Shown here piece after piece: positions 1-64,000 of a stretch of 64,000 nucleotides of DNA (the stretch's first letter is position 1; every line of letters begins with the position of its first letter). The DNA is from an uncultured Actinomycetota bacterium. GTDB taxonomy: Bacteria > Actinomycetota > Acidimicrobiia > Spongiisociales > UBA5794. The translations under genes and the position numbers were made by a program. Location of the stretch: NCBI GenBank assembly GCA_963836085.1, contig CAWIHT010000014.1, positions 7,187 through 71,186 on the forward strand. Reading direction: 5' to 3'. The notes below the pieces were generated by a model that worked only from the letters and a program-made list of their open reading frames with translations, did no database searches and had not been told where the DNA came from.

Positions 1-1
1 T

Positions 2-1129
2 GGCAGCGATCGGGTTAGCGGATCAGCGGAGCGTGTTCCATCAGCCACCGAGACCACTCAAGGGGTGCCTTCATCGACCACGTCTGCAGCTACGTCTCCA
101 AGCACCACTGCTGCGGCAACGACCACGACATCGACTGCCGCGACGAGCACTTCTGCCAGTGCCGCCAGTTCGTCCACAACTACGCTCGCTGATCGTGGGC
201 TTCCACCGTTCTTCCGGTATGGCTCCTTTGGTGTGATCAAGACTGAGGACGGCAAGGAGACACTCATCGTCGATGAACCAGTTGCGTCCGTCTGGAGTGA
301 CGGCGTTGGTGGGCTGGTGTTCTCCTACCACTGGCTCGCCGAGGTCCCTGCACTATGGCGCCTCATGCCCGGAATGCGCGATCCCAGCGCCGTCACGCCT
401 GAGTCGGTGTGGGGCGGGACGGTTGTGAATCTCGACGGCCGCGCCGCCATCGTGCGCTCGGACGCCTGGGAAGATCGGTTGTGCGAGTCCGGCTCGATCG
501 GGGTCTATGACCTGGAGACAGGTCAGCGAAACGATTTCGTCCAATGCGCAGGAGAAGGCGACGTCGGCTGGTTCCCGACCACCTACGGCGGCGGGCTCTT
601 TTCGGGCGTGAGGCAAGATGCCGTGGGATCGTGCGGAACCGACAGTGGGATCCTGTTCTGGGATCAGTCCGGCGCCGATGTCCGCGTCGCCACCAATCCG
701 TACCCGATGCACAGCCCATGGGGAGACGCCACTCCCGAGTGGATTCCGTGTGAACTCGACGCCCGTCTTTCTGCGGACGGACGTCTCCTCGCATACCGAT
801 TCCGACCTGACAACAAGTGGCCTTGCCCCGAATACGACGATGTGCCGTACGAGGATTGGCTCGAGGGGTCCCGCAACATCCGAGGGGAAGTGGTTGTGCT
901 CGACCTCGGGACCGGAGCCGAAGTCTTCCGAGCCGATAGTCCAGCCGAGGAGCGACTGGCCGATTTCGATGGACGGTTCCTTGTCCTCACGACCGCAGAC
1001 CGGCGGGACGATGTTCCGCTGAATCAACGCGATTGGTCGTACGAGAGCAGGATCGTTGATGTCACTGCCGCCAACCCCGATCACAATGTCGATGGTCGAG
1101 TGCGCCTTGTCTGGACCGCCACTGGCTAG
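2..1129 (+). CDS. hypothetical secreted protein, 5'-partial (Ser/Thr-rich linker followed by a globular domain)
   Basis: The reading frame stays open back to the window start; the track ORF 65..1129 begins at an internal GTG. A low-complexity S/T tract precedes non-repetitive sequence. No family recognised. Confidence 0.55.
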   Translation, partial: GSDRVSGSAERVPSATETTQGVPSSTTSAATSPSTTAAATTTTSTAATSTSASAASSSTTTLADRGLPPFFRYGSFGVIKTEDGKETLIVDEPVASVWSDGVGGLVFSYHWLAEVPALWRLMPGMRDPSAVTPESVWGGTVVNLDGRAAIVRSDAWEDRLCESGSIGVYDLETGQRNDFVQCAGEGDVGWFPTTYGGGLFSGVRQDAVGSCGTDSGILFWDQSGADVRVATNPYPMHSPWGDATPEWIPCELDARLSADGRLLAYRFRPDNKWPCPEYDDVPYEDWLEGSRNIRGEVVVLDLGTGAEVFRADSPAEERLADFDGRFLVLTTADRRDDVPLNQRDWSYESRIVDVTAANPDHNVDGRVRLVWTATG

Positions 1130-1395
1130 CGAATCGTCAACGACTACCCGCCCATGTCGGCACATGTGGGCGGCCATGCGATCCGATCAGAAGCCTCTTC
1201 CGTGGCATTCGAGGATCGCAGAACGCATCGAGGCCGAAGCGTGCCTTTTCGCGCCGTGAATGCGCTACTGCCGCCGCGCGACGGTTCGGACGACGTGCGT
1301 TGCGCTACGGACCCAGAGCGATATTGAAACGACGCTTGGACGGGAGCCGGTCATGCTCGCCGCCGCTAACCGGGGCGGCACCTACCCTGATCGAC

Positions 1396-1767
1396 ATGCC
1401 TGTGAACCTGTCGCTCGTCGACTTCGAGGAGCTGGTCGCCGAAGCGCTCGATTCCATACCGGATGATCTCGCCGCCCACATCGAGAACGTCGCGGTACAG
1501 GTCCAGGACTGGCCGAATCACAGCCAGACACGCGCCCACGGGGGCATGTTGCTCGGCCTCTACGAGGGTGTGAGCTTGACCCGCCGCGGTCCGATCTCGT
1601 ACACGGGCGCCATGCCGGATCGGATCACCATCTTCCGGGGTCCTCACCTCCGCATCGCCTCCGACCGTGATCAACTCCGGCGACGGATCGCAACCACCGT
1701 GGTTCACGAAGTCGGGCACCACTTCGGGATCTCGGACGAGCGACTACTCGAACTGGGATGGGCGTGA
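1396..1767 (+). CDS. small zincin-like metallopeptidase family protein (DUF1025/Zincin_1-like)
   Basis: HExxH-type motif 'VVHEVGHHFGISDE' near the C-terminus. The internal ATG at 1396 (MPVNLSLVDFEEL...) gives the typical ~120-aa size; the upstream part of ORF 1300..1767 is Arg-rich and looks non-coding. Confidence 0.75.
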   Translation: MPVNLSLVDFEELVAEALDSIPDDLAAHIENVAVQVQDWPNHSQTRAHGGMLLGLYEGVSLTRRGPISYTGAMPDRITIFRGPHLRIASDRDQLRRRIATTVVHEVGHHFGISDERLLELGWA

Positions 1768-1789
1768 CATTCCGGTTCCCGCGCTGCAC

Positions 1790-2480
1790 CATTCCCGCCG
1801 GTGCATCACCTCGACCAGCACATCCCTCCGGAGCGGGATATCGTAAGCAGCGGTCCGTTGTAGCCAACGATGCATGGCCCAAGAAGCATCACCACACATA
1901 CATCTGGCGGTGAATCGCGGCAGTCACGGACAGGGTCATACCTTCGCGCCGAAGCCCTCACCGAAGATCGCCTGATGCTTTCGCCACAGAGCGTCGCTCC
2001 TCAAGCAGAGCATCCAGAGCACAACACTTCTGGCAAGAACCGCGTCATTTACCAAGACCCTTGGCGCGTAAGGGTTCCTAGCGCACCCGTTGCGCACACG
2101 CTGCACCAGGGAAAGCGGGTCCAGGTCCGAAAGTGCGGCGACCGGGAAGAACAGGCCTCGTGAGATCGAGGCGCTTTTTGGCCGAGGCGTCGCGGCGCCC
2201 GCACACCACGCCCGTTCCACCAAGGACGCTTCTCCTTGGAAGCCCGCCCTGCGCTCTCACTTGGTCGGCCCTATCACTCTCGTCAAGCACCGTCGCTCTG
2301 TGGCCTGCCTAGTGGTACGGGATCCGGTGAACCGACGTTCTGGTGGGGCGTCACCCCATTCGACCGTACCCGGTATCCGAAAATGCTGGCAAGGCTGAGC
2401 CCGTCCACAGAGTTGCTGGTCGAGGTTCTAGCAGCGGCCGAAGGCGACGATCCCGGGAAGCGTCGCTAGGAGCGAGTCGC
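1790..2480 (-). pseudogene. decayed tyrosine recombinase/integrase remnant
   Basis: Minus-strand fragments in different frames: 'LGHASLATTDRCLRY' (compare 'LGHASLATTDTYLSHI' of the intact integrase at 47770..48426); '...VEVMHRREW' (compare 'VIETIGKREW'); and 'GLFFPV...VVLWMLCLRSDALW...GEGFGAKV', resembling the LF.../HxLRH region. Interrupted by stops and frameshifts. Confidence 0.4.
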
Positions 2481-2667
2481 CGGTTCCTCATCGATGGGAA
2501 CGCGGCGCTTCTGTCGGCGGTGATCCAACAGTCGACAGGTCACAAATGCCAGGCTGGCATTTCAGCGCCAACTACCCATAGGCGCGTCGAGTGGAAGGGC
2601 GTACGATGGGGGAAGATGGCGGGGTCTCGGAAGAGACGCGTGGGGGTTCATCACGCGGGAGTTTTCC

Positions 2668-4427
2668 ATGCGAAACCGCCCCGTCTTCACCATCTTCAGC
2701 CATCTTGCTCGTCGTCGGAGGCGTCACGTTTGGATCGGTCGATCCGGCCGAGGGAACCCATCCCGGCAGCAACGGCAGAATCGCTTTGTCAGCAACCCCG
2801 AACACGGGGGAGAGTCCGACATCTGGATGCTGAATCTGATGGATCGGATCTCCGGAATGTAACGAACACGACAAGCGAGCCGAACTCCATCTGCGCGGTC
2901 ACCCGATGGCCGGCGCCTCGCCTACACGGCGTTCGGGAGACGGCCGCCATCATCAGGATCCTCGACGACTGACAGTTCTACAAGAGACTTTGTCCCCCTG
3001 CCGGGTCGCTCTGTACTCAACCCGGCCTGGTCCCCGGATGGCGTGCGCTTGGCGTTCGAAGCGACCGACGACTTCTCCGCCTACGACATCTGGACCGCGA
3101 ACATCGACGGATCCGACCCAGTGAATGTCACGCAGGGCGCCGGCGGCTCAAGCCGGCACCCTACTGGTCGCCGGACGGAACCCGCATCGCATTCACCAGC
3201 GACGGCCAGCACAGCGACATCTTCGCAATCGACATCGATGGCCAGAATCGCACCAACCTGACCGACAACCCTCTCGGCGACCTCAGACCGAGTTGGTCCC
3301 CCGACGGCACCCGAATCATCTTCGATCCCAACGCCACTGGGACAACCCTCCCTACTCCAACTACGACATCTACTCGATGGCGGCAGATGGTTCCGCTGTC
3401 CAATGCCTGACCTCTCACCAACGAAATACCTGAGCGGTCCGGTTTCCCGACGGATCCAAGATCGCATTCGTGTCACAGGTGGACAGCGATCCCGGACCCG
3501 CCAACAGCCTCGGACCGATGAATGTCTTGATCATGAACGCCGATGGAAGCAGCATCACGCACCTGGCAGGTGACAGCGGCTCATACGAAGTTGACCCGTC
3601 CTGGGGGCAACTTCCCAACCACGCCCCCCGGGCGGTTCACGACGAGGTTGCACTGCTGCGCGGTGGCTCCGCCGTGATCCCGATCCTCGACAACGACATC
3701 GACGGCGACGGGGATCCACTTGTCGTCACAATCGCGTCGCCGCCTGAACACGGTTCGCTCTCATCGAACGGTGACGGCTCCTACACCTATGTCCACGACA
3801 ACTCGGTTGTCCCGACGTCGGACAGCTTCATCTACCAGGTGACCGACTGGGAGGACACTGACACGGCAAGTGTCTCCATCACGATCAGAACTCGATTCGA
3901 TGACGTCCCGACCGAGCACATCTTCTTCGCCGACATCGGCTGGCTCGGAGACGCTGGTATCACCAGGGGCTGCAATCCTCCTGCCAACACGATGTTCTGC
4001 CCCGATCACCTCGTGACGCGTGGCCAGATGGCGGCGTTCCTGGTGCGAGCCCTCGGTTACACCGACGACGGCGGCGGAGACCTCTTCGTCGACGATGACG
4101 GCTCGGTGTTCGAAGCCGACATCGACCGACTGGGCACAGCAGGAGTGACGAAAGGCTGCAACCCACCGACCAACTACAAGTTCGTCCGAGGACGATGTGA
4201 CGCGTGGCCAGATGGCGGCGTTCCTGGTGCGAGCCCTCGGTTAACCGATGACGCGGTGAAGACCTTTCGTCGACGATGACGGCATCTTCGAGGGGACATC
4301 GACCGGTTGGGGACGGCTGGGTGACGAAGGCTGCAACCCACCGACCAACGACAAGATCTGTTCAAAGGACGATGTCGCCGGCGAGATGGCGGCGTTCCTG
4401 CATAGAGCGTTGAGTTCAACACCGTAA
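2668..4427 (+). pseudogene. multiply frameshifted surface protein: signal anchor, PD40/TolB-like beta-propeller repeats, cadherin/Ig-like domain, three Cys-containing SLH-like repeats
   Basis: PD40-type strings are spread over all three + frames ('DIWMLN', 'DIWTANIDGSDPVNVTQ', 'WSPDGTRIAFTSDGQHSDIFAIDIDGQNRTNLTDNPLGDLRPSWSPDGTRIIF', 'NYDIYSMAADGS', 'FPDGSKIAFVSQVD'). ORF 3470..4279 carries 'ILDNDIDGDGDPLVV...' and the repeat 'ITRGCNPPANTMFCPDHLVTRGQMAAFLVRAL'. The last two repeats are broken by indels (4180-4427). Confidence 0.6.
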
Positions 4428-4429
4428 CT

Positions 4430-5074
4430 GTGAACACTGTCGTGCTTGCGGACGGCCTCGAGACCTACCCGGTGGCGACCTATCCGAGCAACGGCGGGTG
4501 GTATTCGGAATGGAGCGGGCGTGAAGCGTACGCGTCCGACGCGTATGCCTCCAGCGGTCACCAGAGCTTCCGCCTATCCGGGTTTGGCGGATGGGTTCGC
4601 ACCGACGCACTCGCCCTTGATTTGTCGGCAGCAATGAGCCTCACCACGAAGTGGCCGTGTACTGCTCGTCCGAATATATCAACTGCGCCGAAGTCGGCTT
4701 CTCGTGAGAACGAAATCGAACGAGAGTTGGGCGTACAACTCATTCCATTTCCACGAGAACCGCCACCAATCAACGTGAAAGGCACCGGCCCGCGTATCGG
4801 CGGCCCACCGGGCGCCGACGAAGTCGATACGGGCCTCGTGTGGGAGTACGACCGTTGGTATCTCCTTCGTGCCGACATCGACTTCGCGGAGGGCACCGTC
4901 GATTTCTGGATCGACGGCAAGCAGGTTGCCGAGGACCTGATCGCAGCTCCCAGGGAAGCGACGGGCATCTTCCAGCTGTCCACCAACTATGGCTACGAGG
5001 ACGCCGCGGTCTACTTCGACTACATCAGTGTCGAGATCGTGACCCGCCGGGAGAGCAATCACGCACAGGTCTGA
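4430..5074 (+). CDS. hypothetical LamG/concanavalin-like protein, probably internally frameshifted
   Basis: The C-terminal 'WYLLRADIDFAEGTVDFWIDGKQVAEDL...AAVYFDYISVEIV' is typical of LamG-like jelly-rolls. The middle of the ORF reads poorly, while an alternative frame gives 'HHEVAVYCSSEYINCAEVGFS'. Confidence 0.35.
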   Translation: MNTVVLADGLETYPVATYPSNGGWYSEWSGREAYASDAYASSGHQSFRLSGFGGWVRTDALALDLSAAMSLTTKWPCTARPNISTAPKSASRENEIERELGVQLIPFPREPPPINVKGTGPRIGGPPGADEVDTGLVWEYDRWYLLRADIDFAEGTVDFWIDGKQVAEDLIAAPREATGIFQLSTNYGYEDAAVYFDYISVEIVTRRESNHAQV

Positions 5075-5321
5075 CACCGTGCGACGCTACCGACGCATGG
5101 ACCTCCGGATGCTGACGAGACGGGAGCGTGGCCCGCGGTTGTAGCGTCCTCGCCGGAGTGCGTCTGGATGTCGCCTGTGGAATGCGGCCTGGCAGCGTCT
5201 CCGGTCGGAATCGCAGCGCCTCGGACTTCTACCGAGCCTCAAAGAGCATGCAAACCGGACCCTCACCGCCCGACCTAGGCGTGCAACGCCAGCCACATCA
5301 TCCCTCCCAGCGAGACAGGGG

Positions 5322-7593
5322 CTACCGGAACGCTCGGTGGAGGAACGCTGCCATCTGACCCCGGGTCACATTCCCTTTCGGACAGAATCGGTCATTGGCC
5401 GGAGGGTTGCAGCCTTTCGTCACCCCAGCGTCCCAACCGGTCGATGTCGCCCTCGAAGACGCTGTCATCGTCGTCCGTGAATCGGTCTCCGCCACCGTCA
5501 TCGGTGTAGCCCAAGGCCCGGACGAGGAACGCTGCCATCTGTTCCCTGGTCACTCACCATCGGGACAGAACCGATCGTTCGCGGGCGGGTTCAGCCTTCG
5601 TGATACCGGTGGCCGATAGCCACGCGATGTCGACAGCGAAGGTAGAGACGTCATCGTCGGTGAAGTCGATCGGGTCGCCCGTTGGCTTGACGATGCCCTC
5701 CAGGGCACGATGGAGAAAGGTGGCCATCTCGCCGCGGGTACGACGGCGTCGGGGCAGAACCGGTCGTTGAACGGCGGATTGCAGCCTCTCGTGATTCCGG
5801 CCGCCGCCAACCACTCGATGTCGGCCTCGAACACCGAGCCGTCATCATCGCCGAAGCTGTCCGCACTCGGGTCCACGACGACGTCGAGGGGTCCGCCTAT
5901 GTCAACTACGTTCACCGTCACCTCGGCATCGATATCGTGGATCCCGTCGGACACCGTCACCGTTGCCGTGTGCTTGGTAGCGGTCTCGTAGTCCAGGCTT
6001 CCAATCAGGCTCACCGTCCCGGTCGTAGCTTCCACCTCGAGCAGTCTGCGCGTTGCCGGCAGTTATCGCATACGCCAGTGGATCGCCGTCAGGATCGCTC
6101 GCCTCGATCGCGCCGATCACGCCCAAGGACGTGTTTCGGGAAGCGATACCGTCAAGGCCTGGACGTGGGGCGGGATCCCGCAACGGTGTAGTTATGGGTC
6201 ACCGTTCGTGCATTTCTGGCTATGTCTGTCCAGCGACTTCGAAAACGTGAGCACCAGTCGTCGATGTGTCGATGGCAACCACACTCGACCGGTCCGACAG
6301 GACAGAAGGCCCGATCCGGCATCGCTGCACACGTAGCTAGCTATGACAACGGAATCGCGTCCGTACGTGGCCCCATCCGATGGGCTCACGATCGACACGG
6401 TCGGCCAGCATCGGCGAACACATGAACTGCCCCTCTGCGGCTGCCGGCTGCATCGTCGCCAGCAGCGCCAGCCACGATCCAACCGCTGTCCATCGCTACT
6501 GAGCCACCCAGACTGTCTTCAGCCGCGGCATTTGGATCGGTCAACTTGTGCACGTGCACCCAGTCTTTTTTTGACGACCCGGGCAAAGACGTGGACCACG
6601 CTATGTCAGTCGTCGTCGCCCACAGCTCCCGCCACCATCACATCACCCTGGATCGCGACCGACGCCCGCCCAAGAAGTCACCGTACTCGGGGCTGGGATG
6701 AACCAGTACCTGTTCTTGTCCCCAATGCCCAGTGATCGAATTCAATCTGAACACATGAACAGCACCTTCGACAGCAACGGCGTTGTATTGCCGAAAGCAC
6801 CGGCGACGATGCGATCGCCCTCGATTCCCACCGATTCGCCGAGTTGGGCTCCAAGGACGGCATCCTGTGTCGGTCAATTCCTGCTCATGCATTCTACATC
6901 TGGCTGGTCCAGGCGTCGAGGCTGAACAGATCAACGGCCCCTTCATTCACACTGCCGCCATCGTCGCCAGGAGCGCCGAGGACAATGCGGCCGTCGCAGA
7001 CAGCCACCGAAGAGCCGAGGAAATCGTTGTCTGCAGCAGTTGGATCGGCGAGGACTTGATCATGCTCCCAAACGCCGGTACCCGTATTGCGCAGTGAACA
7101 CATGCACGCCAGCCACGATCACGTCGCCCTGGATCGCCACCGTTGCACCAAGAGGATCCCCCTCCATACCCCCGGGCTTGGTCAGCTTCTGGTCGAATTC
7201 CCAGTCTCCAGTTGCAGAATCAGGCCGGAATACATAGAGGGAACTGGCGCCGGGGGTCCCGATAACGATCCGATCAGCATCGATCGTCACGGCCTTGCCG
7301 AAGAAGTCGTTCCAGTCGGTCTCCGGATTCGTCAACCGCTGATCGTGTTCGAACTCGCCGGTGGAAGGACTGCGGGTGAAGATGTGTGCCTCCCCCGGGC
7401 TCTCCTCGCCGCCGTAGGCGCCTGCAACGATCACATCTCCAGCGATTGCAACCGAGAGGCCCAATGCAGCCCAGTCCGCCGGGTCCGGGTCCGTCAACTC
7501 GGAATCATGCGCCCACGGTGAATCGGTCGCACTGAAAATTCCCGCGCCGACCACCCAACCCACCAGGGCTAGCAGTGCGACGATCAACATCAT
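5322..7593 (-). pseudogene. multiply frameshifted surface protein: signal anchor, FG-GAP-like repeats, cadherin-like domain, three Cys-containing SLH-like repeats
   Basis: ORF 7060..7662 has 'MMLIVALLALVGWVVGAG' plus repeated 'G.SVAI.GDVIVAGA...HIF / GKAVTIDADRIVIGTPG...LYVF'. The same repeat type continues in other minus frames (6894..7103, 6638..6946, 6386..6586). 'DPDGDPLAYAITAGN' and 'SLIGSLDYETATKHTATVTVSDG' follow, then three 'ITRGCNPP..RFCP..VTRG.MA.FL.RA' repeats with indels (e.g. 'ITKAEPARE' where ITKGCNPPAN is expected). The stop after '...AAFLHRAFR' is at 5322-5324. Confidence 0.6.
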
Positions 7594-8064
7594 CGGCCGC
7601 TCACGGATGACTGATCCATTCGCACCGCGTCCATCGACTACCCCAATCATCCCACTCCACACGCATCCTGGCTACGGGAGAATCGCGGAATATCACCGAG
7701 GATCGGCCCCGATCGGCGTCTCCCGCGCCACCGCATCGACAATCGACCCTTGCCCATGTCGGCAGCACACAAGAATGAGACACGACCGTCAGCAGGTCGA
7801 TCGCAATGACACAAGAGCGCGTTGGCGGATCTCGCTGGAGCCTCGATCCTGCAGCGAACCAACAGCGTCAGCCCGAATCCGCCCGGTTGATGGTTCGCAA
7901 CGCTGTTGACAAGAAGCGTGGCTCTGCCGATGCCTGGTAGCAACGCAGCCACCCTTTGCTCGGATGGCAGCGCTACGGGCGATAGACTTCGTGGCACGAG
8001 GACGCGACAAAGTCGGATTGCGCCTGGGGGCTGGCGCTGACCTCACCCGCCGTCGCAGCCAGAT

Positions 8065-9285
8065 CTAGCCAGCGCCTCCGCTGGTGAGTGAGTAGACGAG
8101 GCGTTCACTGTCGTCGAAGGAGAATGTATTGCCGAGCAGCATCACCAAGTCAACGGCATCGTCGGTGCTGACGGACCAGCAGACATTGCCCGAGATCACG
8201 CCGCTCGGGAACGTCTCACCGGCCTCATCGATGGCGTCGGGATACACCCCACACGTCGCCTCGAATGCCTCGTACGCGACAGCCGATGGCCCCACGGCCT
8301 TCCACTCCATGTCAATCCAGAAGCTCCCCGACTCGGCCCCCGTGTACTCGGCTTCGAGAGTCGCGACAAAGAACTGATTGCCCTCAACAGGCGGATCATT
8401 GAACGAATTCTCAGCCATGACAGCTTCGGTGGCATCAGGTATCACGTCGATGACCCGAATCTTCCAGTCACCCACCTGAGCAAACTCGCCAACTTCGACG
8501 GCTGGGACCTGTGACAGGTCGGCGGACGCGCCCTCGCTAGGTTCGACCGGTGTCATCTCGGGATCCAGGTCGTATACGGTGCGTTCGCTGTCGTCGAATG
8601 AGAATGTGTTGTCGAGGAGCATCACCAAGTCAGCGGCATCATCCGCGCTGACGGACCAGCAAACACCGCCGGCAATGACGCCGCTTGGGAATGTCTCGCC
8701 AGCCTCATCGATGCTGCCAGGGAATACTCCGCAGGTCGCCTCCCACGCCTCGTACGCGACAGCAGATGGGCCCACCGCCTTCCACTCCATGTCGACCCAG
8801 AAGTTGCCCGATTCGGTACCGGTGTACTCGGCTTCAAGCGTGGCGACGAAGAACTGATTGCCTTCAACAGGTGGATCGTTGAACGAATTCTCAGCCATGA
8901 CAATGTCGGTGGCATCAGGTATCACGTCGATGACCCGAACTTTCCAGTCACCCACCTGAGCAAACTCGCCTGCCCGAATGGGAGATTCGAACGTGCCGAC
9001 TTCGTCGTCTGCGGTGGTGGTAGTTGCTTCGGCAGCCGTTGTCGACGTGGTTGTTGTGGCCGACTTGCCATCGGCCCCACCTGATGCTTCCGCCAGTGAG
9101 GTCGTGGATTCGCCGGAGCCAGCGTCACCGGTGGAGGTTGACGGGTCTGCGCTTCCCCCACAGGCAGCGACAAACATCGACAACACGACAACCACCGAGA
9201 CCCACCACCCTCGATGCCGGCGCTTCGATGCTGTCTCTTCAACAGGTGAGATGCTTTTCGCCACGGTGTGCCTCCAGGCCTGCAT
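8065..9285 (-). CDS. lipoprotein with two tandem DUF4352-like domains
   Basis: Signal/lipobox 'VVVVLSMFVAACGG', a Thr-rich linker, then two ~150-aa near-identical modules ('GEFAQVGDWK(V/I)RVIDVIPDAT..VMAENSFNDPPVEGNQFFVATLEAEYTG...'). Confidence 0.8.
   Translation of the reverse strand: MQAWRHTVAKSISPVEETASKRRHRGWWVSVVVVLSMFVAACGGSADPSTSTGDAGSGESTTSLAEASGGADGKSATTTTSTTAAEATTTTADDEVGTFESPIRAGEFAQVGDWKVRVIDVIPDATDIVMAENSFNDPPVEGNQFFVATLEAEYTGTESGNFWVDMEWKAVGPSAVAYEAWEATCGVFPGSIDEAGETFPSGVIAGGVCWSVSADDAADLVMLLDNTFSFDDSERTVYDLDPEMTPVEPSEGASADLSQVPAVEVGEFAQVGDWKIRVIDVIPDATEAVMAENSFNDPPVEGNQFFVATLEAEYTGAESGSFWIDMEWKAVGPSAVAYEAFEATCGVYPDAIDEAGETFPSGVISGNVCWSVSTDDAVDLVMLLGNTFSFDDSERLVYSLTSGGAG
8101..8980. 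repeat. intragenic tandem duplication (period about 480 bp, two copies)
   Basis: 8101-8500 aligns base-for-base with 8581-8980, with scattered substitutions. Long identical runs include 'gaacgaattctcagccatgaca' and 'ggtggcatcaggtatcacgtcgatgacccgaa'. Confidence 0.9.
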
Positions 9286-9611
9286 GGTCGTTCAGACGTA
9301 GTCTTGCTGTCCATCGGCAGGCCTGTAGCCGACCATCAGAGCCGTTCGGCCCTTCGTGTTGCAGATTGGTCGGGTCGCATCTCTCTGGGACGCAAGACAT
9401 ACGTCAGCCACCGACCGGAAACCGTGTCGACGGTCTGTCCTCGCTGCCCATTCTCAGTGTCCCGGGAGAAGAGGCCGCGCTGCGGCGCGGGCCGTCTTCC
9501 CAGTCGCTGCCCAAAGGCCATTCCCCCCTTAAGCCTCTGGTCGCCAGAACTCGGTGAGCCAGGCTGTAGGTATCGTCGGCAGCGTTGCCAGAACAAGGAA
9601 GGGAGCATGCA

Positions 9612-10790
9612 GTGCGGAGGATTCTTCTCGCGGTGCTGGGCGTCGGCTTGAGCGCTGTGATGGTCGGCGCTGCATTGGCGGCGTTGCCGCCAGGTGGCAC
9701 CTTCACGGATGATGACGGCAACGTCCACGAACCGAACATCGAGGCGATAGCCGCCGAGAGCATCACGAAGGGGTGCAACCCGCCAGCGAACAGTCGCTAC
9801 TGCCCGGGCAGTTCGTTGACCCGGGGCCAGATGGCAGCCTTCGTGCGGCGTGCACTCGACCTTCCGGCGTCGAGTATCGACTACTTCATCGACGACAACG
9901 ACTCGGTGTTCGAAGGCGATATCAACGCACTTGCCGAAGCGGGGATCACCAGGGGCTGCAACCCGCCAACAAGCGATCGGTATTGCCCAGACGGAAGCAT
10001 CACTCGAGAGCAGATGGCAGCGTTCCTCCGACGCGCCTTCGACTACCCGGCTTCCGCAGGCGACTTCTTCACCGACGACGACGACTCGATCTTCGAAGCC
10101 GACATCAACGCCATTGCTGATGCCGGTGTCACGCTCGGCTGCAATCCCCCAGGCAACACTCGATATTGCCCATCGGACCTCGTGAAGCGGGATCAGATGG
10201 CGTCGTTCTTCGCCCGCGCCCTCGGTCTGAAGCCGATCTACCCGCCGCCACCAACGACGACGACCAGCACGACCACCACTCGACCGCCGACCTACACCAC
10301 GTTCGGCCCCGGCACACACCGCGTTGGTATCGACATCCCCGCGGGCACCTACCGAAACAGTGGCGACTTGTCCGGCTGCTACTGGGAACGACTCTCTGGC
10401 TTCGGCGGCACGTTCGACGACATCATCGCCAACAACTTCACGAACGTTCGACAGATCGTCGAGGTGAAGGCGTCAGATGCCGGGTTCAAGCCGGACGGAG
10501 ACTGTGGGCAGTGGTCGAGCGACCTGCGACCAGCCAAGGCTCCGACGGCGGGATTCGGAGGCGGCACCTGGCAAGTACCGAGCGAGGTGTCCCCTGGACT
10601 CTGGAGGAACACCCCAAGCGAAGCCGGATGCTACTGGGAAAGGCTTGACGGCTTCTCCGGCGAGTTCGACGACACCATCGCAAACGACTTCATCTCTGAC
10701 AAGGCATCGACCATCGTTCGCGTGGAAGCGAGCGACACTGGCTTCGGCGTTGATGAGGACTGCGGGGCCTGGACCTACCTGGGTCCGTGA
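9612..10790 (+). CDS. secreted protein: signal peptide, three Cys-containing SLH-like repeats, Thr/Pro linker, two 'CYWERL' C-terminal modules
   Basis: A GTG at 9612 lies 6 nt after 'GGAAGGGAG' (the track ORF starts at TTG 9585). Three 'ITxGCNPP...YCP...(T/K)R.QMA.F..RA' repeats are followed by a duplicated ~70-aa module with 'GCYWERL.GF.G.FDD.IAN.F'. Confidence 0.85.
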   Translation: MRRILLAVLGVGLSAVMVGAALAALPPGGTFTDDDGNVHEPNIEAIAAESITKGCNPPANSRYCPGSSLTRGQMAAFVRRALDLPASSIDYFIDDNDSVFEGDINALAEAGITRGCNPPTSDRYCPDGSITREQMAAFLRRAFDYPASAGDFFTDDDDSIFEADINAIADAGVTLGCNPPGNTRYCPSDLVKRDQMASFFARALGLKPIYPPPPTTTTSTTTTRPPTYTTFGPGTHRVGIDIPAGTYRNSGDLSGCYWERLSGFGGTFDDIIANNFTNVRQIVEVKASDAGFKPDGDCGQWSSDLRPAKAPTAGFGGGTWQVPSEVSPGLWRNTPSEAGCYWERLDGFSGEFDDTIANDFISDKASTIVRVEASDTGFGVDEDCGAWTYLGP

Positions 10791-10818
10791 TCGCCACAAG
10801 GCGCGCGGAACGAGACTC

Positions 10819-11808
10819 TCAGGCGTGGTAGACCTGCCGGCCGGGAATGGCACCACGCACGCCACCGGCGGGATTGGGCACATCTCCCGCCCGTCGGGGA
10901 ATCAGGTGCGTATGCACGTGCCCGATGGTTTGCCCTGCAGCAACACCGTCGTTAACGCCGATGTTGAATCCCGCGACGGTCGGATCGATCACCTGAATCG
11001 AGGACCGGGCTGCCTGCACTAGCTGATCCACAGCAATCGCCTCTGGTCGGGTCAGGTCGAAGCTTGACGCTACGTGGCGTTTGGGGATTGCGAGCGTGTG
11101 CAGCGGCGTGACCGGGAACGCATCGCGGATGGCGAATGCCAAGCGATTCTCATCAACAACTCGCTCAGACACCTCAAAGCAGAATGCGCACCCCGCCTCT
11201 CGTTCCTCATAGACGGCATCAACCTTCCGGAAGTCGACGTCGTCTCGGTTGCCCTTGCTCTGATTGCACCGATAGCAAAGTGCCTGGAGATTATCGGTGT
11301 CATCGGGACCGCCGCGTGATCGCGGCATGATGTGATCGACCTCCAAGAATCGTTCGTCAGCTGGTACTCCGCACAACTCGCAGCGGAAGCGAGCGCTCTT
11401 CAGAACCTCATACCGTGCCGATCCGGGGATGTATCCTGATGTTCGGGCTCGGTGGCCCCATATCTCCTTGCCTCGCCGTTCGACGTAGTCGTCGAGGCGC
11501 GCCCTGCAGAGTTCCGTCAGATTGGCGAGCTGCTGGTCGTCCAGGTCAGCAAAGCCCCGCAAGACGTAGGAATCCCCGTCCTTGGCCACAACATTGTGCT
11601 TCCGAAGCACGCGGCCCGGCATCTGATTGACGATCCGCCGGTAGTAGTCGACTTGGCTTCGATCGTGCAAGACAAAGGCTGTGGCAATCTGCGCGACCGA
11701 CGCCGAGCCATTGCGTCGCAGAAGCTCCAGGAGCATCACCGGTTGATAGATGTGCGACATCCTCATTCGGTTTGCAACGAAGTCAGCTAGATCGTCGTAG
11801 TCCGCCAT
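10819..11808 (-). CDS. wHTH - HNH endonuclease - HIT hydrolase fusion protein
   Basis: Internal ATG at 11808 (MADYDDLADFV...). HNH: 'CELCG...VDHIMPRSRGGPDDTDNLQALCYRCNQSKGN'. HIT histidine triad: 'GHVHTHLIPRR'. The N-terminal 'SHIYQPVMLLELLRRNG...' resembles a winged-helix DNA-binding module. Confidence 0.8.
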   Translation of the reverse strand: MADYDDLADFVANRMRMSHIYQPVMLLELLRRNGSASVAQIATAFVLHDRSQVDYYRRIVNQMPGRVLRKHNVVAKDGDSYVLRGFADLDDQQLANLTELCRARLDDYVERRGKEIWGHRARTSGYIPGSARYEVLKSARFRCELCGVPADERFLEVDHIMPRSRGGPDDTDNLQALCYRCNQSKGNRDDVDFRKVDAVYEEREAGCAFCFEVSERVVDENRLAFAIRDAFPVTPLHTLAIPKRHVASSFDLTRPEAIAVDQLVQAARSSIQVIDPTVAGFNIGVNDGVAAGQTIGHVHTHLIPRRAGDVPNPAGGVRGAIPGRQVYHA

Positions 11809-12071
11809 CTCAGCGACAGTATCCCACCACGGACCCCAGGCTGTCGGCAGCCTTTGCTGGGTAGCTCTCGGCGGCAAGGCCGGTGACGGGTGCGTCGAGA
11901 GAGATGTCCCGGCGATCGTGGCACACTCGCTGATCTGAACGAGACGCCAAGACCCCTTCCTCATTCCGCCGTGAAGTACCTTGCAGCAGCGGCTCAGCAC
12001 CACCCGCAATCTCCACCTACGGTGACAGGGGGCCGAATCGTGCGGCCCGACCCACCGCAGCGCCCGATACG

Positions 12072-12785
12072 ATGCATCGCATGCAACCCGGCGACGTGAT
12101 CTCATACCTTGAAATGTGCACCAGAGAAGGGGCCTCGCTTCAGCGTGGAATGAACTTCCAGCTCGGTACCGATCACAGTGTGGTCCTGATGAGTGTTCGT
12201 CCTGGTGCCCCCTATCACGATGAGGTCATCGACGAGGGTCGAACGCTCATCTACGAGGGCCATGATGAACCGAGCTCGTCCCGCGTGCCAGATCCGAAGA
12301 TTGCCGATCAGCCACTCCGGACTCCGAACGGAACGCTCACGCAAAACGGCCGCTTCTATCGGGCAGCGGAGAGCTACCGGAATGGAAACAGTGCGGCCGA
12401 ACGAGTGCGCGTCTACGAGAAGGTCCGCCAGGGGATTTGGGTGTACGCGGGGCTCTTTCACCTTGTGGATGCCTGGCTTGAGGAGTCAAATGGACGGCGG
12501 GTGTGCAAGTTCAAGCTCTCGCTCGTCGAGGGCGCACTCGACATGGACCTTCCGGACGACGAGGGCCGTATCCAGGATCTCGCACACACTCGGGTCATCC
12601 CCACGCATGTGCGCCTAGCGGTTTGGGCCCGGGACCGGGGCCAATGTGTGGAATGCGCGGCAACGGAGAACCTGCATTTCGACCACATCATCCCATACTC
12701 CAAGGGTGGCTCGTCGCTCACCGCTGAGAACGTCCAGCTCCTGTGCGCCCGACACAATCTGGCGAAACGGGATCACATCGGGTAG
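12072..12785 (+). CDS. SRA/PUA-like modified-base-reader domain fused to HNH nuclease (putative type IV, modification-dependent restriction enzyme)
   Basis: The C-terminal HNH is 'CVECAATENLHFDHIIPYSKGGSSLTAENVQLLCARHNLAKRD'. The N-terminal ~160 aa has an SRA-like layout ('SVVLMSVRPGAPYHDEVIDEGRTLIYEGHD...DQPL...VRVYEKVRQGIWVYAGLFHLVDAW'). An alternative start lies at 12081. Confidence 0.7.
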   Translation: MHRMQPGDVISYLEMCTREGASLQRGMNFQLGTDHSVVLMSVRPGAPYHDEVIDEGRTLIYEGHDEPSSSRVPDPKIADQPLRTPNGTLTQNGRFYRAAESYRNGNSAAERVRVYEKVRQGIWVYAGLFHLVDAWLEESNGRRVCKFKLSLVEGALDMDLPDDEGRIQDLAHTRVIPTHVRLAVWARDRGQCVECAATENLHFDHIIPYSKGGSSLTAENVQLLCARHNLAKRDHIG

Positions 12786-12889
12786 ACGCCAGATCTAGGT
12801 CGCCGCCGAGTTGCGCGACGCTCGCGCAGCGGGCCGAGACAGTGTCTGGGAGTGCCAGCGCAACTGGCGGTCGAACTCCCCGTGTCCGT

Positions 12890-13399
12890 CTACGACTCGC
12901 ACCCAATTCCGTCCTTGTCCCCATCGAAGCGATGCGGGTCCGGGGGAAGGACCGTGAACCGCTTTCGACTGATGTCGCCACAGTTCAAGTCCGGCGGTGA
13001 CGGCGGAATGCAGAAGTCCGGATACGACGGGTGACAGTTCTGCTGGACTGTGGTGGTGGTCGTGGGAGCCGCAGTAGTTGTGGTTGTAGGCGGTGTCGTC
13101 GTCGTGGTTGTCGGAGGAATCGTGGTTGTGGTCGTTTGAGCAACAGTGGTGGTCGTTACTGGGGCAGTGGTGGTCGTCACTGGGGCAGCAGTTGTCGTGG
13201 TAGTCGGAGCAGAGGTCGTTGATGCCGGTTCGGACGAAGTCGTCGCAATCGGCACGGCGGCGGCAACCGGCGCTGGCTCGACGGCTCCCGATCCGCTTTC
13301 GCCGATGAGACCCCCCGCCACACTGAGTGCGACAACCCCTCCAGCGACGCCCATCGCAGACTTCTGCCAGACGCTTCGATTGCCCCACCAGGTGGACAT
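12890..13399 (-). CDS. membrane-anchored protein with Thr-rich linker and C-terminal Excalibur calcium-binding domain
   Basis: N-terminal TM 'AMGVAGGVVALSVAGGLI', a long T/P tract, and a C-terminal 'DPHRFDGDKDGIGCES' matching the Excalibur DxDxDGxxCE signature. Confidence 0.75.
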   Translation of the reverse strand: MSTWWGNRSVWQKSAMGVAGGVVALSVAGGLIGESGSGAVEPAPVAAAVPIATTSSEPASTTSAPTTTTTAAPVTTTTAPVTTTTVAQTTTTTIPPTTTTTTPPTTTTTAAPTTTTTVQQNCHPSYPDFCIPPSPPDLNCGDISRKRFTVLPPDPHRFDGDKDGIGCES

Positions 13400-13881
13400 C
13401 AGATCTCGCCTGCGAACGATCGGTTCAGGTGCGGTTCCATTGATGTGCTATCGGCATCAAGGAGGCAGATAGTGAGGTCATCGCTGAGAATGCCGGTATG
13501 ACCTGGACCAATCGACAGCGAGAGACCGGTCGCTACCGCTTCTCGGCACTCCCCCGCACCTCGTTCTGCTGGGTACCGAGCGGCGTTCTCCTCGAACTTG
13601 GCCCAGAAGGCGTCGTTCAAGTCGATCTCGAGAAGGTCGGCAATACGCACGACGTACTGCAGGATGTCGACGAGTTCCTCGCCGACATGCTGGAGCACCT
13701 GCCCGTCGACGTCTCCCGACTCGCCTGGAGTCAGCCATTGGAAGATCTCGAGCAATTCGCCCACCTCGCCGGCGAGCGCCATCGAGAGGTTCTTCGGGGT
13801 GTGAAACTGCTCCCAGTCGCGTTCGGCGGCGAAGACTCGTAGGTGTTCAGCCACCTTGTTCAGATCCAACGGCTCGGTCAC
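13399..13881 (-). CDS. MazG-like all-alpha NTP pyrophosphohydrolase (dCTP pyrophosphatase-1-like)
   Basis: 'FHTPKNLSMALAGEVGELLEIFQW...VGEELVDILQYVVRIADLLEIDL...NAARYP'. The GTG start overlaps the DUF2075 stop (GTGA, 13878-13881). The last ~45 aa look unnatural. Removing one base from the C5 run at 13550-13554 gives '...YPAERGAGSAEKR*' ending at 13532, the usual family length. Confidence 0.8.
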   Translation of the reverse strand: MTEPLDLNKVAEHLRVFAAERDWEQFHTPKNLSMALAGEVGELLEIFQWLTPGESGDVDGQVLQHVGEELVDILQYVVRIADLLEIDLNDAFWAKFEENAARYPAERGAGECREAVATGLSLSIGPGHTGILSDDLTICLLDADSTSMEPHLNRSFAGEI

Positions 13882-15830
13882 GCCTCCACCTCCTCCGCTA
13901 CCCCGGCTCCCTGTTCTGCCGCCGCCGCGTCCGCGAACATACTGCGACGCACCGCTTGGAAGTCGACCCTCGACTCGAAGAACTTCCGGGTCGGCTCATC
14001 TTCGAAGTAGATGTAGCAGCCCTTCATACCTCGGGTCAGGAGAACCCGATATGTCTGCTTGACAAGTTCCGTGAATCGGTCGTCGTCCTTCTCTCGCTTG
14101 ACCATGCTGTCCTTCGAGAACTCTCGCTGCCCGATCCAGCCCTCGCGGCCTCGATGCACGAGGTCCCTGCCGAAGATGACGCCTACGTAGTCGACTTCGA
14201 ATCCCTGGGCTGTGTAGACACAGCCCACTTGATCCAGACCTCCGGGTTCCGAGACCCAGAAGTCTGACTTCGGAATGCCCTTCGCGAGGCCCGTAGCACC
14301 GGACTTGGCGTTCCACGGCATCGACCAATCTGGCAACTGAACGTCATGTACGAGTGTGCCGTCGTCATTGGGGACTGACCACGGCCAGCAGAAGCCGGCG
14401 ACCAACCGCGCGGACTGGCCCGTCGCGGCCTTCTGGTTGATCAGCGCCTGGAGTTCCCCAGGCGAATCGACAATGTCGAAATCGAAGGCGGCGTCACCCT
14501 CCCACAGAACGCTCGTAGTCCGGCGAAGGTCCAGCGTGTTGTCGACCCAGGAGACGAATCCGTCGGACCCTCCGCATCGGAACTGAATGTCGAGCTCGTA
14601 CTCCAAGAGCTCCGCACCCATCTTGGCTGCGTGGGACTTGATGAGATCCTTGCTCCCAACCTCGCCCGGCCGCACGACCTGGAGATCGTCAATGAAGAAC
14701 ACCGCCACCTTCGCAGTGTCGATCAGTTCCTCGATCTGGGGGCGGGTGGACCGGTTCGCCTTCTTGGTGAACCGATTGTTGCTGGACTCGCGTATCCGGT
14801 GAGCTTCGTCGCAGATCAATACGTCGAGGGTGTTCGGGTCGGCCGTGGCGTAGGTGTTGAAGTAGTTGAATTGGGCGGAGGCTTGCTTCCCGACCTTCTT
14901 GCGGATGTTCGAGGTGAAGGCTCTCGATCCCGTTGCATGCTGCGTGCTGTATCCGTTGGCGGATAGCTCTGCGACGAGGTTCAAGGCGATGACCGACTTC
15001 CCTGTGCCGGGCCCTCCGTCGACAATGAACACCGAGTTGCCAGCCTTCTGGTGTTGCTCGGCAACCTTGGCGATGACCGTGTTGAACACCACCTTCTGTT
15101 CATCGAGCAGGACGTACGTCGGTTCGCCCTTGATCATCTGTGCGGTGTGGTCGAGGAGCTTCTTCGAGGGGTGGTACTTGCCGGCCAGGATGCGGTCCAG
15201 CACCGGCACCCCGTTGCCACCTCCGAGCCGCTCGTCCAGGTGGGTCGCCAGTGACGAGATCTGGTCTCCGGTGAAGACGGGATAGACCTGCAGCAAATCG
15301 GCGTGACGTGGAGCGAACACCTCATCGTCGTCATCCCGGACCATGTTGTGCAGGAAGCTGCACGCCTGCAATCCGACCTCGTCCTCGGAGAACGTGCTGT
15401 GGGTGTCCTTCAGGTAGCGGTGATAGCCACCGACCTGCGCGGACGGATGGAGAACTTCACGCTTGCGTCCTCCAACGAACGTCAGCACACACTCCTCGGC
15501 CGTCGACGGCGACGACTCACTCCACTGCTTGAGTTCAACGATGACGGCGTTCGATCTGCCTTCTGGGGTCGTACCCGAGATGAGAACGTCGAGCCGGCGC
15601 GAGGCAAGCGGCAACTGCCACTCGACGACGACGCCGTGATCGTTGAGCCCGGCGAGTTGCACGGCATCAGCCATTGCCCGCAGCGAGTTGCGCCACGACG
15701 CCACCTCGCTCTTCGGCGCCTCGTACCGAAATGCCTGGACGAACGATGCGGAGACCTTGTCAGCGATCAGGTTCTGCGTGGCGTCGGAGACAAACTCGGT
15801 GGATGTGCCGGTGTAGAGATGCATCGGCAT
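13878..15830 (-). CDS. DUF2075-family (Schlafen-helicase-like) ATPase with N-terminal PD-(D/E)xK-like nuclease module
   Basis: 'RRLDVLISG...AVIVELKQW' is a nuclease-like D...ExK motif. Walker A is 'VDGGPGTGKS' and Walker B 'VLICDEAHR'. C-terminal 'YTAQGFEVDYVGVIFG...TYRVLLTRGMKGCYIYF' is typical of DUF2075. Confidence 0.85.
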   Translation of the reverse strand: MPMHLYTGTSTEFVSDATQNLIADKVSASFVQAFRYEAPKSEVASWRNSLRAMADAVQLAGLNDHGVVVEWQLPLASRRLDVLISGTTPEGRSNAVIVELKQWSESSPSTAEECVLTFVGGRKREVLHPSAQVGGYHRYLKDTHSTFSEDEVGLQACSFLHNMVRDDDDEVFAPRHADLLQVYPVFTGDQISSLATHLDERLGGGNGVPVLDRILAGKYHPSKKLLDHTAQMIKGEPTYVLLDEQKVVFNTVIAKVAEQHQKAGNSVFIVDGGPGTGKSVIALNLVAELSANGYSTQHATGSRAFTSNIRKKVGKQASAQFNYFNTYATADPNTLDVLICDEAHRIRESSNNRFTKKANRSTRPQIEELIDTAKVAVFFIDDLQVVRPGEVGSKDLIKSHAAKMGAELLEYELDIQFRCGGSDGFVSWVDNTLDLRRTTSVLWEGDAAFDFDIVDSPGELQALINQKAATGQSARLVAGFCWPWSVPNDDGTLVHDVQLPDWSMPWNAKSGATGLAKGIPKSDFWVSEPGGLDQVGCVYTAQGFEVDYVGVIFGRDLVHRGREGWIGQREFSKDSMVKREKDDDRFTELVKQTYRVLLTRGMKGCYIYFEDEPTRKFFESRVDFQAVRRSMFADAAAAEQGAGVAEEVEA

Positions 15831-16358
15831 GCGAGGTTAGTTGGAGGACTCGGTCTGATCACCGAGCACGGACCGAGTTCCACGCTTCTCGCCAGCAGCG
15901 TCGAGAAGGTGGATTCTCACGTCAGGCGGCCGTTGCTCGTCCATGGCACGTTGGGCGCCACTGCATCGATGGAAGCGAATGAAGTGTTGGCAAGGGAGGC
16001 TTGCCGCACCGAGCTCCTGAGGATGGTTGATGTGACCTCCCCGGCTTCGCCCCGTACTCGGGGGCCCGGTGGAGGCGGGTCGCGCAAGCTCCGCAACCGA
16101 TTCTTCGACCACGGAGGCCGCCAACTCCGGTGGGCCCAAGGCAGCAGACGATCCGCGCCCTTCCAATGGAAGAGTCCTCTCAGCCCGGTTGGCGCAACTC
16201 GAACCCCTGGTGTCCTGATCCGTAGCTCGGTAGCGAGACGAACCGGAAAGCCTCGGGATCACACAGATCGACCTGGTTCGTTTGATTCGATTCGGAGCCA
16301 ATCGCACCACAAAGCGAAAAGCAGGGGCACGACAAGAGAGAACTCCTAGCATTGTTGG

Positions 16359-17448
16359 GTGAGCGACACTGTCTGGGCACTCGAACCCCATACCCGTGCG
16401 AAGCACGAAATCCTACGCCGATACCTCGCCGCTTGGTACCCGATCATGGCGAGCAACCAGCTCAGAATCGTCTACCTCGACGGATTCGCGGGTCCGGGCG
16501 TGTACGAAACGGGTGAGGTAGGTTCACCGAATCATCGCGTTGGAGACTCTGCTGGACTCCGCAGCCTTGACCATGCCGGGGCGAGGGTTCACGTTCCTCT
16601 TCATGGAGGAACGAAAGGATCGGGCGGAACGTCTCGAAGCGGAGATCGAAACGCTGTGGTCACGCTCCGGAGCGAAACCAACGAACGTTGGCGTGGATGT
16701 CTGGAATACAACCTTTCAGCATGGTGTAGATGGCATCCTCGACATCCTGTCCGGCGAGCGGCTCGCTCCAACCTTTGCGTTTGTAGACCCGTTCGGGTGG
16801 TCCGGGGCACCGATGGAGGTGATGGCTGCTCTCCTGAACAGCAAGTGCGAGCTCCTCTTCACGTTCATCTACGATCAGACGAGTCGTTTCATTGGGCATA
16901 CCAACGAGAAGGTCATCGCCCACCTGGAAGGCCTCTTCGGTTCCTCAGGTTTCAGAGACGCATCTTCCCTCAGCGGCGAGGAACGAAAGCTCTCTCTCTT
17001 GGGACTGTTTGAATCCCAGCTACGGGATGACGCTGGGTTCGAGTATGTGCATTCGTTCGAGATGATCAACGAGCGCGGCAAGACCCCATACTTCCTCATC
17101 CACGCCAGCAATCACATCAAGGGCGCTGAGAAGATCAAAGACGTGCTCTGGAGTATGGACCCGACCGGTGACTTCACGTACTCGTCGTTGATCGATGGCC
17201 GGCAGATGCGTTTCAACGACGAGATCGACATTGGACCTCTCGTGGAAGCGATGACTCGCGAGTTCGGCGGTGGCTCGGCGCCGATCAGGACAGTGGAGGA
17301 CTTCGTTATCGGCGACACGCCGTTCGCCAAGAAGCATGCTCGACAGGCACTCAAGATCCTGGAAGCATCTGAGAAGATCACCGTCGCGAACCGTCGAAGG
17401 CGCAATACTTACCCACCAGGCAGTTCAATCACCTTTGGGCGGTTCTAG
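16359..17448 (+). CDS. tcmP: three-Cys-motif partner protein TcmP-like, with an apparent 1-nt frameshift near 16530
   Basis: The N-terminal frame reads 'WALEPHTRAKHEILRRYLAAWYPIM...VYLDGFAGPGVYETGEVGSP', then the frame of ORF 16540..17448 continues 'IIALETLLDS...FAFVDPFGWSG...'. An extra A in 'ccgAAtc' (16530-16531) separates the two. Family recognised from memory (TIGR04474-type). Confidence 0.7.
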
Positions 17449-17510
17449 GGCGACGGCGACGGCGCTGTGTCGGGGCCACTCAACTCAGCCATGCCAAGAG
17501 GGAGGCGCGG

Positions 17511-18260
17511 ATGAGCAAGACCGGAATCGAGTGGACCGAACACACCTGGAATCCCGTGACAGGCTGCGACAAGGTATCCCCGGGGTGCGACAACTGCTAC
17601 GCAGAGCGCATGGCCCATCGATTGCAGGCCATGGGTTCGAGTCGCTACGCAGACGCCTTCCAGTTGACTCTCCATGAGGACAAGATCGACGAACCGTTGC
17701 ACTGGGGCAAGCCGCGGATGGTGTTTGTCAATTCGATGTCCGACCTATTCCATCCCGCGATACCGGATGATTTCCTGTGGCGAGTGCTTGCGGTCATGTC
17801 GGAGGCCACGCGGCACACATTCCAAGTCCTGACGAAGCGGCCCCAGAGGGCAGCGCTGCTCCTCGAGGGTCAGCGGCTACCCGACAACATCTGGCTTGGT
17901 ACGAGCATCGAAACTGAGACATATGCATTTCGAGCCGACCACCTACGAAGAGTGGCTGTGGCGACACGCTTCCTCTCTTGCGAGCCACTGCTAGGACCTT
18001 TGAGCAACCTCGATCTGAGTGGCATCTCCTGGATCATCGTCGGAGGAGAATCAGGCCCGGGGCATCGGCGGATGCAATCGGCGTGGGCACGCGATCTTCG
18101 AGACCAGGCGACCGCATCCGGTACCTCATTCTTCTTCAAGCAGTGGGGCGGTCACACGTCCAAGGCAGGCGGTCGAAACCTTGATGGCCGCGAGTGGCTC
18201 GAGTTGCCCACCGTGCGCGGGCGGCACGCAACTCAATCTCAGGCGGCTTCCAACCGATAG
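17511..18260 (+). CDS. DUF5131 / phage Gp37-Gp68 family protein (N-terminal three-Cys motif)
   Basis: 'IEWTEHTWNPVTGCDKVSPGCDNCYAE', 'VFVNSMSDLFH', 'FQVLTKRP', 'FLSCEPLLGPL...WIIVGGESGP...FFFKQWGG' match the family hallmarks. Confidence 0.85.
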   Translation: MSKTGIEWTEHTWNPVTGCDKVSPGCDNCYAERMAHRLQAMGSSRYADAFQLTLHEDKIDEPLHWGKPRMVFVNSMSDLFHPAIPDDFLWRVLAVMSEATRHTFQVLTKRPQRAALLLEGQRLPDNIWLGTSIETETYAFRADHLRRVAVATRFLSCEPLLGPLSNLDLSGISWIIVGGESGPGHRRMQSAWARDLRDQATASGTSFFFKQWGGHTSKAGGRNLDGREWLELPTVRGRHATQSQAASNR

Positions 18261-18313
18261 CAAGGCATGAACACCTCGCCGACGCCCACAGAAGTGATCT
18301 CGGGCACAACACT

Positions 18314-19467
18314 ATGAACATTGTCGCGATCGTCGGCAATGGTGCCTCAATCGTCTACAACCCTTCCTTCGCCCTCGGAGCGCTCACCTATGAGGTGCTC
18401 GATCGATTCAGCAGCGAGAGCGTGAATGCCTTCACCGTGGAGCGAACCCTCTCTGATCTGGCCCGGGCAGCTCGAACTTCGGGGTTGAGCGACGGGTTGT
18501 CTTTCGAGGAGCTGCTCGGGCCATTCGATCGAATGGCCGATGGAATCGATGCAATGCGAAACGTCGCTCGCTACGTGCCAGGCGGCCTCAGGTATCGTGA
18601 TGATCTCGAATCCGCGACGGTATTCGGACGAAAACTGTATCGCCGCTCGGTGGGCACGGCGCTCCAAGTGATCGCAGAACTGAGCCACGATCAGGGTCCT
18701 GATCCGCTAGCGGAGTCGGGCAAACTCATCGGGTACCTTGCAGACCTCGTATCGGGCGGTGGCGTTGTTCGGGCGTTCACGTTGAACTACGACTGCCTCG
18801 TTGATTCCGCTGCACTTGAGCTGCACGAAGATGCGCAATCACCAATCTGCCTGAGCGATATGGCTGACGGGAGGCATCAATCGGACATCGACATCCTCAG
18901 ATCAGGCGACTACAGATCAGCGTCGGCTCTCCCCCTCAGAAGCTCTGACGAGGAGTACCTCGGTGGACCTTCGGCCATCGTCGTATACCACCTTCACGGC
19001 GCGCTCGACTGGGTTCGCGACCACAGTGGCAAGGTCTGGAAGATCAAATCTGTCGATCACCTGCGAGCGGCCAACTTCTGGCATCGGTATCCGCGAGGCG
19101 GCGCATTGGTCTCTCCTGTCGTTGTTCTCACAGATCAGAAGGCGCACTACATCGAGGGTGACCCGTTCGCATGGGCCTACCGGAGGCTTCCGTACGGTGT
19201 TGGGACCTCAGCGACGTGCCCCCTGACCTCGTGCTTATTGCTGGCTATGGCTTCGGAGACCTACCACTGAACCTCGCCCTCGCCGAAACCCTCCCTCTGA
19301 CCAACTGCCCCATCGTGGTGATAGGAAAGGCAGAGAGTCGGACAGGCCTGCGTCGAGTTGTCCTGAGCGGACTCGGGCTTCGGGGATCAGAGCAACGGTC
19401 CGTGGCCGGTCGTCTGCAAGTGCTGATTGAGGGCCTGCCGGACTCATTGTCTCAGATTCAGATCTGA
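18314..19467 (+). CDS. SIR2-like (SIR2_2/DSR-type) domain protein, with an apparent frameshift near 19202-19204
   Basis: Internal ATG at 18314: 'MNIVAIVGNGASIVY'. Motifs 'FTLNYDCLVDSA' and 'VVYHLHGALDW'. After 'AWAYRRLPYGVG' the sequence continues in the frame of ORF 19171..19467 ('DLSDVPPDLVLIAGYGFGDLPLN'). Adding one G to the GGG run restores one frame. Confidence 0.7.
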
Positions 19468-19977
19468 GTACCGGCAAAGGGTTGGGCGGGGAAACAGAAG
19501 GTCGGCCAAGACTCCTGGGTTGGAATGGGTCCAGCCTCTGGTCAGCCAATCTGGATGACGAGGCGCCTCGGATCGGGCCAGGGGCGCGGGAGAGGCGAGC
19601 GATTCCTCCTCGTCGAATGTGTCGACAAGGGTGGCACGACTAGCCTCGAAACTCGTCGTCAATCGTCCACCGCTAGGCCGCACCACAAGGAAACGCGTGA
19701 TGCCGTCCCAGAACCTTCTCCGTACGCAGGCTCCTTCATCCAACCACGCTTTTCGTCAGAAGCGTCGCATCAAGTTCCGATCGGCGGATCTGCTGTCGCC
19801 CAGCGCGCACGCCGGGAGTTGGACGTGACCTCAACCAAGTCAGCAACCGCCGAGTGACGCCACCTCAACTCCACCACTCAACGGAACACTGCCAAGGTCA
19901 GGGGTCTCGTGAGGTCTGGCAGTCAGTCCTGGCGCTGTGGGGATTGGTAGCCTCTGTTGAGCGATTGGAGGATCGCG

Positions 19978-21459
19978 ATGACCAGGCTGGAGATTCAGAA
20001 CCCGCGGACGGGGCGGTGGTCGGGTCGGTGCCGGTCGCAACTCCGGATGAGGTCCGAACTGCTGTCGAGGACGCTCGCGGGGCCTTCGTCGATTGGTCTG
20101 CGTTGAGCCACGCCGAGCGGCGACCGTTCCTGAAGGCGTTCAAGCGTGTCGTGGTCGCCAATGCAGACCACATCGCCGATGTGGTGTGTTCCGAGACGGG
20201 GAAGGACCGTGTCGACGCCTATACGAGTGACATCATGCCGGCGCTATCCGTCATGGATTACTACGCCCGGAAGGCCGGCGAGCTGCTCAAACCGGTCTCG
20301 GGGGGATGGTGGCCCTACCCCATGGTCAAGCGCTGGACCGAGTACCACCCACGAGGGGTGGTCGGGGCGATTACGCCGTGGAACGTCCCGTTCTTCCTGA
20401 CGATGCTCCCGGTGTTCACCGCGGTAGCGGCCGGCAACGGGGTGGTGGCCAAACCATCAGAGATCACCCCGCTCAGTGGGCAACTGTGTGTTGAGCTCGC
20501 CGCCGAGGCCGGGTTGCCGAAGGGTCTGATACGAGTCGTGCATGGAGCCGGGGAGACGGGGCAGGCCCTGATTGCTGCGCCGGTGGATATCGTGTGGTTC
20601 ACCGGTTCCACCGCCAACGGGCGCGCAGTGGCCGTCGCGGCGGCCGAGAGACTCATACCGGTCGTTCTTGAACTCGGTGGCAACGACGCGATGGTCGTTC
20701 TCGAGGACGCCGACCTGCGAGCGGCCGCCCAGTGCGCAGTGTGGGCGGCCACCTACAACGCCGGTCAGATATGTATGTCCGTCGAGCGGGTCTATGTCCC
20801 CGAGTCCGTCTACGAACCGTTCCTTGCCGAGATCGATGCGGCCATGGAGAACGTCGCCGCCGGTACAGGTGACAATAGAGGATGTCGGCGCCATCACCGA
20901 TCCCCGCCTACTCGACGTGCTCGACCGTCAACTCGCAGATGCTGTGGCCAAGGGTGCCGAGATCCGATGGGGTGGATCCCGGGTCGAAGGAACCGAGGGG
21001 ACCTTCTTCGCACCCACCGTGCTGACAAAGGTGGATCACTCGATGGACCTGATGCAGGGGGAGACTTTCGGTCCGGTGCTGCCGGTCATGGCAGTGCCGG
21101 ACGAGGACACCGCTCTGCAGCTCGCAAACGCAGGGAGCTTCGGGCTGCATGGATCTGTGTGGTCGGCGGACAAGAAGCGCGCCGCGAGATGGGCCTCCAA
21201 GATCGAGTCCGGAACTGTGGCCGTGAACGATCACCTCATCAATCCCTTCATCCCGGACCTCCCGTTCGGGGGGATCAAGGACTCGGGCTACGGCCGAGAA
21301 CTGGGACCAGAAGGGATTCGAGAGTTCTGCTACATCAAGAGCATCACTTCACCGCGGCTGATTCCCACGACACGACTGTTGGGCGGCTTGCGATGGATGC
21401 CGCGTCGGCTCGGAGCCCGGTACTGGCGAGCCGTGGCGAAATCGCTATTCCGCTGGTGA
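19978..21459 (+). CDS. aldehyde dehydrogenase family protein, with two apparent frameshifts (about 20010-20013 and 20874-20875)
   Basis: The ATG at 19978 lies 5 nt after GGAGGA ('MTRLEIQNPRTG'), then the frame shifts to 'AVVGSVPVATPDEV...'. Motifs 'ELGGNDAMVV' and 'NAGQICMSVERVYV'. The second frame reads 'IEDVGAITDP...GETFGPVLPVM...FGLHGSVWS...PFGGIKDSGYGRE'. Confidence 0.85.
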
Positions 21460-21895
21460 CCGGGCCACCATCGGGGTGTCTGGCGGTTCTTCCCGGTGCG
21501 AGAGCAGTATCAGAGCTGCGCCGAGATTCACAACTCAAACGAAGCGCCTGATGCGAGAGAGTCTTCGCATGAATCCCGAGAGGCCTCTGGCATCACCTGC
21601 GCAAGCGTTTCGTCTCGACGCCTGCCCCCAAGGTGGCGCTCATCACGCCGCAAGCAGGAAGTGGCGGAACATCTACACCCTGTCGGAATCACCGACGGGC
21701 CACGGGGTGTCCGGCAGCGGCACCGGAAGGACGATCTGGCCGGGCGATGAAGCGGCTCAAGGGACCGGCCGGGCTGGTGGCGACCTGGCATTCGTCGATG
21801 CGCTCGACGCGCCGTACGAGGTGGGACAGTGGTGTGTCGGGTACGGGTACTGGCTGGGAGATCGGTCATCCGCGCCGGATCACGTGTGAGCCCAT

Positions 21896-22910
21896 TCACT
21901 CTTCTGTCAGAAGCCGCGCCGCCTCCATGATGCGATCTGCGCTGGGAAGGACCCGGTCCTCGAGGTGCCGGGCATAGGGGATGACCGATTCGCTGCCGAT
22001 GCGGCCGAAGCGCACGGTCGTGCCGGATTCGGCAATCAGGGCGGCGATCTCGCCGGAGAGCCCGAAGGCGAGGTAGTCCTCGTCGACGACGAGGACCCGG
22101 CCGGTATGGCGGGCGGCCTCGAGGATGGCGGTGCGGTCGAGAGGTACCACGCTGCGCAGGTCGATGACAGCGGCGTCGATGCCCCGGTCGGCAAGTTGCT
22201 CCGCCGCTTCGAGGGAGCGATGGACACCGACCCCGAGGCTCAGGATGGTTAGGTCCGCGCCATCCCGTCTCGTGGCCGCCGTACCGATCGGGACGACGCG
22301 CAGCGGCGAATTGACTTCACCGCGGGCTCCGGCGGAGGGCACGTCGAAGGTCACGGTTGTGCGGTCCGATCCGCCCATGAACTGCAGCCACTGTTGCGAT
22401 AGCAGTTTGTGTTCGAGGAATACGACCGGTCCGTCGTGCTCCAGTGCGGCGAGCATGAGACCGGCACCGTCGGCGGGCGTGGAGGGGACCACAACGGTGA
22501 GACCGGGGATTCCGGCAAGGAGTCCCCACAGCGACTGCTCGTGCTGTCCTGCGTCTCCGTATCCGCCGCCACATGCCGACCGGATCACCATCGGGACGTT
22601 CACGATTTCCGCCGGAGAGCGTCTTGATCATGGCGGCTTCATTGAGGATTGCGCTCATCGCGACGCCGATGAAGTCGACGAGCATGATCTCTACGAGGGG
22701 CCGAAGTCCCGCCATCGCGGCGCCTACGGCGGCGCCGAGGAATGCCGACTCGCTGATGGGGGTGGCCCGAACCCGGTCGGGTCCGAAACGGAGCAGCAAG
22801 CGGCGACGGAGAATGGGGACGTCCTCGCCGAAGACGATGATCCTTTCGTCGGCGGCCATGGCGGTCGCAATCGCTGTGTCGATGGCCTCACCGAACTCAA
22901 GTGTTGTCAT
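21896..22910 (-). CDS. 2-oxoacid (pyruvate/acetoin/branched-chain) dehydrogenase E1 beta subunit, with an apparent frameshift near 22604-22608
   Basis: The N-terminal part 'MTTLEFGEAIDTAIATAMAADERIIVFGEDV...PISESAFLGAAVGAAMAGLRP...' lies in one frame. The rest, 'VNVPMVIRSACGGGYGDAGQHEQSLW...', is ORF 21896..22603. The start overlaps the E1 alpha stop (ATGA, 22907-22910). Confidence 0.85.
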
Positions 22911-24031
22911 TGTTCGTCCCGGAGAGTGTGCAGGGCGGAGGCCACGGCGGCGTCGATTTCGTCGGCAGCCGTGGTTGTGATCCGCCGCCGAGTGTCTGCG
23001 GGCAGACGCCGGGCGGCGGCACGAAGCGGATCTCTGCTCTTGACAAGTCGATGCACTGCCAGGCGGCCGATCGTTGAGCTCATCGTGAGCAGCCCGGAGA
23101 GGCGATCCCGCGTGGGTCCTCCAATCGGGTCGCGCAGCGCCGCGATCATGTCGGGTATCTCCGCTCTCAGGCTCGCCGGGTGTGCCGCGGCTCGCATCAG
23201 AGGGTCGTCTTCGAAGTGACCCGTGGGTCGCCAGCATGACGCAACCAGGAACCCAGGTCCTCTGCCCCGGCGAGCGTTGCTGATCAATCTGCCGGCAGCG
23301 CTCCACACCCTGTCCACCCTGGCGCCGTTCACCTGAACTGCGGGCATACCGAAAGCAGCGGCCCTGCGCTGAATCCGACCACCGGTCATCGTCGATGTCC
23401 GCGTGGTGATCGCCCAGGTGCTGTCCTTGCAGACGAACACCACCGGCAGGCGCCACACGACCGCGAGGTTGAGCGATTCCATCAGCATGCCCTGGTTCAC
23501 GGCGCCTTCACCAAAGAAAGCAATAGCCACCCGCCCCGGGCCGGTGGCCGAGAGAGCCAGTGCGAAGCCGCACGCCGTGGGTCCCGATGCCCCCACGATG
23601 CCGGAGGATGCGGCCATGCGGTCGGGGTCGAAAAGGTGCATGTGCCCGCCGTGGCCCCGGCAGAGGCCTTGGTCGTGTCCCAGCATCTCCAGGATGAGCC
23701 GGGTGGGGTCGGTCCCGCTGCCGATTAGTGCTGGAGTCGGCCGATGGTCAAGAGCTAGGCCGTCTCCGGGGCCGAGGTGTTCGATGACCCCGGCGGCGAT
23801 GGCTTCCTCGCCAATGCCCAGGTGTAGCTCACCGGAAATCAACCCCTGTTGCCACAGGGCAGCGAGCGCCTCCTCGAAGCAGCGCATCCGCACCATCTGG
23901 CGGTAGAGCCGCTCCAGCGGCACCGGGGAGCGGTCACCCAACTCCATGAGGTCAGCATACGCTGATGCAGTCGAGGGGATGGTTGGAGTGGCGTTCACCG
24001 TCACCCAGATATCGCCGTTCATCCACCGCAC
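22907..24031 (-). CDS. thiamine-diphosphate-dependent 2-oxoacid dehydrogenase E1 alpha subunit
   Basis: 'LYRQMVRMRCFEEAL...GELHLGIGEEA', 'GIVGASGPTACGFALA' and 'AIAFFGEGAVNQGMLMESLNLAVVWRLPVVFVC' are typical E1 alpha motifs. The true start may be an internal Met (e.g. 'MELGDRSPV'). Confidence 0.85.
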   Translation of the reverse strand: MRWMNGDIWVTVNATPTIPSTASAYADLMELGDRSPVPLERLYRQMVRMRCFEEALAALWQQGLISGELHLGIGEEAIAAGVIEHLGPGDGLALDHRPTPALIGSGTDPTRLILEMLGHDQGLCRGHGGHMHLFDPDRMAASSGIVGASGPTACGFALALSATGPGRVAIAFFGEGAVNQGMLMESLNLAVVWRLPVVFVCKDSTWAITTRTSTMTGGRIQRRAAAFGMPAVQVNGARVDRVWSAAGRLISNARRGRGPGFLVASCWRPTGHFEDDPLMRAAAHPASLRAEIPDMIAALRDPIGGPTRDRLSGLLTMSSTIGRLAVHRLVKSRDPLRAAARRLPADTRRRITTTAADEIDAAVASALHTLRDEQ

Positions 24032-24492
24032 ATACGAGGTGCGAGGACCGAACGACGGTGCTCAACTGCTCCGCGAGAATTGCGCCGAGGTTCGCGCCCG
24101 CACTCCCGATGATCGCAACGCATTCCTGGAGTGGTGTGACGATCACCGAACGTGCGCTCTGCGACCCCGCTGTGAACTCCGGAATTGAAATCGGCACCCG
24201 CCCGTGGGGTGAACCGATGTTCAGCGGACCAGATCGTTGCGATCTCCCCGGCTGATCAGCGGGGATCCTTGCTGCAGTCCCCGGTGCCATCCTCCAGGCT
24301 TCGTGGACCACCACGACAGTGTGCTGCCGCAGCGCTGCTGAATATGTGTGAAGCGGATCCGCGCGACGCTTTGGCCACGATGCGTGTTGCGATCTCCGAA
24401 TGCCACGGCGGACGGTCTCGCTCGGATCGCATGGCCGCCCATACGTGCCTGATTGATGATGTGGGGGTGATTCCGTTGGAAGCGGCTTGGGC

Positions 24493-25098
24493 TCAGTTCT
24501 GTGGCACGACTTGGCGGACGGTATCGGAGAGTTCGGGGCAGAAGACGTTGGATGCACCGGACACGGCAAGCCCGGTGAAGAAGAGCAGCTCGTCTGGATC
24601 GTCGGTGACGACTGTGGCCCCAATCAGGATTGTGTCGAGCATCGCTTCTGGCGATAACCCTTCGTCGGCCCATGCACAGATAGCGAGCGTCGCATAGAGA
24701 GCGTAGACATTGCCCTCGTCAGTATCGAAGACGGGTGCCCAAATGCTGTCGTGTTCCATCGCGACGCCGAGGTTTGCTTCGTTGAAGGCCTGTACCTGGT
24801 CAAGGACCACATCGTGTGACGCGATCCACCGGTCTCCTGCCTCTGCGATGTCGGTCTGTGCTGCATCGGGATCGATCGTCCCGACGGTCGTTGTCGCGGC
24901 GATCGTCGTGCTGGTCGTTGTCGACTCCGACGTTGTGGTAGTTGTCGGCGACGTTGTCGTGGTAGTGGCAACCGTGACGGGGTGTGGAGGCCCGGTTGTC
25001 GTCGTCTCCTCTGCGCCTGTCCCGGTAGTGCTGCACCCGACAAGCGCCAGAGTCACAACGACACCCAGGAGCGGAGACCCGACCAAGTGCCAGTTCAC
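24493..25098 (-). CDS. lipoprotein, unknown function
   Basis: Lipobox 'LALVGCSTTG', a Thr-rich linker and a ~110-aa globular C-terminal domain. GTG start. Confidence 0.7.
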   Translation of the reverse strand: MNWHLVGSPLLGVVVTLALVGCSTTGTGAEETTTTGPPHPVTVATTTTTSPTTTTTSESTTTSTTIAATTTVGTIDPDAAQTDIAEAGDRWIASHDVVLDQVQAFNEANLGVAMEHDSIWAPVFDTDEGNVYALYATLAICAWADEGLSPEAMLDTILIGATVVTDDPDELLFFTGLAVSGASNVFCPELSDTVRQVVPQN

Positions 25099-25146
25099 CG
25101 TTCCGCACCCCTGCGATGTGGTCGCACGCCTGGTTGGGTTTGGCTC

Positions 25147-26799
25147 CTACCACCAATCATCGTATTCGGAGTCTTGAGTTGGGATAGGTCCAACGATGGG
25201 GGCGAGTCGCCCGACGGTTCCTGAGCACGACCAGTCGGACCCGAATGCTCCGCTGCACGTCCACTCCCACGGGTCCGATGGGAAGACGCTAGCGGAGCAG
25301 GAAAGTGCGGTGCCGCTGCCGCCATCGCATTCCCAGGTTTCGTTCTCCGAGTCGCTCTTGTCGATGTTGCCTTCGGCTTCGAATGACGTGTTTGAACCGT
25401 ACTGCACAACTGACCAGGATTCATCCGCACTATCGCTGGTGTCGATGTTCCCTGTACACAGGGAATCACCGAGTTCGGCGTCGCAGGCCCAGGTTTCGAC
25501 ACCGCTACCGCTAGGACGTTTGTCGATGTCGCCGGAACAGGCCCACGATATGGGATCGCGACCGAGCGGGTCCCCAGACGGCGTGCACGTCCAAGTCTCG
25601 ACGGCAGTGTCGAGGGTGTCGGTATTTCCCGAACAATCCCGAGACCCGTCGGGATTGACCGTGCAGTCCCAGGACACGTTCGGAAGAGTGGTTGTTGTGG
25701 TCGTCGTTGTTGTGGTCGTTGGCACGGATGGGATGGCGGACAGCTTGAAGTTGTCGCGCAGCAGGAGATTCTGGAGTTCATCGCCCGAAATGCCTGCCCA
25801 CATCTCGAGACTGTGCCAGCCGGGATCCCGGTCTTCTCCGTTGACGTAGAAGTAGAACGTCCAACCGATCGGGGAACTGCCGATGTAGTGGTAGTCCGCG
25901 GCTGTGCAATTGCCTGACACCGGACAGCTGCTCACCGGGCTGCCAGCCGGGCCGAGCCACCGGAACGAAACGACATTCGGCCACGACGCCTGCGCCCATG
26001 TCGAGTTGTACACGGTCGCAGCGACGCACCGCTGATCAAGGGAGAACTCCTCTCCAGTCGTCGCCGTGTCACATGCTCTGAATGTCACAGACGGACCAAA
26101 CTCGGGCAGCGTCGTTCCGGTGGTTCCCCCCGTTGTCGAGGTTGTCGTCGAGTCCGGGGGTGGCGGTGTGATCGGTGCGAGCTTCAGTGCCCGTGAGAGG
26201 AACGACGCCATCTGATCGCGCAACACCGGACTGGTCGGACAGTACCGGTCATTCGTCGGAGGGTTGCAGCCCCTCGTCACACCGGCCGTACCGAGACGAT
26301 CGATGTCCGCCTCGAAGATACTGCCATCGTCATCGACGAACAGATCACCGCCCCCGTTGTCGGTGTAACCGAAGGCACGGACAAGGAACGCAGCCATCTG
26401 GCCACGCGTGACCTTGCCATCGGGACAGTACAGGGTGTTCGTGGGCGGGTTACAGCCCCTCGTGATCCCCGCAGCAGCCAACCGATTGATGTCACCCTCG
26501 AACGTCGTGCCGTCGTCATCCAAGAAGAAATCCGTGGCCGTAGCGGGGAGACTCAACGCGCGAGTCAAGAACGCAGCCATCTGGCCCCTGGTCACTGTTG
26601 ACGCCGGGCAGTACAGGGTGTTCGCTGGCGGATTGCAGCCCTTCGTGATCCCTTCGGCGGCGATCGCCTCGATGTTGCCCTCATGGATGTTCCCATCATC
26701 GTCGGTGAACGTCCCACCAGGCGGCAACGCCGCCAACGCGGCACCAACCACCACCGCACACAGGCCGACAACTAGAACAAGAAGAAACATCCGCCGCAC
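25147..26799 (-). CDS. secreted protein: signal peptide, three Cys-containing SLH-like repeats, central domain, C-terminal W-x-C repeat array
   Basis: The GTG at 26799 ('VRRMFLLVLVVGLCAVVVGAALAALPPGG') parallels the start of 9612..10790 (an ATG alternative is at 26790). Three SLH-like repeats, a TTTTT linker, and 5-6 short 'ETW.C...C.GNID' repeats in the last 176 aa. Confidence 0.85.
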   Translation of the reverse strand: MRRMFLLVLVVGLCAVVVGAALAALPPGGTFTDDDGNIHEGNIEAIAAEGITKGCNPPANTLYCPASTVTRGQMAAFLTRALSLPATATDFFLDDDGTTFEGDINRLAAAGITRGCNPPTNTLYCPDGKVTRGQMAAFLVRAFGYTDNGGGDLFVDDDGSIFEADIDRLGTAGVTRGCNPPTNDRYCPTSPVLRDQMASFLSRALKLAPITPPPPDSTTTSTTGGTTGTTLPEFGPSVTFRACDTATTGEEFSLDQRCVAATVYNSTWAQASWPNVVSFRWLGPAGSPVSSCPVSGNCTAADYHYIGSSPIGWTFYFYVNGEDRDPGWHSLEMWAGISGDELQNLLLRDNFKLSAIPSVPTTTTTTTTTTTLPNVSWDCTVNPDGSRDCSGNTDTLDTAVETWTCTPSGDPLGRDPISWACSGDIDKRPSGSGVETWACDAELGDSLCTGNIDTSDSADESWSVVQYGSNTSFEAEGNIDKSDSENETWECDGGSGTALSCSASVFPSDPWEWTCSGAFGSDWSCSGTVGRLAPIVGPIPTQDSEYDDWW

Positions 26800-27531
26800 A
26801 ATTGCCCCTATCTCACGACACTCAAATCCACCAACAGCCTCACCGCCAACTCGAATCGAAACCAGAGGCAAGAGACCCGAAACACTCCACAACAACCGAA
26901 GAAACAACAGCCCACATAGGAGATTCAATATGGGCGGCATGCTTGAGTTGTCGATCTTGCCCACAGGCGCATCCACGAGTGCCCACAATGGGCCGAACCA
27001 CCGGTGGCCAAGATCTGGTCAAGGTCGAATCGTCGAGGCAGGCGACGTGTCCGCCGAACATGCTCGAGGCCGTCTCAACGGTCAGTTGCCAGCCGGTCCG
27101 AGGACCGTCGATCGATCCGCAACACAGCAACCAAAGGTGCAATGCGTGCGCCAGGACCGCACGAATTCGCCACACATGTGCGGCGCCCCCTGCGCACCGT
27201 TTCCGACTTCTGGCGAGGATCGTTGCACCTGAGCGACGCGGTTCAGACTGATCCGGCTTGCTGAATCGTCGACCAGCGCACACGCCCGGGCGGGGCCGCC
27301 CCATGGCCCGCAACGGATCCGGACTCCGGCAAACAGCCCAAAGTCGGCACGCTATCCCGACGAAGCGTTGCGACTCGAATGTCCAATCGTCGAGCGCCAC
27401 TCGACCGGATCCAGAATTGGCGCTCGCCCACCCAAGTCGGTCAATAATCGGCGGTCGCGTCGCACATCGAGACACCCGTTGCAGGAATTGCGGGGCTGGT
27501 CGGCTCGACAGGTGTGAGGTAGGGTCGGCCG

Positions 27532-28443
27532 ATGCGTGTTGGTCTCATCGCTCAGCTCCACGGTCGCCCAGGAGGCGACCTCAACCCGTCATGGCGTTCA
27601 GTGCGTGACCTCGCCTCGAAGTGCGAGGAAGTCGGGTTTGAAATGTTCGTCTTCGAGGATGTCCTCATGTATCGAGGCGAGACAACCACCGACGGCTGTT
27701 GGGAATCGATGACGATCGCTGGCGCTATTGCTGCCTCAACAACCACGATCCGATTCGGACAATCAGTGGTCAACGCCCCATATCGGAGCCCCGCCCTGAC
27801 GGCGAGTATGGCGACAACTCTCGACGAGATCTCAAGCGGCAGGTTCGTGTTGGGCATCGGCGCCGGCAACTCGCCGGCGTCGGACTATGAGGGATTCGGA
27901 TTCCCGACCGATCGCCGATACTCGAGATTCGCTGAGAGCATCGAGATCATCCACACCCTGCTGCGTCAAGGCCGAGCGGACTACAACGGTGAGTTCTACT
28001 CCGCCAAGCGGGCAGAACTCGTTCTCCGAGGACCATCGCCGCATGGCCCCGAGATCAACATCGCCGCCGGAGGACCTCGAATGTTGCAGCTCGTCGCTCG
28101 GTATGCCGATGCCTGGAACTGGTGGACATGGGACGAAACGATCGACGAAGCCCTTGGCCGATTGACACCGCTCATGGCCCAACTCGATGCTGCATGCGAA
28201 GCCGAGGGCAGAGACCCAGCCACTCTCGATAGAACGCTTGACCTGTACTCAGTGACACCGCCCGGACTGTCGCCAGCCTCAGAGATGCGCCAACCACTCG
28301 CCGGAAACGTCGACGAACTCACCGACGCACTCCTCCGTCTTGAGAGCGCTGGATTCCACGAGGTTCGCTGCGACCTCACGGACAAGACGACAGCCGGTGT
28401 CGAATCCATGACACCCGTTGTCCAAGCCCTCCACCGCGCGTAG
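27532..28443 (+). CDS. LLM-class (luciferase-like) flavin/F420-dependent oxidoreductase
   Basis: 'TIRFGQSVVNAPYRSPALTASMATTLDEISSGRFVLGIGAG' and 'FYSAKRAELVLRGP' match the typical LLM family pattern. Confidence 0.8.
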   Translation: MRVGLIAQLHGRPGGDLNPSWRSVRDLASKCEEVGFEMFVFEDVLMYRGETTTDGCWESMTIAGAIAASTTTIRFGQSVVNAPYRSPALTASMATTLDEISSGRFVLGIGAGNSPASDYEGFGFPTDRRYSRFAESIEIIHTLLRQGRADYNGEFYSAKRAELVLRGPSPHGPEINIAAGGPRMLQLVARYADAWNWWTWDETIDEALGRLTPLMAQLDAACEAEGRDPATLDRTLDLYSVTPPGLSPASEMRQPLAGNVDELTDALLRLESAGFHEVRCDLTDKTTAGVESMTPVVQALHRA

Positions 28444-28706
28444 CGAACCACCCTTGTCGTCTGCGGTCTCCGATCCCCAACTCGCGCGGTCACGTTCCGT
28501 TTCGAGGTGTGTGAGCTGTACGGGACGTGACAGCCGATGCCTCACCCGCTCGAACGGACAAACCGACCCCAGTCGAGCTACTCCGGCCAGATCAAACAGC
28601 ACACGCCGACCGACCCGGCCATCCACTGCCGAACGCATCATCCTCTCAATCGGGAGTGTGCAGAATCGTGAGGGACTCGACTCTTCGCGGTCGCCGACAT
28701 CGACCG

Positions 28707-30431
28707 CTACCAGTCGGGATCCTCATCCGTCGTGAAGTCATCGCATGCCACGCATCGCTTGTCAGCTCCGTCGATGCCGACGACGAGGATGTCCGCCGGT
28801 TCGATCAGGCCGGGTCCCGGGGGCCGGTCGTACCACGTCGAGTAGACGATCTCGGTGCCGTCCGGGGAGAATGCGGGTTCTACACCACAGGCTACGAACC
28901 GAGGATCGGTCCCGTCGGCATCGACGACAAAGACGGCGTTGCAGAACTGCCCCACGTCGTAGCCGTGCGTATCGAACGCGATATGGGTTCCATCGGGCGA
29001 CCAATTCGGATTCCGGTCCTGCACATCCCTGCGTATGAGCGGCCGCTGGTTCGAGCCATCGGCATCCATAACGTAGATCTCCGCGTCATAGGCTTCGTAG
29101 TCCCGGAACGTCGCGAACGCGATTGATGATCCATCGGGTGACCATGTGGGGCCTCCGGTGCCCCTCCCAGCGAACGTGAGTTGTGTCGGATTGCTGCCGT
29201 CGACACCGATGACCCAAATGTCGGTCTGCGAGTACGAACCGCGGGCGAATGCGATCTTCGTCCCGTCCGGAGAGACCGCCGGATCTCGTTCCGTGGCGTC
29301 GTCGTCGGTTATCGGAAAGATGTTCAACCCGTCGGCGTCCATGACATACAAATCGGTTTGTCCACCCACGTATTCCGCGAAGACCATCCGGCTCTGGTCG
29401 GGGAACCACGACATGGAGTGCAGGGCGCCGGCCAGCCCAGGGACACATTCCTCATCAGTACCGTCCGATTCGACGGTGCAGATCTGAGTGCTCGAGTGCC
29501 CTCCACCGAGGGGCGTGACCTTCATGAACCCGACCAGTGCCTCGTCGACGATGTGCATGTCGAACGCACGGGTGGCCTCATTCCCGAGTCGGTCGGTGAC
29601 CGCCACCGTGATCGTGGCGGTGCCGAGCGCCGACGGAAGCCCTTCGATCTCGCCGGACGACTTGAGTGTGAGACCGGCAGGCAGGTGACCCGCCACCGCC
29701 CGGAACACGTACGGAGGGGCGCCACCGGTCGCTCGCACTTGGCCGGTGTAGGCATGTCCGATCGTGCCCCACGACAGCGGCTCATCAGCGACCGCCAAGG
29801 GCGATCCCAGAGCGCGATGCAGGAAGGCCGCCATCTGGCCGCGCGTGACATAGCTATCTGGGCAGAACCTGGTATTCCCTTCTGCTGGATTGCACCCCTT
29901 CGTCACGCCGGCCGCGCCCAGGCGGTCGATGTCATACTCAAATACCGAGCCGTCATCATCGACGAACAGATCACCACCTCCGTCCTCGGTGTATCCCAAG
30001 GCACGAACGAGGAAGGCCGCCATCTGACCCCGGGTCACCCGAGCGCCGGGACAGAAGCGGTCGTTTTCCGGCGGATTGCAGCCCCGGGTGACCCCGGCCG
30101 CTGCGAGCCGTTCGATATCGGTTTCGAACACCGAGTCGTCATCGTCAACGAACGGGTCCTCCAGCGTATCCGTCAGGCCCAGCCCACGAACCAAGAACGC
30201 AGCCATTTGACCACGGGTCACGTAGGCATCGGGGCAGAAGCGGGTGTTGTCGGGCGGATTGCATCCGCGCGTGATCCCCTCGCTGGCGAGCCACTCGATA
30301 TCGGCGGCGAACACTGAACTCCCAGTGTCGGTGAACTCGCCTTCTGCGTGCGCCCCCGCCGACACCGAAAGGACCAACGAGAGGCTGCACAATGCTACGG
30401 CCAGTCGGGCACTTCGCTCAAGCGACATCAT
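28707..30431 (-). CDS. secreted protein: signal peptide, three Cys-containing SLH-like repeats, He_PIG-type Ig domain, PD40/TolB-like beta-propeller
   Basis: GAGGAGG RBS upstream of ATG 30431; signal 'LAVALCSLSLVLSVSAGAHA'. Three SLH-like repeats, then 'GGAPPYVFRAVAGHLPAGLTLKSSGEIEGLP'. PD40 strings include 'DLYVMDADGLNIFPIT', 'VSPDGTKIAFA', 'DIWVIGVDGSNPTQLT', 'WSPDGSSIAFA' and 'EIYVMDADGSNQRPL'. Confidence 0.9.
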   Translation of the reverse strand: MMSLERSARLAVALCSLSLVLSVSAGAHAEGEFTDTGSSVFAADIEWLASEGITRGCNPPDNTRFCPDAYVTRGQMAAFLVRGLGLTDTLEDPFVDDDDSVFETDIERLAAAGVTRGCNPPENDRFCPGARVTRGQMAAFLVRALGYTEDGGGDLFVDDDGSVFEYDIDRLGAAGVTKGCNPAEGNTRFCPDSYVTRGQMAAFLHRALGSPLAVADEPLSWGTIGHAYTGQVRATGGAPPYVFRAVAGHLPAGLTLKSSGEIEGLPSALGTATITVAVTDRLGNEATRAFDMHIVDEALVGFMKVTPLGGGHSSTQICTVESDGTDEECVPGLAGALHSMSWFPDQSRMVFAEYVGGQTDLYVMDADGLNIFPITDDDATERDPAVSPDGTKIAFARGSYSQTDIWVIGVDGSNPTQLTFAGRGTGGPTWSPDGSSIAFATFRDYEAYDAEIYVMDADGSNQRPLIRRDVQDRNPNWSPDGTHIAFDTHGYDVGQFCNAVFVVDADGTDPRFVACGVEPAFSPDGTEIVYSTWYDRPPGPGLIEPADILVVGIDGADKRCVACDDFTTDEDPDW

Positions 30432-30622
30432 GCCTCCTCAAGCCCGCGCCAGCCGCCCACAGTCTGTGGACGGGGCCACTGGTGGGTGCCCTCCCATCAT
30501 CGCGCCAGTCGGCTCCAACGTCCAGGCGCGCGCATGGCTACCGAGACCACGAGGCGGGCACGCCCAGCGACCGGATCGGGACAGCATCGGCGAGGGCCAT
30601 CCACCGGGTAGATTCCAAGGCA

Positions 30623-30873
30623 TGCCAAGGGCTCGAGTCACCGTCACAAGAGTCTCGGATGAAGGCGCCGAGGTTGTCGTGTGGGGCCGGCTCGACCGGG
30701 CTCCCAACGAGAGTGAGCCGGTCGGATTCGTCTTTCGAGCCAAGGGCGATCGCTCCAATATCGAGCTTGCGGAACGGGCCAGTCGGCTCGGCAGCGGCAC
30801 CGAGGTAGCCATCGACTACGCCCCCGTCGCCAACGGGTGGAATCTTGCCAGTGGCCTCCTTCCTCCCCCGTGA
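30623..30873 (+). CDS. small hypothetical protein (83 aa)
   Basis: Internal ATG of ORF 30244..30873. Third-codon positions are mostly G/C (read by eye) and the sequence is non-repetitive ('MPRARVTVTRVSDEGAEVVVWGRLD...'). No family recognised. Confidence 0.4.
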
Positions 30874-31184
30874 GCCCCCGCACCGAGCTATCACCGTGCC
30901 CAGCCCACGACGGACAACGATTGACGCTCTCTGCCAAGAGATGCCGCGCTGAGTCGGGAACCGCGCACCGTCCGGCGCCCGTTGGGTGGGTCTCAGTGCG
31001 GCCGCCGCCCCCGGGGGTGACTACGTCGTCCACTCGCAGGGAAATCCCCGGTCTACGTCCTCGAGCGCTCGGCCGATGAGACTCGGCCCGCAGCCTGTAC
31101 CCGATTTCCAGGTTGATCGCTGAGCGTGAGACACACGCGTGCCGGGCATCGTCCGCCGGCACGATTCGCCGGATTCGGACGGAG

Positions 31185-32150
31185 TCAGGACGGGTCGGCG
31201 ACGATGTGAAGGGATGACGGGGCTTCGGCGCGAGACGCAGGGACGCCCTCCGCCCCCTCGAAGACCACCCACAGCCAGCATTCGCGCTCGGGCGCGTAGA
31301 AGACGAGATCGCCGGTCGACAGGGTGATCCAGCACTCCCCCGCCTCGTCCCCACGAAAGTCGACCGATTCCGCGCCGAAGTCCTCGACCAGCTCACCCCA
31401 GAGCGTTCGCTCGCCAGCGGCGGAATCCGCGCGGTACGGAACCGCTCCTGGGGAGTCCTTATCGTTGCCAGGCGAGCGTCCAACGCGATCGTAGAGGTTG
31501 AGGATCTCGGCAAGCTCCCTGGCTCCCCCACCGCGCTCCTCCGGACTCGGCCCGATCGACTGATCACTCGCCATGGTCGGTGCACGCTCGCGCTGTGGAC
31601 GAGTTTGGGATCTATCGGGCGTCGACGGCTTGGAGAGTGTTGCCGGCAAGGAGTGATCCACCGCTCCGACCAGATGCGGCGCATCTCGCTCGGACGGCGC
31701 GACCTCGTCCGCCGAGGGTCGATGCTCAAGGTGCGGTTCTGGGAGGTGAGCGGCAGTCGATGGGACACGTTCGGCAACGGCATGTATCAGGATCTCGTCC
31801 ACAAGACACTCCACCGGATCGATCAGGCGCCGAACATCGCCATCGTCGGAGCGTCGCGGTGCCGCGATCGCCACGTGGAGGTGACGTGGGCGACCTTCGG
31901 GCCCCGCCAAGGGAGTCGCGTAACGGGATCGAACGAGCCACGCGCTCGGCACCGCCCACAGGACGAACGAGAACACCGAGGCCCAATAGGCCGAAGCGGC
32001 ACCGAATGGTCGCCCGGCGGTCTCCATCGCGACACCGACCATGCCGACGGTTGCAGTGGTGAGCATGCACAACAGGAGGAGCCAGCGGAAAACGGTGCCC
32101 GGACCGGGTGAAGCTGCCACACCAACAACGTACACCGGCGTCGACAGCAT
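31185..32150 (-). CDS. hypothetical membrane protein
   Basis: From the internal Met 'MLSTPVYVVGVAASPG', with 2-3 hydrophobic segments and an acidic globular C-terminal part ('...ECWITLSTGDLVFYAPERECWLWVVFEG'). This could be two genes in the same frame. Confidence 0.4.
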   Translation of the reverse strand: MLSTPVYVVGVAASPGPGTVFRWLLLLCMLTTATVGMVGVAMETAGRPFGAASAYWASVFSFVLWAVPSAWLVRSRYATPLAGPEGRPRHLHVAIAAPRRSDDGDVRRLIDPVECLVDEILIHAVAERVPSTAAHLPEPHLEHRPSADEVAPSERDAPHLVGAVDHSLPATLSKPSTPDRSQTRPQRERAPTMASDQSIGPSPEERGGGARELAEILNLYDRVGRSPGNDKDSPGAVPYRADSAAGERTLWGELVEDFGAESVDFRGDEAGECWITLSTGDLVFYAPERECWLWVVFEGAEGVPASRAEAPSSLHIVADPS

Positions 32151-32318
32151 CGGAAATCCTCGCGGTGTCTCGGATTCCAGTCCATTCGGTCCCTCCATCA
32201 CTGGCGATTCCACTGCGGGGATGGTGTCAATCCCTGGAGCAGAAGTGCTCGCTGAGACCACTCGTGTCCTGCAACGTCTGCTCCTCTATGGCAGACTGTG
32301 GATCGGACCGGGAAAACC

Positions 32319-35300
32319 ATGGACCAGACGTCCGACCATGCCCCGCCCAACGGCGATGTCGAGCCACAACGCCCAGCGGGGTGGAGACGGTGGAAACCGT
32401 CGGAGACGACGGCGTGGGTGCTCGTCGTCGTCATCCCCATCGCACTGTTCATCTTCACGCAACTCGATTTCGTCCAGAACGCGCAGGGATGGTTCTTCAA
32501 GGACCTGACCTCCTGGGACCTCGGCAAGAAGGACATCGTCGCCGACATCGTCGCCCCGATCTGGGTTGTGTCGATCGTGGCGGTAGCCGCTCTTGAGCGC
32601 CGCATGCTGCGGTACTACGCCGATTCGCCCTCACCTCCCGAAGCCACGCCGGTCCCGATCCTCACCCCGCGCCGGGTCAACGCCTCGACGTGGGTCGCCA
32701 CCGCGGGCGCAGGTGCCATCGTCCTCATGTCGTGGACTCGGGAGTGGGTCCGGTTCAACGAGCAACCCGACGCGTTCTGGTACGTCCTGACGATCCTGTT
32801 CGTGTTGGCGATGCTGCTCATCCCCGTGTGGTGGGAGCGGCGCGACCTCTTTCGCGATGTCCACGACGCCATCGCACAATCGAAGGCCGCCCAACGCATC
32901 GATGTCTACCTCTTCGGGTCCGACGACCGCGGCGGACAACGGTGGCTCATTCTCTTCACCTTCGCTGCCCTCACGGCCTTCGTGGTGTTCTCCGTACTCA
33001 ACCAGTTCGACGCACTGCTCAAGGGAATGCACCCCTCTGGGGGAGCTTCAGTGGGGATGAACGGGCTTGCTTCGGTCTTCGAGTTCGATCTCAGTCAGAA
33101 GCCCGATCAGATCATCGAGCGGGTCGGGAGTTGGGCTGCGTACGCGGTCGACGTGGGTCCCGGATTCGCCACCGGCCATGTCGTCGCCACCGGCTACCTG
33201 GTACTCGACAGCCTCGTGATGATCCCCGCCTACACGATTTGGATCGGGATTCTCCTCCTCCATGTGCGTCGCACACGCCCGGAGAGCCTGTCCGACGAGG
33301 CGGCAGGCAGCTACTCGCTCATCAACGGGGTCGGCTTTCTCGCCCTCTTTGTCCTCGCCGCCGCCGACCTCTTCGAGAATCTCATGACGTGGGTCGTCAT
33401 CGACAGCGCGTGGTACACACCCGCGACGCTCGGGAGTTGGACGGTGCGCCTCATGTGGTTTGCTGCGCTGTTCCGCACGATGGCCCTCTTCCTCCTCATC
33501 GCCGTCGCAGTGCTATCCCTGGCCTTCCGGGCGTCGCGATATCGGTGGTTGGGTGACGCCCTCGTATCGGTCCGCGGCCAGATCCTCGTGGTTGTGTTCG
33601 TCGCCGCAGTGCTCGGCATGGCTCAGATGGAGGACGTCGTTCGGCGCTGGACCGTGTCGGTCGCTTTCCTCACCGTTGCCATGGCGACCGCCCTCGCCGT
33701 CCTTGTTCAATGGACATCCGCATCCGCGTTCGCGCACCTGCGCGGCGAGGCGGCCAACGTCGAATCCGGCAATCCCCCGGAACCGAAGCGGGTGCGAATG
33801 CCATGGAAGTCCGCGCCGACATCACTGCGCTCGATGGTCGTCGCCAGCATCTTCGGTATCGCCGCCGTGCAGGTCGTCCTCGTGGGGACCTTCGGTCTCC
33901 CAATCGGGCTCGGACTCGTGGTGCCGTCGACCATGATCTCCATCCTGTGGATCTTCGGGATCCCGCTCCCCGAGGCGCTCTTCCGCCGGGGCGACCGGAG
34001 CATCGATCCAGCCATCGAACGCTGGTTCCCGAAAGCCCTGGGCGCCGCCATCTACGTCACGCTCGGCATCGTGGTCATTCGTGCGGCCGCCACCCAGCTC
34101 GTCTTCGCTCGCCACGTCGACCTCTGGCTCCTCTTCGGGCTCGTGCCCCTGTTCCTCGGCGCCTACCGGATCCACACCAAGACCTGGTCCACGATGGGGG
34201 CGCTCGAACTCATCGTCGTCTCCAGTGTCTCCCTGTTCGGCGTGGCACTGTGGATCACCCGCGGTGATCCCGAGCTCTCCCCCGTGGCACTGATGTTCCT
34301 CGGTCTCCTCATCACCTACGGCGCCATGCCGTTCTACTACTCATACGATCCAGCCTCGTTCCCGAGCCGATTCGTGCGCGACCGGTTGCCCGGACTTCGC
34401 TTCCAGCCGTTGATCGCCGTCGGAGGATCGATCGCCCTCATCACCAGCCTGGCGATCGTGATCCGCCCGCTCTCAGTGCCCGCTCGCATCGGCACCGTTT
34501 CCGTAGTGCTCCTCGGATCAATGCTGCTTGCCTGGCTTGCGGCGATGGCCGTTGCATATGCCGAAGCGACCCGACCTCCGAAGATCGTCGCCGCATTCGG
34601 CCTCAAACGGACGCCGGTCTTCATCTTCATGTTCGTGTGGGTCGCGCTGGCGGGTATCGCGGCAACCGGAGCCAGCAACGAGGTAGCGATCCAGCAACGA
34701 GTCGGGTCGACCGAGCCGGGCAGCGTCGTCGTCGACGACGTCTGGGATCGGTGGGTATCTCGCAATGCCACCGACACCACAGGCGATGAAGCGATCCCGA
34801 TCGTGTTCATCGCCAGCTCCGGAGGTGGCATCCGGGCAGCTGCGTGGTCGTCCTACGTCATGGATTGCCTGTTCACTGGATCCATGGATATCGAGACATG
34901 CCAGCCGAACGGGGTGGGGGCCGAATCGATTGCGGTGATGTCGGGCGTCTCGGGTGGCAGCCTCGGTCTCGCGGCATGGAGCTCCGCCGTGGTCGACCCA
35001 TCGGTGACGGCGCAGACCGACGACTGGGTGAAGGACCGCCTCGGCGATGACTACCTCGCCGGAGCCATGGCGTGGCTTCTCCTCGTCGACACACCCAGGA
35101 GCTTCCTCGGGTTTGGGCCGTCCATCCGCGACCGGGCAGAGATCATGGAGCTCACGTGGGAGGCGTCGTGGGACTCCGCCGGTGGCAGCCTGCTATCGCT
35201 GGGCATGTTCGACCTGTGGGACCGCCACACCGACATGCCCCTGATGGTGTTCAACGGGACGAGCGTCAACGATCCATGCCGATTCAACGCTTCGGTGCTG

Positions 35301-36062
35301 TCGGCTACCGCCCACGATGTCGACGACACATGCACGTCACTTTCCGTGTTCGAGGGCCGAACCACACCGGTGTCGGAAGCCACGACACTCGCGGCGACCA
35401 AGGATCTCGCCGACTACCTGTGCCCGGGACAAGACATCAAGGTCTCAACCGCGGCGCTGATGTCCGCCCGATTCCCCGTGATCACACCGTCGGGTCGGAT
35501 CGGAGGATCGCTCATCGAGTGCACGGATGACCCGATCAACGCCTTCGTCGTCGACGGTGGATACAACGAGGGCAGCGGCGCCGGAACGCTCACCGAGCTG
35601 TGGCAGCGGCTCGAACCCAACGTCGAAGCCTTCAACCAGGATCATGACGCGTGCATCGTGCCGTTCCTGATCCAGATCGACAACGGATACGAGAACCCGG
35701 GCGCCGCTCCCGCCGGATCCTCGCCGATCGAGGTGCTGGTTCCGATCCGGACCCTGGTCGCCAGCCAGTTCGGGCGCATCGCCAACGCTCGCGAACAGGC
35801 CGCGATCGAGTTCGACCGCCCGCTCGATGTCGGGGGGAAGCCCATTGTGGTCACTGATCCCTCTGGGAGACAGATCACCAGCCGCTACGCACGGATCACC
35901 ACCCGAGCCCATCCCGGGGTGCAAGCCCCGCTCGGATGGACCCTGTCCAATGCGTCGTTCGACGATCTGCGGTCGCAGTTGACGATCGAGGAGAACCGGG
36001 CCGAACTCGCCGAGATCCAACGGTGGCTCAACCAGCCGCTCACGTGCCGAGACCAGGGGTAG
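32319..36062 (+). CDS. large polytopic membrane protein with C-terminal patatin-like phospholipase domain
   Basis: About 800 aa of repeated hydrophobic segments precede the patatin hallmarks: 'FIASSGGGIRAAAW' (GGGxR, ~34.8 kb), 'GVSGGS' (GxSxG, ~34.95 kb) and 'VVDGGYNEGSG' (DGG, ~35.55 kb). Alternative GTG start at 32298. Confidence 0.85.
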   Translation: MDQTSDHAPPNGDVEPQRPAGWRRWKPSETTAWVLVVVIPIALFIFTQLDFVQNAQGWFFKDLTSWDLGKKDIVADIVAPIWVVSIVAVAALERRMLRYYADSPSPPEATPVPILTPRRVNASTWVATAGAGAIVLMSWTREWVRFNEQPDAFWYVLTILFVLAMLLIPVWWERRDLFRDVHDAIAQSKAAQRIDVYLFGSDDRGGQRWLILFTFAALTAFVVFSVLNQFDALLKGMHPSGGASVGMNGLASVFEFDLSQKPDQIIERVGSWAAYAVDVGPGFATGHVVATGYLVLDSLVMIPAYTIWIGILLLHVRRTRPESLSDEAAGSYSLINGVGFLALFVLAAADLFENLMTWVVIDSAWYTPATLGSWTVRLMWFAALFRTMALFLLIAVAVLSLAFRASRYRWLGDALVSVRGQILVVVFVAAVLGMAQMEDVVRRWTVSVAFLTVAMATALAVLVQWTSASAFAHLRGEAANVESGNPPEPKRVRMPWKSAPTSLRSMVVASIFGIAAVQVVLVGTFGLPIGLGLVVPSTMISILWIFGIPLPEALFRRGDRSIDPAIERWFPKALGAAIYVTLGIVVIRAAATQLVFARHVDLWLLFGLVPLFLGAYRIHTKTWSTMGALELIVVSSVSLFGVALWITRGDPELSPVALMFLGLLITYGAMPFYYSYDPASFPSRFVRDRLPGLRFQPLIAVGGSIALITSLAIVIRPLSVPARIGTVSVVLLGSMLLAWLAAMAVAYAEATRPPKIVAAFGLKRTPVFIFMFVWVALAGIAATGASNEVAIQQRVGSTEPGSVVVDDVWDRWVSRNATDTTGDEAIPIVFIASSGGGIRAAAWSSYVMDCLFTGSMDIETCQPNGVGAESIAVMSGVSGGSLGLAAWSSAVVDPSVTAQTDDWVKDRLGDDYLAGAMAWLLLVDTPRSFLGFGPSIRDRAEIMELTWEASWDSAGGSLLSLGMFDLWDRHTDMPLMVFNGTSVNDPCRFNASVLSATAHDVDDTCTSLSVFEGRTTPVSEATTLAATKDLADYLCPGQDIKVSTAALMSARFPVITPSGRIGGSLIECTDDPINAFVVDGGYNEGSGAGTLTELWQRLEPNVEAFNQDHDACIVPFLIQIDNGYENPGAAPAGSSPIEVLVPIRTLVASQFGRIANAREQAAIEFDRPLDVGGKPIVVTDPSGRQITSRYARITTRAHPGVQAPLGWTLSNASFDDLRSQLTIEENRAELAEIQRWLNQPLTCRDQG

Positions 36063-36069
36063 GACCACG

Positions 36070-37950
36070 ATGAACAAGTACCTGGCCTACACACGGAAGA
36101 TCGCCGACTCCACACCCCCCGACCGCAATCGGGTCGTTGACACAGTGCGCGCCGGGGCGATCCTCGTCGTTGTCGTCGGGCATTGGCTCGCGGCATCCAT
36201 CTGGCTTCAGGCCAACGACGAGATCGCCCTCATGAATTCGCTCGAGTGGATCCCCTACGCCGGCTGGGTGACCTGGGTCGTCCAGGTGATGCCGATCTTC
36301 TTCGTCGTCGGCGGATACGCGAACGGACGGGCTCTCGCGTCTCAGGCGGACCGCTTTGAGTACGGCGACTGGGTGACCCGCAGGGTCCGCCGGCTGTTCA
36401 CGCCGGTCGTCCCATTGCTCGTCGCGTGGACCATCCTCATTGTCGTCCTCGGTCCGTTCCTGCCGTCCGATGTCGTACGCGCTGGCGCAATGTCGGCCAC
36501 GGTGCCTGTGTGGTTCATTGCGGTGTACGTGGCCGTGACGGCGATCGCTCCAGTCGCCTACCGCTGGTGGCGATCCGCCGGGTTGTGGTCGATCGTGATC
36601 CTCTCGCTGTGCGCGATCCTTGTCGACTACCTCCGCTTCGGTCACAACGTCCCGGGCCTCAGTTGGGTGAACTTCCTGTTTGTGTGGATGGCGGTTCACC
36701 AGTTCGGGTTCTGGTGGGCGGCGCGCGAGCGTGATCGCAAGCCGATCACCATCGGGATGGGGCTGACCATCGCCGGCGTGTCCCTCGGCGTCCTCGTCAC
36801 CGTCACGTGGATCGGCTGGTACCCCGTCGCGATGGTGGGTGTGCCCGGGGCCGAGGTGACGAACATGACACCACCGACCTTCGCGATCGCTCTCCTCGGC
36901 TTCATGCAGGCTGGCTTCATCTGGGTCGCGTCCGGGCCGATCGGCCGGTTCGCCCGTCGCCCGGGTCCGTGGCACGGCGTCGTCGCCGTTTCGGGTGTGA
37001 TGATGACGATCTACCTTTGGCACCTCACGGCGATGACGTTGGTGGCGTCGGTGTTCCTGTTCGCCTTCGACGGGGTGGTCTTCCGGATCGAACCCGGTAC
37101 CACCGCATGGTGGCTCAGCCGTCCGGTATGGCTCGCTGCCCTCGTCACTGTGACGCTTGCCCTTGTGGCCGTGTTCGCCCGGTTCGAGTGGCGTGTCCGC
37201 GACACGCCGCCACCGGCCAGGACCGGATTCGTGATCGCAGGCGTGCTGCTCGTAGCCGGCGCTGCAGCCGCCGTGGCGTACTTCGGCCTCGCCGCGGCGG
37301 ATGCCACCGTGAACTGGATTATCCCGATCGCTGCGTTCGTGGGGGCGGGCATCATGGGCGCCTACCCGGCGCAACGAATCAAGAAGGCTGACTCCACACT
37401 CCTGGACGCTACCCGGTCGAGACCGCCTAGAACGCTAGAGTTCGTGCACAACAACCGCCGAGGCGATGATCGCTGTGCTATTCGTCGCCATGTGCACGAT
37501 GATCGGCGCGATGATGCTGCCGGAGTAGAGCCGAATCCACACGAACACCATGCCGGCGAGGAACGTCGAGACAACCGCCGCGACCACCGGCTCCCAGGTG
37601 CCCCCGAAGGCGTCCCCAACGGGATTCGTCTCAACGGCGTCGAGGGCGGGAAGCACGTGCCACAGGCCAAACAGCAGCGACGACCACAATGCGGCAACCA
37701 GTGGCGACGTGCGGCGGGCGAGCATCCCGAAGACGATGCCGCGAAAGAGCACCTCCTCGTACACCGCGGTACCGATTGGCACTCGGAACAGGGCGTGGTA
37801 GAGCGACAACCCGATCGAACCCTCAATGATCCGATCGTCGCGGAACGCCTCCCTGACCGCCGGGAGCATCACCGCAGCGAAGAAGAGCCCAACGATCACG
37901 ATACCGATGAGACTCCCGACCGCCGCACCGCGTCGCAGTCGATCCGCTGA
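36070..37950 (+). CDS. acyltransferase-3 (OafA/YrhL-like) family membrane protein; the last ~500 nt of the ORF are doubtful
   Basis: The ATG at 36070 lies 7 nt after the patatin gene stop, preceded by AGGA. 'AGAILVVVVGHWLAASIW...VMPIFFVVGGYANG' and ~10 hydrophobic segments run to about 37400. Beyond that the translation is R/D/E/H-rich and antisense to the CPBP gene. Both other frames hit stops near 37390-37435. Confidence 0.75.
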   Translation: MNKYLAYTRKIADSTPPDRNRVVDTVRAGAILVVVVGHWLAASIWLQANDEIALMNSLEWIPYAGWVTWVVQVMPIFFVVGGYANGRALASQADRFEYGDWVTRRVRRLFTPVVPLLVAWTILIVVLGPFLPSDVVRAGAMSATVPVWFIAVYVAVTAIAPVAYRWWRSAGLWSIVILSLCAILVDYLRFGHNVPGLSWVNFLFVWMAVHQFGFWWAARERDRKPITIGMGLTIAGVSLGVLVTVTWIGWYPVAMVGVPGAEVTNMTPPTFAIALLGFMQAGFIWVASGPIGRFARRPGPWHGVVAVSGVMMTIYLWHLTAMTLVASVFLFAFDGVVFRIEPGTTAWWLSRPVWLAALVTVTLALVAVFARFEWRVRDTPPPARTGFVIAGVLLVAGAAAAVAYFGLAAADATVNWIIPIAAFVGAGIMGAYPAQRIKKADSTLLDATRSRPPRTLEFVHNNRRGDDRCAIRRHVHDDRRDDAAGVEPNPHEHHAGEERRDNRRDHRLPGAPEGVPNGIRLNGVEGGKHVPQAKQQRRPQCGNQWRRAAGEHPEDDAAKEHLLVHRGTDWHSEQGVVERQPDRTLNDPIVAERLPDRREHHRSEEEPNDHDTDETPDRRTASQSIR

Positions 37951-38220
37951 CATCCCCATCGCATCCCACGTCGTGCCGCCGCCCCGGGCCAGAAGGAGCG
38001 CGGCGCCGAGAACGGTGAGGTTGAACGGCACGTACCACGGTGGACTCAGAACCTCGTTGACGATCACGTTGGCGAACAGCAGGAGGGCAACGATGCCTGC
38101 GAGATAGACACCGACGGGTTGAGGCCACTCGGGCAAGGTCCGCCACCGGGATGGTCGCCACAGGTCGGGCCACGACGAGACAGGCCTCGCCCGGTGAATA
38201 GTGGTTCGTGTGGCCGTCAC
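37435..38220 (-). CDS. CPBP family intramembrane glutamic endopeptidase (CAAX protease/Abi-like)
   Basis: 'AVYEEVLFRGIVFGML', 'LFGLWHV' and 'PIIVHMATN' are the three conserved CPBP motifs. Confidence 0.85.
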   Translation of the reverse strand: MTATRTTIHRARPVSSWPDLWRPSRWRTLPEWPQPVGVYLAGIVALLLFANVIVNEVLSPPWYVPFNLTVLGAALLLARGGGTTWDAMGMSADRLRRGAAVGSLIGIVIVGLFFAAVMLPAVREAFRDDRIIEGSIGLSLYHALFRVPIGTAVYEEVLFRGIVFGMLARRTSPLVAALWSSLLFGLWHVLPALDAVETNPVGDAFGGTWEPVVAAVVSTFLAGMVFVWIRLYSGSIIAPIIVHMATNSTAIIASAVVVHEL

Positions 38221-38916
38221 GGTGTCTGCCGAAGCCCCTTGTGCGATGCGCCGTCAATTGCGAGTCTCCCATCAGACCGCGATCAAGGAAAGGAGTCCGG
38301 TCTGCTCGGGAGCAACAGCCGTGCCACGGCCCATGCTGGTGGGGGAATCCGTGGCATCTGCGGCATTGGCTGTGAAGCAGTGACCACGCGATCTGCATGC
38401 GCTGAAGCCCTTTCACGAGTGCCCGCTTCCAGTCGGTCGCCTGACAGAGCGTTGCGTGCAGTTGGGCCCCAATCGACGTTGTCAGGACTCGCCGCAAGAA
38501 CGCATCAAAGAACGCAAACGTGCAGTACGTGGGCCAGATACGCACGGCTTCGCCACCGATGTGCGCCGCATCCCGCGCGCCACGAACGCCTTCCAATGAC
38601 GGCTCCAGCGTATCAGTGCCACGGTTCAGATTGATCCGGCGCGCTCGGAATTGAACCAACACGGGCACCGCTGGAGGGTGTCGGAACTTGCTGCGCAAAG
38701 AACGCTGCAGCAATGAGACAAACGTGGATCGCCACGCTCTCTCGACGAAGCGTATGTGTGACCGCATTGGCGGAATCGTCGTGTGAAGACCAGTGACTAC
38801 TCGACCCCGGCAGTGGGTCCGTTGTCGTCGAACCGTGTGCCGATGACCAGTCCTTTCGGCACTCACGACAACCCCACTCGACTAGGCAGGTCGTTCAGGG
38901 CATCCTTGTAGTAGGC

Positions 38917-39159
38917 ATGGAAGGCATCTACACGCAGTATCCGACGGGATTCTCTTGCGACGTCTGCGGCGGCATCGCTGTCGTCGACGTTGACGATGGG
39001 GATCACTACCTGTGTTCTGCGCACGCGATCGAACCGCTGATGGAGATCAACCTCACCGGAGACGAGCCAATCGTCACCATTGCGGATGGGCCAGCACCCG
39101 CGTCAAACGTCATCATCGATCGGCGCACCGTCCACATCGCCGGATGTGGTCATCGCTGA
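38917..39159 (+). CDS. small hypothetical Cys-containing protein (80 aa)
   Basis: High G/C at third-codon positions read by eye. 'FSCDVCGG...YLCSAH...AGCGH'. No family recognised. Confidence 0.5.
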   Translation: MEGIYTQYPTGFSCDVCGGIAVVDVDDGDHYLCSAHAIEPLMEINLTGDEPIVTIADGPAPASNVIIDRRTVHIAGCGHR

Positions 39160-39442
39160 CGCGGACGTGCGGGAGCTCCTCACAGATGTCGTATCCGGTC
39201 TGCGTGCCATCCGACGTCGCCTCGAACCGACACCACCTCTCTAGATGAGTCTGACGGCGCCTGTCGTCACGCACCACAGCGGGAATCTGGATATGCCACG
39301 CCTCACGGTCGTTCACCGACGGCCATCGTCCGACCCTGCGGCGCGCCGAGTCCGCCCGCGAAGAGCTCCATCACGGACTGCGACGCTTGACAACCTCAGG
39401 AGCTTTGGTGGGCGAATCCTCCGGGAATCCGGAGGACAACGG

Positions 39443-39473
39443 CAGAAACCCCAAGCAGTGCTTGGGGTTTCTG
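39443..39473. terminator. perfect 13-bp stem / 5-nt loop hairpin (candidate factor-independent terminator, no U-tract)
   Basis: 'CAGAAACCCCAAG cagtg CTTGGGGTTTCTG', located between convergent genes 38917..39159 (+) and 39692..39946 (-). Confidence 0.5.
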
Positions 39474-39691
39474 GACGTCGATACGCCATCATGCGATAGG
39501 CATCGCCTCACGCCGAGGCGAATCCCGCTACGCCGTACTACCGGCGGTCTTGCGGGCTACGGGCATCGCGAATCCCGCACATTGGCATTTGGGGACCGTG
39601 CAGGTGTTGCGGATATGGTGCTCCCGTTTGGGGTGACCGCATCCGCTGCAACGTTGCCGCTCGGCGCCAGCGACACGAGGCTGGGAGGCCC

Positions 39692-39946
39692 TCAGCGAGA
39701 ACGCTCTTTTGCGACGCTCACTGCAAGGTCGCGACCGTCGAGGTCGGTGCCGTTGAGCGCCGAGATCGCCGTGTCGGCGCCTTCCTGAGACTCCATCTCG
39801 ACGAAGCCGAAGCCACGTGACCGGCCGGTATCGCGGTCGTTGATGACCTGGGCCGTCTTCACGTCGCCGTGCTGAGCGAAGAGGGTCTCCAGGTCGGCCG
39901 TTGTGGTGTTGAACGTCAGGTTTCCAACGTAGAGGTTGCTGGACAT
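39692..39946 (-). CDS. RRM-type RNA-binding protein (84 aa)
   Basis: 'NLYVGNLTFNTT' (RNP2) and 'RGFGFVEM' (RNP1). An AAGGAG RBS lies ~7 nt upstream of the ATG at 39946. Confidence 0.9.
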   Translation of the reverse strand: MSSNLYVGNLTFNTTTADLETLFAQHGDVKTAQVINDRDTGRSRGFGFVEMESQEGADTAISALNGTDLDGRDLAVSVAKERSR

Positions 39947-40365
39947 GCGGGTACTCCTTGAGAAGCGTCGGACCGCCGGGGGCTGACGCCCCGCCAGAGG
40001 TGCGGTCCGAGCCAGGCGCAATGCGTCGACGAGAAGCAGCAGGTCGTGCGGTGATCCCACCGGACGGATGTGGCGGGACGGGCGCTGTACGCGTGATACG
40101 TACGCTGTCATCACCGAGGGTAGCGGCCGACGGGCGATACCCGACTGGAATCGCCATGGCATCGGCGGCTCGGGCCCCATGCAATCGATACTTCGCCGAC
40201 AGTCCAACCCCCGTAGGGGCCGAACGCGGGTAGCCTTCGCAAGCGCGGTTCACCCGCACCTCACTTCCGTTCTCGGAACCGCCGAATTGGCACCCGGTTT
40301 CCCTGCCCCGATGAGTGATCGTCACCTGCTCGCCGTCCCGGCGACCCCCGTCCCTGGAGGATGTA

Positions 40366-41550
40366 ATGGAAATCGGCCTTCGCGACACATCAATCTGCTT
40401 TGTCAGCACGTATCCGCCGACCGTGTGCGGCTTGGCTTCCTTCACAGCCTCGCTTTCCAACGCCGTCGCCGGCAACCGCGACTCCCGAGCCGGTCTCGGC
40501 GTGGTCGACCTCGTCAACGGACCCCTTCGGGCAGCGGGCCCGGATGTCGTATACGGTCATCGAGTCGGCAACGCCGCCTCACTCCGCCGGGCGTTACGCG
40601 TCTTGAACTCGTATGACACCGTTTCGATCCAGCACGAGTTCGGCATCTTCGGCGGACCCGACGGCGAAGAGGTGCTCGATCTCGTCTCGGGCCTCAACGT
40701 GCCCTCGGCCGTGACATTCCACACCGTGCTGAACGACCCGACACCACACCAGCGGGTGATCATCGATGGTCTGGCCGATATGGCCGATCGCCTCGTGGTC
40801 ATGAGCCAGACGGCTGCGGACCGACTGGTCCTGCGCTATGGCATCGACGCTGAACGCGTCGACGTGATACCCCACGGAGTCGACACACGCTTCGCTGGAC
40901 CTTCCCTGGTTTCGGGCGATCGCCCCCTCGTCCTCACGTGGGGACTCATCGGCCCCGGCAAGGGCCTGGAGACGGTCGTCGAGGCCTTCGCCGGTCTGGT
41001 GGACCTCGATCCGCGTCCGCGGTATCTGATTGCCGGTGCCACTCATCCCAATGTGCGAGCGGACTCGGGTGAGGCCTACAGAGAAGGCCTGATCTCGTTG
41101 ACCCACCGCTTCGGAGTAGAGGACCTGGTCGAGTTCGACGACCGGTATCTCGATCGAGCGACTCTTGCCCGCCTGGTACGCAGCGCCGACCTCGTCGTCC
41201 TCCCCTACTCATCGATTGAGCAGGTGACCTCCGGCGTTCTCGTGGAGGCGATCGCAGCCTCCAAACCTGTGATCGCCACCCAGTTCCCTCACGCCGTGGA
41301 GCTGCTCTCTGGCGGAGCCGGTATCACTGTTCCCCACGGCGACGCCACGGCGCTGAGTGGGGCTCTCCGAAGCCTCTTGACCGATCGACGACTGGCTTCA
41401 CATATGGCACGGCAGGCACGCCAGATTGCCGATGGGTGGTTCTGGCCGATCATCGGCGATCGGTTCGGGTCAATGATGTCGGACCTCGCGAGGGACGACC
41501 ACAACATCGAGCCGATGCCGTTGCGGGAGGTCGCTCGTGTCGCCGGATGA
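40366..41550 (+). CDS. glycosyltransferase family 4
   Basis: Internal ATG at 40366 ('MEIGLRDTSICFVSTYPPTVCGLASF'). A GT-B C-terminal half with 'ADLVVLPY...EQVTSGVLVEAIAASKPVIAT'. Confidence 0.8.
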   Translation: MEIGLRDTSICFVSTYPPTVCGLASFTASLSNAVAGNRDSRAGLGVVDLVNGPLRAAGPDVVYGHRVGNAASLRRALRVLNSYDTVSIQHEFGIFGGPDGEEVLDLVSGLNVPSAVTFHTVLNDPTPHQRVIIDGLADMADRLVVMSQTAADRLVLRYGIDAERVDVIPHGVDTRFAGPSLVSGDRPLVLTWGLIGPGKGLETVVEAFAGLVDLDPRPRYLIAGATHPNVRADSGEAYREGLISLTHRFGVEDLVEFDDRYLDRATLARLVRSADLVVLPYSSIEQVTSGVLVEAIAASKPVIATQFPHAVELLSGGAGITVPHGDATALSGALRSLLTDRRLASHMARQARQIADGWFWPIIGDRFGSMMSDLARDDHNIEPMPLREVARVAG

Positions 41551-42631
41551 ACGTGCCGAGGCGGCGCGTCGTCCGTCCTCCTCCTCTTCCGCGACCACCG
41601 AGCCGCAACTGCCGCTCCCGAGATACACGCACCTTCGGCGGCTCACCAACACCACCGGGCTCTGGGAACACGCCCGTTTCTTGAACCCGCGCACCGAGCA
41701 TGGGTTCTGCACCGACGACAACGCACGCGGTCTCCTGGTTGTGTCGCGTCCGACCTCGCCATCATCCGAACGAGCTGACCTCGGCGCGATCTATCTCCGT
41801 TTCGTGCTCGATGCTCGAACCGGCTCTGGTCAGTTCCACAACCGTCGCGGCGCCGGCGGCGCCTGGATCGACGAAGTCGGCAGCGACGACAGCCAGGGTC
41901 GAGCGTGGTGGGGACTCGGGACCGTGGCGAACTCAGGTCCGACAACACGCATGAGGCAGGCGGCCCTCGATGCATTCGCATCGAGCGGCTCGTTCGAATC
42001 ACCGCACCTGCGCTCGAATGCCTACGCGGCCCTCGGTGCAGCCCAAGTTCTGGCGATCGATCCGGGCCACTCCGCAGCCGCCGAACTCCTCGGACGAACC
42101 TCCGGGCTGATCGCCGCCGCCGCCAGCGATAGAATCCCCTGGCCGGAAGCTCGCCTCACCTACGACAACGCTCGTCTGCCCGAGGCTCTGTTGGCCGCGG
42201 GTGCGGCCCGCGGTGATCGTCACCTGATCTCGGTCGGTCTCCGCCTTCTGGAATGGCTCGTTCGAGCCGAGACCAACCACGAACACTTCAGCTTCACTCC
42301 TGCGGGCGGAGGTACGCCCGGCGCCCCGCGTCCGGCGTTCGACCAGCAACCTATCGAGGCCGCAGCAATGGCCGAGGCCTGCTACCTGGCGTGGACCATC
42401 ACCAGCAAACCGGTATGGCGAACACGAGCGCTCGCCGCCGCACAGTGGTTCGTGGGACGCAATGACAACGGAATGGTGCTCTACGACGCTGAGACGGGGG
42501 GAACCTGTGACGGTCTGACGGAACACTCGGTCAACGAGAACCGGGGAGCCGAATCGACCCTCGCCGGCATCACCGCACTCCAGATTGCCGCCCTGTGCTC
42601 GACCGAAAACCTCGGAACTGCAGCTTTCTGA
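41537..42631 (+). CDS. conserved hypothetical protein of the GT4/GH130 cluster
   Basis: The GTG start overlaps the GT4 stop by 14 nt, and its stop overlaps the next start (TGATG). 'TNTTGLWEHARFLNPRTEHGFCTDDNARGLLV'. Helical-repeat-like composition; no catalytic motif recognised. Confidence 0.65.
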   Translation: MSPDERAEAARRPSSSSSATTEPQLPLPRYTHLRRLTNTTGLWEHARFLNPRTEHGFCTDDNARGLLVVSRPTSPSSERADLGAIYLRFVLDARTGSGQFHNRRGAGGAWIDEVGSDDSQGRAWWGLGTVANSGPTTRMRQAALDAFASSGSFESPHLRSNAYAALGAAQVLAIDPGHSAAAELLGRTSGLIAAAASDRIPWPEARLTYDNARLPEALLAAGAARGDRHLISVGLRLLEWLVRAETNHEHFSFTPAGGGTPGAPRPAFDQQPIEAAAMAEACYLAWTITSKPVWRTRALAAAQWFVGRNDNGMVLYDAETGGTCDGLTEHSVNENRGAESTLAGITALQIAALCSTENLGTAAF

Positions 42632-44094
42632 TGTCCACCATCCCGGTCACTCGCCTGCCCGTGCGACTCGTACCGGACGCCGAACGTCTCGTCGCGAAGC
42701 CGTTTCTCTCGGTCGACGATGTCCCTGCCGAAGGAAAGACCCGTGTCGAGAAGCTGATCGGCCGGATCCTCGCCCTCTCCCATGACGAGGTCATGACGAC
42801 GCTCGAGGAGCTTCGCCAGAACTTCCAGGAACGGCACGCAGACCTCGACGCCGTCCTCGACCGTGGGTTCTTGCCACTGGCGCACCTGGTTCCCGACGCC
42901 GCAGATCTCCCCGACCACATGCGACGGCTCGTTGGCGCCTACTTCATGCACGAATACTCACTCGAGGGTGCCGCACTCACCAACCCGTCGATCGTCGCTC
43001 ATCCCGACCAAACGGGCGTACGCGACCGCTCACTTCGGGTCATCATCAGCCTTCGATCGATCGGCGAAGGCCACATCTCCTCGATCGAGTTTCGAACGGG
43101 TGTGCTCGGGCCGGGCGGAGACCTCGAGGTCGAGCCGCCGGGTGTGCCGATGACCGGACATCGTCAGTCCCCCACGTTCGACAAACCAATGTTCACGGCA
43201 AAGCTCACGGAGATGGGCGCGACCGATGATCTCGCGTTCCGAACACTGTCCTCCCTCAAGGACCAATTCACGATGGCGGACCTCGACGACGCACTCGCCG
43301 ACCTCGCCAGACACGAAGCTGCGTCGAACGCCGTTCAGCACGTCACACAAGTGATGCAATGGCTGGCCTCGTCCAACTACAAGGTCGCGTTCCCTCCGGA
43401 ATCCGATCTGTCTCAGCGGGTGCTCTTCCCCAGCGGACCTTCGGAAAATCGCGGGATGGAAGACGCCAGGTTGACGCGATTCGTCGAGCCCGACGGCTCG
43501 GTCGTCTACTACGCGCCGTACACGGCATACGACGGCTTCAACATCCTCCCCCAACTCATCCAGACGACCGACTTCAGGACCTTCCGGATCGCCACACTCA
43601 ACGGACCGGCGGCCGCCAACAAAGGCATCGCCATCTTCCCACGGCTCATTGCCGGACGGTACGCCGCTCTTGGCAGGACCGACGGCGAGAACAACTTCCT
43701 CATGCTGTCCGATCACATTCGTTTCTGGCACGATGCCGAACGGATCCAGGTGCCGACCCGACCGTGGGAGCTGATGCAGATCGGCAATGCGGGACCTCCT
43801 CTCGAGACCGAAGCTGGGTGGTTGGTCATCACCCATGGCGTCGACCCCATGCGGCGGTACGCGCTCGGTGCCGTCTTGCTCGACCTCGATGATCCGAGTC
43901 GGGTCATCGGGCACCTCCGTGACCCGCTCCTGGTGCCAAACGAGCAGGAGCGCGACGGATATGTACCGAACGTCGTCTACTCGTGTGGATCGATCATCCA
44001 CGACAACCATCTCGTGATTGCCTACGGTGCCTCGGACACGTCGACCAGCTTCGCCACGGTCCCGGTTGATGCGCTGTTGTCTGCGTTGAGCTAG
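42631..44094 (+). CDS. GH130-family glycosidase/phosphorylase-like protein with N-terminal extension
   Basis: 'GMEDARLTRFVEPDGSVVYYAPYTAYDG', 'NKGIAIFPRLIAGRYAAL', 'GAVLLDLDDPSRVIG...PNVVYSCG...LVIAYGASDT' match the five-bladed propeller GH130 pattern. Confidence 0.8.
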   Translation: MSTIPVTRLPVRLVPDAERLVAKPFLSVDDVPAEGKTRVEKLIGRILALSHDEVMTTLEELRQNFQERHADLDAVLDRGFLPLAHLVPDAADLPDHMRRLVGAYFMHEYSLEGAALTNPSIVAHPDQTGVRDRSLRVIISLRSIGEGHISSIEFRTGVLGPGGDLEVEPPGVPMTGHRQSPTFDKPMFTAKLTEMGATDDLAFRTLSSLKDQFTMADLDDALADLARHEAASNAVQHVTQVMQWLASSNYKVAFPPESDLSQRVLFPSGPSENRGMEDARLTRFVEPDGSVVYYAPYTAYDGFNILPQLIQTTDFRTFRIATLNGPAAANKGIAIFPRLIAGRYAALGRTDGENNFLMLSDHIRFWHDAERIQVPTRPWELMQIGNAGPPLETEAGWLVITHGVDPMRRYALGAVLLDLDDPSRVIGHLRDPLLVPNEQERDGYVPNVVYSCGSIIHDNHLVIAYGASDTSTSFATVPVDALLSALS

Positions 44095-44109
44095 GCCGAA
44101 CGGGGCCCG

Positions 44110-45120
44110 TCACTGCGTCGCGAGGATCCGGTGGTAGAGCGCGAGGTAGTCGTCCACCATCCGCCCCGCAGCGAACCGTCCCTCGATCGAAGCGCGAACA
44201 GCGAGGCGGTCCAGGTCGCCGGCGTCACGGACCGCTACGACCGCCTCGTCAACCGTCGACACCAGGTACCCGTTGATACCCGTTCGGATGATCTCCGGCA
44301 TCGAGCCCCGCTCATAGGCGACCACGGGCGTCCCACAGGCCATTGCTTCCACGACGCTGAAACCGAAGGGTTCGTCGAAGTCGATCAGATGCAGGAGCGC
44401 CCGAGCGTTGCCCAGGACCTCCTGGCGGCGGTCCGGGCCAACCGGCCCGAGGTAGATGACGCGGTCCCCATCGACATGCGGCTCGACCTCGGTTGCGAAG
44501 TACTCGCGATCTTGGACGATTCCGGCAATCACCAACGGGATTCCCGCCCGCTTGGCCACCTCGATCGCAACGGCGGTCCCCTTGTCGGGGTGGATCCGCC
44601 CGAAGAAGACCAAGGAGTCTCCGCCCCGGCCGACCTCAAAGGACCCGATGTCGATCCCGTGGTGAATCGTGGCCGCATACGGCAGTGCCGGATGCCGGTC
44701 GGCGTCGCTGATCGCCACGTAGTGGACGCGATCGGCGTATTCGAGATAGGCCGGCAGAGTGTCGTCGTTGGCGAATCCGTGGATGGTGGTGATCACCGGC
44801 GTGTCAACGAGCCGCGTGTAGGTGAGCGGGAGGAAGTCGAAACTGTTGTGAATCAGGTCGAACTCGGGGGCACGTTCGAACAGGGCAGCGATGTGCAGCG
44901 CCTCCCATGTCTTGGCGTCGAGCGTCGGGTCTTCCGAGTACCCGGTGGGTACAACGCCCACCAGCCGGGCCGCTGTGACTGAGTCAGAGGTAGCGAACAG
45001 CGTCACGTCGACACCGCGCGCAACCAACCCCTCAGTCAGGAGCGAAGCGAACTGCTCCCATGGCCCGTAGTGCCGTGGTGGGACCCGCCACGAGATGGGG
45101 GCGAGTATTGCGACGCGCAG
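44110..45120 (-). CDS. glycosyltransferase family 4 (start codon unresolved)
   Basis: The track ORF starts at TTG 45027. The same frame reads upstream '(L)RVAILAPISWRVPPRHYGPWEQFASLLTEG', the canonical GT4 N-terminus, beginning at a CTG (45118-45120) with no ATG/GTG/TTG available. The C-terminal half has 'EPFGFSVVEAMACGTPVVA'. Confidence 0.8.
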   Translation of the reverse strand: MRVAILAPISWRVPPRHYGPWEQFASLLTEGLVARGVDVTLFATSDSVTAARLVGVVPTGYSEDPTLDAKTWEALHIAALFERAPEFDLIHNSFDFLPLTYTRLVDTPVITTIHGFANDDTLPAYLEYADRVHYVAISDADRHPALPYAATIHHGIDIGSFEVGRGGDSLVFFGRIHPDKGTAVAIEVAKRAGIPLVIAGIVQDREYFATEVEPHVDGDRVIYLGPVGPDRRQEVLGNARALLHLIDFDEPFGFSVVEAMACGTPVVAYERGSMPEIIRTGINGYLVSTVDEAVVAVRDAGDLDRLAVRASIEGRFAAGRMVDDYLALYHRILATQ

Positions 45121-45167
45121 TCGATCTTGGTCAGGACCACGGAGGTCGGGCGTGTGGTGCGCGGTGT

Positions 45168-45311
45168 TCAGCGTCCAAAGACCCGGGTCTCGGACACGCT
45201 CGCCATACTCTCGGCGGCCAATCGCTTCGTCCTCATCTCGAGGCGTTCCGCTCGGAGGCTCTTGGCGCCAGCCTCTTTGATGTTCCTATCGCGCGTGTCG
45301 TTGGTCGCCAT
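45168..45311 (-). CDS. candidate small ORF (47 aa) upstream of the GT4 gene
   Basis: The ATG at 45311 lies 5 nt after GGGAGG. Translation: 'MATNDTRDRNIKEAGAKSLRAERLEMRTKRLAAESMASVSETRVFGR*'. Third positions are G/C-rich. It is below the ORF-track size cut-off. Confidence 0.4.
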   Translation of the reverse strand: MATNDTRDRNIKEAGAKSLRAERLEMRTKRLAAESMASVSETRVFGR

Positions 45312-45716
45312 CAGTGCCTCCCGGCCGGCAACCGGAAGCGATCGCCGTATGTCATTGTCTCACACACTGCGGCCCTGCCCCGGCCGCAGCGAGCCCACCG
45401 GCGCAATGGCTTGCGCTTCGCAGCAGGAGCGCCCATCCCGATTTCCCTGTCGAAAAGGGCTCGGGGTCGTGTGGCCCTGCCCGAAACGCTCCGCGCGAGC
45501 CATGGCGCCATCTGCACATCTGGGGTCGCCCCGGCTGGATGGCCAGGGGCGCTGCACTATCCGCTCCATCTCAATCTCCTCCTATGGAAAGGGCGAACGC
45601 CCCTGGACGCTCCGCGGGGTGCGGAAGCATCCTGTGGTGAGCGATCGGTCAGTAGGTGCCCGTCAACGGGTGGCGTTTGATCCTCGTGGCAAACGAAGAA
45701 TGCGACGGAGGTCTCG

Positions 45717-47141
45717 ATGAGGCTGCGGCGTACGCGAAGTGCGACTCGTCGACGCGCTGCCATTTCTACGGTCGTGCTCGCTCTCACTGCAGTCGTGGCC
45801 GTTGCTGCCTCACCCGCTTCGGCCACCGGTCAACCCGTTCCGCCGTTTGAAGACGAGACCTGGTTGATCACCATCACGCACAGCGACGAGTACTGGCTCA
45901 ACGTTCGGTACAACGTGTTCCGACCCGGATGGGTCTACGCGGACCAGGGGTATTCGGGAGCTCACGTGACCGGGCACTCTGGATGTGGCGAGGTTTCTCC
46001 GCCACTGCTCGTGAACACGGCGTACGCAGCGGAGGGTCAACACGAGATCATCGTGTACTGGGGCGGATACTGCACCCACGACGACGACAAGGGCGACGAG
46101 ACCAAATACGACGACTTCCCCGATGGGACTCCGATCGCGGTCAGCGCCACGCTCGAGCGCTACCTCCCCGGCGAGACTGCGCCGTCCGAGGCATTCTCCG
46201 CTGCTGGAACCGTCATCGTCAGCGGGGCGGAAGCACCTCCGATATCACTGGGCTCCATCGCCGTCGACCACGGCGCTCCACAGGCCGCCGCGGCCGCCAG
46301 CGACACGAGTTCGAGCACAACTACATCCGACCGCGACGCTGCAGCCGAGGAACCGGAGGGGGCGGCCACCGGTACCGACTCCGACGTGAACTCGGACCCG
46401 GCAACTGACGCCCCGACAGAAGACAAAGGCAGAGCAAGATGGATCGCAGGTCTGATCATCGCCGTCGGCCTAGCCCTCGGGGTCGCCGCCGCAGTCCTCT
46501 TGGTCAAGGATCTCCTCAGACGCCCAACACCGTTGGAGGAGGAAACGCGAGCCCGAGAAGCCGGGAAGTCGGCAGCAGCATCGACAGTGGCGGCGTCTCA
46601 ATGGTTCGCGAAACAGGCAACCCACGCGATCGAGGCTGGCAGCGTTGTGTACGTCGCCAGCCCCGGGCTCGTGGCACGGGCGCAGGCAGAAGGTGTGGAG
46701 GCGGCACAGGCCATGGCCACTCCGCTGCCACAGGGTGTCGAATTGGCACCTACCGACCCCAAGAGTCAGGACAAGGAGCGGCCGTTCGTTCGGGCCCTCG
46801 TGCGCGACGGCATCACGGTCTTCTGTGACCCGGACAACCCGGACCACGCCGTGCTGAGTACCGGCGCCCAGGTCCTTATCGATCCGGACTCCCTCATTCC
46901 CCTCCCGAGCGGCGACTTCGTACCAACACGCGAACTGACCGGCACAGAAGCCGTCGAGGGGCGCTCCGGGGACAGGGTCGTCCTCTACGATCCCGGCACG
47001 CCGGTTCAGCTACTCACCACGACCGGTGACCAGAGCCTGGTCCGGGTTGCCGACAACACCGACATCTGGGTCCCCCGGTCCAGCGTCGGTGCCGCCACGC
47101 CTCAGATCGAACCTCCGTCGACTCCGGAGTCGATCGAATAG
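45717..47141 (+). CDS. hypothetical single-pass membrane protein (extracellular N-domain, acidic linker, TM, cytoplasmic C-domain)
   Basis: Signal 'AISTVVLALTAVVAVAASPASATG', a mid-protein TM 'WIAGLIIAVGLALGVAAAVLLV', and an SH3-like tail 'GDQSLVRVADNTDIWVPRSSV'. Confidence 0.7.
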   Translation: MRLRRTRSATRRRAAISTVVLALTAVVAVAASPASATGQPVPPFEDETWLITITHSDEYWLNVRYNVFRPGWVYADQGYSGAHVTGHSGCGEVSPPLLVNTAYAAEGQHEIIVYWGGYCTHDDDKGDETKYDDFPDGTPIAVSATLERYLPGETAPSEAFSAAGTVIVSGAEAPPISLGSIAVDHGAPQAAAAASDTSSSTTTSDRDAAAEEPEGAATGTDSDVNSDPATDAPTEDKGRARWIAGLIIAVGLALGVAAAVLLVKDLLRRPTPLEEETRAREAGKSAAASTVAASQWFAKQATHAIEAGSVVYVASPGLVARAQAEGVEAAQAMATPLPQGVELAPTDPKSQDKERPFVRALVRDGITVFCDPDNPDHAVLSTGAQVLIDPDSLIPLPSGDFVPTRELTGTEAVEGRSGDRVVLYDPGTPVQLLTTTGDQSLVRVADNTDIWVPRSSVGAATPQIEPPSTPESIE

Positions 47142-47165
47142 CCGCCCGAGCCGGTCATCGCGCCT

Positions 47166-47513
47166 CTAGAAGCCGAGGTGCAAGCGGAGCGCTTCGTCGA
47201 CTTCGAGCATCAGCCCGGCGGGAACAGCACCGATGCGTTCGGCGACTCGGTCGACGGAGACGGAACGAACTTGCTCTGCCTGAGCCTTCGAGTCGATGGC
47301 CAGTCCGGAGTCGGCAGCCGGCACCAGCACCTGGAACGGGTACACACGCTCCACGGACGACGTCACCGGCACCACGGTCACGACGCCGTGACCCAACCTG
47401 GCTGCCGTCGTGTTCGCGCCGTCATTCGACACGACCACGGCCGGGCGTCGCTTCCCAGCCTCACCCGCCCGCGCAGGCTCGAGGTCGACGATCCTGATCT
47501 CACCGCGTAGCAT
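47166..47513 (-). CDS. mazF: type II toxin, MazF/PemK-family endoribonuclease
   Basis: 'MLRGEIRIVDLEPARAGEAGKRRPAVVVSND...VVTVVPVTSS...PFQVLV...AQAEQVRSVSVDRV'. The internal Met at 47513 shares one base with the antitoxin stop (TGATG). Confidence 0.9.
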   Translation of the reverse strand: MLRGEIRIVDLEPARAGEAGKRRPAVVVSNDGANTTAARLGHGVVTVVPVTSSVERVYPFQVLVPAADSGLAIDSKAQAEQVRSVSVDRVAERIGAVPAGLMLEVDEALRLHLGF

Positions 47514-47737
47514 CAGTCGTTCACCAACCCGTCGCCGGCGACCGCGTCCCACGCTTCGGCTTCGCCCGAGGCCGACCATTCGCTCCATGCCTCGGCATAG
47601 GACTCACCGAGACCCGCCGATCGCAGCATGCGCACGGCGGCATGCACCACGGCCGAACGGGATCGGTACCCCTGCGTGCGGGCGTACTCATCGAGGAACT
47701 CGACATCTTCGGACGGGAGACTGACACTCAACTTCAT
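47513..47737 (-). CDS. type II antitoxin, ribbon-helix-helix (CopG/MazE-like)
   Basis: 'MKLSVSLPSEDVEFLDEYARTQGYRSRSAVVHAAVRML' is an RHH fold signature. It lies immediately upstream of the mazF-like gene. Confidence 0.85.
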   Translation of the reverse strand: MKLSVSLPSEDVEFLDEYARTQGYRSRSAVVHAAVRMLRSAGLGESYAEAWSEWSASGEAEAWDAVAGDGLVND

Positions 47738-47769
47738 ACCTCCATGCTACCACTGGTCATACCCACTTG

Positions 47770-48426
47770 CTACCCACTCTCCTCGCTCTGCGGACTCCAC
47801 TCCCGCTTCCCGATCGTCTCGATGACCTCCTTCGGAGCGATGTGGGAGAGGTACGTGTCGGTCGTGGCCAACGACGCATGGCCGAGCTGCCGCTGGATGA
47901 TTGGCATCGGCACACCTTCCATCATCAACTCGTAGGCGTGGGTGTGGCGCAGACCATGCGGATGCACCCGCTTCGCGATTCCGGCCCGCCGGGCCAGCCT
48001 CGGGAGGAGCAGCCGCACCTGGGCCGAATCCATCGGCGTACCACGCAGGGTGCAGAAGAGCGGAGCATCGGCAGACAGACCCAATACACGACGCCGTTCG
48101 ATCCAGGCCTCGACGATCGCCGATGCTCCAGGGTCGATGCCGACGGTCCGGCGCCGGTCACCCTTGCCGTGCAACACCGCAACCGACCCACCCTGCAGGT
48201 CGATGTCCTTGAGGCGCAGCGCCAGCACCTCACTGCACCGCACGCCGGTGCGGTAGAGCACGGTGATCAGCGCCCGGTGGCGGAGCCCCAGGCTCGACGT
48301 CTGGGAACACTGATCGAGTAGTGCGAGGACCTCGTCGGGCGTCAGCACCTCGGCAGGGTACGTCCGGCCTTTGTTGGCCGGTACGCGACCGCGGTGGTAG
48401 CCGGGCTGGGTGACGTCGATCCCCAC
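47770..48426 (-). CDS. short tyrosine-type site-specific recombinase/integrase (catalytic domain only)
   Basis: 'TGVRCSEVLALRLKDIDL', 'HPHGLRHTHAYELM' and 'LGHASLATTDTYLSHI' supply the R...HxxR...Y catalytic signature. At 218 aa it lacks a long N-terminal core-binding domain. Confidence 0.9.
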   Translation of the reverse strand: MGIDVTQPGYHRGRVPANKGRTYPAEVLTPDEVLALLDQCSQTSSLGLRHRALITVLYRTGVRCSEVLALRLKDIDLQGGSVAVLHGKGDRRRTVGIDPGASAIVEAWIERRRVLGLSADAPLFCTLRGTPMDSAQVRLLLPRLARRAGIAKRVHPHGLRHTHAYELMMEGVPMPIIQRQLGHASLATTDTYLSHIAPKEVIETIGKREWSPQSEESG

Positions 48427-48480
48427 CGCGCCAACGTAGGTGACGGCCGGAGCCAGATCCAGACCCTCGATTGGGGACCC

Positions 48481-50232
48481 TTAGCGGAGCGGGATCACAT
48501 CGAAGCCGCCGTCCTCACCGTGATCGACAACCACCACGTGCCGGTGCGTCTCGCTGTTCAGAGCAGCGATGGCCTCCTCGACTGAGCCCACCTCGACCAC
48601 GGGCCCTGCGGCTGGGAACACCCGGACCCGCATGTCGGCATCGACGATGGCGCTCCGAAGTTCGGCACCGTCCGCGGTGATGAGGATCACGTCCCGAACC
48701 GCGGCCTTGGCGGGCTTCGGCGTCGTCGAGCGGTCTTCTCTCGCGACCGTGAAGTGGTACCCCGCGACCGCCCCGGCGGTCAGGAGCAGTGCGAACGGGA
48801 CCGCCATGGCGTCGAACATCTCGGCGCCGACGCTTCCGTCGAGGATGGCCTCGACAAAGGCAAAGACGAGGACGAGGAGGCTCACGAGTGCGACGAGCGC
48901 GCTGATGCCGAGCACGACGAAGACGTAGAGCCGACGGGTCGTCGCCTGGGCTTCGTCGATGCCCTGGCGCTTGCGCTCGCGCTGTGCCCGCCACCAGTAG
49001 ACGCCCCACAGCGGAACGCCGACGATGAGAAGGGTCAAGGCGACGGCGATAGCGCCTCGGTCGGTGCCCGTGATCTCGGTCCCGACTATGGCCCACACCG
49101 AGTAGGTGATCAGGGTCGCAATGCCGGCGGCGGTCACGCCGAGACCGACAAAGGCGAGGAGGTACTCGTAGAGACGGTCGACCGTGCTTCGCTCACGAGC
49201 GGGCCCGCGGTCGAGCACCGATCGGTGATAGACCCATGTGGCGGCCCCGACCACGACCACGCCGAGTGCAGCCGGGATGACCTTGAAGTGGGTAGCGGCG
49301 ACCCCGTACGGATCGGCCAGGATCCATTCGAGCACGTTGAACACGGCCGTTCCGCCGGCGGCGGCGACCATGACGACACCGCTGAGCACGCCGGCGAACA
49401 GCACGTACGCGACCCACAGAACCGTGCGCTCCTCGTGCACGGTGGTCCGCAGCCAGTACCAAACCCACACCAGGCCGCCGACCAGAAACGCCACGAGTGG
49501 TTCCACGATCTGCTCGGCATTCGGACCGACCGAGACGACGTCGAAGATCGCGTCGTAGATCACGACAAACGAACCGGCGGCGGTGACCGCTCCCGCGCCG
49601 AGCATGACGGAAAGGCCCACGAACGACCCCAGGATGTGTTCGAACCAGAGATCGGGTGCATACCGGGGGATACTCGCGATCCACCAGTGAATACCCCACA
49701 CGGCCCCCCAGACCACTGCGTTCACGAGGACCACTGCGTCGATCCCATCACCGACAAACAGGTCACCGAACAGCGTGATCAGCAGCGCCACCGTCGCGAC
49801 CAGCGAGCCGATCAGCACCAGTGTGAGGTAGATGGCCCATCCGGCGGAGCGGACCTCAGCCGGATCGTCGCGGAGCTTGCGACGGGTGTAGAGGGCGAGA
49901 GCGATGAAGGCGGGGACTCCGACGATCAGAAACGAGATCGATCGTGCGATCGCCGAGGTGTCCTGCGTGACCTGGTCGGACATCGTGAGCGCCTCGGTGA
50001 ACACCCCCGTCAGCCCTAGGCACGAGAGCACCAGGGTGACCAGCAACACGAGGTACTGGAAGATGCGGCGCACCGCGACCCCGGCGCTCTCTCCGGTCGT
50101 CTCGTCCGTCCCGCTGGCCAGGCGGACCACCAGCACGACAACTCCGGCAAGCACCAACAGGGGCAAGAGTCCGAAGAACACAGCTAGCCCTCCCGGCAGT
50201 AGATCGGCCACGGAGCCTCGGCGATTAGCCAC
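48481..50232 (-). CDS. polytopic membrane protein of unknown function with a soluble C-terminal domain
   Basis: About 12 hydrophobic segments with recurring 'W..Y/W.R' ends, and a C-terminal ~90-aa soluble part. No motif recognised. Confidence 0.7.
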   Translation of the reverse strand: MANRRGSVADLLPGGLAVFFGLLPLLVLAGVVVLVVRLASGTDETTGESAGVAVRRIFQYLVLLVTLVLSCLGLTGVFTEALTMSDQVTQDTSAIARSISFLIVGVPAFIALALYTRRKLRDDPAEVRSAGWAIYLTLVLIGSLVATVALLITLFGDLFVGDGIDAVVLVNAVVWGAVWGIHWWIASIPRYAPDLWFEHILGSFVGLSVMLGAGAVTAAGSFVVIYDAIFDVVSVGPNAEQIVEPLVAFLVGGLVWVWYWLRTTVHEERTVLWVAYVLFAGVLSGVVMVAAAGGTAVFNVLEWILADPYGVAATHFKVIPAALGVVVVGAATWVYHRSVLDRGPARERSTVDRLYEYLLAFVGLGVTAAGIATLITYSVWAIVGTEITGTDRGAIAVALTLLIVGVPLWGVYWWRAQRERKRQGIDEAQATTRRLYVFVVLGISALVALVSLLVLVFAFVEAILDGSVGAEMFDAMAVPFALLLTAGAVAGYHFTVAREDRSTTPKPAKAAVRDVILITADGAELRSAIVDADMRVRVFPAAGPVVEVGSVEEAIAALNSETHRHVVVVDHGEDGGFDVIPLR

Positions 50233-50630
50233 TCGGCACCGTCCTGCTCAACGACCAACGTCTCTTCGAAGGACCACGAGTCACCGAACAACCCAGGGCC
50301 CGAGCCTTCGGTGATCTCCACGTTCACGACCGTGCGGTCACCGAAGGGATCCGTGCCGAGGATCACGGCCCGGAAGCTGTCGCGCGAGTACCGGAGTTGC
50401 ATCAGGTCGGCGCCGCAGCGCTCGACGAGATCGGGTGTCATGAGAAGCGCCACCTCGGACTGGTCCCCGTCGATGACGGCCTGGAGGTAGTTCTGGACGG
50501 TCGCCTCCGGTGTGCCCGCGTCGAACTGCTCAGGTGGTTGAAGCGCCAGGACGATCGCAACGACAACCAGCACGGCCAGCAACGCTCCCCCGATCCCGAG
50601 GACCAATCCGCTGCGCGAGATGTCCTTCAT
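50184..50630 (-). CDS. membrane-anchored hypothetical protein
   Basis: N-terminal TM 'LVLGIGGALLAVLVVVAIVLAL' followed by an NTF2/SnoaL-like-looking 'VQNYLQAVIDGD...' region. It overlaps the next ORF's annotated start. Confidence 0.6.
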   Translation of the reverse strand: MKDISRSGLVLGIGGALLAVLVVVAIVLALQPPEQFDAGTPEATVQNYLQAVIDGDQSEVALLMTPDLVERCGADLMQLRYSRDSFRAVILGTDPFGDRTVVNVEITEGSGPGLFGDSWSFEETLVVEQDGAEWLIAEAPWPIYCREG

Positions 50631-50672
50631 ATAGACAGTCTGGTCTCCCCCGACCTCTGCGTCTAGATGTCC

Positions 50673-51344
50673 TCAGCAGTCGAGTGCCCGCACCGAGATG
50701 TCGACGTGGAGCTTGGCATGGCCTGCGTATTCGTGGGCCTCGTCGAGCGAGCCGGTCTCGAGTGTGAAGATTGACCATCCGACGACGCGCATCGGGTGGC
50801 TGGCAAGGGTCGGCATCGTGTTGTTACTCGGTCGCCACGCGTCAATGGCATCCAGCATCTCGGCCCATCTGGCGTCCGGATCGTCCCAACTCCCGCCGAG
50901 CACGTCAGCGGTGATGCAGGCGTTCGCGGCGAGGGGGATCGCGAGACCGGCCGGCATGCCATCCAATCCGGGGAGTACACCGGCGTCGATTGATCCGCTT
51001 ACCACGCCGTCCCCGTCACGGTCGCCGAAGCCGGGTCCGTTCGGGCCGACGACGAGGTTCGCGGCCGTCTCTGCCGCCTCTTGGGCAGCCGCCACGGTGG
51101 GCGCGACCCTCCACGCCGCAACGGCTTCGTCGACAAGCGCCATCCGTTCGGCGTATGCCGCTACGCCCGCATCGGCAGCGGTCGTGGTGGTCGCAACGGG
51201 GGCGGTCGTGGTGGTTGTGACGCCGTCGTCGGCCGGTGGTGACGGCGCCGTGGTGTCAACCGAGTCCGTCGTCGACGATCCGCCGCACGCGCCAAGTACG
51301 AACGCTGCCGCCACTGCCCACGCGACTGCCTTGGATGTTCTCAT
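50673..51344 (-). CDS. lipoprotein, unknown function
   Basis: AGGAGA RBS, lipobox 'AAFVLGACGGS', and a Thr-rich linker. Confidence 0.7.
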   Translation of the reverse strand: MRTSKAVAWAVAAAFVLGACGGSSTTDSVDTTAPSPPADDGVTTTTTAPVATTTTAADAGVAAYAERMALVDEAVAAWRVAPTVAAAQEAAETAANLVVGPNGPGFGDRDGDGVVSGSIDAGVLPGLDGMPAGLAIPLAANACITADVLGGSWDDPDARWAEMLDAIDAWRPSNNTMPTLASHPMRVVGWSIFTLETGSLDEAHEYAGHAKLHVDISVRALDC

Positions 51345-51396
51345 GGTTGGGTTCTCCTGGTGGTTGTCATGCAGACGCTTCGGGCGCCCGTTGCGG

Positions 51397-51960
51397 TCAG
51401 GCCCACAGCTTCGTGCTCCACTGGGCCAACGTGGACGCGATCCTGGGATAGAGGCCCACGACCATGGCGAATCCGATGGCCATGGCTACGACGGCGCCAA
51501 TCTTGGGGAACGGTCCCCTCCCGAATCGTTCGAGCAGCGCTCCCCCGACCAGTCCGATGGCCAGACCAACGACGAGGACACCGAGGAGGAACATGGCGAG
51601 TCCACCGAGTGCCGCCCACGGGTCGTATTGCGCGGTCGTGAGCGCCTCACCCAACTCGGGTCCTACACAGGGTTGCCACGCCCAGGCGGCACCCACCCCG
51701 ACGAGGGCCACCGGACCAAACGTCGCCCCGAGGCGCCACCACAGCACGCCACCGACGAGCAGCGCGATCCCGGCCACCCACACGGGAGGAACGATCCATC
51801 CGGCGACGGTGATCCACGCGGTCGCCACCACGGCGCCAACGAAGGTGGCGAGGACACCCGGGCGACGCGTCGCGAGGCCGGCGGCGACGGCCGGGACGAC
51901 CAGGATCCAGGAACACGGCAGCAGCGACTGCGTGATTCCCTCGACGAACGCGCTGATCAT
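51397..51960 (-). CDS. CcdA/DsbD-family thiol-disulfide transmembrane electron-transfer protein
   Basis: The internal Met at 51960 overlaps the TlpA-like stop (ATGA). There are two half-site Cys motifs, 'LLPCSWILV' and 'WQPCVGPELG', in a ~6-TM protein. Confidence 0.75.
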   Translation of the reverse strand: MISAFVEGITQSLLPCSWILVVPAVAAGLATRRPGVLATFVGAVVATAWITVAGWIVPPVWVAGIALLVGGVLWWRLGATFGPVALVGVGAAWAWQPCVGPELGEALTTAQYDPWAALGGLAMFLLGVLVVGLAIGLVGGALLERFGRGPFPKIGAVVAMAIGFAMVVGLYPRIASTLAQWSTKLWA

Positions 51961-52559
51961 CCGAGCAGCGTGGCGACGGCCGCGTTCAATTCCTCGTACG
52001 CACCCTCGCCGATGTGATCGAATCGGATGCGCCCCTCCTGGTCGAGCACGTAGGTGCGGGGCCAGTAGGCCGGGGACCCCTGCCAGACGTGGAAGCTCTG
52101 CCGCTTCGTGTCCATGGCGATCGGCCAGGTGACGCCGAGGTCCACGGCGGCCTCGGTGATCGCCGCCGGGTCCTTCTCGTAGTCGAACTCGGGTGAGTGG
52201 ACGCCGACGATCTCGAAGTTCGCGCTCTGGTGCTCGGCGTACAGTGCCTCGAGATTGGGCAGCGTTGCCTTGCAGTTGTAGCAACCGAACGTCCAGAACT
52301 GAACCACCACGACGTTGCCGCGCAGTTCCTCGAGCGATTCGACGTCGGACTGCAGCCACCCGTCGATGCCGACGAGTTCCTTGGCGGGCCCGAGGTCGGG
52401 CAGCGGCGCTTCGGCAGGTTCAGATTCGGCCGTTGTGACGGCGGTGGAGGAAGAGGTTGTTGTCGGCACTGTCGTCGGTGTCGTTGCGGCAGGCTCGGTG
52501 CTGGAGCACGCTGCTGCCAGCATCATCAGCACGACGATGGAGAGAATGAGTGGTTTCAT
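51957..52559 (-). CDS. TlpA/ResA-like thioredoxin-fold lipoprotein (thiol:disulfide oxidoreductase)
   Basis: Lipobox 'LAAACSS', a Thr-rich linker, and the CxxC motif 'WTFGCYNCK' in a redoxin fold ('VVVQFWTFGCYNC...EIVGVHSPEF'). Confidence 0.85.
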   Translation of the reverse strand: MKPLILSIVVLMMLAAACSSTEPAATTPTTVPTTTSSSTAVTTAESEPAEAPLPDLGPAKELVGIDGWLQSDVESLEELRGNVVVVQFWTFGCYNCKATLPNLEALYAEHQSANFEIVGVHSPEFDYEKDPAAITEAAVDLGVTWPIAMDTKRQSFHVWQGSPAYWPRTYVLDQEGRIRFDHIGEGAYEELNAAVATLLG

Positions 52560-52749
52560 CACCGCTGACCATACGGTGCGACAGCGGTTGAGGCCGCTTA
52601 ACAATCGGTGAACGGAATCTGCCTCGCGCGGTGTTTGACCGAATCGCGATTCCGTCGGTTGCCCACCCGTCCCCACTTCGCAGCGGATCGCGTCAAGGAA
52701 TGATCCGCTGGTGCCGATGCATCTTCCATAGCGCAAGCGAGAAGGATCG

Positions 52750-52965
52750 ATGCAGACGAATCCCTGCCCATCGTGCGGTCGAACGGACGGCCGTCACTCC
52801 CACCTTCGTCCGGGCGTCGGCTACCAGCCTGGGGCCGGATCGCTCAAGTGTGCGATCTGTTCCGGACCGCTCGCCGACCACACCGTCAACGACCATGCGG
52901 CCCGAGTCGCCGAACGCCTCGCCACCCTCGGATTCCCCACCCCCGTCAACGTCGGGATGCCGTAG
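52750..52965 (+). CDS. small zinc-ribbon-like hypothetical protein (71 aa)
   Basis: 'CPSCG...CAIC' forms a two-CxxC pair. A GAAGGA sits just upstream of the ATG, and third positions are G/C-rich. Confidence 0.5.
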   Translation: MQTNPCPSCGRTDGRHSHLRPGVGYQPGAGSLKCAICSGPLADHTVNDHAARVAERLATLGFPTPVNVGMP

Positions 52966-52992
52966 GTCGGAACCCGGCCTCCGACCAACGCC

Positions 52993-53364
52993 CTACAGCG
53001 AGTAGTCGCCGAAGCGGCCCCACGCCACAAAGGCTGACATCGCGAGCAGGGCCACGCTCACGACGACGTTCTGCATCTCGTCTCGCCTGCCGTGCACAAC
53101 GATCGCCCCGACCTGCGTCACTCCCAGCCCAACCGCGGCCAGGGGTACGAGCACGGGGGCGACTCCGGTGATCCCCGGAAGGATCAAGCCGATGGCGCCG
53201 AGGACCTCGAGTCCACCGATGGTCTTGATGAACCCTTCCGAGAAGTCGTCCACCCACCCCATCTTCTCCGACAGTTCGGGCTTCGACTTCACGACCTTCA
53301 TGAGACCGGCCATCAGGAACGCTGCGGCGAGCAGCCCCTGGGCGATCCAGAGTGCAGTGTTCAT
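52993..53364 (-). CDS. DoxX-family membrane protein
   Basis: 'ALWIAQGLLAAAFLMAGLMK...GGLEVLGAIGLILP...' is the four-TM DoxX pattern. Confidence 0.85.
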   Translation of the reverse strand: MNTALWIAQGLLAAAFLMAGLMKVVKSKPELSEKMGWVDDFSEGFIKTIGGLEVLGAIGLILPGITGVAPVLVPLAAVGLGVTQVGAIVVHGRRDEMQNVVVSVALLAMSAFVAWGRFGDYSL

Positions 53365-53386
53365 GGTTGTTTGACTCCAAGTGTTT

Positions 53387-53433
53387 ATTGAACAGTCAAC
53401 TTGTTGAGAATGCTAGCCTGTTGAGAGTTCAAC
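53387..53433. promoter_or_regulatory. two operator-like palindromes in the DoxX/MarR divergent intergenic region
   Basis: 'aTTGA-acag-TCAAC' (53387-53400) and 'GTTGA-gagt-TCAAC' (53420-53433). Confidence 0.55.
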
Positions 53434-53457
53434 TATTCCAGAGAGTCGAGACGAGCG

Positions 53458-53955
53458 ATGAGTGACACTGCACCCAACGGCCTGTCGAGGGCAGAACTGC
53501 GAGCCTGGCGGCGAGTCGGCACCGGGTTCTCGAGACTCCTCAGCACCTTCGACCGGCAGCTGCGCGACGACGCCGGCCTGAGCCTTGACGACTTCGACGT
53601 CCTCGCCACCCTCGCGTCGGCGCCCGGTGGCGCCATGCGGATGGCCGTCCTCGCAGAGCGAATCTCCTTCTCCCCCAGCCGACTCTCACACGCCGTTCAG
53701 CGAATGGAGCAGCGCGGCTGGGTGACGCGGGAGAGCACGCCGGACGACCGGCGCGGCCGAGTTGCCCATCTCACCGAGCAGGGAGATCAGGTCCTCCGTG
53801 CTGCCTGGCCCGGCCACGCCGACCTCATCCGCCGCCTCGTCATCGATCCGCTCGACCCGCAGCAGTTCGAGGCGCTCGGCGAGAGCTTCGCCAGGATCAG
53901 CCAGGCTGTGAACGCCGAACGTGACCGATGCGAGCCCACCGATGGGAATAGTTGA
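53458..53955 (+). CDS. MarR-family transcriptional regulator
   Basis: '...LSLDDFDVLATLA...MRMAVLAERISFSPSRLSHAVQRMEQRGWVTRESTPDDRRGRVAHLTEQG' is a wHTH of MarR type. Confidence 0.9.
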   Translation: MSDTAPNGLSRAELRAWRRVGTGFSRLLSTFDRQLRDDAGLSLDDFDVLATLASAPGGAMRMAVLAERISFSPSRLSHAVQRMEQRGWVTRESTPDDRRGRVAHLTEQGDQVLRAAWPGHADLIRRLVIDPLDPQQFEALGESFARISQAVNAERDRCEPTDGNS

Positions 53956-53964
53956 ACGCTCAAC
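53951..53964. promoter_or_regulatory. third copy of the GTTGA-N4-TCAAC palindrome, upstream of the LLM oxidoreductase gene
   Basis: 'GTTGA-acgc-TCAAC' overlaps the marR stop and lies ~50 nt upstream of the ATG at 54012. Confidence 0.5.
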
Positions 53965-54011
53965 TAGGTTCGACCAACTGCACCCCTCAACCGCCACACC
54001 GAAGGAACCAC

Positions 54012-55043
54012 ATGTTTGAACTTGGACTCACGAGCTTTGCCGAGGCTCCGCCGGAGCCCGTCGGAGGCAAGATCATCGGCCACGGCGAGCGACTCCGCAA
54101 CGTCGTCGCAGAGATCGAACTGGCCGACCGGGTCGGACTCGACGTCTACGGACTCGGCGAACACCACCGTGTCGACATGGCGGCATCTGCCCCGGCCATC
54201 ACCCTCGCCGCAGCGGCGGCACGAACGGAGCGGATCAGGCTCAGCTCCGCGGTGATCGTGCTCAGTTCCGCCGACCCGGTACGCACGTTCCAGGACTTCT
54301 CAACACTCGACCTCATCTCCAACGGACGTGCCGAACTACTCGTCGGACGAGGCTCGTTCATCGAGTCGTTCCCACTGTTCGGTCAATCACTCGACGACTA
54401 CAACGAGTTGTTCGCCGAGAAACTCGACCTCCTCGTACAGATCCGCGACAACGAGCGCGTCACCTGGAGCGGCGAGTTCCGTGCACCGCTCGACGATCAG
54501 GCGATCTACCCACGTCCCCACCAGGACCCCCTCCCGGTCTGGGTCGGTGTCGGCGGGACTCCGGCCTCGATCGTCCGTGCCGCGAAGATGGGCCTGCCGG
54601 TCGCCCTTGCCATCATCGGCGGCGACCCGGTCCGCTTCCGCGCCTTGGCCAGCCTCTACCGCAGAACGCTCGCAGAATCCGGCTTCGACCCCGACTCGAT
54701 CCCGCTCGCCGTCCACGGTCTCGGCCACATCGCGGACAGCAACGAGGAGGCCGCCGATCAGGTCTACGCCTCGTTCACCGCCAACATGAACCGCATCGGG
54801 CGCGAGCGTGGCTGGTCGCCGCTGACGAGGGAACAGTTCGACTGGATGCGGGGCCCCGAGGGTTCGCTGGTCCTCGGCGACCCCGAGACCGTCGCCGCGA
54901 AGATCCTGCGCTGGAAAGAAGTGCTCGGCATCGACCGATTCATGCTCCACACCGCCGGCACCGTCCCCCACGACGCCGCCCTCCACTCGATCGAGATGCT
55001 CGGCACAACGGTGTCAAAGATCGTTCGCGGGACGTCCGGGTAG
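54012..55043 (+). CDS. LLM-class flavin-dependent oxidoreductase
   Basis: Internal ATG at 54012 after GAAGGA. 'GLDVYGLGEHH...IRLSSAVIVLSSADPVRTFQDFSTLDLISNGRAELLVGRGSF' is typical of LLM proteins. Confidence 0.85.
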   Translation: MFELGLTSFAEAPPEPVGGKIIGHGERLRNVVAEIELADRVGLDVYGLGEHHRVDMAASAPAITLAAAAARTERIRLSSAVIVLSSADPVRTFQDFSTLDLISNGRAELLVGRGSFIESFPLFGQSLDDYNELFAEKLDLLVQIRDNERVTWSGEFRAPLDDQAIYPRPHQDPLPVWVGVGGTPASIVRAAKMGLPVALAIIGGDPVRFRALASLYRRTLAESGFDPDSIPLAVHGLGHIADSNEEAADQVYASFTANMNRIGRERGWSPLTREQFDWMRGPEGSLVLGDPETVAAKILRWKEVLGIDRFMLHTAGTVPHDAALHSIEMLGTTVSKIVRGTSG

Positions 55044-55061
55044 CGGGCGCTCTTCGAAGTA

Positions 55062-55240
55062 CTCCTCCCCGTCAGGGGCAGGTGTCGCCCACAAGGCGAC
55101 GGAGGGGGTCTCTCCGTCTCCACGCACGCGAGAGACCCCTTCCGTCATCCCCAATGCGCAGGCGCATTGGGGCTGCCACCTTCCCCTAAGGGGAAGGAAT
55201 TGAAGAAGGGGAAGGGATTTGGCAGGGGAAGGAATCGGCC
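55062..55240 (+). repeat. multi-hairpin intergenic repeat element, copy A
   Basis: Shares ordered blocks with 61943-62150: 'tcctcccc.tca.ggg', 'ggagggggtctc', 'cgagagaccccttccgtca', a 'caatgc...gcattg' hairpin, and 'ctgccaccttcc..t.aggggaaggaat'. It starts 19 nt after the LLM stop. Confidence 0.8.
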
Positions 55241-55277
55241 TGGCGACTGACGACTGACGGACTGACCGCCCGGTAGG

Positions 55278-55736
55278 GTGAGCATCCCCCAGGAGGTCCC
55301 CCCCTTGCACACCACGCCCACACTGAGTCACGCTGATGCGCTCGTTCTCGTCGACGCCATTCGGATCGAACTGGAGCGGCGGGACAAGGGAGCAGCGGTG
55401 GCGATCGTCGACGCGCACGGGGAACTCCTCGCCTTCTTCCGGACCGATGGGTGCAAACTGCCGTCCATCAACATTGCGATCAACAAGGCCTACACGGCAT
55501 CACGCGAACAAGACGAGTCGCTCACGGTCGGCACTCGCTCGCGAGCCGAAGGCTTCCCGATGACGAACTTCGGCGAACTCCGGTACGTGTCCTGGGGCGG
55601 GGGATTCCCCCTTGTCGCAGACGGCACCGTCGTCGGCGGCGTCGGCGTCTCGGGACTCCCCGAGGCCGAGGACATGGAGATCGCGCTCCACGGTATCGGT
55701 GCATTCGAGCAGGCCCTTGCCGAACAGGCCGACTAG
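55278..55736 (+). CDS. GlcG/HbpS-like (DUF336) heme-binding protein
   Basis: 'AVAIVDAHGELLAFFRTDG...INIAINKAYTA...GGGFPLVADGTVVGGVGVSGLPEAEDMEIA'. GTG start. Confidence 0.85.
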   Translation: MSIPQEVPPLHTTPTLSHADALVLVDAIRIELERRDKGAAVAIVDAHGELLAFFRTDGCKLPSINIAINKAYTASREQDESLTVGTRSRAEGFPMTNFGELRYVSWGGGFPLVADGTVVGGVGVSGLPEAEDMEIALHGIGAFEQALAEQAD

Positions 55737-55875
55737 CGGCTGCGCAACAACGCGTCCGAGACGAATTCAGCCAGTCCCTCCGAGATCCCTCGAGCACCTA
55801 TTCCTCTTCTCGAACGAACCGCATCGACCCTAAGTTCATCGGAAGTGGTTGGACGCCGCTTGGGTGTGAGGAACC

Positions 55876-58800
55876 ATGACGTACCAACAACAACTGCACC
55901 AGGAACGAGACGGGCTCTATCACCCTGGACTCGATCATGACTCCTGCGGCATCGGTTTCGTCGCCGACATCAAGGGCCGCAAGAGCCGCCAGATCATCGA
56001 GATGGGCCTCACCGCGCTCACCAACCTGACCCACCGCGGCGCCGTTGGGGCCGATCCCCTGGCTGGTGACGGCGCAGGCATGCTGCTCCAGATCCCCGAC
56101 CGTCTGTTCCGCTCGGAGATGACCGAGCAAGGCATCGAGTTGCCGCCGGCAGGCGAATACGGCGTCGGCATGATCTTCTTCCCCCAGGACCCCATCGACC
56201 GGGTCGTCTGCGAGAACCTCCTCCGTGAATTGGTGATTCGAGAGGGCCAGGTCGTCCTTGGCTGGCGCGACGTCCCCGTCGACTCGTCCTGCCTCGGAGA
56301 GAGCGTCACCGCCATCGAACCGGTAATCCGCCAACTCTTCATCGGCCGTGGCGAAGGCACCACCGACGCCGACACGTTCGAGCGCAAGCTCTACGTCATC
56401 CGCAAGCAGGCCCACACGCAGATGGCCGTCCGGGCACCGTGGGTCATTCAGGACGGTACGTTCTACATCCCCACCATGTCGGCCCGCACCGTCACCTACA
56501 AGGGCATGGTGCTCGCCAAGAATCTGTCGGTGTACTACCGGGATCTCGCCGACGAACGAACCGAGTCGGCCCTCGCGCTCATCCACCAGCGGTTCTCCAC
56601 CAACACCTCACCCTCGTGGCGCCTCGCCCACCCGTTCCGTCTCCTCTGCCACAACGGAGAGATCAACACGATCCAGGGGAACATCAACTGGATGATGGCC
56701 CGCCGCGAGAACATGTCGTCCGACATCCTCGGCGACGACCTCGAGAAACTCTGGCCCCTCATCGGTGACGGCGCTTCCGACTCGGCCACGTTCGACAACG
56801 CCCTCGAACTCCTCCTCGCAGGCGGCTACTCGCTTGGTCACGCCATGATGCTGCTCATCCCCGAGGCCTGGGCCGACAACCCGCTGATGGACGCCGACCG
56901 CAAAGCGTTCTACGAGTACCACGCGGCACTGATGGAGCCGTGGGACGGGCCGGCCGCCGTAGCATTCACCGACGGGCGCCAGATCGGCGCCACCCTCGAC
57001 CGAAACGGCCTCCGGCCCGGTCGCTACATCATCACCGACGACGACCTCATCGTGATGTCGTCCGAGATGGGCGTCCTCGACATTCCCGACGAGAAAATCG
57101 TCACGAAGTGGCGACTCCAGCCCGGCAAGATGCTGCTCATCGACCTCGAAGAGGGTCGCATCATCGAGGACGAGGAACTCAAGGACTCGCTGTGTGGCGC
57201 GAAGCCGTACCAGCAGTGGCTCGACGAGACCCAGATCAACATCGTCGACCTACCACCCGAGGTCGCATCGATGAAGCCGGACGCCGAGACGCTGCGCAAC
57301 GCCCAGAAGGCTTTCGGCTACACCAAAGAAGACATCGAGTTCTTCCTCAAGCCGATGGCATCGCAGGGCCAGGACCCGATCGGGTCGATGGGTCGCGATA
57401 CGCCGCCGGCCGTGCTGTCCGACCGCCCCAAACTCCTCTACGACTATTTCAAGGAGCGCTTCGCCCAGGTCACGAATCCGCCGATCGACCCGATTCGCGA
57501 GAAGACGGTGATGTCGCTCGTTTCCCTCATCGGCCCGAGGCCGAACCTGCTCGACCTCGACATGGGTGGCACGCAGAAGCGCCTCGAGGTGTACCACCCG
57601 ATCCTCACGAACGTAGGCCTCGAACGGGTGCGGCGGATCGAGAACCACGTCGACGACGCGTTCCGGACCCGCAAACTCAGTATCTGCTACCCGGCCGACG
57701 AAGGCGTCGAAGGTATCCGCCCGGCGCTGGAGCGACTCTGCGCCCGCGCCACGCAGACCGTGAAGGACGGGCGCAACATCCTGATCCTGTCGGATCGCTG
57801 CCAGGCCATCGACCGCATCGCCATACCCGCGCTCCTCGCAACCGCGGCGGTCCACCACCACCTGATCCGCGAAGGCCTCCGAACGGAGGTTGGCCTCGTC
57901 GTCGAGACCGGCGAGGCCCGCCAGGTGCACGACTTCTGCCTCCTCGGCGGATACGGAGCAGAGGCGATCAACCCCTACCTCGCGATCGACACGATCCAAT
58001 CGCTCGTGGACGAAATCCCCGGGACCCCGACACCGGCCGAGGCCCGCGACACCTACGTCGAAGCCATCAAGAAGGGCATGCTGAAGGTGATGTCCAAGAT
58101 GGGCATCTCGACGTTCCAGTCCTACTGCGGTGCGCAGATCTTCGATGCCATCGGCCTCAACTCGGAGTTCATCGACGACTACTTCACCGGCACCCCATCC
58201 GTGATCGAGGGCATCGGACTGGAAGAAATCGCTGCAGAGACGGTGCGCCGCCACGAGACCGCATTCGGCAAGAAGACCTACACCACCCAGTCCCTCGACG
58301 TTGGTGGCGACTACGCCTTCCGCGTCACCGGCGAGGAGCACGTCTGGAACCCCGAGACCATCTCGACCCTCCAGCACGCCGTGCGCTCCGGCGACTACGA
58401 GTTGTTCCGGAAGTACACGGGCATGGTCGACGATCAGACCCGCAAACTGAAGAACCTGCGCGGCCTCTTCACCCTCGACTTCCTGGACGAACCGATCCCG
58501 CTCGATGAGGTAGAACCGGCATCGGAGATCGTCAAGCGGTTCGCAACCGGGGCGATGTCGTTCGGTTCGATCTCGTGGGAGGCACACACCAATCTCGCGA
58601 TCGCCATGAACCGGATGGGCGCCAAGTCGAACACCGGCGAGGGCGGCGAGGAACGGAGCCGCTACGTCCCGCTCGAGAACGGTGACTCGATGCGCTCGGC
58701 CGTCAAACAGGTGGCCTCCGGCCGGTTCGGCGTCACCACCGAGTATCTCGTCAACGCCGACGACATCCAGATCAAGATGGCCCAGGGCGCCAAGCCCGGA

Positions 58801-60483
58801 GAGGGCGGTCAACTCCCCGGCCACAAAGTCAACGCGTGGATCGCCGAAGTGCGGCACTCGACGCCCGGCGTCGGCCTCATCTCTCCACCGCCCCATCACG
58901 ACATCTACTCGATCGAGGACCTGAAGCAACTCATCCACGATCTCAAGAACGTGAACCCGGGAGCGCGGATCAGCGTCAAGCTCGTCTCGGAGGTTGGTGT
59001 CGGCACGATCGCCGCCGGCGTCGCAAAGGCCCACGCCGATCACGTTCTCATCTCCGGCAACGAGGGCGGCACCGGCGCAAGTCCACTCACATCGGTCATG
59101 CAGGCAGGCTCCCACTGGGAGATCGGCCTCGCCGAGGCGCACCAGACGCTCGTCGAGAACCACCTCCGAGGCCGCATCGCCGTCCAGACCGACGGTGGAA
59201 TCCGTACCGGACGCGACGTCGTCGTTGCGGCGCTCCTCGGTGCGGACGAAGTAGGTTTCGGCACCGGAGCCCTCATCTCCGAAGGCTGCATCATGATGCG
59301 CAAGTGTCACCTCAACACCTGTCCGGTCGGCGTCGCCACCCAGGACCCCGAACTGCGCAAGCTCTTCCCCGGCGAACCCGAGCACGTCGTCAACTTCTTC
59401 ATGTTCATCGCCGAGGAGACCCGCGAGATCATGGCCCGCATGGGTTTCCGGACGTACGCCGAGATGATCGGCCAGAGCGACCGCGTGGGCGTGAACGGCG
59501 CGATCAACCATTGGAAAGCCGAGGGACTCGACTTCTCCAAGGTGCTGTTCAAGCCGGACCCGGACCCGGGGGTCTCCATCAGCAACACCGACTCCCAGGA
59601 CCACGGCCTCGAAAAGGCGCTCGACAACTACCTCATCGAGCAGGCGCAACCGGCGCTGGAAGCCGGCGAGAAGGTCACGATCGAGTCGCCGATCGCGAAC
59701 ACGAACCTGACGGTCGGAGCGATGCTCTCAGGCGAGGTCGCGCGACGCTACGGCCACGACGGGCTCAAGCCGGGGACAATCCAGGTGAAACTCAAGGGCA
59801 CCGCGGGCCAGAGCTTCGGTGCCTGGCTGGCGCGAGGCATCACCCTCCACCTCGAAGGCGTGGCCAACGACTACGTCGGAAAGGGCCTGTCGGGCGGACG
59901 CATCATCATCGAGTCCATGCCCGAAGGACCAACCGTGCCGAAAGAGACGGTCATCGTCGGCAACACCGTCCTGTACGGCGCGATCTCCGGCGACTGCTAC
60001 TTCAACGGCGGTGCCGGCGAGCGGTTCGCCGTGCGCAACTCGGGAGCCATCGCGGTCGTGGAGCGGGTCGGCGATCACGGTTGCGAATACATGACCGGAG
60101 GCTGTGTCGTCGTGATCGGCAAGGCCGGCCGCAACTTCGGTGCAGGGATGAGCGGCGGTATCGCCTACGTCATCGACGAAGGCGACGACTTCGAGAATCG
60201 GGTCAACCACGAGATGGTCGAGATCGAGCGACTCACGGTTCCCGACGAACCCTTCGACGCTCCCGAGAATCCGACGAGAGCCGAACTCCTCGCCGATCCG
60301 TTCAGCGATGACGCATGGCGTCTGAAGAAGCTCATCGAGCGCCACGCTCGGTTCACCAACAGTTCCCGGGCCATGGAGATCCTCGACAACTTCGAGGAGT
60401 ACCTCCCCCGGTTCTTCAAAGTGGTGCCGGTTGAGTATCGGCGGGCACTTGCGGAACAGACCGTCTCGACGGAGCGTGCGTAG
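55876..60483 (+). CDS. gltB: glutamate synthase large subunit
   Basis: N-terminal amidotransferase '[14 protein letters not shown]', FMN/Fe-S region '[15 protein letters not shown]', '[10 protein letters not shown]', '[21 protein letters not shown]', and a GXGXG C-terminal domain. 1535 aa with no interruptions. Confidence 0.97.
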
Positions 60484-61922
60484 TGGGCTCACCAACCGGC
60501 TTCCAGGACATCAGTCGCCAGCAACCCGGCACCCTCCCGGTTGAAGAGCGGACCAAGAACTTCCGCGAGTTCGCAATCCCCCTGGTCAAGGCCGAGGTTG
60601 CACAGCAGGGTGCCCGCTGCATCGACTGCGGCATCCCCTACTGTCACTCCGGTTGCCCCGTTGACAACCTCATCCCCGACTGGAACGACCTCGTGTACCG
60701 GGGCCGGTGGCGTGAGGCCATCGACGTTCTCCACTCGACCAACAACTTCCCGGAGTTCACCGGACGCGTCTGTCCGGCGCCGTGCGAGGAGGCGTGCACG
60801 CTCAATCTCCACGATGCTCCCGTCTCGATCAAGGCGATCGAGTACTCGATCATCGAAAAGGCCTGGCGCCAGCGCTGGATCGAACCGAAGATCCCGCGCC
60901 GCCGCACCGACAGACGGGTCGCCGTCGTCGGATCCGGGCCGGCGGGCCTCGCCGCTGCGCAGCAACTCGCCAGAGCGGGTCACAACGTGGAGGTCTTCGA
61001 GAAGAACGCCAAGATCGGCGGCCTCCTCCGCTACGGCATCCCCGATTTCAAGCTCAAGAAGCGGGCAATCGACCGACGGATGTCCCAGATGCAGGCCGAA
61101 GGCGTCGAGTTCCGCGTCAATCGACACATCGGTGTGAACTGGCCGGTCGAGCGGCTGCTCAACGAGTACGACGCGGTCGTGCTGGCCGCCGGTTGCGAAC
61201 AGCCCCGCGATCTCACCATTCCCGGCAGGGAACTCGACGGCGTGCACTTCGCCATGCCGTTCCTGACGCAACAGAACCGCAGGGTCGGCAACGAGCCGCT
61301 CGGCGACCAGGAACCGATCTCCGCCGAAGGGAAGCACGCGGTCGTCATCGGCGGCGGCGACACCGGCGCCGACTGCGTCGGCACGGCGAACCGGCAGGGC
61401 GCTGCATCGGTCACCCAACTCGAACTCCTACCGAAGCCCCCCGACCACCCCGACAAATCGCTCGTCTGGCCCAACTGGCCGACCAAACTCCGCACCTCGT
61501 CCTCGCACGAGGAGGGATGTGAACGGATGTGGTCGGTTGCTACCACCTCGTTCGCGGGTTCCGACGGCAAGGTCGGAAGCCTGCACGGTACGAGCGTCGA
61601 CTGGCGGCAGACGAACGGCCGCTGGGAGATGACCGAAGTCGCAGGCAGCGAGTTCGAACTCAAGGCAGACCTGGTGCTGCTTGCCATGGGTTTCGTGAGC
61701 CCCGTCCACCAGGGATTGCTGGAGCAACTCGAGGTCGCCATCGATCAGCGCGGCAACGTCGCTGCCGATGAGAGCGACTACGCCACAACGATCCCCGGGG
61801 TGTTCGCCGCCGGTGACATGCGCCGAGGACAATCCCTCGTCGTCTGGGCCATCCGAGAGGGCCGCCATTGCGCACGAGCCGTAGACGAATACCTCATGGG
61901 GCACACCGACCTGCCCGAGTAG
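60483..61922 (+). CDS. gltD: glutamate synthase small subunit (NADPH-dependent)
   Basis: The GTG overlaps the gltB stop (TAGTG). '[15 protein letters not shown]', '[17 protein letters not shown]', '[22 protein letters not shown]' and '[22 protein letters not shown]'. Confidence 0.95.
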
Positions 61923-61942
61923 ATCGCCGATCGCCAATCCGA

Positions 61943-62150
61943 TTCCTCCCCTTCATGGGGAGGTGGCCCGAGCGCAGCCAGGGACGGAGGGGGTCTCCCC
62001 CTCTTGACAGAACCGCGATGAGACTCGCGGAGCGTCGAAAGGGTCTCCACCTCTCCATGAACTCGAGAGACCCCTTCCGTCACCGGCAATGCATCCCTGC
62101 ATTGCCGCTGCCACCTTCCTCTGAGGGGAAGGAATCGAAAAGGAGGAGGA
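61943..62150 (+). repeat. multi-hairpin intergenic repeat element, copy B
   Basis: Same block order and orientation as copy A, with a longer insert between 'ggagggggtctc' and 'gagagacccc'. It starts 21 nt after the gltD stop. Confidence 0.8.
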
Positions 62151-62243
62151 CTCGGCGACAGGTAGAGATCGGTCGGGGCGTGGGTCCTGTCTTGCTGGTA
62201 GCTGGCAGCTCAAAGTCCTTCGGCACTAGACAATGAACGGCCT

Positions 62244-63041
62244 GTGGGGGAACGTGGTGCCGTGGCTCTGGAAGCGTCTATCCGCCGGACGAGGCTGAGG
62301 CTTGGTATTGCCCTGTGTACAGCCGCGGCCGTGGCTACTTCGTGCGGTTCGGCCGAGCCGACCACCACCAGCACACTCGCCCCCACGACGACAGCCACCG
62401 TCGCTGCCACAACGACCACCACCACGCTGCCCTCGTCAACAACGGCCGCAGTTCGGTCCCCGGAACGCACGCTGCCTGTTCCCGATAACGCTGCGCCGAC
62501 GATCGACGGCGTCATCGCAGCCGGCGAGTGGGACGGGGCGACCGAGACGACGATGACGGATGGGGGCACATTGCTCTGGATGCGCAGCAACGAGACGCTG
62601 TACGTCGCGCTTCAGGGCCACAGCCTCGGAGCCGTCAACCTCGCGATCGCGGCCCGCGGCGAACTCTGGATCCTGCACTCGTCGGCCGCTCTCGGATCGG
62701 TGTCCTACGTCGAGGCTGGAGAAGACTGGACGCTCGTCCACGATTTCGAATGGTGTTGCCGCGGCGCCAACAACACAGCAACCCGCCTGGCCCTCCTCGA
62801 GAACGAGGGCTGGCAGGCCAACATCGGTTTCGCCGGCGACCGCGGCACCGTCGAGTACGAAGTGACCCTGCCATGGAACGGCGCGGCGGTCGCCGTGTCG
62901 TACCAGACCGAGGAAACCGACCCGGCGTTCTGGCCGGCCGATCTCACGACCGAGGCGACGGTGGATCTGATCGGTCCGTTCCCGAACGAACGCCAGTTCC
63001 ACCTTGACGAGTGGTACCACCTCGCATCCGCCGACTCGTAG
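62244..63041 (+). CDS. lipoprotein, unknown function
   Basis: Lipobox 'AAAVATSCGS', a Thr-rich linker and a ~190-aa globular domain ('APTIDGVIAAGEWDGA...'). The exact start is uncertain. Confidence 0.7.
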   Translation: MGERGAVALEASIRRTRLRLGIALCTAAAVATSCGSAEPTTTSTLAPTTTATVAATTTTTTLPSSTTAAVRSPERTLPVPDNAAPTIDGVIAAGEWDGATETTMTDGGTLLWMRSNETLYVALQGHSLGAVNLAIAARGELWILHSSAALGSVSYVEAGEDWTLVHDFEWCCRGANNTATRLALLENEGWQANIGFAGDRGTVEYEVTLPWNGAAVAVSYQTEETDPAFWPADLTTEATVDLIGPFPNERQFHLDEWYHLASADS

Positions 63042-63128
63042 CCAGGGCCATGAGCCGAAGTCGCGATTCCACCGATCAGGGTGCCATTGCAGGGCCGTTC
63101 GGGCGGGAGAAACGGGAAGAAGGCGAAT

Positions 63129-63275
63129 ATGGTTCTCCCAGGTTCGCAGGCGTACGCGAACTGGTACCGGTCGCACGACGATCCGTCGAAGCTGGCCGAG
63201 GGCAAGAAGGTCCACAACCACGCGTTGACCCCGCGGGTTCGCCACGCAATCGACAAGGAGTCGTCAGACTCCTGA
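63129..63275 (+). CDS. small hypothetical protein (48 aa)
   Basis: ATG at 63129 after AGAAGG, with G/C-rich third positions. 'MVLPGSQAYANWYRSHDDPSKLAEGKKVHNHALTPRVRHAIDKESSDS'. Confidence 0.45.
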   Translation: MVLPGSQAYANWYRSHDDPSKLAEGKKVHNHALTPRVRHAIDKESSDS

Positions 63276-63298
63276 GGCTGTGCTGACGCTGGCCGGAG

Positions 63299-63625
63299 TT
63301 AGGCGTTGCGCTCGCGGGCGCGGCGTTCGCGTTCTTCAGTACGCTCACGATCGCGACGTTCGCGCTCGGCCTTCCGCTCGGCCCGGTCGCGGTCCTTCTG
63401 GGCCTTCCACTCGGCTTCGTAGCGGGCGCGCTCGATCTTGAGTTCCTCTTCGTGACGGTCGTGTGAAGCTTCGCGTTCGGTGTCCTGTAGATCGCGCGAA
63501 GCCTCGCGTTCGGTGTCCTGCAGATCGCGCGTGGCCTCGCGTTCGGTGTCCTGACGATCGCGCTCCTCGCGTCGTTCGTCGGCTTCCTGCTGATGTCGAT
63601 TATCGCTTGACAGATCGCCGGTCAT
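63299..63625 (-). CDS. highly charged (D/E/R/K-rich) repeat protein
   Basis: 108 aa, almost entirely E/R/D/K/T/Q, with three tandem 'RDLQDTEREA(S/T)' units and an 'ERKAERERRDRERTEERERRARE' tail. Confidence 0.55.
   Translation of the reverse strand: MTGDLSSDNRHQQEADERREERDRQDTEREATRDLQDTEREASRDLQDTEREASHDRHEEELKIERARYEAEWKAQKDRDRAERKAERERRDRERTEERERRARERNA
63468..63566. repeat. 3 x 33-nt tandem repeat inside the charged-protein gene
   Basis: 'gcttcgcgttcggtgtcctgtagatcgcgcgaa' / 'gcctcgcgttcggtgtcctgcagatcgcgcgtg' / 'gcctcgcgttcggtgtcctgacgatcgcgctcc'. Confidence 0.9.
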
Positions 63626-63712
63626 GAGTTCGGTCCCGTCTCAAGAGAATTGCGCCGTTGTCTGACTACAAGGTAGCGCCCGCCGGAGCTGGAGCGGTCG
63701 GAGAATCCTCGA

Positions 63713-64000
63713 TCATTCGCCGATGCCGTCCGACAGTGCGCGGTAGAAGGCTGCTTCGTGAAGGCCTCCCCGGGCGTCGAACGGACCATCGCTATTGCTG
63801 AAGACCACGGGAACGTCCCGGTCATCGATCGGAGGGAACGTGCGGTACACCCCGAAGCGGAGGACGGGACCACCGGTCCGGCCGGTCTCCCCACTCAGTC
63901 CGATCTCCTGACCCTGGGCCACCTCATCTCCGATCTCGACGAGGGCCCCTTCGTGCTGCAGATGCGCAGAGAAACCGGCGGTGCCGTCGTCGTGCTCGAT
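63713..64000 (-). CDS. M23/LytM-family peptidase domain protein, 5'-partial (runs off the window), apparently degenerate active site
   Basis: The frame is open to 64000: 'IEHDDGTAGFSAHLQHEGALVEIGDEVAQGQEIGLSGETGRTGGPVLRFGVY'. This is the M23 pattern, but the usual 'GPHLHF' reads 'GPVLRF'. Confidence 0.65.
   Translation of the reverse strand: MEHDDGTAGFSAHLQHEGALVEIGDEVAQGQEIGLSGETGRTGGPVLRFGVYRTFPPIDDRDVPVVFSNSDGPFDARGGLHEAAFYRALSDGIGE

Follow-up and report, generated by a model that had tools for sequence, protein, structure and literature searches.

Two probably independent restriction-type nucleases in one bacterial defence island, one of them an HNH nuclease fused to a Fhit-type HIT domain

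In this work we have analysed two HNH nuclease genes, P0001 and P0002, that lie back to back in a 64,000-nucleotide stretch of DNA (the window) from an uncultured Actinomycetota bacterium. The explanation that we favour, with a probability of roughly 70% for the whole of it, including the proposed mechanisms, is that each of the two genes was acquired horizontally and encodes a restriction-type nuclease that works as a single gene, independently of the other, and that they are adjacent only because both have landed in the same defence island. P0001 would be directed to DNA by an N-terminal winged-helix-like domain and would cut with its HNH domain, with a Fhit-type HIT domain, whose catalytic residues appear intact from the sequence, as the obligate functional partner of the nuclease. 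By analogy with known SRA-HNH enzymes, P0002 would flip 5-methyl- or 5-hydroxymethyl-cytosine into a Tyr/Asp/Tyr pocket of its SRA domain, and its HNH domains would then nick or cut close by. Both proteins have conserved architectures and conserved catalytic residues, and both genes behave as solitary, mobile units.

P0001 (10819..11808, reverse strand) encodes a solitary fusion of 329 amino acids, with winged-helix-like, HNH and HIT domains in that order, as defined by the open reading frame and its translation, Pfam and an alignment of 42 sequences. The frame stays open upstream to position 12105, and the ATG at 11808 is the start in 41/41 homologues. The translation contains SHIYQPVMLLELLRRNG, VDHIMPRSRGG...NLQALCYRCNQSKGN and GHVHTHLIPRR. 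P0002 (12072..12785, forward strand) encodes an SRA-HNH protein of 237 amino acids, a type IV-like restriction endonuclease by Pfam, AF2 and Foldseek. The two genes diverge from a spacer of 263 nt (11809..12071). These coordinates, the divergent orientation and the shared region are as described in an earlier note on this DNA, and Pfam bears out each of its domain calls, i.e. HNH and HIT in P0001 and SRA and HNH in P0002. Outside the pair, the island also carries a MazG-like gene with a DUF2075/Schlafen-helicase gene (13399..15830, reverse strand; Pfam) and TcmP-DUF5131. The GC content dips mildly across the island (0.59-0.62 versus 0.63-0.67), which is not decisive.

The earlier note had gone further and proposed that the divergent genes form one co-regulated restriction module, a reading in which the two nucleases would cooperate from a shared control region. 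The arrangement invites this reading, as the genes are divergent across only 263 nt and both proteins are HNH nucleases with a reader-type N-terminal domain. However, the pair is absent elsewhere. No SRA gene lies within 6 kb of an HNH-HIT gene in any of 80 genomic loci, no HNH-HIT gene (N-domain or HIT) is found at any of 82 SRA-HNH loci, 33 of which are informative, and none of 40 related genomes carries both genes; among these the fusion occurs in none and the SRA-HNH gene alone in one. The closest SRA-HNH relative (locus L082, 80% identity) has kept the MazG-DUF2075 pair but lacks the HNH-HIT gene. Scans of the spacer for a sigma-70-like promoter or terminator found none, although these were centred on sigma-70 and are weak at 61% GC, and, apart from a palindrome of 10 nt at the start codon of P0002, no operator-like repeat was found. 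Because the genes are never together elsewhere, which the earlier note had itself named as evidence against its proposal, and no shared operator or promoter was detected, we give a single module hardly any weight. A type II restriction-modification system, which calls for an adjacent cognate methyltransferase, was rejected for both genes, as no methyltransferase family recurs beside the relatives of either and none is present between 9 and 19 kb of the window.

The nature of P0002 is the more straightforward of the two. Pfam places a SAD_SRA domain at residues 35-152 (E 2.8e-9) and an HNH domain at residues 192-232 (PF01844, E 8e-8). With the help of alignments to the SUVH5 and SUVH9 SRA domains and of invariant columns, we extend these to residues 8-152 for the SRA domain (12093..12527) and 178-234 for the HNH core (12603..12773), which has the pattern CxxC...DH...N...CxxH-N. 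The AF2 model has a pLDDT of 83, and its predicted SRA fold matches that of SUVH5 in Foldseek (E 1.5e-7, TM 0.66-0.69) as well as ScoMcrA, MspJI and UHRF1, in agreement with the earlier suggestion that this domain is a modified-base reader. Q24, Y48, D50 and Y61, at the thumb and pocket positions, are invariant in 42 sequences of the P0002 family, and in the HNH domain so are C192, C195, D204, H205, N220, C225, H228 and N229. The putative pocket residues align with the GGYxD...IYTG motif of SUVH5, an equivalence drawn from alignment and not from a complex structure. In TagI the pocket is Tyr55/Asp58/Tyr67 and the thumb is Gln35 (PMC6212794).

Much of this recalls the known SRA-HNH type IV enzymes ScoA3IV/Sco5333, TagI, TbiR51I and MsiJI (PMC6212794, PMC6765204). 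P0002 shares with them the domain order, the size class, the SRA fold, the Tyr/Asp/Tyr pocket, the thumb Gln and the Zn-finger HNH, as well as the lack of a cognate methyltransferase and a host without a C5 methyltransferase. PF00145 has no hits in the host's own genome, while 9/14 control genomes are positive, and the host's own DNA would be spared because the host has no such enzyme. It differs from TagI in having no detectable sequence match to it, as neither phmmer nor a profile search connects TagI with the P0002 clade, a separate and very large group of proteins of ~229 amino acids. The nearest SRA sequences to P0002 in the PDB are those of plant SUVH proteins. By its sequence and predicted structure, P0002 is an additional member of the known type IV SRA-HNH class, of the ScoA3IV/TagI kind.

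No conserved neighbour is found among the 82 loci of the P0002 family. It could be proposed that P0002 is instead tied functionally to the MazG-like/DUF2075 pair, as a loose set directed against modified cytosine that hydrolyses modified dCTP and cuts DNA with modified C. L082 has the same layout, with identities of 80% for SRA-HNH, 79% for MazG and 91% for DUF2075, as does L160, and L164 and L121 have parts of it. That said, this amounts to only ~4/33 informative SRA-HNH loci, an unrelated Excalibur-like gene intervenes in the window, and in L081 the partner of the SRA-HNH gene is a ScoMcrA_N protein. HNH-HIT genes, too, are flanked by DUF2075, which may therefore be simply a common resident of such islands. 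We consider this link unlikely.

The P0001 protein is less conventional. Its HNH core (residues 143-188, 11245..11382; PF01844, E 1.3e-15) has the pattern CxxC...DH...N...CxxC...N, and is followed by a HIT domain that Pfam places at residues 212-307 (PF01230, E 1.4e-17) and that we extend to residues 205-327 (10828..11196) from PDB sequence matches and Foldseek. The HxHxH motif is intact. Among 42 aligned homologues, with a mean column identity of 70%, the triad H297/H299/H301, Q293 and the catalytic and Zn-binding residues of the HNH domain are all invariant. The C-terminus carries the HxHxHxx triad on a HIT fold, as expected for the Fhit branch of the HIT superfamily, its PDB sequence matches are HIT, Fhit and Ap4A phosphorylase proteins, and its Foldseek matches are Rv2613c, Fhit and 3o0m (E about 1e-7 to 1e-6). 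Towards the C-terminus of the domain, the tail P-x-GGVR-x-x-IP is conserved.

The earlier note called this fusion unusual. It is certainly uncharacterised, as there is no dedicated HNH-HIT model in Pfam, NCBIfam or PADLOC, our literature searches found no report of an HNH-HIT or HIT-HNH protein, and papers on wH fusions and on the reappraisal of Dnd do not mention a HIT fusion. It is not rare, however. There are more than 5,589 homologues at 55-73% identity, the protein clusters of the family number over 5,000, and the fusion occurs in the genomes of 508 species from many phyla, including one archaeon and one CPR bacterium, with 50-60% identity retained across phyla. The HNH-HIT fusion is thus a large uncharacterised family and not a rarity. 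Some variation is seen within it, e.g. P0384 has an intact N-domain and HIT but no HNH, and is the one HNH-less example inspected, while the variants P0386 and P0392 have a decayed HIT triad. Strictly speaking, then, the family requires neither of its two catalytic domains.

The genomic surroundings of the family bear on whether it acts in defence. No neighbour gene is conserved and no methyltransferase recurs at HNH-HIT loci, among whose flanking genes are HNH_2, DUF2075, resolvases and NERD. A different reading is that P0001 is a selfish homing-type HNH element, or an enzyme of DNA repair or nucleotide housekeeping. At many loci the gene does stand by itself amid housekeeping genes and no further defence gene adjoins it, its high conservation and patchy distribution resemble those of selfish elements, serine recombinases are close by in 12/80 loci, and the same HIT subfamily also occurs solo in non-defence contexts, the host's own genome included. 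However, the gene does not lie within introns or inteins and does not interrupt conserved target genes, and it is present as a single copy in its genome. Viral contigs rarely carry the type (some 14 full-length copies among 2.9 million), and no full-length fusion was found in the phage and plasmid collections searched. The genes that recur beside it, moreover, encode type IV-like nucleases, DUF2075, McrB-like proteins and NERD. The fusion is accessory and not housekeeping, because it is missing from 40/40 relatives. We regard a non-defence role as very unlikely, and a role in defence as the probable one.

The N-terminal domain of P0001 (residues 1-125, 11434..11808) was described in the earlier note as winged-helix-like. 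The AF2 secondary structure, a predicted helix-helix-strand-helix-helix-helix-hairpin, agrees with this description and is the sole basis for the name, which we therefore keep as winged-helix-like. In the alignment the motif M-S-H-x-Y-Q-P is invariant, and a long predicted helix (91-120) comes after it. A profile of the domain has no significant match among PDB sequences, a Pfam scan of 19 members with E values up to 10 returned only noise and scattered HTH hits, and the top 50 Foldseek matches of full-length P0001 are all to the HIT domain. The domain is found in ~1,141 representative clusters, nearly all with the same N-domain/HNH/HIT architecture.

Comparison with known systems suggests what this domain may do. 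Like the wH-HNH type IV enzymes of the SruGXI/HhiV4I kind, P0001 has a winged-helix-like module before its HNH domain and is solitary, without a methyltransferase. Those enzymes have a sensor of the DpnI-type winged-helix class, 224-283 amino acids, or 375-496 with a PUA domain, and no HIT; the P0001 N-domain matches no known wH model. The assignment of P0001 as a two-domain wH-HNH or a three-domain PUA-wH-HNH enzyme was rejected on account of the extra C-terminal HIT domain, which is present family-wide. The paper on these enzymes reasons that a wH-nuclease which acts alone has to recognise a modification, as it would otherwise be toxic to its own host. By analogy, the same logic would apply to P0001, and the lack of a cognate methyltransferase makes foreign DNA that bears some mark the most probable target.

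ScoMcrA and the SBD-HNH proteins (PMC6224610, PMC7461809) also combine a wHTH-class reader with HNH, as P0001 is predicted to do. The His, Tyr and Pro of the N-domain motif recall the residues of their sulfur cavity, although these are contiguous in P0001 and about 48 residues apart in SBD. We have rejected a sulfur-binding domain, as there is no SBD or ScoMcrA Pfam hit at E values up to 10 and the profile does not match the 5ZMM or 5ZMO chains. A phosphorothioate link was discarded on the same lack of an SBD match and because DndC is found in 0/50 genomes that host HNH-HIT, which, given the low baseline, indicates no dependence on Dnd but is not a significant depletion.

Evidence that the two catalytic domains belong together comes from relatives in which these are encoded separately. 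Plasmid HIT genes that are 43-50% identical to the HIT domain of P0001 directly adjoin a gene for an HNH protein of ~350 amino acids in 4/4 loci, in both gene orders, and the same adjacency holds in 4/4 sampled chromosomal or metagenomic loci. Examples of these split operons include Polaromonas pPNAP03, Aromatoleum EbN1 plasmid 2 and Rhodoferax ferrireducens T118. Like P0001, they combine HNH with the same HIT subfamily, C-terminal tail included, in defence-type surroundings, with neighbours such as McrBC, UvrD and HerA. They differ in having two genes and an HNH protein whose N-terminus is not homologous to the P0001 N-domain; a weak BLAST match (E 8e-4) had made such homology a candidate, which was rejected at an hhalign probability of only 0.3%, and the alignment is confined to the HNH cores. 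Some of the loci carry an extra ScoMcrA_N and NOV_C gene, and the split operons are also uncharacterised. HIT and HNH are therefore linked recurrently, in fused form as well as in operons, and because the HIT relatives adjoin an unrelated HNH protein in 8/8 loci we infer that the two are functionally coupled.

What might the HIT domain contribute to this partnership? P0001 resembles the Fhit-branch hydrolases and the Ap4A phosphorylase Rv2613c in fold and in the HxHxHxxPRR-GD motif, and is unlike these in that its HIT domain has a covalent link to a DNA nuclease and to a domain of the DNA-binding type, and bears the extra tail. Our preferred guess, which is tentative, is that the domain is a nucleotide-binding and nucleotide-hydrolysing dimeric switch that pairs two HNH domains and licenses cutting.

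Aprataxin, a DNA 5'-AMP hydrolase that combines HIT with a zinc finger, offers another model. Here the HIT domain would serve as a second effector, whose targets are nucleotides linked to the DNA at the nick made by HNH; it might remove ligase-added 5'-AMP and so block resealing, or nucleotidylate the end. The invariant catalytic triad fits this idea. The fusion of HIT with HNH, or their translational coupling in both gene orders, points to a 1:1 complex that acts on a single substrate. P0001 also has a HIT tethered to a DNA-binding module, and the HNH-less P0384 mimics the aprataxin layout, although this is one inspected example. However, the HIT domain belongs to a different branch, nearest to Fhit and the Ap4A phosphorylases, and there is no FHA domain. 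An aprataxin-type deadenylase was rejected, as the sequence ends 22 residues past the triad motif and has no C2H2 zinc finger. We find this effector role doubtful, and favour the dimeric switch.

PADLOC matches P0001 to ThsC, through the HIT domain only (E 2.7e-9), and the PADLOC paper mentions HIT only as ThsC in Thoeris II. ThsC is a HIT accessory whose gene accompanies those of ThsA (SIR2/SLOG) and ThsB (TIR). An identity as type II Thoeris ThsC was rejected, as neither TIR nor ThsA is among the 25 commonest flanking families of HNH-HIT loci. A broader possibility is that the coupling, fused and split, is a new restriction or defence mechanism, in which HIT strips ligase-made 5'-AMP so that nicks stay unsealed, nucleotidylates ends, or gates the nuclease via an infection-induced dinucleotide such as Ap4A, and in which the M-S-H-x-Y-Q-P domain is an undescribed reader of a DNA mark. 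We would put this forward only as an outside chance.

In summary, there is nothing unusual about the pair as such: two single-gene nucleases, unrelated to each other, share one defence island, and P0002 contributes just one more member to a known enzyme class. The interest lies in the partnership between a nuclease and a HIT protein, which is found in thousands of proteins, in many bacterial phyla and in at least one archaeon. To our knowledge, no role alongside a restriction nuclease has been established for HIT enzymes. Once worked out, the role of HIT could show a novel means by which DNA cleavage is controlled or reinforced, and the N-terminal domain of P0001 could yield a new modification-reading domain that would be useful in epigenetic mapping.

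The P0001 gene, an ORF encoding the 329-aa fusion of a winged-helix-like domain, an HNH nuclease and a HIT domain, lies at 10819-11808 on the minus strand. The P0002 gene, an ORF for the 237-aa SRA-HNH protein, lies at 12072-12785 on the plus strand, leaving a spacer of 263 nt. The earlier note placed both genes correctly, and all of the motifs that it quoted are found in the two proteins. Pfam assigns HNH to residues 143-188 (E 1.3e-15) and HIT to residues 212-307 (E 1.4e-17) of P0001, and SAD_SRA to residues 35-152 (E 2.8e-9) and HNH to residues 192-232 (E 8e-8) of P0002. Upstream of its true start, the minus-strand frame of P0001 continues for 99 codons without a stop, to 12105, and overlaps the first part of P0002; the ATG at 11808 matches the start position in 41 of 41 homologues. 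The publicly available version of the protein, P0003 (313 aa), begins at an internal methionine, M17, and has lost conserved N-terminal residues.

The pair had been proposed to form one co-regulated restriction module, with co-conservation set beforehand as the refuting test. We examined this from both sides, using top-scoring, non-random sets of 80 HNH-HIT and 82 SRA-HNH loci. None of the 80 HNH-HIT loci carries an SRA-domain gene in flanks of up to 6 kb, and the only cross-matches are to the HNH motif of the HNH-HIT gene itself. Likewise, the N-domain and HIT domain of P0001 are found in none of the 82 loci of P0002 relatives, 33 of which extend at least 2.5 kb beyond the gene on one side. 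There is no HNH-HIT gene upstream of the closest relative of P0002 (locus L082, 80% identity), and among 40 genomes from the same genus, family or order the SRA-HNH gene occurs alone in one and the fusion in none. Because the genes are not conserved together elsewhere, the two-gene module is refuted at the level of sequence comparison. Simple scans of the 263-nt spacer found no promoter-, terminator- or operator-like feature.

P0002 is an ordinary gene, a further member of the known class of SRA-HNH type IV enzymes. The SRA-type N-domain claimed for it is borne out by Pfam and by an AlphaFold model (42 homologues as input, pLDDT 83), which Foldseek matches to the SRA domain of SUVH5 (E 1.5e-7, TM 0.66-0.69) and further to those of ScoMcrA, MspJI and UHRF1. 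In the modification-dependent enzyme TagI, the flipped-base pocket is lined by two tyrosines and an aspartate, with a thumb glutamine (PMC6212794). The counterparts of these residues in P0002 (Q24, Y48, D50 and Y61) do not vary among 42 sequences and line up with the SUVH5 motif; the HNH core and zinc ligands are intact. Members of this family are about 229 aa long and very numerous, nearly all of 8,000 scored candidates being significant. TagI was not matched by P0002 in sequence or profile searches, and the family forms a sequence clade of its own. Published SRA-HNH relatives restrict Dcm-modified plasmids and the hmC phage T4gt (PMC6765204). A C5 cytosine methyltransferase is absent from the host genome (92.6% complete), while the same search matches 9 of 14 control genomes; this is consistent with a putative attack of P0002 on 5mC or 5hmC DNA.

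We found no obligate partner and no methyltransferase for either gene in the 80 HNH-HIT or 82 SRA-HNH loci. The sole recurrent neighbour of the SRA-HNH gene is a MazG-like/DUF2075 helicase pair (L082 and L160, partly L164 and L121). The block of three genes spans 12072-15830 in the window, 6001-9083 in L082, where the downstream genes are as in the window (79% identity for MazG-like, 91% for DUF2075), and 3229-6681 in L160, where the gene order is different. This suggests a loose anti-modified-cytosine association, in which a dCTP-type pyrophosphatase accompanies a cutter of modified-C DNA. In the window, the SRA-HNH and MazG-like genes are separated by a gene (12890-13399, minus strand) for a small secreted protein that is rich in Thr and Pro and has an Excalibur-like C-terminal region (DKDGIGCES). 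The otherwise syntenic L082 lacks this gene, which seems to have been inserted here. The MazG-like ORF (13399-13881, minus strand) encodes 160 aa with an odd C-terminal tail, and its L082 homologue stops after 115 aa (...ARYTADEVRGSAEKR); close to its 3' end the window gene seems to carry a frameshift or an error of assembly. The SRA-HNH gene has alternative partners in other islands, as at L081 (4617-6693), where a copy with 76% identity to P0002 begins 2 nt downstream of a gene for a 460-aa protein with a ScoMcrA_N domain; this copy also adjoins a Cas1 gene. The window island continues with TcmP and DUF5131, which match the PADLOC candidates PDC-M30 and PDC-M41.

P0001 belongs to a large uncharacterised family. 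The fusion of HIT to a nuclease had been called unusual; it is indeed uncharacterised, but a word-indexed search returns more than 5,589 significant homologues and one-genome-per-species data hold 508 matches (48-57% identity to the query). The best 120 matches are about 327 aa long, 55-73% identical and of a single architecture. Hosts include Proteobacteria, Bacteroidota, Planctomycetota, Acidobacteriota, Verrucomicrobiota, Thermoleophilia, SAR11, SAR86, a Peregrinibacteria (CPR) genome and a Nitrososphaerales archaeon. This high conservation with a patchy distribution points to horizontal transfer; in its own genome P0001 is single-copy. No full-length HNH-HIT gene was found in the phage and plasmid collections, and 2.9 million viral contigs hold about 14 full-length copies, often at contig ends; these may represent cargo at prophage edges or host flank with misplaced boundaries. 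Those on the IMG/VR contigs L184, L189, L192, L193 and L195-L197 lie mostly within a few kb of a contig end. NCBIfam has no model for P0001, the only PADLOC matches are those of its HIT domain to ThsC and generic ones of its HNH domain, and our literature search found no paper mentioning the fusion.

Neighbourhood clustering of all ORFs in the 80 HNH-HIT loci, with crude longest-ORF gene calls, gives a serine recombinase as top recurrent neighbour (12 loci), followed by a PUA/EVE-like HNH protein and a DUF2075/Schlafen-type helicase (five each) and a McrB-like GTPase (four). The Pfam families of 124 immediate flanking proteins are HNH_2 (6), SLFN-g3 helicase (4), resolvase (4), recombinase (3) and NERD (2), the remainder being unrelated housekeeping singletons.

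Within P0001, the HNH pattern CxxC...DH...N...CxxC...N is fully conserved, and the histidine triad reported as complete (H297/H299/H301) is invariant across the family. By sequence and fold the HIT domain is nearest to Fhit, the mycobacterial Ap4A phosphorylase Rv2613c and a Mycobacterium smegmatis HIT protein; its motif GQTxxHxHxHxIPRRxGD is of Fhit type and is followed by a conserved tail, P-x-GGVR-x-x-IP-x-x-x-x-Y. The N-domain (residues 1-125) has an invariant M-S-H-x-Y-Q-P motif. Its predicted helices, short strand, helices, beta-hairpin and long helix make the suggested winged helix a reasonable, tentative model. Neither Pfam nor a search of PDB sequences gave a significant match to this domain, whether the query was the single sequence or a profile. 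An exhaustive search with this domain only gave about 1,141 representative clusters, and the ten scanned all show the same architecture, fragments thereof or decayed forms.

The family includes variants. P0384 (L179 4001-4777), an intact gene on an 825-kb contig, keeps the N-domain and an intact HIT without HNH, and no recognisable HNH gene adjoins it. Three tandem DUF1428 genes precede it and three unannotated opposite-strand genes follow. In P0297 the HNH is replaced by a low-complexity linker, while P0386 and P0392 keep the N-domain and HNH with a decayed HIT triad. This HIT subfamily also stands alone outside defence settings, for example between a RecQ-like helicase and a glycosyltransferase in the same genome. 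In Streptomyces phage phiSASD1 (gp3-gp4, L168 3081-4408) a HIT gene directly follows a PAPS-reductase-like gene of the AANH superfamily; the HIT protein belongs to the subfamily of the P0001 HIT (41% identity, C-terminal tail included), and the two may work together on nucleotides or in DNA modification.

Of the new findings, the coupling of HIT and HNH is the most useful. Stand-alone plasmid HIT proteins with 43-50% identity to the P0001 HIT, unusual tail included, are encoded directly beside a ~340-aa HNH gene in four plasmids. HIT precedes HNH in Polaromonas pPNAP03 and, with overlapping stop and start codons, in Aromatoleum EbN1 plasmid 2. The order is reversed in a Hymenobacter plasmid (3 nt gap), beside a restriction endonuclease, an NTP pyrophosphohydrolase and a helicase, and in a Persicobacter plasmid, where the genes abut. 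All four HNH partners belong to a single family with about 1,700 members, for which NCBIfam likewise has no model. Four more members were sampled on long contigs, and each has a HIT gene 2-43 nt upstream; McrBC, UvrD and HerA are among the neighbours there. Adjacency thus holds in 8 of 8 loci, with either gene first, a small sample of the family. Two of the four long-contig loci carry an overlapping upstream gene for a ScoMcrA_N + NOV_C protein, giving an operon of three genes whose stop and start codons overlap (ScoMcrA_N + NOV_C, HIT, ~355-aa HNH; L180 917-3559 and L182 989-3583). It occurs in Rhodoferax ferrireducens T118 and on a metagenome contig, adjoins McrBC in L182 and appears to be an uncatalogued defence-type cassette.

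Homology between the N-terminal region of these split HNH proteins and the P0001 N-domain was rejected (hhalign probability 0.3%); only the HNH cores align (probability ~70%). The partnership thus recurs with at least two unrelated front ends, which is a classic signature of a functional link, and the gene arrangements argue that HNH and HIT are functionally coupled.

What is established for P0001 is the architecture, the conservation of its catalytic residues, its solitary and mobile behaviour with no accompanying methyltransferase, and the coupling of HIT to HNH. The protein would act in defence as a restriction-type nuclease, with the N-domain recognising some feature of foreign DNA, because a solitary nuclease without a protecting methyltransferase would otherwise be toxic, as argued for wH-nuclease fusions (PMC11037411). 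In its working P0001 would most resemble the reader-HNH type IV enzymes (wH-HNH, SBD-HNH); it differs from them in that its N-domain, the position of their defining reader, matches no known wH or sulfur-binding model in sequence searches, and in having an extra conserved catalytic domain, HIT. Dependence on resident Dnd phosphorothioation is unlikely, since DndC is found in none of 50 host genomes; nor was any resemblance to the sulfur-binding domain detected in the N-domain.

For the role of HIT we rank first, at roughly one chance in three, a dimeric switch that binds and hydrolyses nucleotides, that would pair two HNH domains and license cutting. HIT proteins are obligate dimers. TagI dimerises via its HNH domains (PMC6212794). 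Such a switch would also account for retention of HIT where the triad has decayed. The variant with N-domain and HIT and no nuclease favours a co-effector of aprataxin type that would process nucleotide-linked DNA ends at the nick; we place this second and consider it doubtful. Hydrolysis of a free nucleotide or signal comes third and seems rather unlikely. With the module refuted and P0002 ordinary, the locus is of moderate interest, and its main value is an HNH-HIT partnership that is real, widespread, unexplained and easily testable.

Follow-up and report, generated by a model that had tools for sequence, protein, structure and literature searches.

Single-protein nuclease-helicase immunity has been described for Nhi (S. 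epidermidis SERP2475) and Nhi-like (Millman et al. 2022), in which an N-terminal PD-(D/E)xK-type nuclease is followed by a DUF2075 SF1B helicase. AbiO and the PADLOC candidate PDC-S41 likewise have a DUF2075 helicase core and are listed among defence or candidate defence proteins, each as a single gene with no MazG. With Nhi, Nhi-like and AbiO, DUF2075 defence proteins are an already known kind, to which the nuclease-helicase half of the locus described here belongs. The group III Schlafens (SLFN5/11/13/14), whose helicase also falls in PF09848, are likewise antiviral or genome-guardian factors. DCTPP1 has been tied to 5-methyl-dCTP metabolism and to the level of genome methylation (PMC4491611). 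Adjacency of MDREs to DUF2075 NTPases was noted earlier, with the suggestion that the two be tested jointly (Lutz et al., PMC6765204). DefensePredictor (Science 2026) also predicts a MazG NTP pyrophosphohydrolase as a defence component, unvalidated there. Its systems pair MazG with MazG-C kinase, NMAD, UDG and similar domains, unlike the pair reported here, and within the covered part of its supplementary files MazG and DUF2075/PF09848 never occur in the same file.

We analysed a 64,000-nucleotide stretch of DNA from an uncultured Actinomycetota bacterium, hereafter the window, in which a DUF2075 gene is directly coupled to a MazG-like gene (Table 1). A preliminary description of this DNA did not recognise the pairing as a named defence system. 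This still holds: PADLOC returned no matching named system or model for the pair, and nothing in the literature searched joins MazG with DUF2075, Nhi-like or prokaryotic Schlafen proteins. The sole relevant description of MazG in "defense islands" in that literature concerns a different MazG system.

Table 1. Features of the DUF2075-MazG locus and its surroundings (positions in the window).
Feature	Position	Strand	Evidence or remark
HNH-HIT fusion protein, likely start MADYDD at 11808	10819..11808	(-)	Pfam HIT E=2e-17, HNH E=2e-15
SRA-HNH modification-dependent (type IV-like) endonuclease, recurrent partner class	12072..12785	(+)	SAD_SRA E=2.8e-9 and HNH (Pfam)
Membrane-anchored Thr-rich protein with C-terminal Excalibur-type motif	12890..13399	(-)	Lineage-specific neighbour; Pfam below cut-off
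Frameshift-made extension of the MazG ORF, probably non-coding spacer	13399..13532	(-)	Tail without homologues
DCTPP1-like all-alpha NTP pyrophosphatase (MazG-like), 115 aa after removal of a 1-nt insertion	13533..13881	(-)	Homologues, phmmer, invariant residues
DUF2075 / SLFN-group-3-type SF1B helicase with N-terminal PD-(D/E)xK-like domain, 650 aa	13878..15830	(-)	PF09848, motifs, homologues, Foldseek
Putative PD-(D/E)xK nuclease domain, aa 1-236	15123..15830	(-)	Invariant residues, AF2 model, weak Foldseek matches
TcmP (frame-broken) and DUF5131, PADLOC candidate system PDC-M30	16359..18260	(+)	PDC-M30A E=1.4e-44, PDC-M30B E=3.6e-101; NCBIfam tcm_partner

The DUF2075 helicase and its putative nuclease domain

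The core gene of the module encodes the DUF2075 protein, for which the preliminary description had quoted Walker A, Walker B and nuclease-type motifs. Pfam assigns it to PF09848 (SLFN-g3 helicase/DUF2075) with E=5.8e-91, and every quoted motif is conserved without change in an alignment of 17 sequences, including Walker A (G272-GPGTGKS) and Walker B (D341-EAHR). Full-length homologues share 58-91% identity, and the family comprises 1351 50%-identity clusters at E<=1e-30. NCBIfam offers no meaningful family for this protein or for the MazG, and the enterobacterial homologue (L038) used as a query has no match in the E. coli genome.

Structural matches found with Foldseek were RecD2, SLFN11, SLFN14, Dna2, Dda, Upf1 and also PriA. 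They include all three neighbours named for Nhi (Dda, Upf1 and Dna2), and SLFN11 and SLFN14 are among the top matches. By sequence, the SLFN structures are too distant for an HMM match, and a profile built from the DUF2075 alignment and run against solved structures matched only the P-loop of HelD. The PADLOC Nhi model matches only the P-loop region of the protein (residues 238-394, E=2.3e-12), which is therefore not an Nhi orthologue. Matches to the other catalogued proteins are likewise partial, covering 238-391 for AbiO (E=2e-11) and 532-608 for PDC-S41 (E=2e-15), although PDC-S41, with 657 model positions, is similar in length to the window protein.

The N-terminal region, residues 1-236, has no Pfam match. 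Its invariant residues are D64/H65, E70, D81 and E99-x-K101, and the D..ExK motif, D81...E99-L-K101-Q-W, is unchanged throughout the 17-sequence alignment. In an AF2 model of the domain (pLDDT 87), D81 lies on strand 80-87 and E99 and K101 on the next strand, 93-101. Foldseek returned weak matches only for this domain (E>=0.04), several of them to PD-(D/E)xK nucleases, namely Can2, EndoMS, N.BspD6I and Shedu. The domain is a putative PD-(D/E)xK nuclease. The group III Schlafens differ in having a Schlafen-core (tRNA nuclease) N-terminus; that domain was not found in the DUF2075 protein, where Pfam detects the helicase domain only and the first 236 residues show a PD-(D/E)xK-like pattern instead.

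The coupled MazG-like pyrophosphatase

The overlap of the DUF2075 stop with a GTG start of the MazG gene, claimed in the preliminary description, was read directly in the sequence as GTGA at 13878-13881: the stop TGA (13880-13878) lies over the start GTG (13881-13879), and GGAGG is located just upstream. As read, the MazG ORF encodes 160 residues (13399-13881) and is about 45 residues longer than all of its 51 homologues, none of which has a counterpart to the extra tail. The canonical tail, ...EVRGSAEKR*, is found one frame over and ends at TAG 13535-13533; a single extra A at about 13564/13565 accounts for the shift. The corrected protein has homologues of its own length, 115 residues, with 86-88% identity over 100% of the length. 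The frame break near the 3' end may reflect either a sequencing error or a genuine lesion.

The assignment of this protein as DCTPP1-like is upheld by phmmer, with E=2.2e-22 to 2a3q/6sqw and 6.7e-22 to 7mu5, which are structures of mouse RS21-C6 and human DCTPP1. The core is about 50% identical to these, as counted from the printed alignment. Residues E39, E42, E69 and D72 align to the mouse metal-binding residues E63, E66, E95 and D98, so that the ExxE...ExxD set is identical, and they are invariant in 52 of 52 module-linked MazGs; the ...RGSA... C-terminal tail is also shared once the frameshift is corrected. The window protein differs from its eukaryotic relatives in being prokaryotic, short (115 aa) and operonic with a nuclease-helicase. 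Pfam matches the frame-broken ORF weakly: of the two families proposed, PF03819 is reached (22.4 bits for a cut-off of 22) and PF12643 is missed (25.7 against 27). Some sources label homologues "dCTP diphosphatase". DCTPP1-like MazGs at 57-59% identity stand alone in housekeeping contexts, and a protein of this type is thus not intrinsically a defence protein.

In the region 12700-16600, no promoter-like site was found, and the single terminator-like site lies on the opposite strand, inside the DUF2075 gene; such a scan is uninformative for high-GC sequence of the actinobacterial type.

Conservation of the gene pair

The comparison set comprised 80 species-level loci (L numbers), down to 40% identity, from many bacterial and archaeal phyla. 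Synteny of the two genes, questioned beforehand as perhaps confined to close relatives, extends across both domains and both gene orders: a MazG gene adjoins the DUF2075 gene in 49 of the 80 loci, in bacteria and archaea. By a rough estimate, chance would produce far less than one such locus. Most adjacent pairs share a strand, and their genes usually overlap by 4 nt or else are separated by a gap of at most about 40 nt. The overlap seen in the window also occurs in L002, L004, L007, L049, L081 and L089 and in many loci with MazG upstream. Gene order varies: most loci have MazG upstream, others have it downstream, and in four it lies on the opposite strand. The remaining 31 loci have no MazG, which is therefore dispensable or replaceable. 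Pairwise distances among the DUF2075 proteins are correlated with those among the MazGs (r=0.39; Mantel 0/2000).

The DUF2075 family has a patchy, cross-domain spread, with 40-60% identity between bacteria and archaea, and some copies are carried on plasmids beside R-M genes and transposases. On viral contigs, the pair was present in four of six full-length matches. Cultured strains that carry it, and in which it is directly testable, include Parageobacillus caldoxylosilyticus NBRC 107762, Paraburkholderia sediminicola, Sphingobacterium arenae KCTC 32294 and Christiangramia crocea.

Type IV nucleases and other neighbours

At 21 of the 80 loci (raw count), a modification-dependent nuclease is encoded no more than 3.5 kb from the DUF2075 gene, usually adjacent to it, and about 59 loci have no recognisable type IV partner within that distance. 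The neighbouring nucleases combine SRA, PUA-like, McrB-N or DUF3427 reader domains with HNH, PLD or McrC nucleases. Some overlap the DUF2075 gene (L055, L074 and L017); in L055, the overlapping gene, at the 3' end, encodes a 55%-identical homologue of the SRA-HNH protein of the window. The gene string of L045 is McrB-McrC-MazG-DUF2075, and L090 couples a DCTPP1-like MazG to McrBC-like genes alone. The link to the targeting of modified cytosine, put forward earlier from the window, thus gains comparative support from the 21 loci. The module shares this modified-cytosine theme with type IV restriction (McrBC, SRA-HNH, PUA-HNH and DUF3427 proteins), beside which or in an operon with which it stands at those loci and in the window. 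It differs in that most loci have no type IV gene and that Pfam detects no modified-base reader domain (SRA, EVE/PUA, McrB-N or DUF3427) in the DUF2075 protein or the MazG. Neither the conserved coupled MazG nor the recurrent type IV neighbours have been reported for Nhi.

The neighbourhoods are otherwise heterogeneous, with variable flanks that are rich in restriction genes and include housekeeping genes. The Pfam scan of neighbours covered 239 of 292 ORFs; the other 53, from loci L067-L080, were left out. Neighbours in the closest relatives are SIR2_2, HNH_2, a DUF4011 helicase, an SbcCD-like pair and a reverse transcriptase. Within the DUF2075 family, fusions to NACHT, caspase, N6-methylase, PNP_UDP_1, DUF4365 and S24 peptidase domains were found.

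Possible function of the module

Its recurrence in both prokaryotic domains, often next to nucleases that act on modified DNA, gives the pair the look of an undescribed anti-virus module. The domain identities, the intact catalytic motifs, the conserved gene coupling and the recurrent type IV neighbourhood are observed, and from them we infer a defence function, substrates and a division of labour. On balance, we lean towards a two-gene immune (anti-phage / anti-mobile-DNA) module that consists of an Nhi-like nuclease-helicase and a partner hydrolysing dCTP or modified dCTP, and that is tied to type IV restriction. The first gene product, an ATP-driven SF1B helicase with a putative N-terminal PD-(D/E)xK nuclease, would unwind and degrade invading DNA. 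The second, a DCTPP1-type pyrophosphatase whose gene is translationally coupled to the first, would hydrolyse dCTP, and chiefly its 5-modified forms, to the monophosphate. The module may act alone or with the adjacent modification-dependent nucleases, whose SRA, PUA-like, McrB-N or DUF3427 readers would recognise modified cytosine in foreign DNA and which would cut first. The MazG might deprive phages of the modified dCTP from which they make their DNA, or block host re-incorporation of modified deoxycytidine nucleotides released from degraded phage DNA, or do both. Modified nucleotides in the host chromosome would be a target for the cell's own type IV enzymes.

Several other readings of the pair were weighed against an immune module. 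Chance adjacency of two unrelated genes in the lineage of the window has nothing in its favour except that each gene family also occurs alone; it is refuted by 49 independent loci across phyla and domains with their conserved stop/start overlap, and we give it practically no credence. A housekeeping role in DNA repair and nucleotide-pool hygiene, in which the helicase-nuclease acts on replication intermediates that are damaged or stalled and the MazG removes damaged or non-canonical dCTP, would fit the pool-sanitising function of DCTPP1-type enzymes, the close MazG relatives that stand alone in housekeeping contexts, and the presence of Dna2, RecD2 and PriA among the structural neighbours; the LexA-like S24 peptidase domain on some DUF2075 homologues also hints at a link to DNA damage or RecA. 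We nevertheless find it unlikely, given a patchy cross-domain spread at 40-60% identity that is typical of horizontally moving accessory genes, the variable, restriction-rich flanks, the plasmid copies beside R-M genes and transposases, and the fusions to NACHT, caspase and N6-methylase domains.

A small gene that tightly overlaps a large one by 4 nt is reminiscent of a toxin-antitoxin pair, and the DUF2075 protein could be a self-damaging effector of abortive infection, as proposed for AbiO-type proteins, that the MazG restrains or triggers through a nucleotide signal or by binding and not through modified dCTP. In E. coli, mazG is part of the mazEF operon, whose toxin system it modulates by nucleotide hydrolysis, and the weak PADLOC match to AbiO points in the same direction. 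However, the order of the two genes is not fixed, the 31 loci with DUF2075 and no MazG are hard to square with an essential antitoxin, and the MazG here is of the single-domain DCTPP1 type, not of the E. coli MazG type; we regard a toxin-regulator pair as improbable. The DUF2075 protein might instead serve type IV restriction only, as a translocase or processing nuclease without autonomous activity, with the MazG as a loosely associated passenger. The nearby, at times overlapping, type IV-like nucleases and the proposal of Lutz et al. to test MDREs together with DUF2075 proteins (PMC6765204) agree with such an accessory motor, whereas about 59 of the 80 loci have no recognisable type IV partner within 3.5 kb and a MazG is present at 49, and proteins of the same architecture, Nhi and Nhi-like, defend as single genes. 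It appears very unlikely to us.

If the immune module is a defence system, it would bring a new type of nucleotide-pool enzyme into bacterial immunity, a pyrophosphatase as opposed to a dCTP deaminase or dGTPase, and would provide a reason why this pyrophosphatase travels with DNA-degrading and modification-dependent nucleases. It also suggests a testable explanation of how a cell that carries type IV restriction escapes self-marking by recycled modified nucleotides. Since relatives of both partners exist in humans (SLFN11-type helicases and DCTPP1), the module may inform their antiviral or genome-surveillance roles. A bolder reading, which is conceivable and which we hold with some doubt, is that the pair is a widespread unnamed immune system in which the DCTPP1 orthologue acts as a nucleotide-pool firewall for immunity by DNA degradation. 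It would destroy modified dCTP, so that replication of hypermodified-cytosine phages fails, and would keep nucleotides salvaged from degraded phage DNA from marking the host chromosome for its own type IV enzymes. Pool sanitation would then be a general principle of self-protection in modification-dependent immunity, and human Schlafen helicases and DCTPP1 would share a prokaryotic immune ancestry.

Other genes of the window

The gene downstream of MazG encodes an Excalibur-type protein that has a hydrophobic helix at the N-terminus, a linker rich in Thr, and the motif D-G-D-K-D-G-I-G-C-E (DxDxDGxxCE). Pfam Excalibur (PF05901) scores 20.2 bits for a cut-off of 22 and spans model positions 24-36 only. 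By tblastn of the N- and C-terminal parts, the 91%-identical relative L081 was the one locus with a homologue, and no convincing match to either end was found in the other 86 loci compared. The preliminary description was thus right about a membrane protein with this motif, and its membership of the module, as a third component, is ruled out by its presence in L081 only. Apparent translational coupling of MazG and Excalibur genes (TGATG at 13399) is also ruled out as a frameshift artefact: the corrected MazG ends at 13533, so the two genes are about 133 nt apart, and L081 has a spacer of similar length in place of the ORF extension.

In the window, the module lies between the SRA-HNH, HNH-HIT, PDC-M30 and SIR2-like genes. 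The tRNA scan of the window found none, and no integration site was therefore identified. TcmP and DUF5131 (PDC-M30) are defence-island neighbours outside the module. Residues 1 to about 140 of the HNH-HIT protein have no Pfam match, and from their sequence we read them as a probable winged-helix DNA-binding domain. HIT homologues also stand beside the DUF2075 gene in L008, L017 and L035.

Sequence and predicted structure of the DUF2075 protein and its MazG partner

The DUF2075 protein falls in the expected Pfam family (Table) and carries every motif that the preliminary description had read from it. Across an alignment of the protein and 16 full-length homologues (58-91% identity), the PD-(D/E)xK-like motif R79-L-D81...E99-L-K101-Q-W103, the Walker A motif G272-G-P-G-T-G-K-S, the Walker B motif D341-E-A-H-R and the SF1 motifs YTAQGFE and YRVLLTRG are invariant in all 17 sequences. 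The best PDB matches of the whole-protein AlphaFold model (pLDDT 74.6) include RecD2, SLFN11, SLFN14, Dna2, Dda and Upf1, and thus all three structural homologues (Dda, Upf1 and DNA2) named for the staphylococcal defence enzyme Nhi. A model of residues 1-236 (pLDDT 87) places D81 on strand 80-87 and E99 and K101 on the next strand, 93-101, which we take to be the usual PD-(D/E)xK layout. Foldseek returned only weak matches for this model (E>=0.04), several of them to PD-(D/E)xK nucleases (Can2, EndoMS, N.BspD6I, Shedu). The assignment of the N-terminal domain as a putative PD-(D/E)xK nuclease therefore rests mainly on the invariant motif.

The TGA stop of the DUF2075 gene (13880-13878) overlaps the GTG start of the MazG gene (13881-13879), as first noticed, and a GGAGG lies a few bases 5' of this GTG. 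The DCTPP1-like identity proposed for MazG is upheld by phmmer matches to mouse RS21-C6/DCTPP1 (E=2.2e-22) and human DCTPP1 (E=6.7e-22) and by E39, E42, E69 and D72, which align to the four metal-binding residues and are invariant in 52 of 52 sequences (the window MazG and 51 MazGs of related loci). Judged by its sequence, MazG is a bona fide DCTPP1-type enzyme. As read, its ORF encodes 160 aa, and the homologues end at about 105-125 aa (51/51). The usual tail of the family (...EVRGSAEKR) is encoded one frame over, followed by a TAG at 13535-13533, and one extra A at about 13564/13565 accounts for the shift; the corrected 115-aa protein has 115-aa homologues at 86-88% identity over the full length. 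The true MazG gene is therefore the shorter one listed in the Table.

The corrected gene is separated by about 133 nt from the next gene, a Thr-rich membrane protein ORF with an Excalibur motif. A TGATG junction between the two ORFs was rejected as an artefact, the corrected MazG stopping at 13533. The Excalibur gene had been considered as a possible third member of the module, and this is not borne out: its N- and C-terminal parts were found only in L081, the closest relative, whose DUF2075 protein is 91% identical to that of the window, with no convincing match in the other 86 loci compared. The genes first described are real, with MazG shortened and the Excalibur gene set apart.

MazG is one of three genes with broken frames in an 8-kb part of the window, and the MazG gene of L081 contains two indels, with others in its Excalibur gene. 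This pattern suggests indel errors of long-read assembly, the likeliest cause, rather than real pseudogenes. Elsewhere in the window, stretches 1130-3470 and 4280-8060 contain few long ORFs.

Table. Features of the window and of related loci (L numbers denote compared loci).
Feature	Locus	Position	Strand	Basis or remark
DUF2075 nuclease-helicase, 650 aa	window	13878-15830	-	Pfam PF09848 (SLFN-g3 helicase, formerly DUF2075), residues 266-611, E=5.8e-91
MazG, corrected, DCTPP1-like, 115 aa	window	13533-13881	-	family tail, homologue lengths, phmmer
MazG frame break	window	~13564-13565	-	tail one frame over
TcmP frame break	window	~16530; ORFs 16359-17012 and 16540-17448	+	PADLOC match begins at model position 119
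Aldehyde dehydrogenase split	window	ORFs 19854-21551 and 20572-21459
Excalibur ORF	window	12890-13399	-
SRA-HNH	window	12072-12785		55% identical to SRA-HNH of L055
HNH-HIT fusion	window	10819-11808
TcmP (three-Cys-motif partner) + DUF5131	window	16359-18260	+	PADLOC candidate two-gene system PDC-M30/M41; divergent from DUF2075 gene
Possible SIR2 ORF	window	18194-19270	+	weak SIR2-type PADLOC matches around ...VYHLHGALDW...; no Pfam match
Secreted/lipoprotein-like ORF	window	8065-9285	-	two near-identical ~170-aa repeats
Cys-repeat ORF	window	9585-10790	+	weak SLH match
Type IV-like partner: PUA-like domain + HNH_2
Type IV-like partner: SRA-HNH	L055			overlaps end of DUF2075 gene
Type IV-like partner: McrB-N fused to HNH	L074
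Type IV-like partner: McrB(EVE)-McrC	L045, L041	1187-7869 (L045)		L045 order McrB(EVE)-McrC-MazG-DUF2075
Type IV-like partner: HIT-PLD-SF2 helicase-DUF3427	L008
Type IV-like partner: PLD-SF2-DUF3427	L037, L080
MazG with McrB-N/McrC-like pair	L090	516-5351		no DUF2075 gene; NgoMIV R-M system adjoining
Two MazG copies near one DUF2075 gene	L017	3671-4039, 12777-13133		two PUA-like/HNH_2 genes as well
Two MazG copies near one DUF2075 gene	L043	3162-3644, 5611-5967
Two tandem DUF2075 genes	L094	2904-6890		Hymenobacter canadensis plasmid NZ_CP114769.1, mobilizable

Conservation of the DUF2075-MazG pair

When the DUF2075 alignment was run against GTDB, each species represented by a single genome, 557 confirmed relatives were obtained, of which the best 80 (38-65% identity) were kept. 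These come from Actinomycetota, Chloroflexota, Bacillota, Bacteroidota, Pseudomonadota and Acidobacteriota, as well as Elusimicrobia, Omnitrophota, Thermoplasmata, Methanosarcinales, Woesearchaeota, Thaumarchaeota and others. In the flanks retrieved for these best 80 loci, a MazG profile detected a homologue in 49, and in about 45 it immediately adjoins the DUF2075 gene; the synteny is therefore not limited to close relatives. The pair is also present in four of six full-length viral-contig matches. In the commonest arrangement, MazG is the upstream gene of a same-strand pair in which its stop and the start of DUF2075 overlap by 4 nt. In the clade of the window it is the downstream gene, again overlapping by 4 nt (L002, L004, L007, L049). 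It lies downstream after 5-38 nt in L020 (also of this clade), L038, L068 and L080, and on the opposite strand in L001, L003, L073 and L076. Genomes carry such a DCTPP1-like MazG in one or two copies at most, so by a rough estimate chance would place it beside DUF2075 in well below one of 80 loci; chance adjacency is excluded as an explanation. Pairwise distances of the two proteins are moderately correlated (r=0.39, a value reached in 0 of 2000 permutations), in keeping with genes that are often inherited together and sometimes exchange partners; the phylogeny that the species share adds to the correlation.

Neighbourhoods were also sampled in reverse, starting from MazG homologues. At 80% identity, one homologue again shares an overlap with a DUF2075 gene; the surrounding island also encodes a DUF4011 helicase, an SbcCD-like pair and a reverse transcriptase. 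In L090, a 63%-identical MazG overlaps the end of a McrB-N/McrC-like (DUF2357+PDDEXK_7) pair by 17 nt, and in L045 MazG stands between McrC and DUF2075; MazG may generally accompany modification-dependent restriction. Three homologues of 57-59% identity are solitary and lie in housekeeping surroundings. The module has thus recruited only part of a wider enzyme family. L017, with two MazG copies and two PUA-like/HNH_2 genes, suggests a local duplication or two stacked modules.

Association with modification-dependent nucleases

Second in frequency among the neighbours comes a protein of about 310 aa that contains an HNH_2 nuclease domain; its N-terminal half, lacking a Pfam match, is read as PUA-like from the sequence. 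A targeted search found a nuclease of modification-dependent (type IV-like) type within 3.5 kb, usually directly adjacent, in 21 of the best 80 of 557 loci. Many flanking genes across these 80 loci are ordinary metabolic genes, and the counts are raw ones. HIT domains recur in L008, L017 and L035, and in the window as a fusion to HNH. Lutz et al. had noted the modification-dependent enzyme McaZI beside a DUF2075 NTPase and proposed a joint assay; in McaZI-group enzymes DUF3883 is fused to DUF3427 (PMC6765204). A Streptomyces plasmid copy of the DUF2075 gene adjoins a DUF3883 protein gene.

Comparison with known systems and possible function

The nuclease-helicase appears to have the architecture of the validated single-gene defence proteins Nhi and Nhi-like, and by analogy may work alike, yet it is not an Nhi orthologue. 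PADLOC models of Nhi and AbiO match only its P-loop region, and that of PDC-S41 only 77 residues in its C-terminal part; no PADLOC model matches the window MazG. The helicase domain is shared with group III Schlafens, whereas the Schlafen core is absent. In the MazG systems predicted by DefensePredictor, as far as searched, the partners are a MazG-C kinase and other domains rather than DUF2075. No description of DUF2075 together with MazG was found in the open literature searched, the system models compared being those of PADLOC. The pair is best classed as a nuclease-helicase resembling Nhi that has a conserved DCTPP1-like partner and is recurrently tied to type IV restriction. It occurs widely and can be tested directly, since cultured strains carry it, for example L006 Parageobacillus, L042 Paraburkholderia and L047 Sphingobacterium.

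The two genes are co-translated or co-transcribed over much of prokaryotic diversity, both products keep intact catalytic motifs, and modified-DNA-specific nucleases are frequent direct neighbours. We place slightly more belief than doubt in a DNA-degrading nuclease-helicase linked to type IV enzymes and accompanied by a MazG that hydrolyses (modified) dCTP. The DUF2075 protein would degrade foreign DNA, either by itself or following recognition and nicking of modified DNA by a type IV enzyme. MazG would hydrolyse dCTP and 5-modified dCTP on the model of DCTPP1, for which a link to 5-methyl-dCTP metabolism has been described (PMC4491611). Phages with modified cytosine could in this way be left short of their precursor; modified nucleotides from degraded phage DNA could also be kept out of the host DNA, where they would draw attack by the cell's own type IV enzymes. 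The anti-phage interpretation of the preliminary description is partly supported: it keeps its conserved pair and its type IV neighbours and loses the Excalibur gene.

A module for repair or nucleotide-pool hygiene seems unlikely to us, and we hold a toxin-regulator or abortive-infection pair to be just as improbable, the gene order being variable and MazG missing from 31 of the best 80 of 557 loci. That DUF2075 serves type IV systems only as an accessory motor appears more doubtful still.

Domain fusions and genomic surroundings

Fusions and surroundings further point towards a conflict role. The DUF2075 family is large, with 1351 clusters (50% identity) at E<=1e-30. Full-length relatives carry N-terminal fusions to an N6 DNA methylase, NACHT, caspase (Peptidase_C14), a PNP_UDP_1 phosphorylase-superfamily domain and DUF4365 (cluster proteins P0306, P0381, P0292, P0296, P0338), combinations typical of immunity and conflict. 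A LexA-like Peptidase_S24 domain (Pfam PF00717) makes up the C-terminal ~170 aa in L018 (E=1.7e-6) and L038 (E=4.9e-5); from similar GxSMEP-type tails we infer the domain also in L017, L019, L022, L024, L055 and L062. The domain hints at regulation by self-cleavage or by a RecA/ssDNA signal. On plasmids, DUF2075 homologues lie next to methyltransferases and transposases; in phage genomes they are rare. In L094 the tandem genes follow those for a site-specific DNA methyltransferase and a DUF4747 protein, with no MazG annotated.

In the window, the module is surrounded by SRA-HNH, HNH-HIT, TcmP with DUF5131 (PADLOC candidate PDC-M30) and a SIR2-like gene, and in L081 by SIR2_2, HNH_2 and an integrase fragment. 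The SIR2-like ORF is possibly a divergent SIR2 defence gene; the faint SIR2_2 gene of L081 lies on the same side of the module. For the product of ORF 8065-9285, whose repeats (GEFAQVGDWK(V/I)RVIDVIPDAT...) follow a Thr/Ala-rich linker, a confident family was not found. The neighbouring Cys-repeat ORF encodes three repeats with conserved Cys, then a Thr-rich linker and two C-terminal repeats (GCYWERL...).

Follow-up and report, generated by a model that had tools for sequence, protein, structure and literature searches.

A TcmP-DUF5131 gene pair and a divergent SIR2-like gene as probably independent neighbouring modules in the defence island of an uncultured Actinomycetota bacterium

The locus described here lies in a window of 64,000 nucleotides (the whole stretch of DNA that was analysed) and consists of three co-directional genes on the forward strand that span positions 16359-19467 and are separated by gaps of 62 and 53 nt. 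The first gene, tcmP (16359..17448), begins with a GTG codon, matches TIGR04474 and contains a +1 frame switch at 16530/16531. It is followed by an intact gene of the DUF5131/phage Gp37-Gp68 family (17511..18260; PF07505) that encodes 249 amino acids, and by a divergent SIR2_2-type gene (gene 3; 18314..19467) that begins with ATG, encodes ~383 amino acids and switches frame at ~19188-19223. A first-pass annotation had described three ORFs with this orientation and spacing, which was borne out from the ORF coordinates, and all of the peptide motifs that it quoted are present in the translations. A Shine-Dalgarno sequence, GGGAGG, is located 6 nt 5' of the DUF5131 start codon and none is obvious in front of gene 3. 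A scan of 15.7-20 kb for promoters and terminators returned no sites and no terminator-like hairpin, a tRNA scan and an Rfam search found nothing, and a search for flanking direct or inverted repeats marking an insertion gave chance-level matches only.

The G+C content is 0.587-0.597 at 16-19 kb, 0.60-0.63 in the remainder of 1-20 kb and ~0.65 further on. The lower G+C of the three genes had been noted from two hand counts (30/60 and 38/60), both exact on recount. The dip is real but small and is seen more clearly in GC3, which is 0.716 for tcmP, 0.704 for the DUF5131 gene and 0.612 for gene 3, whereas gltB and the remaining long ORFs have values of 0.79-0.86. Gene 3 differs from the pair in GC3 (0.61 versus 0.70-0.72) and in its start region, a Shine-Dalgarno sequence being present on gene 2 only, as would be expected of two modules; against this, gene 3 could be co-transcribed with the pair, from which it is separated by 53 nt on the common strand, with no terminator-like hairpin found.

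Upstream of tcmP, the genes at 10819-15830 confirm that the setting is a defence-type island. These include an HNH and HIT domain protein (10819..12105, reverse strand; PF01844 2e-15, PF01230 2.2e-17), a SAD/SRA and HNH protein (12072..12785, forward strand; PF02182 2.8e-9, PF01844 8.3e-8), whose predicted domains are those of a modification-dependent restriction enzyme, a MazG-like NTP pyrophosphohydrolase (13399..13881, reverse strand; PF12643 25.7 bits, PF03819 22.4 bits), and a Schlafen-group-3/DUF2075 helicase-type ATPase (13878..15830, reverse strand; PF09848 306 bits). The MazG-like gene overlaps the helicase stop codon by 4 nt. The helicase gene lies outside the three-gene locus, is transcribed away from tcmP with 528 nt between the two, and has weak PADLOC matches to PDC-S41, Nhi, and AbiO.

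The frame-repaired TcmP protein scored 184.3 bits against TIGR04474 (tcm_partner; cutoff 53) over model positions 1-261 of 263, which upholds the TcmP assignment of the first-pass annotation, and the PF07505 three-Cys gene expected of a TcmP partner begins 62 nt downstream. PADLOC matches were obtained to PDC-M30A (1.5e-61) and PDC-M41A (2.2e-10), and residues 278-343 matched GMT-wHTH with 24.9 bits, below the cutoff of 27. The repaired protein aligns to 21 homologues without gap or loss (alignment A3) and keeps all invariant residues; its motifs include DGFAGPG (motif I) and VDPFGW (motif-IV-like). The AF2 model (pLDDT 89.1) has a class I SAM-methyltransferase fold with a C-terminal winged helix, in keeping with the methyltransferase-like character proposed earlier, and Foldseek searches with the model led to SAM-methyltransferases, with RlmJ as the top match by TM-score (6qe5, TMt 0.54, 314 aligned columns). 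A profile search of solved structures by sequence gave no meaningful match for TcmP. Matches of the TcmP profile to isocitrate dehydrogenase were set aside as short local similarity. The recognition of a predicted RlmJ-like SAM-methyltransferase fold in TcmP is a useful by-product of the analysis.

The assignment of gene 2 is also secure, as its protein scored 324.2 bits against PF07505 (gathering cutoff 28.9). It matches PDC-M41B (1.7e-105) and PDC-M30B (3.6e-101) in PADLOC as well as phrog_2045 (function unknown), and matches TIGR04471, radical SAM mobile pair protein A, weakly (67 bits, below the cutoff of 355). In the DUF5131 alignment (A2), C19-x6-C26-x2-C29 and G178-G-E-S-G182 are invariant, and RadicalSAM.org assigns DUF5131 to Megacluster-5-2 (PMC9477430). 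The radical-SAM-like, three-Cys character that had been suggested for this protein is thereby supported. On these sequence features, the DUF5131 protein probably belongs to the radical SAM superfamily, with putative [4Fe-4S] binding and SAM cleavage. A search of solved structures with the DUF5131 profile, by sequence, gave no meaningful match.

Gene 3 had been annotated as SIR2_2. PF13289 scores 14.7 bits (E 0.034) and does not reach its gathering cutoff of 24.5; it is found in 14/14 aligned members of the gene 3 family at E<=1, with a best value of 2.8e-9. That gene 3 has the SIR2 fold with its N/D/H catalytic residues is confirmed, and by Pfam's own rule it is assigned to a divergent SIR2_2 branch and is not a clean member. 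The family profile retrieves solved SIR2 proteins (8yhx, E 1.7e-14), and the AF2 model (pLDDT 85.8) matches the SIR2 protein of E. coli SIR2-HerA with a Foldseek E of 2e-12 and a TM-score of 0.55-0.59, compared with an E of ~1e-4 for sirtuins. Invariant in the family alignment are G8-N-G10, N158-Y-D160, H228-G, and G311-Y-G-F-G-D316. The fold and the conserved catalytic Asn, Asp and His place the protein in the SIR2 superfamily, and it is annotated here as a putative NAD+ hydrolase. No SLOG, Macro or other recognised signal-binding domain was found in it. Homologues P0002-P0006, which share 45-55% identity with gene 3, are intact at 382-387 amino acids, and the subfamily (~380 amino acids) comprises ~245 clusters at 50% identity.

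Both frameshifts are present in the assembly as they had been described. In tcmP one extra base at ~16530 (...TCACCG[A]ATCATC..., the bracketed base) breaks the frame, and in gene 3 the break lies between 19188 and 19223, where one base is missing or two are extra; these two repairs differ by 6 bits in a scan in which many alternatives were tried. In the repaired frames both genes keep all family-invariant residues and have no further stops, so any inactivation must have been very recent, and the breaks reflect either assembly error or such a recent event. An extra A at GAATC/GAAATC (TcmP, E1-beta) was considered as a basecalling artefact at a methylation motif, and was dropped as the aldehyde dehydrogenase and SIR2 sites have no such motif.

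There is somewhat less than an even chance that the indels are real and that the accessory region is degrading, with TcmP and the SIR2-like gene reduced to pseudogenes, in which case at most the DUF5131 protein would function. The frame switches are concentrated in 1-23 kb (tcmP at 16530, gene 3 at ~19200, an aldehyde dehydrogenase gene at ~20874, an E1-beta gene at ~22614, and a surface-protein gene with several between 2.8 and 4.3 kb), and no convincing frameshift was seen in 24-64 kb, a part with intact long ORFs that include gltB (1535 amino acids). Such an uneven distribution is consistent with relaxed selection on accessory genes. The preserved residues and the lack of extra stops argue against decay, as does the nature of the indels, which are single bases in short runs. 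In the MAG locus L005, moreover, both a SIR2 gene related to gene 3 and the adjacent E1 gene have broken frames, a pattern typical of metagenome consensus errors, and strain-variable accessory regions are those that polish worst.

The pairing of TcmP with a PF07505 protein recurs in other genomes (L024-L034 and L136). In the closest relatives of TcmP (58-70% identity; L027, L028, L031, and L136), which are the only four with readable downstream DNA, tcmP is followed by a co-directional DUF5131 gene after a gap of 21-70 nt and the genes downstream of the pair are unrelated or convergent. TcmP is adjacent to DUF5131 in 34/80 viral DUF5131 loci, in three different arrangements, and DUF5131 is adjacent to TcmP in 13/16 viral TcmP loci. 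DUF5131 is represented in 172 phage records and in no fewer than 579 viral contigs; TcmP was found in 103 plasmids and has thousands of relatives overall. Plasmid copies of the pair are convergent or divergent and lie next to zeta toxin, Wadjet, ImmA/IrrE or PIN genes. In the temperate Gordonia phage Easley, TcmP is directly downstream of the immunity repressor with DUF5131 beside it, within the integrase/repressor module, an arrangement that fits a lysogen-expressed moron. The pair had been called conserved and of unknown function. The papers found describe no function for TcmP, DUF5131/Gp37-Gp68 or PDC-M30/M41, which agrees with that statement; the pair is already catalogued, however, since PADLOC-DB lists it as candidates PDC-M30/PDC-M41. 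The PADLOC search that the first-pass annotation had recommended shows components A and B to be present and adjacent here, with A frameshifted.

A profile search with the SIR2 alignment returned 6 loci with relatives of gene 3 in genome contigs and 13 in metagenomes, the latter mostly short. Such relatives are nearly always the last gene in a short co-directional cluster, and the upstream genes vary: CAP12-PCTIR_TIR and a 148-aa protein in L001/L002, TIR_2 in L004, TIR_2/ThsB_TIR in L018, Prok-E2_E and ThiF in L005 and also L021, a giant helicase-nuclease (DUF4011-helicase-MTES_1575) in L016, and ImmA/IrrE in L116/L117. No member of the gene 3 family was found in 2.9 M viral contigs, and among 72,556 plasmids 1 carries it. 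This small SIR2 subfamily, recurrent beside TIR and E2/E1 genes, may merit a study of its own.

Three distinct relatives with an adjacent TIR gene (L001/L002, L004, and L018) raise the idea that gene 3 was once the effector of a Thoeris-like TIR-SIR2 system and became an orphan when insertion of the TcmP-DUF5131 pair upstream of it led to the loss or displacement of its TIR partner. This history is unlikely. A tblastn search of the window found no TIR gene, 148-aa gene or E1/E2 remnant, and across all searches of the window for TIR, the 148-aa partner, E1/E2 and the neighbours of other TcmP loci nothing was found below E 0.04. Close relatives (L115, L116/L117, and L011) have no TIR in their available flanks, and the gene 3 protein lacks SLOG or any other recognised signal-binding domain.

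The first-pass annotation had interpreted the three genes as one system, in which a modification or sensor pair is coupled to NAD+ depletion, and had proposed a synteny survey. In that survey, no SIR2-like gene was found in ~105 TcmP and/or DUF5131 loci, the closest relatives at 58-70% identity included, with no SIR2-like ORF at E<=10 to a profile that is specific to the gene 3 subfamily and that very distant SIR2 genes near other TcmP pairs could escape. Reciprocally, neither TcmP nor DUF5131 was found in 26 loci of gene 3 relatives (phmmer on L001-L023 and gene tables for L115-L117), a limited sample of contexts in which many metagenome contigs are short. The proposed TcmP-DUF5131-SIR2 system therefore shows no recurrent co-localisation (0/~105 and 0/26), and the SIR2-like gene was never beside TcmP or DUF5131 in the loci examined. 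The pair is, in addition, already a PADLOC candidate by itself. What joins a sensor pair to NAD+ depletion is therefore adjacency in this one window, and the one-system claim is not supported.

A genuine three-gene operon, in which modification or sensing of nucleic acid by TcmP-DUF5131 would activate a SIR2 NADase effector, is accordingly given a low probability. The genes are co-directional with short gaps (62 and 53 nt), 15.7-20 kb has no terminator-like sites, the GC3 of all three is below that of host genes, and what precedes the SIR2 subfamily varies (TIR, E2/E1, helicase-nuclease), as it would for an exchangeable effector. Set against these points are the missing co-occurrence in either set of loci, the closest relatives of the pair without a SIR2 gene, the unlike GC3 of gene 3 and its lack of a Shine-Dalgarno sequence, and the occurrence of the pair in convergent, divergent and tandem forms without a third gene. 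Such an operon would, if real, provide in NAD+ depletion a readout for a gene pair that is abundant on phages and plasmids and wholly uncharacterised.

As the relatives of gene 3 end clusters with differing upstream genes, partner swapping is plausible, and a one-off pairing of gene 3 with TcmP-DUF5131 is conceivable. It is most doubtful that the subfamily is an exchangeable NADase effector behind varied sensor modules with a one-off functional coupling to TcmP-DUF5131 here, which would, if true, be the first hint of what the pair senses or produces. The upstream modules relevant to an exchangeable effector are TIR with a Zn-ribbon protein, E2/E1, the giant helicase-nuclease, and ImmA/IrrE.

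We conclude that positions 16359-19467 probably hold two independent, adjacent cargo modules of the defence island, the TcmP-DUF5131 pair and a solitary SIR2 gene. The first module is of the PDC-M30/M41 type and combines a protein of class I SAM-methyltransferase fold with a probable member of the radical SAM superfamily. It is probably a self-contained two-enzyme module that acts on nucleic acid, most likely DNA, and its presumed expression from prophages, plasmids and islands would suit a lysogen-protecting (defence) or DNA-marking function. The second module is a solitary divergent SIR2_2-type protein that, among solved structures, is most closely related to the NADase subunits of SIR2-HerA; once triggered, it may hydrolyse NAD+ and cause abortive infection, and its trigger partner, if any, would not be TcmP or DUF5131. 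The evidence points to an autonomous pair and a SIR2 gene that is separate cargo, and the window contributes a further example of each, in frame-broken form.

Among known systems, the SIR2 protein of SIR2-HerA (Nezha), and more broadly the defence SIR2_2 NADases (DSR, ThsA, and SIR2-APAZ), share with gene 3 the SIR2 fold, a similar size (~380-400 amino acids), the GxG loop and the N/D and H catalytic residues, and solved defence SIR2 proteins are matched by the family profile. Gene 3 has no more than 14-16% sequence identity with solved SIR2 proteins, and its NADase activity is putative. Unlike SIR2-HerA, gene 3 is not flanked by a HerA-like ATPase gene, as judged from ORFs, Pfam and PADLOC, and it is not assigned to that system; more broadly, no HerA, TIR, SLOG, Macro or Argonaute partner or domain was found in the window. 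In Type I Thoeris (a ThsB TIR protein and a ThsA SIR2-SLOG protein) the likeness lies in the TIR genes that adjoin some gene 3 relatives (L001/L002, L004, and L018), but the window has no TIR gene and the gene 3 protein no SLOG or Macro domain, so gene 3 is not placed in Thoeris.

TcmP resembles the RlmJ-type (m6A) class I SAM-methyltransferases in its top TM-score match and in the glycine-rich motif I. Its motif IV (VDPFGW) is D-P-x-aromatic-like but lacks the second proline, the identity to RlmJ is 11% with a Foldseek E of only ~1e-4, and TcmP, unlike these enzymes, has an additional wHTH and an obligate neighbour that is probably a radical SAM superfamily protein; its methyltransferase activity is putative. 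The closest likeness of the pair is to PDC-M30/PDC-M41, phage-defence candidates for which the searchable literature gives no published phenotype or mechanism. The pair departs from these two-gene candidates in its frame-broken TcmP and in the SIR2 gene that follows it. It shares with them full-length matches of both subunits (M30A 1.5e-61; M41B/M30B 1e-101 to 1e-105), the tandem order and ~60-nt spacing of the closest relatives, and the setting in a defence island or mobile element.

The stretch from 16359 to 19467 on the + strand contains three ORFs that run in the same direction and are separated by gaps of 62 and 53 nt: tcmP (gene 1, 16359-17448, GTG start), a DUF5131 (Gp37-Gp68) gene (gene 2, 17511-18260, intact, 249 aa), and a SIR2-like gene (gene 3, 18314-19467, ATG start). 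The ORFs bear out this layout as described in the first-pass annotation, which identified the three genes correctly and proposed that they form one new candidate defence or DNA-modification system. That proposal is unsupported. What the locus adds is one more copy of a known candidate pair, PDC-M30/M41, beside a solitary SIR2 gene of a small subfamily.

PDC-M30 and PDC-M41 are PADLOC candidate systems in which TcmP is the A component and DUF5131 the B component. Frame-repaired gene 1 scores 184 bits against TIGR04474 (TcmP; cutoff 53) and is matched by PDC-M30A at 1.5e-61; a C-terminal wHTH (PF22560) scores below threshold. The AF2 model of gene 1 (pLDDT 89.1) has a class I SAM-methyltransferase fold with E. 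coli RlmJ as the top TM match. Gene 2 scores 324 bits against PF07505/DUF5131 and is matched by PDC-M41B and PDC-M30B at ~1e-101 to 1e-105, and C19-x6-C26-x2-C29 and GGESG are invariant in its family alignment. DUF5131 is placed within the radical SAM superfamily by RadicalSAM.org (PMC9477430).

Gene 3 is a divergent SIR2_2 protein that scores 14.7 bits on Pfam SIR2_2, under the cutoff of 24.5. Its family profile matches solved defence SIR2 proteins (1.7e-14), and its AF2 model (pLDDT 85.8) matches the SIR2 protein of E. coli SIR2-HerA (2e-12). There are intact homologues (382-387 aa, 45-55% identity), and the GNG loop, N158/D160, H228, and GYGFGD are invariant in the family. The subfamily is small but real, as an exhaustive profile search recovered 245 clusters at E<=1e-30. 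The family was found in 1 of 72,556 plasmids and in none of the viral contig collection.

The first-pass annotation had named lack of co-localization elsewhere as grounds for refuting its proposal, and co-localization was tested both from gene 3 and from the pair. None of the 26 loci with gene 3 relatives has the pair: neither TcmP nor DUF5131 was found by phmmer among all ORFs of L001-L023 or in the gene tables of L115-L117. The relatives instead adjoin a CAP12-type TIR protein and a 148-aa Zn-ribbon protein (L001/L002), TIR_2 (L004, L018), Prok-E2_E and ThiF (L005, L021), a 1584-aa DUF4011-helicase-MTES_1575 protein (L016), or ImmA/IrrE-type regulators (L116/L117, L115). The window was also searched for traces of a TIR or E1/E2 partner, and none was found. 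From the side of the pair, a SIR2-like ORF was present in 0 of ~105 TcmP/DUF5131 loci, even with E<=10, using a profile specific to the gene 3 subfamily. The nearest TcmP relatives (58-70% identity) form TcmP->DUF5131 tandems with gaps of 21-70 nt, followed 3' by convergent or unrelated genes.

GC3 is 0.72, 0.70, and 0.61 in genes 1, 2, and 3, respectively, and higher (0.79-0.86) in housekeeping ORFs; the earlier hand counts of G+C in two 60-nt stretches (30/60 and 38/60) were reproduced exactly. A Shine-Dalgarno sequence is missing upstream of gene 3. In view of the survey results, the lower GC3 of gene 3, and its lack of a Shine-Dalgarno sequence, the adjacency of gene 3 and the pair is best read as defence-island clustering. 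A functional one-off coupling of the SIR2 gene to the pair, with which the short co-directional gaps would agree, is improbable. No tRNA, flanking repeat, Rfam family, promoter, or terminator consensus was found marking the three genes as a unit.

The region from 10.8 to 19.5 kb is a defence island, as had been recognized earlier, and is read as such from its neighbour genes: HNH+HIT (10819-12105, -), SAD/SRA+HNH (12072-12785, +), a MazG-like NTP pyrophosphohydrolase (13399-13881, -), and a 650-aa Schlafen-group-3/DUF2075 helicase-type ATPase (13878-15830, -), all assigned by domain matches. The first two genes are divergent and share 34 nt at their 5' ends. SAD/SRA+HNH is the architecture of a modification-dependent restriction enzyme, and this gene lies ~3.6 kb upstream of the putative nucleic-acid-modifying pair. 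The MazG-like gene overlaps the stop of the helicase gene by 4 nt (13399-15830, -); the two look translationally coupled and may be a separate defence pair. Weak PADLOC matches link the helicase to PDC-S41, Nhi, and AbiO. Between the SAD/SRA+HNH and MazG-like genes, 12890-13399 (-) encodes a secreted Thr/Pro-rich protein with a C-terminal Excalibur-like DGDKDGIGCE motif; the gene has an imperfect tandem periodicity of 18-30 nt (repeat family D1, repeats 13053-13228).

Both frameshifts reported earlier were recovered independently of ORF reading by a Viterbi path based on codon usage, for which the long ORFs of the window served as the training set; it switches frame at 16530/16531 and 19200/19201. 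Gene 1 follows one frame to ~16529 and then the +1 frame to its stop; gene 3 changes frame between ~19188 and 19223. Comparison with 21 homologues showed that removal of exactly one base (GSP|IIALETLL) repairs gene 1 with zero residues lost and all invariant positions retained. Gene 3 can be repaired as one missing base or two extra bases (404 vs 410 bits); both are possible. Further breaks occur in an aldehyde dehydrogenase gene (19854-21459, at ~20874), the E1-beta gene of a 2-oxoacid dehydrogenase (21896-22911, at ~22614), and a PD40/cadherin-like/SLH surface-protein gene (2860-4300, at least 3 switches). All lie within the first 23 kb, and no convincing frameshift was found from 24 to 64 kb. 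At the related locus L005, from a MAG, the E1 and SIR2 genes are both broken in the same way. The breaks fit consensus errors in a strain-variable region; they also fit very recent pseudogenes, and genes 1 and 3 are without secondary decay. Surface proteins encoded at 3434-4276, 5553-6062, 9585-10790, 25147-26988, and 28707-30431 carry repeats of a common module, DDDGS.FE.DI..L...GIT.GCNPP.N..FCP...VTRGQMAAFL, which gives weak SLH domain scores, and form a paralogous family scattered across the window.

The two genes of the pair behave as a mobile unit that is autonomous, and the pair is common on plasmids and phages alike. In actinobacterial plasmids its genes are convergent or divergent, beside zeta toxin, Wadjet, ImmA/IrrE, or PIN; TcmP adjoins in 34 of 80 viral DUF5131 loci and DUF5131 in 13 of 16 viral TcmP loci. 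In the temperate Gordonia phage Easley (NC_070814.1, 4983-7474), DUF5131 (gp38) adjoins TcmP (gp39, annotated 'methyltransferase'), and the two are flanked by the immunity repressor gp40 on one side and by integrase/HTH/metalloprotease genes on the other. The Easley TcmP gene begins 4 nt downstream of the repressor stop on the same strand, a position that would be that of lysogen-expressed morons. The combination of a SAM-methyltransferase fold with a wHTH and an enzyme of the radical SAM superfamily suggests that the pair modifies DNA or some other nucleic acid, which could serve defence or self-marking. The pair is listed in PADLOC solely as a candidate, and no functional paper on it was found in the literature. 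For the gene 3 protein, a putative NADase, NAD+ depletion would be the default mechanism because it retains the NAD+-site residues of defence sirtuins.

Other partners accompany gene 3 relatives. TIR-domain genes adjoin close relatives at L001 4211-7128 (with the same genes in L002), L004 416-2759, and L018 405-2186. In an Acidimicrobiia MAG (L005 2191-5186), the relative is preceded by genes for Prok-E2_E and ThiF/E1, and at L021 1132-1569 a ThiF-like gene adjoins another relative. In L001/L002, genes for a TIR protein (397 aa, CAP12-PCTIR_TIR), a 148-aa Cys-rich protein, and SIR2 are co-directional. This cluster resembles a Thoeris-type arrangement in which the SIR2 effector lacks a SLOG domain.
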